A stretch of DNA of 64,000 bases from Auanema rhodensis (Eukaryota; Animalia; Nematoda), in the NCBI GenBank assembly GCA_964057225.1, contig OZ059899.1, positions 12,214,001-12,278,000 on the forward strand, given 5' to 3'. The notes beneath the pieces were generated by a model. It saw only the letters and a program-made list of their open reading frames with translations. It made no database searches and was not told where the DNA came from. The translations under genes were made by a program, and so were the position numbers. Positions 1 through 64,000 of this stretch are shown here, in pieces (the stretch's first letter is position 1; each line of letters opens with the position of its first letter).

Positions 1-125
1 GCAACAAACCTTTCATTCAGTTTGTTAGTATTCGTTGAACTTTTATAATTAATTCAAAAAAATCTTCAATTAAACATATGCATTTTCTCAGAAATTTAAA
101 TTTCTCCTGCTTCATCTGTGTGGAC

Positions 126-1623
126 ATGACTCATCTTACAAGTATAAGGAGAACATCCTCCAGGAGACGAAGGAAATTTGAAACAAATCTAAAGGTATGC
201 ATCTCGTTATCTTCTTCACTTCCTTAAATGTTCTAAATCAGACGTTTCTCCCCATTCCTCCCCTATCAATTCAAATGAAATCACCGTCAAAGTACAGTTT
301 TCCATCAATCTTATTGTCCATCCTGAAACGATTTGAACCAAATAGAAGACGTTCGTTCGTTCTCAAAAGGAAGGAATTTTAAATTAGACTCATAAACCTG
401 AGTTAGGTCTTCTTTCGAGATTATTCATTAACACATCAAAAAGATTCCGCTGCTGGTTTTCTGAACCGAGTTACACCACTTGCATGATTCTTCTCCGATA
501 AATACTTTTTTTCACAAAGAATATACTCATCAACAAGCTTCGAATAAGGTTCAAAAACACTATTTCGTCATCATTCTCAACAGAAAAGATAAATATAGTC
601 GCTTTGGTATATGAAATTGACTATAAATCATACGATTTTATTGTCCTCTGCGCCCACCTTCTTGTTTTATTCGTCCATTTTGTCCACAAATGGTAATCAA
701 ATTTCAGTATTTCTTAGCATCAATATGTGATCTAGAACTCTTTATGTCAAATTCTCAATTGGGAATTCGATATCCTAAAGCACCAGGTAAGCAGCGACCA
801 TTTCCCATATGATCTCACCTCCATATATGAATCCAGAAGTATTTGAATTACTGGAAAAACTTGAAAAGTCCAAGTTATCAGCACATGACCTAATACATGT
901 TCACCCAAATGCCATATTATCCGTCCTAAAGGTGATCTTCGACAGCTAGCTATAGCATCATGTTTATTTATTCAAAATTTAGGAAATAGTGAGTATCATT
1001 TCTCCCGTATTTAACCATGAAGAATTTGTTTGCATCTCCGAAAACATGTCAGAAGAATTATTATGCGTCTATCTTAAAGGGTATAACAAAAAACTCTGTA
1101 TATCCCCCTTATTCTAACTTTATTGTTATAGATTAATGGATTGCTTATCGTACGAACATAACATCACCCTTCAGCTTGTTTGTCAATCCCTTTCAAAATT
1201 AATCAAAATGTCTAAACCTAAGATGACCTCACTTACAGGTAACATGCAGGCAATTAATACTTGAAGCATGCTTCGTTTATTTAGATGTACTGATAACCTT
1301 TACACCCTTGTTCTTTCCCCAGTGTCGGACAACCAAGTCATTCCTTTGTGCAACTAGAGCTTTGCTATTGATGATTGAAAAACCAGAAATTATTTTTGAA
1401 GATCACCTTATTGAGAAGGGAGATTTCGAAAACTTCCTAGGTTTTGTTATTTTTAAGAAATGAAATCAAATACTTCGCATCAGATCTAATTGAATCTATG
1501 GAAAACGACGAAGAATATGACAGTGGAAATGAAACTTCATCGACACCTGATGAAATGGAAGAGATTACACACACTAACCTCCAAGATTCTTCCCCATTTT
1601 ATGTGATTACGTTTGATATATAA
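126..1623 (+). CDS. Multi-exon divergent RhoGAP-domain-like protein
   Basis: Acceptor ttttctcag at 91, in-frame ATG at 126. The 3' GT-AG exons splice in frame to ...HVHPNAILSVLKEIVSIISPVFNH...LQLVCQSLSKLIKMSKPKMTSLTDVLITFTPLFFP...; these resemble RhoGAP 'ASLLKLFLRELPEPL' and 'MTAxNLAIVFGPTL' segments. Acidic tail, TAA at 1621-1623, AATAAA just after. Middle exons not fully resolved. Confidence 0.5.
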
Positions 1624-1712
1624 TTGAAATAAACAATTTTAATAAACAGTCCTTCATTCACTTACGTTAACAAAAAACAAAATGAACGAGAACATATTAA
1701 CATATAACCACC

Positions 1713-2202
1713 TCAATACTTCTTAACGGCTTTCTGGTCATCAACAACAACATTGGGGAGAGCAATCTCCTGAAAAAGATAAAATAATTATAACAAAACG
1801 TTTGAAAAATACTTACCATCTTGTCAATCATAGCCTTGGTGGTTGGGTCAACCTTAAGGATTCCGATTTGAGAAGGATCAACAATAGAGATTTCTGGCAT
1901 GTAGTTATCTCTTCTCTCACGCTCCTCTTCTTGAAGCTTGATGGAGATACCGCGGACTGGTCCTTGCTCAATTCTCTTCATAAGATGAGTGATGTATCTG
2001 AAAAAAAAGCGGAATAAGTAAGAAACAAAAAAAAATTGTACCCAGCAATGCGGTTTCTAAGCTTCTTGGATCCAATGACGGCGACTTCATCGCAGATTCT
2101 CTTGTTGGTGTGGTAATCTCCAGTCATACGAGTGTAGTATTTCTCGATGATGACCTTAGAGGCCTTCTTGACCGTCTTGGTACGAACACGGCTACCAGGC
2201 AT
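1713..2202 (-). CDS. rps-17: 40S ribosomal protein S17 (eS17), 3 exons
   Basis: [27 protein letters not shown]...RNRIAG|[37 protein letters not shown]...; two GT-AG introns; TGA at 1713-1715. Confidence 0.97.
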
Positions 2203-3500
2203 GTTTTTCCCAAACTAAAAAAATTAAATTAAATTAAAATAGGAAAATTTGAGAAGTGAAAGGAGTAAGGAAAATATCCGAAAATCAAATATCAACTAAA
2301 AAATTTGAATAAATAAGCCATATAACCTCTAAAAAGGCTTAAAACCTAGATGAGCAACAGGAAATCTCCTTAGAATAAAACACAATTACAGAATTAGGAA
2401 AACCTCTTCATAAACAAAAAAATAACAAGGGAAAATTTAGGCTGCGCCATAGAGAATGAGAGTTTTAGACGTGATTACGGTAGCTTGCGAAAGAGCGGTT
2501 GCAATCGGGTCGGGACCAATTTTACAAATCTAATGTCCGTTTACTGGGTGTTGGTACCTATTTCATATCAATTAAAACGTGAAACAAGATTGTTCCACTT
2601 TTATTTTCATAAAAATTGTAGATGGTCAACAATATATGAAGTTAAGGAAAATATACACAAATTCCAGGCTAATATTAAGTATTCTAATAATGTAGTGTAC
2701 TAAAATATTTTGCTTTACTCAATCGTTGCATAATCTGGTTTTTTTGTTACTTTTAATAATTTGAAAAGATCACAATAGTTGTTCAATTCTGTAGTGTTAG
2801 GCTTATTGCTTCAGTGTAGGTTATTGTTCATATTTCGATAATCATAAAAATCAAATAACTTGACATAACATGACCTACGATAACTATGAACAAAGGGAAC
2901 TAGAATATAGGATTTAGAAGATTTGAGGTTGACCTCAAAATTACGTGTTAAAGAAATATGAATGACATGTGTTGAAGTGTCACTGTAACCTCCCGGCAGA
3001 GAGGGTGTCACACAGAGCCTTAGGTTAGCCGATTCCCTAATATGCTTAAAGGAATTTTCATATCAGTGTATGAGTTAGGTTAAGATATAGTAGAATAACA
3101 ATATAAGAATAATCAATTTTATTTTCAATAGTTGTACAAACTACGTAAAAACAATTAAAAGATAAACAAACATCGTTGATGACTAAACATGATCTTTATC
3201 ATATCAAAACTATGAAAAATGCACTTTTCTTTTAAAAGTGATAAACAATGAGTTTCTATGAAAAAACAAGAAATTCTTATCGAAATAAGTTTACGACCAG
3301 CAGTGTTCATAACTTCGCGCACTACTATTGAATTCAGTTCTATCGCTCTCTCCGCTAAGGGTAATCCCGCTGGTAATTTATTTTCAAAAACACGTTAGCC
3401 TTTATTTAACTGAACAGGTCAGAGCATATTTCAAATGTTCACAAATTTCAAAATAATGAGATTTATTCTAATTTTTAGGCGTCCCGATTCTGAATAAATA

Positions 3501-3513
3501 TTTTGGCGGGAAA
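3501..3513 (+). promoter_or_regulatory. E2F/DREAM-type motif TTTTGGCGGGAAA upstream of the nuclear receptor gene
   Basis: Consensus-like E2F site ~170 nt upstream of the ATG at 3671; motif match only. Confidence 0.3.
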
Positions 3514-3670
3514 GGCTGGAGTTCATATAAGGTCAGCAGGAGGTTGGTGACCTGACGCTAGGACCGTAAGTTACGTTCCGCCCCTCGATCCGGACAATCT
3601 TGGCCCAACCTACTTTAACGGATCACATATCCTTCTTGTGCTCATCATTGCTTAGCTCATACACATCAGG

Positions 3671-6134
3671 ATGACAACTTTACCTCACAACGATCATATT
3701 ATGAAAGAAGTTGACAGACAATATCAGATGATGACGGAGCCAAGCAATATTCCAGGATCTAGTGCATTTTCTGTAGTTACTCCTAAAGTCTATAATCAGG
3801 TAATTATTTTCCTCCATCTGCTATTATTCATATTTTTCTTTTCTTTTTTTTTCTTTTTTTTTCGTTTCTTTATTTTGTGTTTTCTTAGCCATCTACTCCA
3901 TCTTCTACGGCTCACAAAACCCCAAATGTTTCTGCTGCTCAACCAGCTTCAAACAACCAGACTCCTTCTACACCTCGTGCACCATTTACTTTACCTGGTC
4001 TTGGAATCGAGAGACACTCTCCTCACCCATCACTAAATTATCCTAAGGATCTTCTATCTTACATGTTTCTTCCTTACAACAAAGGAATTGTTTTACCACC
4101 AGAATATCCTTTTGGTATCCCGCTTACTAACTTATCGGATATGAGGTAAGTATATAGTTCATTTTCTATTTAAGCTTTCCATTTTTTCCTTTTAAGACCA
4201 CAAGTCTCTACTCCAACTCAATATTCTAATCAGTCAAATGCACAACCTGTCATCCAAAATATTGCTCAGCCTGGCATACAGCCAAGCATGCAACAGCATG
4301 TTCAAGCTCATACACAAGCACTTGTACAGCCTCAAATACAATCTCATGTTCAAAATCATGTCCATCCTCAACCTCAACATCAACATCAGGTGCAACCGCC
4401 TATGCTTAACCAAGCTTCTATTCCAAGAGATGCTCCATCTATGCAACACATAAGACTAGCTATCGAAGACAGGTAATCATTCTTTTTTGTTGATTTTATA
4501 TCGAACTGGTTCTAGGGATTCTGGAAATGAATCTAGCAGTATGTCTCCACCATCTTCGTTCACAAGCTCGAGATCTCCATCTCATTCATCGAGGTAAACC
4601 TTTCAAATCTTATTTGATCAAGTATACTTTGTTTAGGTCTAACTCTTTCTCTATGTCATCTTTACTTCGTTCTTCTGAAAATCATCCACCTCCTCAAGTT
4701 CAAACTCCTGTTCCTTCACATCAGCAGCCACAATCTCATTTACATCCAACTATGGGCACCCCGAGAACTCCCAATACCCCATCAACTCCATCAACTTCAA
4801 ATCATGTACCAAGAGGCTTGGCTCATCCTCCACCAGCTCCATTCATGCTTATGCCTCATGCTCAAATGATGAATATGAGCCTTCCGTACAACCAGCAGTA
4901 TATGCAAATGCAATTGGAGCAACTAAGAGCCAAGGTTTGATAATGACCCTTTGAATAGCTTCTTACGTATGTATTTTAGATGGTTAACGATGAAATGTCA
5001 CTAGCCGGTAGAGAAGTGTGCGATGTTTGTGGAGATAATGCAAGTGGATTCCACTATGGTGTTATGAGTTGTGAAGGGTGCAAGGTAAATTTTTGTTTTG
5101 GTTTGGCCTATTTGTTGCTTATTCTATTGTTCTTCGCAACCTCTAAGACTCATGTGCTTTTTGGTTGTCCTGACCTCAAAAGTTTGCTGTTGGGAATATG
5201 CCCCAGCTCTTAGGTCGTCATTGGGTCGTATCGATAATCCAGATGGCTACTTCTTTCTTTTACAGGGCTTCTTCCGACGATCTGTTCAAAAGAGTATGAA
5301 CTACCAATGCCACAGGGATGGATCCTGCAAGGTCGACCGCATTTCTAGAAATCGTTGCCAGGCCTGTCGATTCCAAAAATGCTTGAGCAAAGGCATGACG
5401 AAGGTATTTGTGATTCAATCAAACCTGAGTAATTCTTATCTTTGAAGGAATCTGTGAGAAATGATCGTATCAGGAAAAGAAAGACCAGTGATGATGAAAG
5501 AGACAAAGAGCTGGATTCAACCAGAGAGCTTCTACAGATAGCAAATGATGTTGTTAGAGCATATCGTGCAGCTTTCCCTGAGAATTGCAGGATTGCAAAC
5601 GAAAGTGTAATCGATGAGCATGTATCGACGAGTTTTATTTTCTTGATTTAGGACGCTCAATCTCGCTGCTTAGAATTTATGAGTAATATTCCATTGTTTC
5701 AAACAGTAAGGGATCAATTCCCACAACTTGTCCAAAATGCTTATTTGGGCATAACTGTAAGTTTTGAATTTCATCAAAGTCTTTTTATGTCTTTCCTATT
5801 TCAGCATCTTCGTGTAGCTCATAAAGAAAATATTTGTGAAAATATTAGTGTAAATATGAAGTTAATCAGTCGTTTACAACAAGGCTTGAAAAATGTGACA
5901 GAGGAAGAATTAGCTATCATATGTGCTATTCATTGTGCTAACCCTGTTCAGAGTCCTCAGGAATCTACAGGTGTTAACCAAACAACTCCTAGTCATGATG
6001 GAGCCAGTAACCCACTCTGGGAAAAACTGGTCGAATGTCTCAGAGCACACAGATCTTCTAATAACTCATCAGATAAGAACCAACTTTTTAGTTTACTTCA
6101 ACTTTTATATCAATTAGCTACTCTATCGGCCTAA
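3671..6134 (+). CDS. Nuclear hormone receptor (NR1 subfamily): Q/P/H-rich N-terminus, RAR-like C4 zinc-finger DBD, shortened LBD; possibly the nhr-2 orthologue
   Basis: Spliced [25 protein letters not shown]|[46 protein letters not shown]|ESVRNDR (P-box CEGCKG). LBD remnants '[11 protein letters not shown]' and '[12 protein letters not shown]'. TAA at 6132-6134. Confidence 0.92.
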
Positions 6135-7808
6135 TATTTTTATGCAAAATAGTTTATTTCTATTCTATATATCTATATATATATCTATATATCTATCTAT
6201 ATTATAACATATCTCATTTATATCCGGGTTTGTTTTGAATTATCGGTAGTTTTCTTCCAATATTCTTCGGGTTTCTTTATTATTATTCAAATCTTTGATA
6301 ATAATTGCCAATGTTCTCTGTACTCTTTACGGTGTTTGTTTACTGCCATTCAGATGTTAATAAAGAATTTGTATTTCAAAGTTTTTTTAGAACTTTCGAG
6401 CAACATAAAACAACTTGAAAAAATAAAACACTGTTTCTTTAAAATAAAAACATGAAAAAAGGGGACACGTTCTCTCACAAAAGCAGTGATATTCCCTACA
6501 AAGTTATGGAATAAAAGACTAGAATATCACTACCCGGATAAAAACCCTCTCTCACTGAAAAACGGAACTCCCATTTATGGGCATGACATGTACGCACAAA
6601 ACGCTTTTATGGGATCCTTAATGAGACCACTCACACTCGTATGTAAAGCAAACTTTTTTAATTTAAAAAAAGAAAAAGCCTGAGAAAAAAATTTAAACCT
6701 AATATATCTACTTTACTTTACTTTACATATTATTCTGAACTCTTTCTCACATTCCTAATAAGTCTATATAATGTGTGATGATATCAATTAACTCGTATTT
6801 AAGCGCACAGGAAAAATAAATTTAGTAAACAGGTGCTTGAATAGATCTAACGACCTCGATTTTCATTTCTTCTCGCATACAAAAATTCATTATATGGGTT
6901 TCTCAGCTACTGAAAAGACAGATTTTATTGTTGATAATTTTGTTTAAAAGTGTTTAGATTTACTTATTGCTGATAATTTTGTTTTAAAATATTCAGATTT
7001 ACTCATTTTTGTAAAAATCTTTAAAAATTTATTTCAAAAAATTAGTGGTGGGTGGGGCAACGGAACAATATGACCGCCTAATATTATTGAAATTTGAGAA
7101 GATTTTAAGCTTTTAAGGCATTTAAACCTTGATTGAAATACAGCTTCAGACAGTTGCGCACGTGTTGCTTGTCACAAGCCATTTCATTTGAAAAAAAAAT
7201 TTTTTTATAATTTAAATTTAAAACAATTTTTTAAATATAATTTTGAATTTGGTTTATGCTAATTTTCAAATTCAAAATATATATTCGAATTTAAATGTGG
7301 GTTGCCAGAAACTTTTGCGCACACCTAATATTTCATTCATACTGTATTAGATCGCTCTTGCCGGTTTTTAAACAGGAAAACCAAGAGAATGTGTATATGA
7401 GCTACACCTATTACAGACACAAAAAAGAATCAACCGCGTCTTTTTTTCGTATGGGAATCAAAAAGGCGGAAAAATGTTTTTTCGATTTCTTCAGATTGGG
7501 TCCAGAGGGCAAAAAAGCGAACTCCGGAAAACTACGACTTAAATCATCGTAGTACTTCATATGTTTGATTGAAATGTAAAGAGATAAGTTGAAGAAACAC
7601 TACGCTTGAATTAATTTATTACGGGGACCGCAACCTATTCAAGCACATATGTAAAAAAATATCAAAATCGGAAAAAAAACCCGTTACATTTTAAATACGA
7701 ATGACTGAATTACACAGAGATGCATCGGGCAGATACTGAGAATCACACTTTCACACGGGTCATAACGAGCAAATTTAGTAAAAGAAACAAAACGAACAAA
7801 AAGAAAAA

Positions 7809-10800
7809 TTAGTTAGAACCTTGACCAGCTTTTCGCATTTCTTTCAAGGCCCAGTTAGCCAGTGACTTATTCTTCGAAGATTTACTCTTTTTCGCTCTTT
7901 GTAATAATCCATGAACCTGTAAAACAGATCTTAACTTTTCGAAGAAAAATGTTCTTAATACCTTCTCGTTGGCGATATAAGGAAGAATGGCGGCACCATA
8001 TAAACTGACAAGATCTCCTATCAATCCAGTTACTGTTCCTACGAGAGGATCTGATGGTTCCGGCTTTTGATCACAAACCCTAGAAAGAAAACATAAAGAA
8101 AAACTATGAAAAAAAGCTTACTTCATAATCAAGCCTGCCATATCATTCATGTACCGTGAGACACTCTGTTGAGCATGTGTTTTCTAAATAGAAAATTATA
8201 GGTAAGAACAGGGAGCACAACCGACCTTAGCCTCATCTCTGTCAGCACCATCTGGTACCATAGACTGGAGGATACCAACATATGATGAAGCAACACTATC
8301 ACGTAAGCTATCGACATAATCAACTTGGGCTTCATCATTCTATAATAATTGTTTCCATAATTTTTTGTATTTTTGCTTGAAGTTATGGTTTCAGGAACAT
8401 CATTGCCCTTTTATGTACTGTCTTAACTAAGTTCGCGACCTTTTGTTGCGTCATGTTAGATACCGCGTAAACAACATGACCCCTATGCACACTATAAACA
8501 GCAGGTGAGCACAAGAAATCTTATAAACTCTTCCAGATCACCAGGGGTCCTGACACTTAATTGAGGCAATCCCCTTGTCACTACTTAATGACTCATCCCA
8601 AACCATATTTAGCTATCTGATAGTTCGCCCATCTGCTTAGGAATGTAAGACTTACGGGATCGGTAACCATTGCGCCAGCGGCTTCATTTAAAATCTTCAT
8701 AACGTGCTCGATGTATCGCTCAAAGTTTGGTCCAATGGCTAATGCAACATCTCCAAAGTGTCCAAGAATTTGCACTTTAGCGTCTTGTGATAAGGTACGA
8801 TCCTAAAGAACAATTATTTCGTTATTGTAGTGCTTAACATGAACATACATTAAGAGAAATAACAAAGCGTTCCATAATTTGATCAAGGAAGGGAGCGATG
8901 ACCTCAATATTGTGAGATAAAGCGCGGCAAATGTCTACTACTAATCCGGATCCAGCAATGCATACCTATACAAAAACACTACTTCTGTTCAAAGAACCAC
9001 GAAACATACTTGAGGCTCTTCATAATTGCTAAGAGCCTTAATGATATGTGGTCCAAGTGCAGGGACATACTTGCCGAAATTGGAATTAAGAGCTATAACT
9101 GATTTCTGAGAACTTATTCATAATAAATATACGAACCTTCAGCCAAAGCAGCAACAGCTAAGAGAGCTTCTTCCATCACACTGCTTCCTTTTCCAGTAGC
9201 ACGGCACATAATTTGTAAAAGTCCAGTCATGATATGATCACCGATATGTGGAGCATCTTCGGGTCTCATTTTCCGAAGAACTGATTGCAGGGTGGCACAT
9301 AAAAGAGATTGAAGATCAACAACAGCAGACTAAACATTTTTGAATATGAATGGAAACATTGAAAAAACCACCTTATCACTAATGTTTGTAGCAGCTGCTT
9401 CCATGTTAAGAAGCTGCTCCAACTTCTTTAACATGATAATAGTAGTGTTCTGAACAGCGGGGTAACAATCCTTGGGAGAGTTCTTGATGAGTTCCATTAA
9501 AGTCTCAAAAGCGGCAAGACGAAGATTAGATTGATTGCTGTCTGATCTGCAACACAAAAGCTCAGGAAAAAATCCTAAAGGTTAAATCACCTATCGGTAG
9601 TTTTGATAAGTTCATCGACCATAGCTTGGAATACAGGAGACAAAGAATAAGTTTCAGGTTGACCGGTATTATCAGTACCAAGCCCAGCAGCGTGTTCATA
9701 CACAGCTTTAACTAAAGAGACGAGAGCCTGAATAAAAAGAAGATTAGATATAGAAAAGAAGTTCAAGCTTACCCAGCAAACGTTAGCAGCTACTCGTGGT
9801 TCTTGATGTAGACCAGCACTGAACACGGGTAAAAGAGCTTGAATCAAGCACTCATTTGCAACAATTTCTGGGCAAACATCAAGAATTCTTCCGATAGTCC
9901 AAGCTGTTGAATCACGAACAGTTACCATACGGTCTTCCATAGCCTGGATGAGAAGAGGCAACGCTTGTTCAACCAAAGGTTGAAGTTTAGCTGGATCAGG
10001 TCCATCAAGTATAGAACCAAAAGCCATGATAGCAGCATCTTTATAACGCCAGTTAGGGTTGGTGAAATTGGGGAAGAAAGGTGTAACAGCATCCAGAATA
10101 TCATCTCCAACGCACTGAGCTAACAACATGATACAAACACCTGCAGCTTTACAAGGTGTCCAATCATCATCGTCATCTCCGTCTTCTATAAATATCAAAT
10201 GTATAATTGCAATGACATGATTTTCTACCTTGCTTAGCAAGAGTTTCTAACAAAAGGGGACAAAGATGAGGAGTAGCTCCCTTGGCATAATGACGTGAAA
10301 CACGCTCAGGAGCTCTATTGTTGTCTTGAGCCTAACAAAAAGAAACAATAACAATACTTCAAATACTTCCAACCTCTTCAGCTTCAACGGCTAATGCTAT
10401 TTCTTCTTCGCAAACGTTAGACCAGAACTCAATACCTTGAAGAGCTACATTGTCTTCGTCACTTTTCATTGAATGAACGGTAATCTATGAATGTTTCTTG
10501 CTATAAGTAAAAATATGTTGAAATCTTACTGGAAACAGTGCACTGGACATATATGTTTCCATAAGTTGATAATAGAGAGTCATGATACGGACAAGACATT
10601 GCAACGCGGCAACTTTTACTTGGATATCGTCAACTTGGGAGGTTTCACAAACTACTTGCATAATAAGATGACGCTCAGGCTTAAATAAAACTAATCATAA
10701 TTGCTCTATAATTATAATTCTTACATCATTATAAAAGTTGTTATGAGTAAATTCAAGAGCATTGAGCAAAGCATTGGTAGCAGCTAAACGAACATGATTT

Positions 10801-11592
10801 GATGATTCTTCTTTTCTCATGCCTTGAACAATGGCGGTAAGAATAGCATTAGCTTGAGATTCAAGAACCTATATGATTTAATAAAAAGTTATATTTTGAC
10901 GTGGTTGCCTTACATGTGGGTCTATATCCTGACAAATATATCCCAAAGTTTCTAAGGAGGATTCTTTCAAACTTTCACTGCTTGAACCATCTGTTACATT
11001 AGCCATAAGTCGGTTTATTACCTCGGGCCAAAGCTAAAGAAAATATTCCCGTAAACAAGCATTATACTAAAAACCTCACATTTGAAGGAATTTCAGCACA
11101 TGCAATTGCTGCGGCACATTGGGCTGCTGTAGAGGGTCTCGATGTTTCGGTTCCCAAGGTATCCATAACATTCACCTTAATTAACTGACGAACATCAGCG
11201 GGAAGTTGCAACCACCTAAATTCCGAACGTCAAGAAATTACTTCGATTTTACTCCTTTTTACCTATTCAGATATAAATGCTTTGTTTCTTCTTCTTTAGC
11301 CGATAACACATTTTTCAACTGTAGACCAGCAGCTTTTCGAATAAAATTATTTACTTGAGGGGCTCTAAGGATTACACTCAATTCTTTTACAAAGGTTGGC
11401 TTAAAAATCCAAATTCATTTGAAAATGTTATTTTTATCTTACGAAATCTTGTGTGGAAGCATCATTCAGAAACTGCAAAGCTCTTTTCTGGTCTTCTGGA
11501 TCTAGAAATTATCAGAGTAGAACTTGAACTTTCATGAAATTCTTACTCTGTGATAAAGTTTTGTCCAAGACATCTACAAGTAGATTGGCCAT
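7809..11592 (-). CDS. imb-1: Importin beta-1 (karyopherin beta 1)
   Basis: ATG directly after ttcag at 11592; 'AAGLQLKN', acidic loop '[15 protein letters not shown]', '[18 protein letters not shown]', '[12 protein letters not shown]', C-terminal '[12 protein letters not shown]'; many short GT-AG introns. Confidence 0.96.
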
Positions 11593-12498
11593 CTGAATAT
11601 TTAAATTACTGCTTCAGTTTCTCTCGAAAAAAATAACGTAAACTAATCAAACAGGAGACGAAAAGATTTCGCAAAATAATATGTCTAATCTGAAATTTAA
11701 ATTGTTGCCTCTGCAAATTTCTGCGGAATCGCGCCAAGACCAATTTTATTTTTTGTCCACATATGCAGTATTTCTAGCTGTGTTCTCTTAAATTATTTCT
11801 TTCTACTTTTATCGTTTTAATTCTTTTTAAAAATTGAAATTAAAAAAGTGTATATATTGATCAAAGTGATAAGACCTATTTTGCTCTTTCGTTTCCTTAC
11901 AAATTAAGTTTTTATACGACTTTGTTGGATTTACATAATTAATCTTTCGTAAACTCTTAAGAATGATTAGTATGCATGAAATTAATTCAGAATAAAGAAG
12001 ACTAAAATTATAATGTTGTGGATAATTCTTCTACTACTTATTTATCCTAATGTTCTGATTATTATTGGATCACAATTTAAAATATATTTTAACTATTTTC
12101 TTCATTGCATGATGGTATCACGCATACTTCAGGATTTCTTTTAATTTTTTATAGTCATATACATGTTATACATTATAGACTTCTGTTTTGTTTATTTTCT
12201 TTTTCTCTTTTTTCTTTTGAAAGCTTTGGAGTTAGAGCTCCTCATTCCATGCGCGTGCTGTTGGCTATCGATCTTGATGTTTGGGCCATTCCGTTTTAAC
12301 CTCCCTCGCTGGCAGCATATATAGAAATGCTCCGCTTCATTTTTCGTTGAATTTTTCTTTTCCTCTTTGTTTACATAAAACCTTTTTGCAAATACTACAC
12401 AACCATAATTTTATTTAAAAATCTGCGATTCCTAATTGTTGCAAAGTTTTCAGGATATTTCCTCCAAGCTTGGTAAAATTAAAAAAAACTAAAAAACG

Positions 12499-16237
<3,739 letters not shown>

Positions 16238-19200
16238 AATAGATAGGCATTCGTACCTGATCTTTTAAAAATAAGCATTAATTTTCATTTTAGAAACTTA
16301 ATTTATTCGAAAATAATTTATTTATATGTTGTGTGAGCATGTGATTGAAGTGGTGGTTAGTGTGCTTTGATATATTTTCCACTTTTTTTCGGTTTTTGTA
16401 AGTAATATTAGGTATTTTACTTTCCGTAATTCTCTTTGGTATATAATATATATATATATGTATATGTATACATATTTTTATTTATTTATTGTTTGATAGC
16501 TAGCAATAATGAGTAAGTTTGGCTTATAAATAAGTTAGTAATATAGTAACCGTATTCATAATCAAAATTTTCATACACAGCAATACGAAAAATAGAAAAT
16601 TTATTGACTTTCGAGGAATAGTATACTCGTGATTCTAATTTTCTTTTAAAAATATAAAGAAAAAATGCCGATTGTCATGTTTTTCATTCGAACAGCTTTA
16701 CGTATTTACTTTTTCTGATGGTTTTTGAGAATTTGGATTATGAAGCTTGATCGATTGAAATATGAACAGCATGAGCAATATGATTTTCTTTTTATTTTAG
16801 CAATGTAAATCGTATACTAACAGCTTCTTTTTAGTTTAATAAACATCAGTTTTATCGTTTTAGGATATACCACAATGCACTTTGCAAAGTATTTTCTTAG
16901 AACATATCTTATCTACATAAAGAACGTACAAAGAAAATTGAAAGGCAATGAGTTTGATAAGGGAAAACAAGATCAGATACGAACTGTTCAGAGCATTTTA
17001 TGTCAAATGTAACGAACATTTAAACAATCAGGTTACTGTGCCATCATTTATCTGAATGTTAATTCCTTTTCCTTCTGTATCTTCCCGCCTTGAACACACT
17101 TGTTTCCGAAAAAGGTCGCATGGCCGTTTTAGGAAATAGTATTTGGGTCTCATCTTCATTTCTGTAAACGGACCGTTTAGTTCATGCTGGCCTAGATCAT
17201 TTTGAATGATAGGATAATAGTTTAATCGGAGTCCCGGTTCTTGCTTTTCCTAATTTTCTTTATTTGGGTATTTAATCGTAGTCAAGATTTCCGTTTCCTT
17301 AGTTTCAACTAGTACTAACAAACATCTCCAAAGAGTATTTGAAATGTTCATAATCTTCCGCACCCTATCAAAAGCTTCGATTCAAGTCTGGATTAAAACA
17401 GATTTTTTTTCTTCGGAAGTCGTACCCCCTAGAGCCATTCTCTAGGATCCGTATATCTGGATCGTTCGACACATCTCGATGGCCATAATTGTGGCGAGAA
17501 GACTTATTCTCTCTCTTCGTTGTCGGTTGAATATTTTTCAGCGGTGTCTTGTTAGAAAACTGTCTATTGGACAGCAAAAGAACTGGAAAAAGTCGAGGAA
17601 AAGCTGTTAGCAGATGAATAAAAGATTGTGAACGCGAGAGCGGATTTTCAGACAACCATAGCTACCAATGCAGATGACGACATTTAGAGGTGAAGAACCC
17701 GTTACTCGATTCTCTTGCCTTCTTCTATTTTCCCTTCCGTTAACTAATGACCGACGAACTGGAGACCAGTTCACCTGTGGGAAGAGCCAAAAAATGATAC
17801 CCCTCTATATACACATTATACTTTTAATCTTATGATTCCTAGTCTGTCATCTCTTGCTGCTTCTACATGGTAGTCTGGATTTTTGATGCATTTGTAAGAC
17901 AGTATTGCCAGAAGAGATAAGCGAACCATGTGATCAAGCTAACAACTTCTCTTATCAAATCTTGTCTTTTTTGCTGGCTATAAATGGTAATTGATGCTTG
18001 CCAGACAGCCAGACAGACAAACAACCCAGCGAAGCTTACTCAAATCCGGTCATTTGTGGGAAAAATGGCCTGTTCGCTAAAATAGAAAAGATCGTTTCGC
18101 TCGTTCACGCCTAAACCATGCCTGAATATAAAAGAAAGTGCAGCATTACCTAGATTTGGTTTTCTCCATCCCTTGGGAGAAATTGCACAAGTGATACGAT
18201 CCTTTTTAAGTTTCAAACAGTTTTAAGTTTTAATTAAGATGTTGAATAAGCTGAACTGACCAAAAATTTACTCTTTCATAACTCTTGTTTCAGATATCTT
18301 CAGCTGTTTTTATAAGCATTGTCAAATGATAATTAATAAATCAAAAAAAAGTATTCGAGAGAGAGAGCTTCGATGAAAACTTTAACGGCAAGCCGAATTG
18401 AGATAATTAACAAAAACATGTGATAATGGCGAGAAGATGGGAAAACGGCGGAAGCTTGTTCAAAAACTTTGGAATTTTAAACAGTTTTTTTTTCAGTTTT
18501 AAAGCTATACGATTATTGTACATCAGCCATATCAACAGGAACGGGAGTAGTTTAAAACATAGGAAGCAAAGATTAGAGGAAATGCATATCTTTAGTTCTT
18601 ATTTTTTGTTAAATTCAAAGTGATGATTTTCTTTTTTTTTTATTCCATTTAGCATTAACAGTTTTTCAACGAGAACACTTGAATATCATAACTCCCAACG
18701 TTAATATCAAAAATAAATTAAAAATTCGATTATCATCATAAAATTGGAAAAGGCAAATGAAGCTTTCTAAATTAGAGAACTCTATTTATAAAAGTGCAAA
18801 TACAATAATAAGTTCAAAAATTGACTACGTCAAATTCAAATTTCCATTTAAAAAACGAAGAAATTAAACTTAAAGATAATGAGCTGTTTTTTATTTTTTT
18901 AATTTCAAAAATGCAACCAATTTCATGCAAATATGAAGTTTAAATGAATATCTGGCATTATGCCAATTTTCTCCAATGCAAGCACCGAAGTTGAAAATTT
19001 CTAGTAAGCTTTATCACAACGATTTCTTTATAATCTTAATCATTTTTAGATTTTCTACCCCGCAAATCTGCATATCCCTTTTCAGATTTGATGAATATAA
19101 ATCTTTTTTTCTTCCTATTCTATGGGCGAAGTTTCTAGCGTTCATGTGCATTTGCTTGAGAATGAAATTTGCAAAGTAATTGTTTAAGACTGAAAGTCAA

Positions 19201-20156
19201 ATAATACTTATAATTCATGGTGGTTGTTATATATCTGTTGATATATAAAGAGAAATGAATATATATATATATGGATTGAATGGTTAGGAAAAATCAACTA
19301 AGTACCAGAAGCAAGAGTAGGTCCAAAGCAATGTTTTGATCAAGATGTTACTACTAACCAGCATGCGCCCACAGTTCTATCTTCTGCTAGGCAGTGATAT
19401 TTTTCAGTTTCCCAAAAATATTTTCAGATTCATTCACCCATAGTTTTATCACTTCAGGGCTTCTTTTATTAGGAAGTATATATGCAAATACCTATACTTT
19501 ATATCTTTTTTTTGTAGAAAAAGAAATAAATAATAGATTTATCTATTTTTAGTTTTTTTTTATGAATTAATGGTCAATACTGTACCTTATCTTTGCTTTG
19601 TTTTCAACTCTTTGTTCCTTTGGAGATGAAACTTTGACTTTTCTAATATTTTATATTCGATGATAGTCTAAGACAGACATCATTTGCAGATGAACGATTC
19701 GTTTGACCTGTTTTTTTCGCCAGCCAACAGCGATCACACAGCCCACCCGCGTTGATAAGTTTGTTACTTTAGGGTTTCAAGAAAACAAATAGAAAATATA
19801 TTTTTATTGTTTTAAAATAAAATTTAAAGAACTTCATATGTATGCTGATGAATGATATCAATCATGATTCGAAAATTATTTTGTAGTAGTTTTCTAAATA
19901 TTGTTGATTTATTCTTTTCTAATTCAACTCTAACAGAAAAAAAGATTTCTTGAAAATGATTATACATTGGAACTTCCTTTGTAATCTTAACATATCTCAC
20001 TCTATTTGTTATTGTCGATTACTCTTTTTCCTTATCGCTTGTCACGCATCTAACACCTAACGCAATGAGGACGTACTGGCCTACTGAGCCTGGTACCGAG
20101 GACGGTCGAACACTATTCATGGACATGGGCAGGATTTGGAGATATCTCAGAATCAA

Positions 20157-20235
20157 TGTCCAAGGATAATTTATCAGGATTGTGTCTGGTATTGTGGGAT
20201 ATGAGACAGATCAGGAATAGGGGTTGTCCTTGGCA
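20157..20235 (+). ncRNA. Candidate pre-miRNA-like hairpin
   Basis: About 30 bp formed in 79 nt by manual folding (CCAAGGAUAA/UUGUCCUUGG, GAUU/GAUC, UGUCU/AGACA, GUAUU/GAUAU, 4-nt loop); G:U pairs favour the + strand. No known mature sequence recognised. Confidence 0.4.
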
Positions 20236-23200
20236 AATTGTTATGATTCACCCAAATGTTTTGAAAAAACAAACTATACCGTACCTCCCACCAAAAGACG
20301 TTCCAGACTGTATCTCAAGAGATTAACTCTTCTGTTTATATCTGTGTTAATAATATATTTTTAAAATGAATATTAGAGTTGGATATTTGAAATTAAAAAA
20401 GGCGTGGGAGTTGTGAATTGAACAAAAAGGAAATGTCGAAGAATCTTTGCTGGTCAAAACATTGAAAAAAAATGGTTTAAGAGTCGTTTGTAAAGAAAGT
20501 GCAAGGCACGGTAAAAGAAAGTGAAGACTGAACGACATGATTCGGTCAAGAAAGGGAAATTTTTTCATCCTTTTCTTATTCAATATTATCATCTCATCTC
20601 TTCTTTGACGTCTTCTCATTTATTTTAGTTCCAATTCGGTCAATGCATTTGAAACAAGTGGGAAATACGGGGGTTAGGAGAAAGGCGACTTGTACGAGTG
20701 AAGTGATTATCACCAAGTACTTATAGCCGTTCGTTGAAAAAGTATCGAAAAATTTTTTTTCTCCCTGATCAAGTTTGAACAAAAAAGGTTTCATGTATAC
20801 GTTGAAGTGAACTGCTTTGCTGATATATACGATGAGCCGATGCGAAGCATGAACTCGTAAGCTAAAACCTCAAATCAGGTGATTTTATTCGAAACTGCTA
20901 AGTTTTTTTCACATCAGAGATTATAGAAAAATGCGGAAATGTTGCGTATTCTAAGTTTCCAACTTGTTAATTATAGATAGAAACCTTTCAGAAATAATAA
21001 AACAATAGTGAATCATATGTAAAGGTAGAAGAAATTTAATCCAGATCACCCGGATTAGGCGGGGATGTCGAATTAGGCGCTTTAAAGGCTAAAAATTGCT
21101 GTTGATTCTTTGGCTTCAAAGCTTCAATCAATCCCTTAGAATATTAGAATATTGAAATTTCGTTTTATGCTGTATTTAATCAGGTTTTCCAAAAGGCTCT
21201 GTTCATTACGAACCGAGCATTAATATAAGCTGGTAGATTAGAACGTATTCAAGCTCTAAATTAACAAAATTATAATTTCCGATTACCGAACAGGAATGCT
21301 ATTGAACCAGGAAAAAATACTGAAATCAAGATATTGTGTTGTTGACAGCTAATCTTGAATCTTTTTGATTCTTTTCTTTTACTTGTCTTTTTTTTTTCTG
21401 CTTTTTCCAACGTGTATCATCTCTCATTCTTTTTCTTCTTCCTTCTAGCTAGTGCAAATGCTTACGGATAGACATGCATCTGTCATGAAGTTGAAGGCGA
21501 CAATGAATAAGACGTCGTCGCTCGTCTTCGTCTTCATCTTGGACATCGTCATCGTCTTCGTAGTCTCTGACCGCCTCTTGATCGTAAGACTGTGATCGCT
21601 GCGGATTGAGTACTGAGAAAACCCGTTCTCTACTAAATATCAATTGTTGCACTCATCTGACTTTCACCCAATATTTCCAAACAAGCTAAGCCTATTTGAG
21701 AGACCAAGCCAAAAAAAAAGAAAAATGATTCATTAAGCTTGCTTCTCTCGTTTCCATTCTCGTAATAGATTCACCGAAGCTGTGATGGAGTTTCTGTATC
21801 TAACTTGGTGTTTATCCGCCAATTGCCGTCGGTTGTCCTCTGATCAAACAACAATGGAATTGTCATTAACTGAATTTCCATGGTCAACCAGATGTTGTGC
21901 AATATACTCGAAGGAGTTGTTCGAAGGAGAAGAAGAATGAGAAGAACAATCATCTCTATCATCTTCTAATCTAACGTTTTTTGAGTCAACTAACTATACG
22001 TATTGTTTCGCAATCTCAGTTCTCTTCGTCTACCATCTAACCTAGAAGTACTATGTCGCCATCATCTGGAGTAAAAGTGACGATGCAAGAAAACGAGTAC
22101 GAGCGACATCATCATCTTCTATTGGAATTCTTTGTTTGAGTAGTTTCATCATAGGTCAAAGTCTCAGATGTGCGAAACACAGCAGAGCAAGATACGACCA
22201 ATCAGTACTTCTGGTATCAGTTGAAACATTCTTTGTCATATCAGTAGTTCCAGAAAAAGTTTTCCGAGAAGAAATAGAAATAGTACCAGATGTTTCTCCC
22301 TTCTTTATTTCTCTTTTGTTTTTTCGCTCAAAACTTCAGTCAACTCTTCAATATCTCAATCCCTGAGTTTTTGTTATCCAAGGGCCTCTCATGCTCACAA
22401 CACAATCTTCTCATATTCTTTTACTTTTTTGATTAGTGTATTACCTCAACTAGTTTAATCTCAACATTCTTTACATCCCACATCCGAATTTCGAAAACTT
22501 TTTTGTTTCTTCGACTTGGCTATCAAAATCTCATAAATCTATTGAAAGATAAACAATGCATAATGCAGCTTAAAACGGTCAACTAATACCAATTGTTGTG
22601 TCGGAATAACACTTTCCTGTGTCATTTATCAATGAATTAATATATTTAAATTAATTTATAATCATAATAGAACAGAAAAAAGAAGTTCGATTAAATTCGA
22701 ATACGAAAATATTATTTTGTTTATCAAAATTTAACCAAACAAATTTGATTCGAAAAACTTTCTAATAGTATTAATAGTTTTATTGTTTCTTATAAACTTC
22801 ACGTGGGCAATTGCAATGGCGCGGTCTATACGTGAAATCTCACGTCACGTCATATAACCTGTCAAGTATTTTCGCGGCATTGGCATGATGAACGGTTGCA
22901 TTTTCTCTCCCACTTCGTTCTTTCTGTCCTTTTTGCCGTTGTTATTGCTTTTTTTTGTTTTGTTTTGCTGATTATGTTGCAAATTCACTTTCAGAAATTA
23001 GTTCAAGTTGCATTTGTACTTGTATTTTTTTTGATTGATGAAATTGCTTTGAACTGAGGTTTAGATAGTAAAAGCATGATCAATCCCATTATCATGATTA
23101 GACTTTGAATTCATTAAGTAGTAATTATCTCATTTTTCCCTTTCAAAGACATCTTTTTGAAGAATTCCATGGCACAAGAGTTGATTATTTTGATCAAAGA

Positions 23201-23680
23201 ATTTTTTCTTTTTTTATCATTTCAAGATTTTGTGATCTATAGTATTGAGATATTCTTCTTTTTTAATTCGAATAAATTTTTTTAAATCTTTCCTTTCACG
23301 AATTCGTTGAATTCCAATATATATATACGTTAATACAGTATTTCTACGATTGAAAAGCTCAAAATCATGTAAGTCAGACAAAATCTGTTTTTATTGTGAT
23401 TTGTTGGATTGAAAGACCATTTTTGAAGCTTTATCTCAAGTGTCTAGCTTTTACATGCAAATCCTCATTCTTTATTCGTTTCTTTTTTTGGCTTCCAATA
23501 CGCAAGCATTGTCATTCCGCTCACATGGTATATCATGTTTAACACGTTTTCTTGAAAGTAAGACAGACAAAATTCAAATTAATCCTCTTTTATATCTCTA
23601 TTGTAGTTTCTTATATATTTATTACGTTTGCGCAACTTATCTATCCAGTTTAAAGCCAAATAGAAGATAATCATAAGCAA

Positions 23681-23856
23681 GACGATGTTCATGTAGGAGG
23701 TGGAGCTAAAACAACGAAATCATCGTCAGACTCCCGGCAAAAGTGGGCGGGGTACGTAGTCGCGCAGTGGTCGACTCCGCCTATCGAGCCCTCTGTTGGT
23801 GTGCTGGGCTAGTCGAGGATTCGGTTGTCTTATCGGCTCCTCCTAGTCCAGAGTCA
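23681..23856 (+). ncRNA. GC-rich multi-hairpin block (structured ncRNA or enhancer)
   Basis: Three consecutive stems: 23681-23687/23721-23727, 23745-23753/23774-23782 and 23806-23812/23843-23849 (with inner GAGGA/UCCUC). Also contains a GTGGGCGGGG GC-box. Confidence 0.25.
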
Positions 23857-24991
23857 TGGAATTCTAAGCGGTTTTGCTTTCAATTACTTTTAGGAATGGA
23901 CAATGAATTCATTTAATTAAACTTCTTTCGTCTTTCCTTTCTTTAGAACCGTATCATATCTACGCTATTTCACTTCTCTCATATCCTCTATCAAATAATT
24001 CCAATTTTTGCTCAATGAGCTTTTGAATCGGTTTCGATTTAACATCTTCTCTCCCTCCTATTCCTCTTCAAGATTACGATCGAGAAGTCTGATATATCAT
24101 ACCAAACTCTTTCTTATCGTAAATATCGGTTGGAATTTTAATGAAAAAAACAAGCAATATCTTTAATTTTCTCTGGAATTCTGTTTGAATTTTAGTTATT
24201 CTCGTTTGAAATCATTATCAACAATCATCCATATTACCTTCTCTCCTCCTTTCTCCAGGGTTTCATTTGTTTTCGCTATTTTTCTGTATTTCTCTTTGCT
24301 ACCACAACTCTCATTCTCTCTCACGTTATCTCTCATACATTCTCTTTCTTCTGCTACCTCGCTCTCCTTCTCTCTCTCTTCTCCTTTCTTACTCTCTAAT
24401 TTTCCCGGGGATTGCCGTCCTCGAAGACTGTCCGTTTACGGGTTTCCCTTTCGATCTTCTAACTCCACAACCGGTCGTCACACCACTAAGAGACGTTGGC
24501 TAACTGGACGTGCCATTAGATTCTCTCGGCCCCATTCCCTTACTTGGCTAGGTGCCCAACACCTGCCGATCAGTCTCATTTGAAAGAACTTGGCGTCATA
24601 AATCATTTTTTCGGAAATATCTAAGCTCAAAGTGCCGTGCACTCTTTATCAAATTAAATCAAAACAGACATGATTGCCGAAATGAAATTGTAATTATATT
24701 TTTCGTCAAATCTTATCATTTTATCATATTTTTTCATGAATTATATGTATATATAATACGTAATTTCACCTAATTTTATATATTACGTAATAATTTAAAC
24801 TGAATTTATTAACTAAAGTCACATTTTCTCATCATTTTTTTCTTTTTTTTTATGTTTTTGATATATTACGCCAACAGCTGTTCAATCTTTTCTTTTTTAA
24901 TTTGAATTAAATTTTATTTTCAGATTCCTTAGACTTCAGCTCAAGTTGTCTGTTGTTGATTATCAACGTATAGCTTCATTCGAACTTAAAA

Positions 24992-25327
24992 ATGAAATTT
25001 TTCATTCTCTTTGTTATGCTCATCAGCTTTGCTTTGGCCAGACCGCACTATAAGGACAGTATATGTAAGTTTTTATTTGAAGGTTCTTCAAATTTCTATT
25101 AAAGTTTAAAATCTTATAAATAAAACTTTTATGACTATAAGTAAAATTTAAAGACTTATAAGCTTTAAACGAGAGCTTTATACCTGACAAAGACCTTAAC
25201 AAGGTTGGAGGTCAATGAAACTCCCATATCCATTAGCAAAGGACATCCGTAATTGACAAAGAGACCAAGGTTTAACAAAGCTTGAAAATCTCAAAGATGT
25301 GTTTCACTTTCAAACAATCAGTACTTC

Positions 25328-25370
<43 letters not shown>

Positions 25371-26638
25371 TGTAATGCAATTTGTTTTCAATTTTAAGAG
25401 GCTTTAGATCAAATTGCCTTTATATGAAATTATATTTTCAAATTATTTTGAGAAATACTATCTTTTGTCGTCATTTCATCCCTTATTAGTTTGAGAAATT
25501 TTCTTGTATTTTATAGTTCACTCATCATGCTTAAAAAGGAAATACAAAGATCAAGCATGACGTAATGGTTGCATCAATTTTAATGTTGTCAACTTAAAAC
25601 TTTAGCTTTTTTGGCAATTTTCCAAGGTTGTATTGCTCGTTGATGGAGTGGAATGTGTGCGTAAGGGAAATGATATCAGTACATTTTTATTAGTTTTCAA
25701 TTGGATTTAAATATTTTTGAGAAAAAAATAGATTGAATTATGAGATTTACACAACGTTTGCTCGCACTACTTGTTAAAAGTTTAATTTCAAACATCGAAC
25801 GTCATCAAAACAATAATATATATGATTAGAGTGATAAGATTAAATATATCTATGTATATATAGATATCTTTAGTTATGTCATAATATAATTTAAAATTTT
25901 GAGAGAAAGGAGAAAGCTTAGAGACTTTACAGCCTACCTCTGACACCCCCTCAATGTGTAGTCATACTAATCTAAAAATATTCATATTTTGTCTAATAAT
26001 GATGGATTATATAAACATCCAACTACATTAAGTACAACAATTTCAAGATATTATCAAGCAATATTTAATCAAAGTAATCTTAATCTGTGAACATTTTCCT
26101 GGATAGAAAATGAAATTAAGAGTCTGATGTTTTCTAGTCGGGACACATGATAACACCCTAGATAAACTTTCATTAGAGCATTATACATACATGTCTTCTA
26201 TTGCTTTTCCTTTTAACTATATGTTATGACTGATTCTAGTGATTGACATCATTTCTGCAGACATATTGTATGAAAATTTATCTTTTTATGAAAAAATTTT
26301 CATAATATTCTTGAACTTTTGCAAGGAGCTATAAAATTGGGTGATAAGACCACAGATTAACTGCTCAAGCGCATGAAAATGAAATTTTAAAACATTTTTC
26401 GAACATTATACAAAAAAATTAAATTAGAAAAGACTTTTAATTACATTGATTTCAAATTTCAGATCGTGATTACGACTACAGACTCTATGAGGATGATAGC
26501 TCCGGAGTTGTTGTAGATCGTGCACTGCCCAAGCACCACCACCACCATCACCATCGTCAGCATCACCACAAGAATTATTTGAAAACCAATAGGATGGAAC
26601 GTGGAGTTCGAAAATTTTTCGATAACTTCCATCTATAA
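24992..26638 (+). CDS. Small (82 aa) secreted histidine-rich peptide, 2 coding exons
   Basis: Exons 24992-25064 (donor gtaagt) and 26463-26638 (acceptor tttcag) join in phase 1: MKFFILFVMLISFALA-RPHYKDSIYRDYDYRLYEDDSSGVVVDRALPKHHHHHHHRQHHHKNYLKTNRMERGVRKFFDNFHL*. Classic signal peptide; upstream ttttcag acceptor at ~24923. Confidence 0.8.
25330..25365. repeat. (GA)n microsatellite
   Basis: Perfect GA run inside the intron of the His-rich gene. Confidence 0.95.
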
Positions 26639-27719
26639 GCCGATGCTTAAACGTAAAATACTTCTTATGACATCTAAGAAACTGTAAAAGCCTCGATTAA
26701 TTTTCAATCGGCTAACGATTTTGCGTCATCATGTGGCTTTGAATAGGAGAATATACCTATATATATATATATATATTCATTCAAGCATCGTCATCATCAC
26801 TATCAAAATCATCATCATCATCTGTATATGTAGCAAAGCAAAGTATATTTTCAATTGGGATCTAGTAGCACATCAAGTAGCATCTCGTATCATATAGTCA
26901 ACTATAGTTTGTATGGCTTTAAGCCAAAAAAGAAAAAAGAAGAGAAGGAGTAACCCTGAATTACATAAGATTCGCCATCATTATTATCATCATCATTACG
27001 TTATAAACTATCGTTATTATCACCATATAAGTGCCGTGACTATCGACAGTGTCGTCAGAACTCTTGATCTCTTGCCGCCAACATCTTATATTCTTCCTGA
27101 TCGGAAACAAAGTTACGCCGAAAACAAGAAGCAGATCATGGAAGAGCACCTTTCTGACGATTGAACATCACGAACCACCTCTACAGCGACATCACACTAG
27201 ATGAATAGGCTGGTGCTACCTGGTGCCAAGGACGTTGGCAGACGTCCAACAACCCTAACACATTGGCTTCTTAACTCTTTAGTCTTTCCTGTGAATCTAG
27301 CTGTTTGATTGTTTCATTTTCTTCTTTTCCCTTCCGTTTTTCTGTGGTTTGTTTCGGCAACCACCACACAGCTCCACAGCACTTGCCATCTCTAATATCT
27401 TTCTTTATATATTGTTTTAGTTATATATATATATATATATAAAACTAAAACAATTGATTATTGCTATCTTATCTATTAAACAATAGGTAATTTAGTGGAA
27501 TAATACCAAAATTTATATGATATTTCGATAAATACCTAACATGCACTATTCAAAATACACACTTAACATATAGAATTACCCTTTGTTATGGCAAAATCTT
27601 TTATCATCTCTCTCGCTACTTCAGCATATCACAGTAGTGGCTACAAGTACTATTAATTCCTGGCTACATCTTTTGATTGAATCCATCTCATTCACCTTCT
27701 ATTTGCCTAGATCCAGTTA

Positions 27720-27720
<1 letters not shown>

Positions 27721-27759
<39 letters not shown>
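27721..27759. repeat. (CT)n microsatellite
   Basis: Near-perfect CT run; a second CT-rich run lies at ~28139-28190. Confidence 0.9.
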
Positions 27760-27760
<1 letters not shown>

Positions 27761-29643
27761 TTATCAATGTCTTAATGTTCTATTTTTAGTTGTAGAACAA
27801 GAATCTTTTATGTGATTTCATATTCTATTATTTTTCTTTTTCAATCATACATCAGTTCCTTAAATCTGCTTCTAGGAGTATATCACTGAGATACTTCGTC
27901 TTTCGTTTCCTGAGCTTTCTCATGTTTTTTTCTCTTTGTTGGCATTTTTAAAAAAAATCCAATTCCTTTCTTGTTTAAGCCTAATTCCCATATACTCAAG
28001 CTTTACTTCTCATGGTATTTGGCTAAGCATGATATTTCAACAACAGCCTCTATTCATTCTTTGATCTTATAAGATAAAAAATTGAAAGAGCAAGACTCAC
28101 CTTACGAATATTTGAATTATCCCCTTCCTTCTACCCTTCCTCCCTCTCTCTTTCTCTCTCTTTCTCTCTCTCTCTCCCTCTCTCTCTCTCTTTTTTTTTT
28201 GAATTAATTTCCTTTTTCATTATTTATTTTGCTTTTGCTTACTTTTATAGATGTTCATTCTTTTTTTTCATGCTTTGTGTTTAAATTTTTAATTTTTCCG
28301 CTTCTTCTCTTTTCATCTTTCATTTGTTAATTGCTCAGACATAATACTACGATCTCTTCTCGTAGCCATAATAATTAAAATAGAACTGATCAAGATGTTT
28401 TATCAGTTATTTTTTCAGAATATTTATCTAAAATTGTGTTATACACCTGTAATATTATATCCATATACCTTATTGATTACATCATCCATACTTCTGTACC
28501 AGCTTTGTATATATCAGCATTTTAAAAATAAGATGAGAAACAAATTATATTTATCTAATATTGTTAAAACCATCGTTGATAAATAAATACTTATTCTCCA
28601 TGTATTTCGTTTGACTTGTTCTCAAGGAAGTGTTGCTGTGTAATGAGGTATTCTTCGTAATGATTTACGGAAGCCCTCGTAAGTCTAATGTAGCTAGTTC
28701 ATGCTGCATGATGTCATCCAGCGAAATTCCCACGCAGAAGCTTGGTTAACGTTCTATTTAAAGGAAAAGACGAAACAAATAAAACAACGAGAAATGAAAG
28801 CACAATGACGTACTTGCATTGCTCGATAAACTAAATTGAATTTAATCATTGAATTATATGGCGCCACAAAGCACATTTCTGCTTCTGCGTGTTTTCGCGA
28901 GAGTATTACGGTACAATCTGACCTCACAATCCAATGCGCTGATCAAGGGGAACTAGTAATATCTGAATTACAGATACTACAGAATAGAACTGAAAGCCTA
29001 CAGATTTTCAAAACACAAACAACGTTCAATCAAAATTGCTTCGGAATTTTTCGACCTGAGTTCCAATAAGAGTTCATATCTTCAAAATTTTCCATCGTTC
29101 AACGCATTCTGATCTTCTACTAGCATCAATCACATAGTGAAAAACAGGAAAACTCTATAAGAATCACTATATAACAAACAAACAACACTAATTAACGTTT
29201 AAAAGCCGAAAGGTTAGAAATTATAGAACATTTTTCCGGCAAACCGAAATAGTCGCGTGATATTCTTGATTATTACCAAAAATATAATATGTAAATGCCA
29301 CATCTTACTCAGTAAAATGTTATAGCATACAACAATACCTAGGTCATTGATTGAAAATCACATTAAGCAAACGATTTCGAAACTATTTCATCTTTGGCAG
29401 AATGAATCATACTTTTTCTCTGATGATTGCCTGTCTTATTTGGAAAATAAATCATTTTGTTCGAATGTTTTCGAATAGGACAGGAAAGGAATCAAAATGC
29501 CTCAGTGAAACAAATTCTTATTTAACTCTTCTTATAACAATAGAAAAACTAAGCAGAATACCACTTTTTTATATAAAAATATGTTTGTGAAATTGTTTTT
29601 ATTTTAGAAAAAGCTTTTCTTTTTTTTTTCAAAATTTCAAAAT

Positions 29644-29660
29644 TTGGCGGGAATTTAAAT
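29644..29660 (+). promoter_or_regulatory. E2F-CHR (DREAM-like) composite motif TTGGCGGGAA-TTTAAAT
   Basis: E2F-like core immediately followed by a CHR-like TTTAAA; motif match only, target gene unclear. Confidence 0.3.
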
Positions 29661-30162
29661 ATCGAAGCTTCCGATCTCTGTCATGTTACCGAAGACTGAA
29701 AATAGATCCAAATAAAAAAACAAAAAAAAATCGGCTACTTTTCTAGTTTTAGGAAGATTCATGATTCCCTGTCACACTCATGTGATTTAATAGACATTCA
29801 TATGTTCGAATTTTTCTCTTAAAACGGCTTCTCCGAAATTGTAATCATTCCTCATATTTCAAAGCTTCTTACTAAGTTTAACCGATACAGGTATATTCTC
29901 TGTAAGAAGTTTTGGTTTTTTCTAATTGAATCAGAGTATTTTTGATATTTAGCGTGAAAGTAAACAGCAATTTCTGTTTCAGTACGAATTTACCGATTTC
30001 TTGAACTTGACTTTAAAAATCGCGTTTGATCATATCGTCAAAGCCGCGGTATATTGTTTTTAACTTACCAAAAGAAATTTAGTCATTAGATTGTGACTAA
30101 TACCCTTTTTCGTGTAAAAATACGTCATGCTGATATGGTAACACAAAGTAACTGTGAACTGA

Positions 30163-30243
30163 AGTAGTATACAAAAGGTTGACGCTGGCGCACCTTTTTT
30201 GCCCAAATGCGATTTTTTCAGATTTTCATCATTTTAAAAACAT
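30163..30243 (+). repeat. Left terminal inverted repeat (81 bp)
   Basis: Reverse complement of 33425-33505 with 3 mismatches; followed by degenerate subterminal copies of TGGCGC...TTTTGCCCA at ~30312 and ~30396. Confidence 0.95.
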
Positions 30244-30506
30244 TTTTTCATTGAAAATCATACTTAATTTCCCCGAAATGTGTCATTTTTAAAAAATGAC
30301 CAAAATATGTCTGGCGCTCCACTTACCCATTTTGCCCAAATGACGTTTTTTTGCAGATTTTCAGCAATTTAAAGCATATTTTAATTAAAAATGACTGGCG
30401 CAAGCTCAGCCTATTTTGCCCATTTTTCCCAGCACACCTTTTTTTTTTCAAATTTCAGCTTTTCAACATTTTCACATAAAAATAGCTTTCATAAATAAAT
30501 AAAATA

Positions 30507-30892
30507 TCAAATTTTAAAAAAGATTTAAAAGCTTTGAATAATCTGGATCTTGAAGAACTTGTTAAAAAGCTAGGAATCAAGAACTTTAGAGGAATCTTTA
30601 TCCGTGATATTCTACCAAATAAGATTCAAATGATAGTGGTACTCATTGGGTATGTTATTCTAAGAAAAACAAAGAATGATATTACTTTGACTCGTTTGGA
30701 TTAGATCCTCCATTAGAACTCCAAGAGTATTTGAAAACCTCAAAAGAGGAAAATAAAACATCTGATATAATATTATCAACTTTCCGAATTCAAGAATATA
30801 ATACACTTCACTGTGGTTATTATTTCTTATTATTTCTCAAATTATTAGAATCGCATGACTTCAGAAATACTATTTTATCACTCCTAAACTAA
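30507..30892 (+). pseudogene. Maverick adenain-like (C5) cysteine protease remnant
   Basis: LNNLDLEELVKKLGIKNFRGIFIRDILPNKI/(deletion, frameshift)/NDSGTHWVCYSKKNKE*YYFDSFGLDPP...RIQEYNTLHCGYYFLLFL: H-W, YFDSFG and Q..CG catalytic motifs; one stop and one frameshift. Confidence 0.9.
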
Positions 30893-31279
30893 TATTAGTT
30901 CTGGTTTGATAGATGTATGTATTTTTGGACTAATGTATTGTATTAACACTACCAAAAGCTAAAGTATTTTTATTACATCAAGAGTAAAGTCTTTGTCTCG
31001 TCAAACACATTGACCCTTTGCATCCTTGATGAACAAAAATGCTCAAACTGAAAAAGAATATTGGAGGTACAGGCAAACACAAATTCTTCAAGTAATAATT
31101 GACAATTACAAATTTGCAAAAGAAAAATCTAATATAAACGACAATATTCGAGAAAATACCCAAATACTCAGAAAAAAAAGGCTCACATAGTTAAGAAGGA
31201 AAAAAAACAAAAAAACAAAGACTAGAAAACGATATTTGGTAATCAAAAATAATAATACATAAAACCCAAAAAGGGCTGG

Positions 31280-31625
31280 CTAAATGGTTAAAATGACCAT
31301 TTTGAAAAAAGAAGCATAACAGCAGAAACAATGTTCGTAAGGAACAAGGGCATGTAAGTCTACATTAGATGCTAGCGATTGCTAATCAATTTCAGGGTAG
31401 ACCTTTAGAAAATTGACGACCAAAAAAATGATCTAATGACCCAAAATTGACAAGGCTGATTCAAATGATTTACATAAAAGCAACTCTAAAAAAATTTATT
31501 TCAGAAATGAGGATTCCTTTTCAAAATCAGCACAAGACTTGGGAATTTACCACTACAAAAAGACTCACATCAAGACGAAAACGGAAATCGATAGATATAT
31601 CCAAAAGAACAATAATCAAATATAA
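31280..31625 (+). pseudogene. Second intron-containing cargo gene remnant inside the Maverick, convergent with the HEPN-like gene
   Basis: Canonical 42-nt intron gtaagt...tttcag (31354-31395); probable 50-nt intron 31455-31504 (GC or mutated donor, tttcag acceptor); last exon NEDSFSKSAQDLGIYHYKKTHIKTKTEIDRYIQKNNNQI*. Upstream exons contain stops; start is approximate. Confidence 0.4.
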
Positions 31626-32536
31626 ACAGAGTATTGACAATTATAATTTCTGCCACCAAGTTTAATCGAATACGTTTTGTTTTCAATTGTGGCTTTTGGA
31701 TACTTTCCATCTATGAAACTCTTTTTGAAATCGTCCCACAATTGCTCCCTGTCAAATTTTTCAAGTTCGGAGACAAATCCTTCAACATCGCATATTATCT
31801 TCTTATATTCATCGGCTTTAAAACCTTCTGAGCCATATACTGATCGATACATTCTAAATTTATTTAATAGTAGAGTTACAAGAGAAATAAAAGAATCAAA
31901 AAATTTTAATCAAATGAATATAAAGGGAAATTTTGATAATAAATGAAATATCGAGAATAAACTTATGCATTAAAGCATATAAGCTTAAAAAGGCTTACAT
32001 TTCTGCTTTCGTCCAACCGTCAATGAGTTTTAGGAAAACATCGGTGGGCAGTTTTGAAGCGAAACGTTGCGTGGCAAATCGGCAGCAATAGGTCAAAGAG
32101 CTGTCCGACTTGAGGTCTACACCTGAAACTTTCGAATAAATACCTACAATAAGCGATAAATAATACCTCCACAAGACAAGTACAGCTGTTTCACAGCGTA
32201 AACCGCGGCAAACCATGTATTTTCAGCTGCTTGGATGAGATCGGGAGGCTATTGTGCACAACAATGACGAGCCTTTGCTACAAAAGACCTGGCGTCGTAG
32301 AGTTCCAATTCACTCTAAAAACAAAATAACTTTTAAAAAGTCTTTGTTAACTCGAATTTTTAATTTTAGAAAGCTTATTAGTACCCATTAAAAAAAGATC
32401 AAAATAAATCATACGGGGGACTTCCATTTTTCAAATCTTCAATCGTGACGTTTTCCTTGAATTGATTTCGAACATCTTCAAAATCGTCTTCTCCTACCCA
32501 GACAGCAACCCCGTTGACAAGAAATTTTTTGAACAT
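31616..32536 (-). pseudogene. Four-exon PaREP1/HEPN-like cargo gene inside the Maverick
   Basis: tttcag then ATG at 32536: MFKKFLVNGVAVWVGEDDFEDVRNQFKENVTIEDLKNGSP | ELELYDARSFVAKARHCCAQ*PPDLIQAAENTWFAAVYAVKQLYLSCG | GVDLKSDSSLTYCCRFATQRFASKLPTDVFLKLIDGWTKAE | IMYRSVYGSEGFKADEYKKIICDVEGFVSELEKF...VYI*. In-frame TAG at 32249-32251. Confidence 0.7.
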
Positions 32537-33018
32537 AATGAAATCCTGAAATAAAAATTTTAGTTATTAAAAATGAACGAAAAAATAATGAAATACAATG
32601 AAAATACGAATGAAACTGTAAGAATAGTTAGGGTTAACGTTCCCTCTAAAAAGAGCTCTAATGGAAGATATGATGTTAACAATTTCTCTCCTTCCGTCTC
32701 TGCTTTCCACTCCAGCCCAACGCGTTTGCGTGTAGCCTCGCGTGCGTATAGTTCAACTGGAGCCAATGTGTGATTGTGCTCGGTCACAGTGAGGAAGAGA
32801 AAAGAAGGTCACACAAAGAGAAAGTAAAATTGCCAGGGTGAAGGTATCACAAATTGAGAAAACTGAAGGAAAAAGAGAGAGTGGTTAATCTGTAAGATCT
32901 AGAACTCGACGAGTTTGGTCACACTATAAACTTCTCGAAGGTGCTAGCAAACAGGTATGAAAGAACGAAGTGTATCATTTGAGAACGATTTGCGTCGCAG
33001 ATATTCTTCAGTTTTGAT

Positions 33019-33420
33019 ATGTTAAACAGAAAATCTTGCAGTACAGAGGGTTATCTATATGCTAAGTTAGTTTGGAATAAAATGAATTGCAAAAATTTAG
33101 AAGATTATACTAGAATTTATATGATTAATGATGTCCTTCTCTTGGCAGATGTTTTTGAGTATTTTAGAAACTTAAGTGTCAGGGTTTATGAGCATGATCT
33201 TTGTTGGTATTTCACAAGTCCGGGATTAGCTTGGGATGCTATGTTAAGAAAAACTTAAGTAGAATTAGAAGTACTGCAAGTTGTTGAGAAATACCGATGA
33301 TTGAGAAGGGAATAAGGGGTGGTATTGTTAATGCTGTCAAAAGATACTCTAAGGTTAATAATAAATACAATCCAAACTTCAATGCATCGATACCTTCAAA
33401 CTTCCTTTTGTATTTAGATT
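33019..33420 (+). pseudogene. Protein-primed family B DNA polymerase (pPolB) fragment
   Basis: YAKLVWNKMNCKNLEDYTRIYMINDVLLLADVFEYFRNLS...WYFTSPGLAWDAMLRKT*VELE.../MIEKGIRGGIVNAVKRYSKVNNKY...FLLYLD: typical Polinton PolB motifs (DVLLLADVFE.FR, PGLAWDAML, IRGG, YLD); truncated by the right TIR. Confidence 0.93.
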
Positions 33421-33424
33421 TTAG

Positions 33425-33505
33425 ATGTTTTTAAAATGTTGAAAATCTGCCAAAATCGCATTTGGGCAAAAAAGGTGCGCCAGCGTCAACCTTTTGTATA
33501 CTACT
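33425..33505 (-). repeat. Right terminal inverted repeat (81 bp)
   Basis: Ends ...CCTTTTGTATACTACT, abutting TSD AACTGA; joined directly to the truncated pPolB fragment. Confidence 0.95.
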
Positions 33506-34343
33506 AACTGAGCTCCACAAAAATCATTAGTCACTAACTGGAGGCTGGTGTTGCGAAAGTATATGTGAAGATAGTTTTTCTTCAATATCCTGTGTTATTT
33601 CGAAAAAATTCACCGCCTCATGTGTCATTGTCTTTTCTGACAAAGGTTGTTCATATAAATGTATATGTGGACCGTGTTCAAATTTTATTTCGAAACATGA
33701 CAGTAATACGTCGCCATGTTTGTCTGTGAAATGCATTAGTACATTTTTTTTTTCTGCCAAAGAAGAAATGAATCCGAAATACTCAATGTCGTCACCTACC
33801 TACTGACACATTAACCTGCAGACTTTCCCAGAGTGCAATTGCACTTTTACAACTACAACTTCAGGAAACATAAACTTTCAAAGTCTGAAAGGAAAAAAAT
33901 GAAATGAAAACGAAACGATTCGCATTTGATTTATTTCCTCTCTGTATGCATGCATTTGAAACAGAGAAAGTGATTTAACTAGATTATATAGTGTATATGT
34001 TCTTTCATAGATGTTTATTACTTTATCTTTTTTAAATATATGAAGATCGTCATTTGGAGCTAATGTAATTGAGATACATGCTTATGCGGATTATTCCGCA
34101 GACAAGCTTGAGAATGTTCTTACTCAAATAATGTAAAACATGGAGGAATGCACAAATGAAATAAAATAGGAAGTGAAATATGAATAAATGGCCATTTAAC
34201 AATTGACTAGGGCAAATCATGATATCAATATTATGTTGTTGATTAATGCTAATAAACCTGATGAAATACCAGTACCGGCATTTAACTCGATACCGTACAG
34301 TGTCATATCGTAATTTTGTATAATCGTAGATTCCTAATTTGAA

Positions 34344-37300
34344 TTAAACCCAGTACTGGCTATCTGATGGCTTTTGAGTGGAAATCTGCTTAAACAATGG
34401 CATGACAGGCGGTGTTTCATTAATCAAACCAGCATAGTCGAGTGTGGGTTGGTGTCGTCTCTTCATTGAGGGAGTTTGCGTCACAGAGCTTGTAGCTGCT
34501 CCTCGATCAAAGCTTCGCATTGCAGGTCTGTTGGATTCTTGACGATTAGTGCCCCCTACGGTAGCGAACACCGTGCTACCTGCAAAGTTAAGTAAAAATA
34601 AGGGAAAAGCATGAATGCAACAGTTTTGTGAATCATGTATATCTCAAACTAACCTAAAAGATCAGGCTTTTCTTGAGATATTGAACCACTCGGGGTGGGT
34701 GGTAAACGTGGAGGGGTCAGTTGAGGTATAACCTGCAGATGATAGTCAGCATTTTCATAAATTATTGAAAAGTATACCTCTTTGGGCTTTTTCTTTCGGT
34801 TTAGACATATAACTAATAAAACAGTAGTTAACATGATTGCAATGAGAACTACAACAGGTATTTGATCACCAATAGGGACCAGGCGAGGAAGCTCAGCGGG
34901 GTGAGTAAACTCCTTTTTTGGCTGTATTTCATTTTTTTCTACAACATCGTCGGAATCCACTGAGGGAACTATCGTTATATCCAAGACTATTCTCGCTGGT
35001 TGAACTGTATCAGCTCTAACTTCTAATTCGAGATGTTCAGTAACCTAAATATATCTGGTTAGTATATAATCGAACACTTATCACAAACTTCTTTAGCTGT
35101 TTGAAAAGCTTGATAATACACTCGACCCCTAACAATATCAGGATATGTGAAAAACAGTGCTGAATGATCAGAAGATGGATCCAACGTTATCTTTCCGAAT
35201 GCTGGAGGATTTACAAGTAAAAATCGAGGCGTTGAGCCCTGAAGCACATTATTTGAATTGCTAGTAAAATGTGATGTAGTTACTTGTAGAGCGGAAGCAT
35301 TTAATTGGCTGGAAGTGAGAGGAGTAATGCTATTTGATTCAACAATAACAGGCTGCACTTCAACAAGCGAACGAACCTGAAAAAAAGATATGAAAGGCTT
35401 CATACTTTATGGTTTCTTACTCTAATATCTGATCTATTTTTCAGCATATCTCTATCAGCATTTGCCATTACGAATTGAAAAGAATCCTTAAGATTAATCA
35501 ATAATCTAAGCAAAATTTTTACTAATACCTGGTAAGAATGCATATTCAATTGTGCATAAAGCACACGACCTTCATCTATATCTTCTTGAGTAAATGTTTT
35601 AACTTCTTTTTCACCAGCTACCCAATAGAAAGTTCCATTTTCCGGACCAGATGTTATTTTATATCTTATCTGTGTTCGATCACCATTTGTGTAAGCACCA
35701 AGATGTGAACTGAAACTTATAGAATATCCTACGAAATTCAAAAAGGTGCCGAACCGGTTTAATACCACATATGTTTTTCCTTGTGGATACTCGATAGTAG
35801 TGTGATTTTCGAGTGTTAAATCAAGTGGTCTGATTTTTACTATTAAAGCTCGAGAATGTCCTTCAGCTGACAAGACTATAATGTCGCTAGATGAGGCCGC
35901 GGCGAGTGTGGGTGTGTGAACAACGGATACCAGACCTTGGTTTATCTGAAATATTCCCATAGATGTAATGCATGTCCATTTATTATAATTTAACAGATTA
36001 CAAATCTACCTCTTCTTGACTGAAAAATTGTTTTCGTTTACTATCCACTCGTATTTCAGTTCCTACTCTCCCGGACTGTATTATCTGAATACATATTGGT
36101 CTTGGAAATAAGGCAAAGCAGTTCAAACCTCGTAAACAATGGATTGAGGGGGCACATGAGGATGGGCTGCTAAGTAGGAATTGCTTGAGAGTTCAGTAGA
36201 TCCTGAACTGAGGACTGATATCATCGGTTCAAAGTGAAGAATCTATATAAATGAAATTTGTATGTTATAACATCATATATGTTTAATAACCTGAACCAGA
36301 GGATCTCGATGATTTTGTATTTTTATTGGAACTGTAACACGCAAACGACTACTACGTTTTGTAGCTTCGCTCAGAGGATATACAAACAGCATAATTGAGT
36401 CATCTCCTGTATCCTCACCCTGAATATCTTCATAAGTCATTAGTTGAGATATTTAACAGAAAGTACATGATTCCTGTATATAGGTTGAACTCCGTTTTTG
36501 AAATCTTCAACTGCTACAACTCCGCGATTACCATCCAACCATTCTAATGAACCGTATCTGGGCATTTTTCCAACTTCAATAACCAATGACTGGAAAAAAT
36601 GAATAATACTAATAATAACAATAATAACAATAATATAAGGTAAATGATTATTTTAGATATTATTCACCTCATCTTCAGCAGCAAGAACAAGCTCATCTAA
36701 GTTCAAATGAGTACTGTTCAATGCAATTGAACCTCCTCGAGAAAGTATCATTGGACTGAGTGAGATAAATCGAGATAAATCCTCGTTAGCTGCAGCATAA
36801 GTTGATGAAATGCGGAACCTACATGTGTGAATATAAAAATATCGTTTAATTAAGTATAATACCTGAATTCATGTTCAATTGGCCGATCTGAGCCATTTCT
36901 AGAAACAACAAAGCTGAAAGAATCTTTTCGGGTCCACTGTTTTTGAGGAGACAATTGATTTGAATACAGGATATTCCGTTTATTTATCTAAAAAATGAAT
37001 AATTTAAGTCTAAATTTTTGACATAATTTTGTATTTTACATCATGTTGACTGAATTTATTAACTTCTTTTCCATCTTTTTGTATCTGTCCATAATTAGGT
37101 GGTTTCACGATAGAAAACAATACTTCTCCTGGATGTGTCTAAAATATTTTATACTAAAAAGAAAAAATATAATTGATAATTACATTAGGTAGATTGGCTC
37201 GGAGCAAGTCGACTCCAATGATATTCAAGCTTTGAGGTGCAGCAATTAGCCGGGAATTTGATTCTAGTACTGGTGAGGATGTAGACCAGCTTTCAATTGA

Positions 37301-40300
37301 AAACCATTCGGGTCCAATTTGATGAACAGTATCAGAGAGCAAAAACGAGAAACCACCCGAATTAGAAGAATCTGAATATTGAAACAGTAGACTGATACAT
37401 CGATAATGACTTACTTGCAAAGCGAATATAAGCAACGAGGTTATCATCAACTTGTTTTTGCGAGAAGTTATAGATTGCTCTATCGATCTCATTAACATTA
37501 ACAATCATACCATTACTTGGACGAGAAATTAGGAAGAATACAGAATCAGGTATAGTATCAGGATCCTTTCAGAGAAAATAAAAAACATTTACATATTATA
37601 TAAGAAAGATCATACCTCCGTATCCAAATGCATATTTGTTATCAAAGCTTTATCACCATTCACACGCAATATTTCATTTCTCAGAAGTTGTGGACCTGAT
37701 GAATTTGATATAAAGATTCCAATCAAACTATTTCTTACTTTGAACATTTCGTTTTGCCAACATAACATCAACAACCATTTCATTAGTACAAGTATTTTGT
37801 GATATACAGGCAATAATTCCAAATTCATCTTGAGTAGCCATTTGACTTTTATCGGACACATACACTATACGTCGTTCACGTAAATCAGATCCTGAGAATG
37901 ATTCTAAAATATTTTTATTAATTTATATTTATATAAATATATAAAACCTATTGAACTTATATTATCAACATTCCAATTATCTCGAACTATCCATCCATAC
38001 AGAGGTTGTTTCGAAATCTACAAAAATTTATTCATTTAAATTTACTTTTTCATGGAATTCAGTACTTTCAAGACATAATCATCACGATCTGAGGATGACA
38101 CATTCAGAATTTGTGTAGAAATTACAGAAGAGCCACCGGAAAAGACACTAACATCTTGAGTTTTCAACTTAACCTGAAACAATTCAATCAATTATATTGT
38201 TTGTTAATAAACAAACAAAATGCTCATAAATGTCCATATACAAGGTATATGGTCCCTTGGTAACATGAGGAGAAGAAATGTTGAATTCAAATGAATCTCT
38301 GCCTGATCCCGTTGAAGCATGAAGGTATTGCAACCGTCCAAGATCAATATCAGCTTGACAAAATCGTATTACAGATAACTGAACCGAAGAGGAATTTTCT
38401 GAATAATTGGAATAATTGGAAGATATGAGTGAAAAACGCTTTACCCTTTTCCAGAACAAGAGAGCCTTCTTGCGGTTGTTTAATCACAATATACCATAAC
38501 TGATCTGCTTGAGTTGCTCCATCCACCTATAGAATGTATATTTAATATTTTATAATTATGTAAGTTTGTCAACCTGTTCAAGATTAGTTTTATCAATTAC
38601 GACGGCTCCTCCAACAGGAACCTGAAGAGGCTGACTTTTTCTGAGTTCCAATGTCGATCCCAATGAACGTCTGGTTATACTAATCTAAAGAAGAAACACT
38701 GTTATATTATATGTGATGAAGCTTTATTACTCGTGTTTTCAGTTCTCGGTCACCAACTTTCAACACAATATCTTCCTCATCGACTCCGTGTACTTTATAA
38801 GCTACATCACCATTAATAATATCTTGTTGAGTGAAGTTATTAACAGATCTCCAATTATCTCTATTAACAGTGTCTCGTATACGAAATCCACTTCCTTTCG
38901 TCAGTATGAGGATATCTGAAGGTCGAACATCTAAATTCGTTCCTACCGACAAATTTCCGGTACTCAATTCTGAAATAGTGGACGAGAATATCTGTTTGGT
39001 AACTTTAGAGAAATACCAATTTGCACTTCATCCCCGGGTAAGCAACAATACTGTATGAATGCATCTGCTAATCTAACAAACGGCTCACTCGCTTCAATTC
39101 GCAAACTACCCTTAACCAGATGTTTGCCATCAGTTACAGAATATCTGAAGAAGATTTCAAATGTCCAATCCCATTCCAAGTTTATAAAATGCTTACGTGA
39201 TGGAAAAATTAGTTTTATGACCCAAATGTCGAATCATTACACGATTGTCTTTTAAGTCATTTTCAGTAAAATGTGTCATGGGTAAATACGGTGAAACAGT
39301 TGAAAGAACAGCAACATCCTAATTTAATTATATTATATAATTATTAAAATAGAAGATACCTTAATAGGCTGACTAAAATCAAATTTTAAAGCCGGTGCAT
39401 CGACATCATCATCTTTCCAATTTAACAAGTATGGATGAAGTATCCGTTCACCACGTTCGACCATCTGAAACAATATATTGATATTCAACGTGTAACAAGA
39501 ATCAGTACCTGTATAACATCAGATCCTATTAGACGAGGTGGATTATCATTTGTAAGGATAATGCTAAATGTCATCCATAAAGGTATTTTTCTTCCTCGAC
39601 TGAAAGTTGATTCTGCTGTTAAATAAACACGATCAGTTCTAGCTTCATCTCCCGAATGGCTATAAATCAACCTGAATAATCAAATTTATAAAATAATTGA
39701 AGATATTAAGAAATACTTTTCATTCAAAATATCCTTTGTTGTAAAATTAGCTAAATGTCCAAGTCGACGAGAGCCATCTTGCATCTATACTCAAAATTAA
39801 TAATTGGTTAAATTGTAATAATTACCTTTAGCTGAAAAAAACCATGACTAGGTGGAATTGTTATTGAAAATATGAATTGTTTATCATCTGAAGTAGATAA
39901 AGAAAGAGAATCCGAAGTAATCTATAAAATTATGTAATAACTATTTCAAATAACCATTATTATAAAAACCGTTGCAGTGGCACCTTCTTCTAAGACAATT
40001 GTTCGATTGATTAATTGGATGGAAGATGGAGAAGGCACAAAAATAATCTGAAAAAAGTACTAAGAAAGATTTAAGCTTAGTAATTAAACACCTCAAAATG
40101 CTGAGTTTCAGAAGAAACAGATGGAGAAACTACTTGAAATAGAAAGAAATCGTTAACTATTGAAAAATGCATGAAATGTAGCTTATATTGTATAAGACCA
40201 TTGTCAATATCCTGAAATATAATAATTCGAACTATTTTATAAAAATCTAAACAAACTTGTTGTGTAAAATTTGAGGAAACTCCTATACGTCTACTCTTTT

Positions 40301-43300
40301 TTCCAACTTTTCGTGAGAGAATTCCATACTGGGGTGGCTCTTTGATATGATAAACTAACTTATCAGCCGAAAAACTTTTTGGAAATGTCCAAGCAAAGAG
40401 ATGAGCTCGTGACAGATGTCCTATTTCAGTCCCATTAAGCATAAAGATTTCCCGGTTAAAGATCTGAAAACGACTCCTTCACATAAAGCATTATGAATAG
40501 ATGAAGTACCTTAACATTCATTGGTACAAATGTTATACGAAAGTTATGAATCATTGATACATGCTCACCAGACTCAACCTATAATTAGCAAAATAAATAT
40601 TTAATTTACCTAAGAAATACCTGAAAACTGAAAGTATCATGAGTTGGATTGTGATTGCTTGTATGTCTGAATCGTACAAGTCCTTGATCAATCTTAAAAT
40701 GAAATGGTTTATACTGATTTTGTCTAAAATTGATTTCAACCTGATTCTGACTAAAGCGGCTACAAACAGAAAAATGTCCTTCTTCTGGTGAACATTCGAG
40801 TAATCCGTGATCAGGTAGATCCACCAATGAGTAATAAATGGTTAAATCAGGCACAGAGACAGAGAAGGAAAGATTTCTAACATAAGAATCAGCGTATTAT
40901 CAAACGGTTACTAAACTCACTGATTGCTAATTACAGCAGATGAATGATGAAGCAACCAAATTCCCGTGTTACTTTTCAATCGAACTTCTATTGGAGTTGA
41001 TATAGTATGTAAAGCCAAAACCTTAAATTGACGAGATGAAATAAACAAAATTAAAAATAACTCAATTCATCTACAGTATATTTCATTAAAATAGCTGACC
41101 TGAGATCTGGAATCCCCATCTCTTGCTACTAGACGAAGTAAACCCTTTTCATATATACCTTCATCAACAAGTTGAACCTGTGAAAAATCATTTGTCCAGT
41201 GCTCTCACACGATGAATTATACCTGTCGATTGATTAATTGTCTTTGAGAAAATTCAGTGACCGTTTGATCATTGATAGCTAAATGGACTCCTCGTACTTC
41301 AACAACTTGCACACGAACCTATACAACTTATTACATAAAGTAAAAGAAATGATTCTAACCGTGTCTGGTCCATCATCCTGATCTGATAATAGAACTTGAT
41401 CAGTGGTCAGAAAACGTCTTAAAAGAGTCATAATAAATGCAGAAATATTAAATCACGACATACGTTCCTTTTGCTGATATTTTGATAACCTGAGCTCCAG
41501 ACGCTTCGATTAGAGACGGTGGATCATTAACGGAATTGATTCGAATTTTCAATGTGTATGAAGTCGTTTCAAGCCAAGGGAAATTAGCTGTTTTACTGTT
41601 TATTTCTAGCTGAAGATTAAAAAAAATATAAATAATTTCAATCTAATTCAATCCAATTTCAGAAATATTTCATCTGCTATCAAAAAATAACATATGTATT
41701 TAAAATCTTTCTGGATTCTGTTCTTAATTTTTTAACAATATGAAGAGGCTAGCTGAAAGATGACTCTCAGCTGATATCTCTACTTCATTCACTAGGGATC
41801 CGATTACTTAATGAATTGAGCCCAACCATAAATTCGTTATTGTTAAATATTTAAACTTTCACCCGCACTCCTCTTGCCCCCTCAAAACAACAAGGTTGAG
41901 CATATGAAAGAGTAATTTGAGAAGAATATCTATCTAACTTTACGTCAAATTTTTCCTTTAACAAAAAATAAGATTTATAAACGAACACCTGGGTAGTAAT
42001 ACCTGGTGGTTTGCAAACAAACTCAATGATCTTGCTATGACATCACAATTAAATAAATCAGTTAAATGCCAGAGGTAGGAGAGATATTGATTTATTACCT
42101 CGATCAGGACATTTGTTTATAATCTGTTCAATCTAACGAACAATTTATAATATCCCATTAAATGCTTACTTCTCTAATAAATAAAATGCTCTGGCAATCA
42201 TTCTTATCACTTCTAATCTGCTGCGGTTTTTAAACCAGTTGAGGAGAGAAGAGCAGAGAGAAAACTAAGAAAATTGTAGTGAAAACGTACTTGAAACTCA
42301 AAAGCATCATGTGTAGTTTCACTATCATCATGCTTATATATAACTGCTCTAGCTAATATATGTGCATAAGTGAAACTGCTAACTGGTTGACCATCCAATA
42401 ACAATTGACCATGTTGAGGTCCTTCCACAATCTATAAAATCCTTATCAATATAATGCAATTATTGAGTATACTAACGTTAAATATGATGTCAGTGTTTGA
42501 TAAATTCAATCGAGAATGTTCAGGCAGTACATACACATTTTTCCATTGCAATGGCATTGAAGCACCTTCATTTACCTACAATATACTTGTAGTTTTTATT
42601 CTCAAACACTTTAGTTACTTCCAGAGGTTCTGCAACATAAACTGGCTGTAAAACACCTGGAGATGTTGTTGATGGACTTTCTTCTTTCCCATTTCTGCAA
42701 TCATAAAGCTATGCTTTCGTTAGTATTTCAAAGACCTTTCATTTATCGCTTAAGTTTATCAATTAATTAAGATTATGCGATACTTCATTAGCGCAATATT
42801 CATTCAATACTCTGTAATCCATCATTATGGGAGAATCATCACAACGTAGATAACCAAAATCAGCTTTAGTCCAGCTGATTAGATGAACATTGAGAGGGAA
42901 ACATAGTGATACAATGGATTTCTCATATATTCATATGTTATTCACTTCTAAAGACTAGTAGAAGTTGAGAGACCGCAGACAGCTGGTCAGCACCAAATTC
43001 CGTGCTTACGGATCCCTCACGTCCATCCATCCGAGCAAGGCTGGTCGGAGGAAGTTTTGTCTTCAAAGCCGTGTTGTAATTTATATCCGTCAACTAACTC
43101 TATCAGTATCTTCTTCTCTAGTGTGTCACCAAGTCATCCAACTTCAGATATATGCTAGAACTGAGCATAAGCAAAACCAGTGGTGACTTGTGACACTTGT
43201 TCTAATCCCTACTCTTTTTCAATTGAGCTGAAGAATTTATTGAATGATTTAGTATTCAAATTTAGTGACTCCGACTATCAAAAAATAAGCGAAAAATGAA

Positions 43301-45082
43301 TTTATAATTAGAAACAAATGCTTATGCTACTAGTTCATTACTACTATCTTCGTAACCTCTTCGAACTGAAGCATCTGGTAAAATCTTCGGAAGTTGAAAG
43401 TATATACCAAAGGCTATTGCAGATAAAAGCGGTAACAGATTTAGGGTGAACTCGTTGCTTTTTATTGGCGATTGAGCCGATATAATTCTAAAAACGAGCC
43501 CATATTGTGATGTCCTAATGAGATGCAGGTGTGGATAAATTTAACATTGAAAGAGTTTCCCTGTTTTATGAACAGTCGAGATTAACAGTTATCGTAATAC
43601 GGTAAAAATCAACCAAGGTTCATCATGCCGATTGATTTTCAGTTAACAATCAAAATCTACTTCCCAAACATTATACTCCCACACTGACATGAAATTTGAA
43701 ACAAAAAAATTTAAAGATACTTCCGTTCGAAGCTCATTTGTCTTTCTGCCTTCAACATATTTCAAACTGTCTCATATAGAACAGGGAGGGAAGAGGTACA
43801 ATGCCACCTGATTCAGCTATAATCCATCTTTTGATCAGCACAACATGTCTCTATGTTCAACTATCCTAACTACACTGAAATCCCTGCTACCAACCACTCA
43901 ATCTATCTCCCAGTTGACCGTTCTTACATCATTCAATTGCCTGCTCAACAAGCTGAATGGCCTTCTTGCGAAAACCTGGAGCAATGATGATGAGCTCGTG
44001 TCGTAATTCATCCTTGTCATCATTTCGTGATAACTGACCCTCTGTTCATTATGCGGTGTTTCGATTATCAGTGTAACAAATTTAAGTATTCATAATCAAA
44101 GTTTTCCAAATTATATTTCTAATTAAGCTAAATCTCTTGATAAATCTGTTTGTTGCAACTTATTGAGCTTTAAACGCAATATGTTGAATGCTTAAGAAAA
44201 TAAGAAATAAAGGGAGATTATGGAAACTTAATGAAGCATAAAAACTAGATATAAATTAGCTTGGATCAATAGGTTTGTATAAAAAAGGTTAAACAAACCC
44301 GCAGAGACGACTAGCCAGTATTCTATCACCTTGATATAGATTACTGATACATCCGTACAATGTTGATTCATCAATTTGTAATCCTAAATTAAAGAACAGT
44401 ATTTGAATGATATTATATTATTAATATTTGATTTAGTAATATGTTCGTGTTGATGTTTAGTTTGTGTCCGAATTGGTAAACTATTGCATCTGAGTGGGAC
44501 AATAATTGATCGTTTTTCATGCAAAGAAATAATCCTTATGTTCTCGAAACGTAAACTTAACAAGTATAAAACGTTCATGAGCATTAGGACAATGTTATAA
44601 TTAGAGAAAACATAACAAAAAGAAGGAAAAGTAAGAAAAAAGAATAAAAAATAATGTAACAAACCTGTTGATTTAGCACATATTGAAGGTGAATGAAGTA
44701 AAGTATTAGTTTCCGAAGTAGAAAAGTGAAGGGAAGCATCTGATAAGCATTCAATAGAGAAGGAGACTCGACTATTAACCTAAGTAAGGTAAAGTTAAAA
44801 GATGTATAAACGAAAATGTTATTGTTTACATCAATCGGAGCAATTCGCACATTGTCTGCGAATAATATATGTCCTTGGACACCAAGTGATATATTTCTTT
44901 CAGGAGATAATAATGTAAAAACGGTTCCCTATCATGAAGATTAAGATGAAAGATAACTCAAAAAGCAAAAAATACCTTAAGATTTGTTAACTGAATATCT
45001 AGTGTTATAGAAGAAATAATAAGCGGTACAGCAAATGGAAAAACCGCCATCCGCCATAGATAGAAGCGGCAACTCGGAGATA
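34344..45082 (-). CDS. CSPG4/NG2 (kon-tiki/perdido)-like chondroitin sulfate proteoglycan; 5'-most (signal peptide) exon not resolved
   Basis: Degenerate LamG-like exons 45082-44298 ('YGCISNLYQGDR..C') splice in phase 2 to the exon at ~42698. Many CSPG/cadherin-like repeats ('GPQHGQL...FT...I....VIYKHDDSETTHDAFEF', 'FTQEDIDEGRVLY'). TM 'IPVVVLIAIMLTTVLLVICL'; C-terminal QYWV* PDZ-binding motif as in CSPG4. Confidence 0.9.
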
Positions 45083-47493
45083 CTGAAAAGCTAAAATGTA
45101 TTGAAGTCAAATTGTAATAAAGCTTTCAAGTTCTTTTTACAATAACTATGAAAAACGCTAGAAAGGGTCACTATTATTATAGCTAAAAAGTCAAGGAAAC
45201 GAAAGAGAAAAGCAATGCTCTTTATTTTTTGCTTAAAATGACGCTAAATAGGCTGAGGATAGGGTTAGAAAACATTTAGAATATGAATATAAGTATACAT
45301 TTGGGAAGTCAATGATTCATCTGGAACAAATGATTTCAATACTGGGTATTCCATCATCTATTAGCTCGTTAAGATTTTTTTGACTTCTTCAGTTGTCATT
45401 ATTTGAACACATATGAAGGGTAATACTTAGATCTGAGCTACGACACCGAGATTACACTTAAAAGGAAAGTGACTGAATAAAAACTCAAGAAAAGTAGTCA
45501 ATAGACTAAAACTGATACATTTTAGCTAAATTAGGACTTTTATCTTTTTTAGTTATGAATTAGATAAATTGAAAAGGAGAAGTAAACGAAGGAAAGGGCG
45601 TAGCTGATGGTCCTGCCCCCATCCAAAGAGCAAATGAGCAGCCAATGAAGAGTTGTATTGAATGTAGACAAACGGCCAGCTGACTCTTCATCTTGTTCAA
45701 AACAGAAAAATTGCAAAGTTTAATTAGAGAAAAATATTATGAAAATATGATATAATAGACATTTTCCGGAATATTAGCAGTGGTAAGTAAATCTGCAGCA
45801 CGGCCTTGATTGAATGGACAAAAACAAAAATCTTCTAATCATTTTGAAGCTTACTTCGTATTCTTCCTTATTTCTCTCGCCGAATCCAGCTTGCAGCTAC
45901 TGATAGTATTTTCTTTCAAAAAAAAACTATTCTTATTTATTTCCATTCTACATTGATCTTTTTTGAATATTGATCCACGGTTTTCTCTCGATCTCCCGCT
46001 CCTCTTTTCTCTTTGTTCTCGTTTATATCGAGGATCATTTTATGAAATACAAAATGATTATTTCATAAGATATTTATTAACGTACGCTCTTCTCTCCTTA
46101 GATTTTGCATGATGATGGACAATTGGTATGTCGGAGAACTCGAGGTCTGCAGGTTAGAATTATGGCCATCTCCTGGTTCACGATCTAGGCTACTTTTCCT
46201 ATTATTAGAACAACCAAAAACTTATTATAATGAACTATAATAATTAGTCTACAGTTCGAAAACCTGTTTATTTTAAGAGCATATATTACTATTGATTGTT
46301 GAAATTTTAAATTTTGCCGATCTATGTATGTATATGTACATACATGAATACTCGACATACATATTACTTCTTTCTTTTTTTCATAATTATTACTTGATTA
46401 ATTCAATATCTATAATATATGCAAGTATATTAACATTCTTAACATAAAAGCACAAATACTTCATATACAATATCGGCATGTGACATATCGATAAAAGCAA
46501 AAATAAATGTTTTTTAGCTATTATATCCCTATTCAAACTAGAAATTGAAAAAGATACAGCTATTACAGTTGAGTTTGATTTTAAAAATAATATTTACGTA
46601 AATATGACGTGCATATACAATTTTCCCTTTTATATATTATTTCTTTTTGCGATATTGTTAGAAGCGGTCGCATTTCGTTTCACAGGTACTCGATCCTATT
46701 TTTATCTATGGAAATATCTATTCCTTTTCTTTGTATTGATTCATACTGGGTCAAATAAAAGCATTATAAAATCTTTTCTTGTTTCTAAGCAAGCTTTTGG
46801 AACAAGATTCACTTAAAAACAACATATTCCCTTGTTGAAGATAATCAGCCATATAGTGAAACTTGTTCGAGAAGTTACAAAATACTATTCTGCTTCAGTT
46901 TTTTCCTTTTTTTTTAACAAACAAAACTATGTTTTTTTCTCTATTTTTTTCTCGTTGCATCAACTCTAAATATCTTTATTCTATTGACTCAAGCGCAGCA
47001 AAGGCTCATATGAGCATATCGACAAGTCGTATTACTGACGGCCCATGGCGACCAAATTTAGGATTTCAACTGAAATGAAATTTGAATTTGCGTTTGAATT
47101 TTTGTCTGAACTAAGGTAAATTCTTTTTTTTTACTCTGTGAATTTATTTGAATGTAATACTTCATTATTCGAGCTATATATATATTTAAATGTAACTTAT
47201 GAGGAACTGGTTTTTTTGCGTACCTGAGACAAATCACCAACTTGCTTAATTACGTACGCATTGATATGCTGCATTTTAGGTTATGTAATTTTTAAAAAAA
47301 TAATTTTCGTTTTTAAATTAATCTGAAATGTGTAAATATTAAGCAGTTTTTACAAACCGATAATTATCTTATAAAGTTTTATATCTTTTAGTTACGAATG
47401 TTTGACCGATTTTCTTGAAACTTTGATCACGTGAAACTTTTATGCTAAATCGTCTTTTCCGTTGTAGAGAAATTTCATTTTTTCAGGTAAAAA

Positions 47494-50400
47494 ATGGTTA
47501 AAAGAAAGAATATAGGAAAACAGAGCGATAAGCTCAAAATGGGTAGAAATTATGGTCCTGTCAAAAACAGACATACGTTCAGAGGATCCGGGCACAGTAT
47601 GAATCCCGGTATGTTTATCATATTAAATGATAAATTAATAAATTAAAAAATTAAAAATATTTTAGACAGACCTAAAGATAGTAAAGATACTACTCAACGT
47701 TCTAAAGCTACCATCAACCGTTTGCGTATGTATAAGAGTTTCAAAGCTATCAGGTAATTTTTGTAATCAAAATCTATAACCAACGATTTTATTTCAGAGA
47801 CAAAAATGGTAAAATCCTTAAGGCTGCTCCTTTCCAAGGATGGTTGGCTGCCGGAACTCAAGCCAGAGTAGAACCCAATCGTAAATGGTTTGGTAAGTTT
47901 TGTGAAATTACTTTCTAAATAGCGATGTTCTTTGAAACTTATTCTATTGAATTTCAGGTAATACTAGAATAGTTGGTCAGGAACAACTACAAAAATTCCA
48001 AGAAAATTTGGGTAAAGTTATGAAGGATCCATTCCAGGTTTGTATTACATTCTTGCATAATATTAAGAAAAGTTATTTTTAGGTTGTTATGAAGCAAACG
48101 AAGCTGCCTATTAGCTTATTGCAAGAGAAGGCAAAGGTTTTTTAAAATTATTTTTTTAAAAATCAAACCCTGGGTGTTTAGCAACAACGTGTTCATATTA
48201 CTGAAACAGAATCTTTTGAATACACATTTGGTAAAAAAGCATTGAGGAAGAAGGCTAAGCTTAGTGTTGATAACTTAGAGGTATGACATTTAATTTTTAT
48301 TTCTATTCATTTGATTCTAATTGAAGGAGTTGGCTAAAACTGCTGACGATGCTTCTGAAGGTTATGATATAAACAAGGATAGAGCTTTGGAATCTGATGG
48401 GCGCGATCTTGATAGAACTGAAAATCCTAATCCTCTTTTCAAAGCCGGTCAAAGTAACAGAGTTTGGGGAGAGCTCTACAAAGTAAAATTGTTCTTCCTA
48501 GCATTCTAATTAGTTTTCGTCGTTTAGGTTATTGACTCTTCTGATGTAATCGTGCAAGTAGTTGATGCTCGTGATCCACAAGGAACTAGATGCCGTCATG
48601 TAGAAGAATTTTTGAAAAAAGAAAGACCTCACAAACATTTAATTACTGTCATCAACAAAGTAGATTTGGTCCCCACATGGGTCACGGTTCGTTTTAAATT
48701 TATTTGAATTTTATAAATTTAATCTTTTCAGAGAAAATGGATTGGTATAATATCTAAGGATATGCCAACTATTGCTTTCCATGCTTCTATCCAACATTCC
48801 TATGGAAAGGGAGCGCTTATTAATATTTTACGTCAATTTGCTAAACTACACAAAGAGAAACAACAGGTACACAAAAGATTCGTTTCTTTCTCTTTATTTG
48901 TTTTGCTTCATCTGAATTCCTGAAATCAGTTCTTTTGTTTACTTTTCTAAGTTCAACAATGAATTAGCATATATCGTGTGGCAAATTTTATATTCGCTTT
49001 TGAGTGTTTTCTCGAAGTTAATTGCGAAGCATGCTTATTTTTGGAGTGGATGACTCACTCCTTTAAATTGGTTTGTTCATCGAACAAAGATGCTTTCAAT
49101 TACTCTGGCATTCAAATTTGATGTTTGCCATTTCTTATCGATTGCCTAGTTTTTTTGCTTTGGTCTTGAGGATTAGTATCCCTTTTGTGGTTATTATTCT
49201 GTTTCTGCCTCCGTAGCGGCATTAACTTATATCCAGTATGAGTAAAAGTAATACTTGAATGGTTTTGGTACTCCTCGTTGCGACCTACTCTTTGTTATTA
49301 GTATTTTGAAAACGTGTTTTCAGCTGCACTGTTTTTTTCTTATAATCATATGATTAATTTGCAATTTAGATCAGTGTTGGCTTTATTGGATATCCTAATG
49401 TTGGAAAGTCTTCTCTTGTCAATACATTAAGAAAAAAGAAAGTGTGCAAAACTGCCCCAATTGCCGGAGAGACAAAAGTATTCAAATTTTTTTCTTCACA
49501 GTTATTTTTTTTACTTAGTATTGGCAATATGTGATGCTTATGAGAAAGATTTATATGATTGATTGCCCCGGAGTTGTCTATCCTCAGGGAGACACCGAAA
49601 CTCAGATTATTCTTAAAGGAGTTGTTCGTGTTGAAAATGTCAAAGATCCGGAAAATCATGTTCAAGGAGTTTTGGATAGGTTTGTCCAACTTTTTGACAC
49701 TTTAGTCTATAATTTTGTTTATAGAGTAAAAGTTGAGCATCTCAAGAAGACATATTCTATCGGTGATTGGACTGATCCCGAAGATTTTATGACAAAGATT
49801 GCTATGAAATCTGGTAGATTGTTGAAGGTATTTTATAGCATTTACGTACGTTTAATATCAATATTTACAGGGTGGAGAACCCGATATCACTTCTGTTGCC
49901 AAGCAAGTTTTGAATGACTTCCAAAGAGGTAAACTTCCATTCTTCGCTGTACCTCCTGGTTGTGAGGAAAGAGCCAAAACCGACTTTGAACAGGTGACTT
50001 GTGAACTCTTTTTTATTTTAAATTATGATTTAATTATAGGGTCCAATCAATGAACTCTGCGCTGATGATGATGAGCCAGTGTTTGAGACCGCAAGTGAGA
50101 AGGCTGATAGTGATCAGGAAGATATGAACGAGGACGGGAACGATGAGGAAAAGAATGAAGAAATGGATGAAGATGATGAACTAACCGATATTGGATCGAC
50201 CTGTTCAGGATTGACAGACTTATCTGGTGTATCTGATTTGGAAGAAGATTTGGAAGCTATGCATGATGACGATCTAGTAGCTATCGATGATGTTTGTTAT
50301 TAAATCATTTTTTGTGATGATTAGTTATTTTAGGATAAGAAGAATGCTCCCAGTGGTGGTGGCAGAAGAGGTGGTGGTAAGCGTGGTGGTAAAAAACATA

Positions 50401-50600
50401 AGAAGAGTAGAACAGAAGAGCCTACCATTGTGCATGCTGCAAAATCTGTACGCTCATTTATTAACAGTTTTTTGATTTTTTAATTCATGCTTTAGGATTC
50501 GAAATCAGGAGTTGTTGAATTCGCCAAAAAGAAAGAAGCCAATAAGAATACCACATGGCGTAGAAAGTTGGATAAAAAGAGAAAGGCTAAGCATCAGTAA
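47494..50600 (+). CDS. ngp-1: Nucleolar GTP-binding protein 2 (NOG2/GNL2)
   Basis: '[14 protein letters not shown]', '[19 protein letters not shown]', '[10 protein letters not shown]', '[19 protein letters not shown]', 'IDCPGVV'; acidic then basic tail; TAA at 50598-50600. Confidence 0.96.
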
Positions 50601-50909
50601 ACCAAAATCAGTATGAGTACTTGCTTGGTTCACTGTAATTTCTTGTTGAATTTTATGGTTTGTCTATTGGCGAATTGTTAATAATCATACTTTGTTACTT
50701 TATATTTGAGCCGTTTTTTCATTATTGTTGAAGCCTTCTATGTTAAATAGGCTTTAAAATTGGTTTTGTAGAACTGTTGTTGATATTCTTATGAAGCATA
50801 AGATTTATTTTCTTTTTAATTGGAAAAGTTAATACTTTCATATATTTTATATTATTAATATTTTTTCTTGATATTTAATCCATTTTAGGCCTAGAATAGT
50901 TTTCTCAAA

Positions 50910-51796
50910 ATGAGAAATGACGATGCATCCGCCGCTTGTGAAGGTACAATTTAAAAGTATCATCAAATATTTACTGACTTTTCCTAGATCTACGATTTTT
51001 TGAGCGACGATTGACCGAGGTAATATCGAATATGGGTCCTACGTGTACACGATGGAGAGGTAACTGTAAAAACAATCAGCATTAGTTCAAAATAGTTATC
51101 CTTGCAGTTGTATTGATAATTATATCGATGTCTTCGATTATGACGTCATACAGCTGGATCACTGATCCCACTTTACGAACGGTTTGTGTCCTTTTCGTCT
51201 TGCTTTTATTTGTATGGTCTTAGGTATCACTCTGGGAATCACTTCGAAATCATCCAGTTTTCACTATCAGTATGCCACTGCTGTTTATTCTTTTTTCCGT
51301 CTTTGGAATCCACAAAAGAGTTGTTGCACCCTCAATGTAAGTTTCCTCTTTGGATTTGCTTTGCCCCTTTCTCGATGTATGGTTTGTTTGTTTTTCGACA
51401 ATCCGCCGAGGTTGTGATTCACGTGTCTCTTACCTACTAGAGAAAATTCCCTATTCATATGAACAACTATCCCTACTTACTAACATTTGACATGTTCTGC
51501 CTGTTTTCACTTTCGTTTGTGAAGACACGCCGGACTTTGTTGTCGGACTAATTCGGACAATTCTCTCTGGTCATTTTATCATCTGCTACTTCCTATGTTG
51601 CCATCTATTGAAACGTCCTGTTTTATTTCTTACAATCTTCCCTTTTCAGAATTGCCGGTCGGTGTCGTGAAGCTTTGTCGTATTTCAGCTTAAGTTGTAA
51701 CGATGTCAGTTTTTAAATTATCTCAGGCATATCACTAATTACCTGTTTCAGAAAGGAAAATTGATTGTGCGACCAACTCGAGGGCCTTCTGCGTGA
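50910..51796 (+). CDS. spo-7: Nuclear envelope phosphatase regulatory subunit (CNEP1R1/TMEM188/Spo7 homologue), 6 exons
   Basis: [35 protein letters not shown]...[38 protein letters not shown]; the EDLxxFERRLTE and [12 protein letters not shown] motifs are diagnostic. Confidence 0.92.
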
Positions 51797-52428
51797 GATT
51801 TAAGGTTAAATTTGTTGTCTAATAGTTGTTCACTGAATCATGTAGCACCGATGTATTAGTACGTTTGATATTCTATGATCGTCATTATAATTGTAATATT
51901 CTACCTTTTAGTCTATAATATGTCCGGGTTTTTTAATGATTGATGGGTATTTTCCTACTGCTCCTGGAGGAATTGTATTTTTACGCTTTTCTGAATTTGT
52001 TTAATTAACTTTAAGTTCACAATTTGTCTTTGCCACTGTCTTACAATTAAATAAGCTTTACAACAGGCAGATGTTTCGTTTTTGAGCAGTTGTGATACTC
52101 TTAATGATACCTTATCAGCTATTCATGCGATTAATTGCCAAATTAATTTTTAGATCCATTGTATATTGCTTAAGTAATGAAATAGTGAAGGCTCGCGAGA
52201 AACGACTACCGATTGTTTAAGTGAGTTTCTATTCTTTTTGCCTTTTCACATAGAAATCGAAAAACTTTAACTGAGAGCTGATATAGCTGGGTTAATGGCA
52301 ATATATGTGACTCATGAAGTACAAATATTGCAATATTTTGTATTATGTGGGTGTATGATTGATTTTTTTTTGATTATCGGTTTTTCTTGATGTTACTCGA
52401 CTTTTAAGATTTTGTTCAGTCTTTCATT

Positions 52429-59078
<6,650 letters not shown>

Positions 59079-59455
59079 ATTGTATTAAAGATTTCTAGTT
59101 TTTCGCTTTAAAGAGTCAGATCTTTTTTTGTTTGTAGGATGTAAGTATGTTTGGGTTACTGCCACAGCCAATCGAATTGTTTGAGAACAAATCTGGGAAT
59201 TTAACATTTTGTACAGACAGCATTTTGTACGGTTTAGCAACTTTTTTCAGTGCTGGTGCATTATAAACCTAATTGTACTTAACCTAATGTAGATTTTTTT
59301 CATAAATCAGATTTTATACTTTCTTACCATGTTTTGAAAGCGTGATAGCATAATTTTAATGTATATGGGAATGTTTTTTCATCCAAATAAAGATTGTGAT
59401 ATGGAACAATAACTAGAGAACACTTTATCAGATGCTATAATTCTAGTAATACATA

Positions 59456-59819
59456 TTAACGAGAAGCAATTTCCTTTCCAGCTTCTTCGTATTTCTTAGC
59501 AAGCTCATCTGGGCAGGTGTGCATGTATCCTTTGTTGGCAGCACAGATCTCCTTCATACGAGTATAAGGATCATAGCTCCTACAATATCAAAACATAAAA
59601 AAACTATCAAAGAAAATTTGCTTACTTGAAGAATTGCTCGTAATTCTCGTGTCTTGGTTGGGTGTATCCGAAGAACCAGAGGAAGCTACCACCGACGGCA
59701 GCGAGGAAGGAAACGCCGATAGCCTTAAACATTTTATCACTACACATCTAGATTTAAGAAAAAGTTACCTTACGGCCATAAGAGTGGATCATACCACGCA
59801 TAGCAGCTGGAGGAGCCAT
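59456..59819 (-). CDS. cox-6C: Cytochrome c oxidase subunit 6C, 3 exons
   Basis: MAPPAAMRGMIHSYGRK|AIGVSFLAAVGGSFLWFFGYTQPRHENYEQFFK|SYDPYTRMKEICAANKGYMHTCPDELAKKYEEAGKEIASR*; MRG..., single TM, PR..Y..FF..YD motif. Confidence 0.88.
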
Positions 59820-60996
59820 TACTATAAAAATAAAATGATTAAGGATATATAAATAATAAAAGAATAGTATTTTACCGATAACAACAATAATTGAAAAAAT
59901 GATTATTATAACAAAAAAGAAATGCAAATAATATAATAATTTTTACATAATAAAAAAATCTGATAAATAAGACAAATTTCAACTTCAAAATATAGGCTAA
60001 AAATATATAATAATTCCAACATAAACTATTATAAATTAATATAAATATACTATAAGAAAGAGCAGAATTATTAAATAAAAATATCTTAATTGAGTAGACG
60101 GCAGCGGAAAAATATAACATTGGGGTACGCAACTAACCGCCCATACCCTGAATCACGGAAAAGGGAGGGACTTTTAAAATTTACTACGTATTCATTTTTG
60201 AATCCTCGTCAATGATAAGGACCTTTTTGAAACAGAAAATCATTTTTGGGAACACAAGTGTGGTATACCATTTCTGGTGTTTTGATACTAATCAAAACAA
60301 ACAAAAAAAAGAATTTATATAATGAAGGATCTGTTTGATATATAAAAGATAGAAAAAATCATAAAAATGTAGGCCTAAGACAAAAAGTTAAAAGTAATAA
60401 TATGAGTCATGTTTTTGATATATAATTTCAGAGAAAGAATCGAATTATACAATTGACGCGATTGATTTATATAAATGCTATATTAGAACAACTACGAGTT
60501 CTCAAATTTATTGTTTACTTGATATATAACGGAAGCGTTAACGTATACCCTAGTATGGAGGAGTATGTAAACATATATTTTAGCTATGATTATAATTGAT
60601 TTAGCAACTTTTGTTTTATTTTGCAAACTGCATATGTGTTCTTGAATAAATTAAGCAAATATTGAAATTGTTCAAGAATAAGTTAAATAATATAAAATTC
60701 AATTAAAAAATTAAAACTGGTATTTTGTTCCATGAATAGAAAATTTATTTTTTCACAGTTTTCGAGAAATATGTTGGATGTTATACAGTGTCACTGATTT
60801 TTTTTACTTCAAAATGTTCCTTTTGCGGAACGCAGTTCTACGTATTGGTGTATGTTTTTTATGAACACCATCTTTTTGCCACTTTTCACTTATTATTTTT
60901 GTAAATGCTTTCTTTTACTCTTTTTTTATCAAGATTTTTCAGTAAAAGATTATTTAAATAGCCTATAGAATATTGGATTTAGCGGCTAATTTGTAG

Positions 60997-63900
60997 ATGG
61001 CTAATTTCTGCCCTAATAATCGTGACTTGGCATGCTTCTTAGTCACTAAATTATCATGGAAAGGAAGGTACATATACAGTCTTTACTTCAAAGTTTAATA
61101 GTTTAATGTTATTTATTCAGATACAAACGAATTTTTTCAATAGGCACTCTTGCCGTATCCACCTATAATCCTCAAACTTTGGAGATAACGAATCAAGTAG
61201 TTATTTTTTAAATACTTAAACTAACTATATTGCATTCAGTGGGGTTACGAGGATTTTATAAATATCAAGCCATCTCCTAAAAATAATCCAAATGATAATT
61301 CTAAAATGGATGAATTTGTTATTGTAGTTAGAAGCAAAGGGAAAAGAGTATGTTCTGTGGTACTTATTTTTCTTTGAATTCACGTTCTAGGATACTATGC
61401 GATTTGCTTCTGAATACTCTGTTGACATAATAACTGAGTGCTTACTCCTAAACACTAAATTTGCTGATCAAAATAGTTCACCAGTGGTAACTTTTGTTTG
61501 TTTTGTTTTTCTATTTGCAATGATATTCAGGATATTAATGGTGTTAAACATAGCTGGTCCGGTCAACGTATACCTGTTATTCTAAGAACTAATGCTGCAG
61601 CTTTGGAACAAGTATTTTTACATTTATATAAAAGTATTTTTCTTCTCATCGTAGGTGGATAATCGGGGTGTTGTTGTACAAATATATCCGTATAAGAATA
61701 TTAAAAGTGTTGGAAAGGTTTGAGTTTTTTTTATTTCATAAGTGTAATTATTAATATGATTTAGATTAGCAATGCTCCAGGAATGTTCCAAATTGAAATT
61801 GGTGATCATCGGCGAAGAGTGAGAGTTTAAGTTTTCTTTCGCTAACTCTTGTATTGTTATAGCATGCTTTCGCTTCTGCAAGTATGGAAAGACTAGTTGA
61901 AGATATGAAACAGATGGCTTCTGATAATCTCGGAATGGTTATACCTATAGATAGAAAAACTATATCAGTTGAAGATTTTGAAATGACTAGATTGGGATTA
62001 TGCAGGTTAGAAATATATATCAATTTCAATTTATAAATGATTTCTCTTTAGTACTGATGATAAGATAACCTCATATGCTGAATTTCATGTCAATAAGTAT
62101 ACTAAACGAAGAGATGGACATATACGTAGAATTTTATGTTTGAGTGAGTCATGTATAATAGAAAGAGATCCAGCTTCATATTCTGTAATTTGTGCCACCC
62201 CATTAAAAAATGTAAGTAATGACGGATCTCTGTATTTACATATTCTTTGTTAATTTCAGATTGTGTGCTTGGCGAGACTTGAAAAAGATCCCCAACAGTT
62301 CATTATTGAATATGTTTCTGGTGAAGGTAGAACATATTCTTCAAGCGAACGGTAATTTTGTCTCATTTCATCCTTGATAAACTTTGTTCTATATAGTGAT
62401 TTGATTTTGGCTTCTCTTCTCGATGGAATTCGAGCTTCAGGAAATGAGCAGGTTTTCGTGTCTGGACATAGGTTTGACAGAGCTTTGCGGCTCTTACCTC
62501 ATAATATGCTTCTCGATGAGGATGGTGAATCTCAGATGATGAGACATGTTATTGCTCCTCCTCGTAAGATTTCTAGTAATTTGGAGTATTTGAAATATTT
62601 TTTAAGCTGGATTGAAAAGATCTGATTTGATTCGCAGGTTCAATGCAAATATTCCGTATAATGGTTTAACATATTCTCGTTCACATGACGTAAGCCAAAA
62701 ATGGTTAACAGAATATTTTGGTTTTCCTCTTTTAGGGATTCTTTTCTGAAAACAAAGGGAAGGTCATTGTCGCTGCCCTGGAGGCAGTTTTGGGTGAAAG
62801 TTATGAGAAGGTAAGCTTAATCTTTTCTTTGAAGCTCATATAAAATTCTAGGATGATCCTCAACATATTCATAAATGTGAAGCACAGCTTCAGTGCTTAA
62901 GACGACTCTTCGCCTCCAAAAGTGGATTCCAAGCATTCACTGAAGTCAATGGGTTCGAATAATGAAGTGTTCACCTCACTTTTTTACCAATTTCTTTGCA
63001 GAGTCCGTGAGAAATTAGGAGTGTTAGTAGTTAGAGCTCTTGCCAAAAAGAGTGAATGCGTAGACCATGCAGTGGTTGAAGCGTTATCGGCTCTTATGCA
63101 TCCAATGCATGATCAGTACGAAATCCGTATAGAACAATTGAATAAGAAAAGCTTGCTGTCATCTCCAAAATTTGTTGAGGAATTATTAGATTTGGTTGTC
63201 AATCATGTGGTAAAGCTAAAAACCTACAAAATACAAAATATCTGAATTAAAATTTAGGCCAGAGGGACAGGTTGGCTTGTCATAGCTTCCATGCTTGATT
63301 TTTTAACTTATGCTGTATGTGCCCCATACAGTGAGACTACTGAAGGTGCAACATTCGATTCAATCATCAAAATGGTTGCTGATCGTGGGCGTAGTTTTTA
63401 TCGTCTTTTCCATACTTCTAGCATGACTATCGTGAAAGGTTAGATATTTAGTGTTTCGAGATCATGAATTATAACATTAGGTGCTGGTATGGTTATGAGG
63501 GCTATCATCGAAGAAGCTGATCCTGAAATTTCTAAGCAAATGCAAATTCTCGCAATAACTGAAGGAGCATTTCTTTCTCATCTTTACTCTGCGTTGCTAT
63601 CTAAAGGAAAAGATCTTAGAGTAGGCTATTCGAATTTAGAAATGGTTCAAAATAATGATTATAGGTTTTAACTAACAAGCAGCTTAGTGGCCACTTGATT
63701 AGTTTATGGTTAAGTGATAATATCCCCGCTAATGACCTGATGTCTAGATGCCTTGTATGTCATTTAAAATATTTTCAATTTTATTTGCTTCTTTTTAGCC
63801 CCGCGGACTTCTTAACTTCCTCAGTTCCGATGCCGAAGTTCCTGTCAAAGAAGCAGATCTTCTTATTCCTCGAAATAACTTAGAAGCTGCGACAAATGAA

Positions 63901-64000
63901 CAAAAGGCCCAGGGAGCCATCAAAGAGAAACTTGATTATTTGAGGTTTCACAGTTGAATCCATAAAAAATTATTGAGATTTTGTTCAGAGTAACAGCAGA
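60997..64000 (+). CDS. rme-8: RME-8/DNAJC13, 5' part (runs off the window)
   Basis: [50 protein letters not shown]; '[10 protein letters not shown]', '[12 protein letters not shown]', '[12 protein letters not shown]', '[15 protein letters not shown]'. Confidence 0.96.

Follow-up and report, generated by a model that had tools for sequence, protein, structure and literature searches.

A broken, transcribed PaREP1-type HEPN gene inside a Maverick remnant of the nematode Auanema rhodensis

A spliced gene of the PaREP1 type of the HEPN superfamily, broken and still transcribed, lies inside a 3.3-kb remnant of a Maverick in the genome of Auanema rhodensis. Its family is likely a third cargo family of nematode Mavericks and has likely moved between nematode genera, and its intact members are predicted to cut RNA. 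Taken as a whole, we consider this account probable. The literature covered, in its accessible parts, describes two cargo families of nematode Mavericks, one of which gave rise to a selfish toxin.

Results

The window and the bounds of the element

The window, that is, the whole stretch of DNA that was analysed, comprises 64,000 nt of Auanema rhodensis (GCA_964057225.1, contig OZ059899.1, positions 12,214,001-12,278,000, forward strand). It is animal DNA with short introns and ordinary host genes (Table 1), and no second copy of the cargo family was found within its 64 kb. GA/TC microsatellites occur at 25330-25368, 27717-27772 and 28133-28206, together with a 44-bp self-complementary stretch (27411-27454), and most of the other inverted-repeat matches in the window come from these microsatellites. 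The stretch is contained in 14 sequencing runs, and the contigs of eight of them were examined, four from DNA and four from presumed RNA. The RNA label is the tool's guess, as none of the four is recorded as RNA, and all four come from one study. Run X7 is a possible source of the window, and X8 belongs to another study.

The element is a unit of 3,343 bp with 81-bp inverted repeats at its ends and, outside them, an exact target-site duplication of 6 bp. Such a 6-bp duplication and termini that start with AG are hallmarks of Mavericks, or Polintons, and both were found here (AACTGA on either side, ends reading AGTAGT, arms identical at 78 of 81 positions). The three differences in 81 bp correspond to a divergence with a 95% interval of 0.8-10%, which is too wide for dating. 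Subterminal repeats related to the left terminal inverted repeat (TIR) continue to approximately 30400. The TIRs and the target duplication that bound the unit show that the cargo and the Maverick pieces were inserted as one unit, and hence arrived together.

Table 1. Features of the 64,000-nt window, with positions counted from its first letter
Feature	Position	Strand	Remarks
Host genes	1700-16234, 35403-42431, 54973-56691, 62041-63880		ribosomal protein S17, nuclear-receptor C4 zinc finger, importin beta, NSF, cadherin-like repeat protein, rhodopsin-type GPCR, RME-8
Left target-site duplication AACTGA	30157-30162		same letters as 33506-33511; probability of such a 6-bp match by chance about 4e-4
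Left TIR, start AGTAGT	30163-30243	+	78/81 identical to right arm
Broken adenovirus-type (C5) protease gene of Maverick	30500-30886	+	match to L001 protease; homology shown for 30561-30886, start approximate
3' untranslated part of cargo transcript	31441-31615	-	contig of run X11 reaches 31441
Cargo exon 4	31616-31853	-	HEPN helix 3 (final part) and helix 4, beta hairpin at the C-terminus, stop; 36/78 identical to P0001
Intron 3, 145 nt	31854-31998	-	skipped in 3/4 presumed RNA runs
Cargo exon 3	31999-32122	-	22/38 identical to P0001
Intron 2, 44 nt	32123-32166	-	skipped in 3/4 presumed RNA runs
Cargo exon 2	32167-32314	-	HEPN helices 1-2; 29/47 identical to P0001
Intron 1, 100 nt	32315-32414	-	skipped in contigs of 4/4 presumed RNA runs
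Cargo exon 1	32415-32536	-	small N-terminal beta-beta-alpha-beta module; 22/37 identical to P0001, 25/37 to P0002
Splice acceptor just before start codon	32545-32551	-	TTTCAG in sequence; transcript contigs begin at 32551, 32544, 32544, 32539
Multicopy block	32640-32980		upstream of cargo, adjoins pPolB remnant
Broken fragment of pPolB, the protein-primed DNA polymerase B	33016-33419	+	L001 pPolB residues 686-820, E 2e-38
Right TIR	33425-33505	-	78/81 identical to left arm
Right target-site duplication AACTGA	33506-33511		identical to left copy

Remnants of Maverick core genes

The pair of pPolB and adenovirus-like protease that is expected of a Maverick is present, as remnants only. The protease is 59% identical (E 7e-24) to that of the viral contig L001, which itself passes Pfam Peptidase_C5, and it is broken by a stop and a change of frame. 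The pPolB fragment matches Pfam DNA_pol_B_2 with an E-value of 0.021, which is below the cut-off, and is truncated at polymerase motif A by the right TIR. The earlier note, which was made from the letters of this DNA, had assumed a Maverick setting, and the TIRs, the duplication and these two remnants bear it out. The multicopy block (32640-32980) had no Pfam match, and its part at 32891-32978, read as pPolB coding sequence, gave an upstream alignment score of 29.5 against a shuffle mean of 34, thus not above shuffles. The order of protease and pPolB varies, being convergent in L001 and tandem in the contig L012, and in the window the protease comes first, with the cargo between the two.

No Pfam match to an integrase, packaging ATPase, or major or minor capsid gene was obtained in the frames of the element, and a tblastx comparison with L012, which has an ATPase and a capsid, matched only pPolB and the protease. 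As no integrase, ATPase or capsids were found, the element is, judged by its sequence, a deletion derivative and not a complete Maverick. A search with a 20-mer of the TIR returned no viral matches and one metagenome match of only 25 bases. In the four DNA runs there was no joint that would represent an empty insertion site.

Depth in the DNA runs X7 and X9, a rough measure, was several-fold to more than 20-fold above the flanks in the bins of the TIR, protease, upstream block and pPolB (roughly at least 10-fold for the TIR bins, and more than 10-fold for the multicopy block). By the same rough measure most cargo bins lay near flank depth, so that the cargo is near single-copy and the ends are multicopy. 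At the right arm (33433-33505), the contigs of other copies run past the 81 bp with different letters, and the match to a copy of the left end extends to 30297. The full TIR is therefore likely longer than 81 bp, the right arm having likely been shortened here by deletion.

The cargo gene and its transcript

The cargo is a four-exon gene on the minus strand (32536-31616), located between the protease and pPolB remnants. All three introns are GT..AG and are skipped in contigs of the presumed RNA runs (Table 1), and no joints skipping them are listed in the four DNA runs. For intron 3, the fourth presumed RNA run shows a loose end at the donor that reads exon 4 letters. In a single contig, which spans 32551 to 31441, all four exons are present. 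The contigs start at or beside the TTTCAG acceptor, which fits a trans-spliced leader, and the transcript is likely trans-spliced to such a leader at this site.

The frame through exons 1, 2 and 4, with X at stops, matched P0001, a protein of 208 amino acids from Caenorhabditis sp. 36, with an E-value of 4.5e-41 among 5.8 billion. This was the one protein found among 569 candidates by the X-read frame. P0001 matches the four exons in order, with 109 of 200 aligned residues identical in total, and exon 4 alone as a query found no homologue. The four exons with nematode-type introns that had been read from the letters are thus confirmed, and the peptides quoted with them are present in the sequence.

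Presumed-RNA contigs of 614-1531 nt match 32640-32980 at approximately 90% and then continue past 32723 into other sequence; other copies of this block appear to be transcribed and may drive other cargo. The depth in X7, X8 and X9 and the differences listed at 32326-32482 and 31698-31854 indicate that the genome contains at least one further related copy of the cargo. A contig of X8 with a depth of 58 carries, in the same order, a protease-like piece (30670), a piece of the intron 3/exon 4 border (31828-31902) and the upstream block (32706). It may represent a related element with related cargo, or a chance match at 80% likeness.

A dead copy that is still transcribed

At intron 1 the ordinary acceptor is used, which shifts exon 2 out of the frame of the start codon; after splicing, the transcript reads 52 residues and then a stop. 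The earlier note had allowed for either a GAG acceptor or a small indel at the exon 1/2 junction. The GAG acceptor was unused in contigs of all four presumed RNA runs and is dropped, and the indel stands, in the form of a frameshift near the end of exon 1. It is placed there because the Trp found in homologues four codons ahead of intron 1 sits in another frame here. In the homologous frame, exon 2 has the premature TAG that the note had reported at 32249-32251, and the two sites that are mostly His in homologues are Asp and Tyr, likewise as the note had it.

These lesions are the same in contigs of X7, X8 and the presumed RNA runs, which come from three studies, and the X8 contigs cover 31563-31871, 31894-32242 and 32213-32668 without any difference. 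The identical letters across these runs rule out an assembly error as the source of the lesions. The window copy is a transcribed pseudogene with a frameshift, a stop and neither of the conserved His residues. It cannot make a HEPN domain, in agreement with its earlier description as dead.

Fold and family of the intact homologues

The structural work was done on the intact homologue P0001 and not on the broken window copy. An AlphaFold model from a 10-row alignment reached a pLDDT of 83. It starts with a small N-terminal module (41 residues, pLDDT 50-67), followed by four long helices spanning 49-161, one further helix and, at the C-terminus, a hairpin, and it is the source of the structural elements assigned to the exons in Table 1. 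Foldseek, which had been proposed as a check, placed 2hsb and 2q00 at ranks 1-3, with E-values of 0.007-0.017, above the 0.001 bar. With VIA-align the best match was 2hsb (Z 12.2, rmsd 3.0, 116 aligned), where the tool's bar for helical bundles is approximately 13; other matches were 1ufb (Z 9.9), 1wol (9.6), the sacsin HEPN domain (9.6) and 2jpu (9.3). The first eight VIA-align rows were mostly named HEPN entries or archaeal or bacterial proteins. A viral fold library gave no match at E<=0.001, and the homodimer prediction scored 0.12, too low to be read either way.

Profile searches point in the same direction. Pfam PaREP1 (PF05942) matched, at E<1, 9 of 11 close homologues, none of which reached the cut-off (P0001 with 16.3 bits, the curated cut-off being 24.4). 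Among wider homologues, 45 of the 78 matches were scanned with Pfam; PaREP1 matched 21 of these 45 at E<=0.01, with 8 above the cut-off. Single exons of the window did not match PF05942. The top Atlas clusters were PaREP1 at 0.85, to be taken as a lead only. Sequence searches of the PDB returned nothing useful and those of PHROGs nothing, and no relatives of the family were found in viral or metagenome contigs. Together, the model and the profile matches support a HEPN four-helix fold of the PaREP1 type for the intact homologue, and the PaREP1/HEPN identity that had been proposed from a residue pattern was upheld.

The family as such is not new in nematodes. It includes a helicase-PaREP1 fusion of C. 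remanei, P0028, which has a DEAD domain (E 3e-25) together with PaREP1 and was found by P0001 at E 7e-18, and this identifies the family as the PaREP1/8 family described for nematodes in 2013. According to the accessible part of that report (PMC3710099), a PaREP1/8 (HEPN-T) representative of crenarchaeal origin occurs in Caenorhabditis, sometimes fused to a LAF-1/Vasa-like ATPase domain, and has expanded in C. elegans and C. remanei, where it is seen as host defence with no link to mobile elements.

For the residue counts all 88 collected proteins were aligned, among them exon-only fragments and gene models that overlap. Of 70 rows, 61 have His97, and 48 of 61 have His132; both residues are present in 35 of the 51 rows that cover the two sites, and the other 16 lack at least one. 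By its place, His132 would be the His of the motif. Also kept in most rows are D66, Q69, E72, K73, W75, K83, S96 and E129, alongside H97 and H132. An Arg five to seven residues before His132 (Rx4-6H; positions 126-127) is not conserved. The family has the PaREP1/8 pattern, in which the His is present and the Arg of Rx4-6H is absent.

Distribution and gene tree

All close homologues with a known organism come from nematodes. Of the 18 proteins that were looked up, the 14 with an organism name belong to Caenorhabditis sp. 36, C. bovis, C. auriculariae, C. remanei, Heterorhabditis bacteriophora, Auanema sp. JU1783, M. belari, M. spiculigera and Meloidogyne graminicola, and H. bacteriophora has three gene models of the family. 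Among more distant homologues, P0079 carries ubiquitin domains, and P0069 (Meloidogyne graminicola) and P0071 carry an RRM. A comparison of the N-terminus with the ubiquitin-like stretch of P0079 gave an hhalign probability of 10%. Other gene models of the family are fused to host genes (helicases, RRM, SMC, SF3A2). Residues 1-92 of P0008 and the tail of P0018 resemble what we take to be pieces of DNA transposases (MULE-like and another), for which there was no Pfam support.

P0001 of Caenorhabditis sp. 36 and P0002 of H. bacteriophora are identical at 163 of 171 residues over 38-208, a comparison at protein level only, and at only 22 of 37 residues before position 38. The break in identity coincides with the end of exon 1. 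Three of the paralogue types of C. bovis are 52-62% identical to each other. In the trees the P0001/P0002 pair has supports of 92/96 and 87/83 and is not starred. A single clade of the five Caenorhabditis rows was rejected (p-AU 5e-57) in a 20-row tree that left out fragments and near-duplicates, and the organism labels were no more clustered in the tree than shuffled labels. The comparison of gene tree and species tree that the earlier note had proposed thus shows a disagreement, although paralogy with losses alone could explain the non-monophyly of Caenorhabditis. Cross-genus identity and a gene tree unlike the species tree were both found at the protein level only. Near-identical relatives in distant genera suggest that Mavericks have likely spread the gene between species.

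Heterorhabditis homologues and Mavericks

P0002 has an N-terminal extension of 30 residues, which aligns with frameshifts to 32978-32891 of the window, on the strand of the cargo and approximately 360 bases upstream of its start. Against the whole window the extension scored 85, compared with at most 53 in 100 shuffles, and at the nucleotide level its region scored 56, compared with at most 29 at 40 random places. Going by this alignment, the same multicopy block is likely to lie upstream of the Heterorhabditis gene. Of the nine extensions scanned against the window, the remaining eight had no match.

The tail of P0022, also from H. bacteriophora, matches a 256-aa gene of L012 (E 1e-6, with 0 of 200 shuffles as high). 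L012 is a Polinton-like viral contig with genes for a capsid of the double-jelly-roll type, an A32-type ATPase, pPolB and a protease. The 256-aa gene is presumably the minor capsid, by its motifs, its size and its place beside the ATPase; folded alone, its protein had a pLDDT of 33. An Atlas search of the P0022 tail gave only an unconvincing trypsin set, and P0022 was the only one of the 88 collected proteins to match the viral loci that were compared. H. bacteriophora has two full-length Polintons in the accessible part of the supplement of PMC10748475, one with a pseudogenised minor capsid. Outside the window, the association with Mavericks consists of two gene-model artefacts, P0002 and P0022, both of H. 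bacteriophora. Together with the P0001/P0002 identity, they are signs of association and horizontal transfer in other nematodes, in line with the spread by Mavericks that had been proposed.

Discussion

A larger Maverick may have integrated at this locus and then lost most of its core genes by deletion, while the cargo would have decayed as a passenger with its promoter still working. Intact members would be metal-independent HEPN endoribonucleases of a His-without-Arg type, using the two conserved His residues with conserved Glu, Lys, Asp and Gln. HEPN domains are generally dimers, and the intact members probably act as such. The cutting of RNA could shut down or kill the cell in a conflict with a rival virus or with host defence, and the gene would be carried since the element, or its host cell, benefits from such cutting in this conflict.

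We lean slightly towards RNase activity in the intact members. They could instead be RNA-binding receptors or decoys with a HEPN fold, a possibility that we find doubtful. It would explain that no Arg is conserved five to seven residues ahead of the second His and that 16 of 51 rows are without one or both His, and several Caenorhabditis copies are suggested to be inactive receptors in the available text of PMC3710099. However, the same text describes the PaREP1/8 family as generally without the Arg of Rx4-6H, yet with the His and other basic residues kept. Moreover, the residues from D66 to H132 listed above are mostly retained here, and some of the His losses may mark dead copies like that of the window. 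A more specific role, as the present or former toxin of a toxin-antidote selfish element like msft-1, appears improbable to us. The toxin msft-1 did arise from Maverick cargo (Widen et al., bioRxiv 10.1101/2022.07.12.499685, accessible part), many prokaryotic HEPN domains are toxins (PMC3710099, accessible part), and the loss of both His, the frameshift and the stop fit selection against a harmful product. Plain decay fits these lesions too, the protease and pPolB are equally decayed, and no second cargo gene or antidote candidate was found in the 3.3-kb unit.

The link to the element may be read differently as well. The family could be a host-resident defence family, as in the view of 2013, of which a Maverick once picked up a single host copy, so that the association would be incidental. 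The expansions in C. elegans and C. remanei that PMC3710099 describes, in its accessible text, without a mobile-element link speak for this, as do the distant members in Meloidogyne, those fused to RRM, DEAD or ubiquitin domains, and the near single-copy state of the cargo beside multicopy ends. We nevertheless think it unlikely, given the 95% identity between Caenorhabditis and Heterorhabditis in a family with otherwise distant paralogues, the recurrence of the upstream block beside P0002 and the Polinton-like protein fused to P0022. An older host-resident group and a Maverick-borne clade can also exist side by side, which makes the two readings compatible. That the cross-genus identity stems from contamination or mislabelling in one public assembly is very unlikely in our view. 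P0002 comes without a contig record, which would allow for it, but the two proteins differ, and do so unevenly (22/37 in exon 1, 163/171 after), and H. bacteriophora has full-length Polintons on record (PMC10748475, accessible part) and three gene models of the family.

A broader picture can also be drawn, which we put forward tentatively and think less than probable. Mavericks would carry a prokaryote-type HEPN ribonuclease as standing cargo and shuttle it across genera. Intact copies would be active RNases that act for the element against rival viruses or the host and can give rise to toxin-antidote elements; the Caenorhabditis expansions of 2013 would be the footprint of this traffic. A third cargo family with a nuclease fold of prokaryotic conflict systems would, if true, make it seem that Mavericks favour effector-like enzymes. 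It would also open a way for a gene family of archaeal type to spread among animals, and provide a small assayable protein for asking what cargo does for Mavericks.

What is new, as far as the literature searched, is the Maverick link of the PaREP1/HEPN family. In the accessible text of PMC3710099 the word "Maverick" is absent. "HEPN" and "PaREP" are absent from the available main text of the preprint by Widen et al., whose supplements or journal version may list the family. "Cargo", "HEPN" and "PaREP" are absent from the accessible text and supplement of PMC10748475. In the full-text literature searched, including the accessible part of PMC4028283 and with most subscription journals outside its scope, no paper joins HEPN or PaREP1 to nematode Mavericks.

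Comparison with known systems

With the archaeal HEPN-T protein AF0298 (2hsb) and the SSO PaREP1-family protein (2q00, 2jpu), the nematode protein shares the four-helix fold over model residues 43-165. It differs from them in sequence (17-20% identity), in an added N-terminal module, C-terminal helix and beta hairpin, and in coming from a spliced, eukaryotic gene with no nucleotidyltransferase partner seen. Like the nematode Polintons of Jeong et al. 2023 (PMC10748475, accessible part), the element is bounded by TIRs and has pPolB and an adenovirus-like protease; unlike them, it is a deletion derivative of 3.3 kb that lacks integrase, ATPase, capsids and a fusogen.

The family is the same as the PaREP1/8 family in the accessible part of PMC3710099, with P0028 as its fusion, the His kept, the Arg absent and 2q00 among the top folds. 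There it is limited to Caenorhabditis, whereas here it is also found in Heterorhabditis, Auanema, Mesorhabditis and Meloidogyne, and it lies inside a Maverick, with signs of transfer across genera.

The closest parallel is with the nematode Maverick cargo described by Widen et al. (bioRxiv 10.1101/2022.07.12.499685), the accessible text of which reports two families, wasp (wosp, proteases) and krma (kinases), with 20% of wasp and 22.7% of krma genes inside or next to Mavericks. These genes carry a ubiquitin-like domain at the N-terminus and lie in a GC-richer part of the element, with the left TIR on one side and the integrase on the other. The window cargo is different in its predicted RNase fold, neither protease nor kinase, in having no recognisable ubiquitin-like domain, and in its location between the protease and pPolB remnants of an element from which the integrase is absent; the GC content of the cargo region is 0.35 against 0.27 and 0.32. 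In common with wasp and krma, it is an intron-bearing gene inside Maverick ends, it has homologues in C. bovis, C. auriculariae, M. belari and H. bacteriophora with very high identity across genera, and its N-terminal part is more diverged than the catalytic part, here in the one pair P0001/P0002. The break at the end of exon 1 in this pair is reminiscent of the swapping of N-terminal modules in wasp and krma, and the ubiquitin fusion of the distant homologue P0079 echoes both families.
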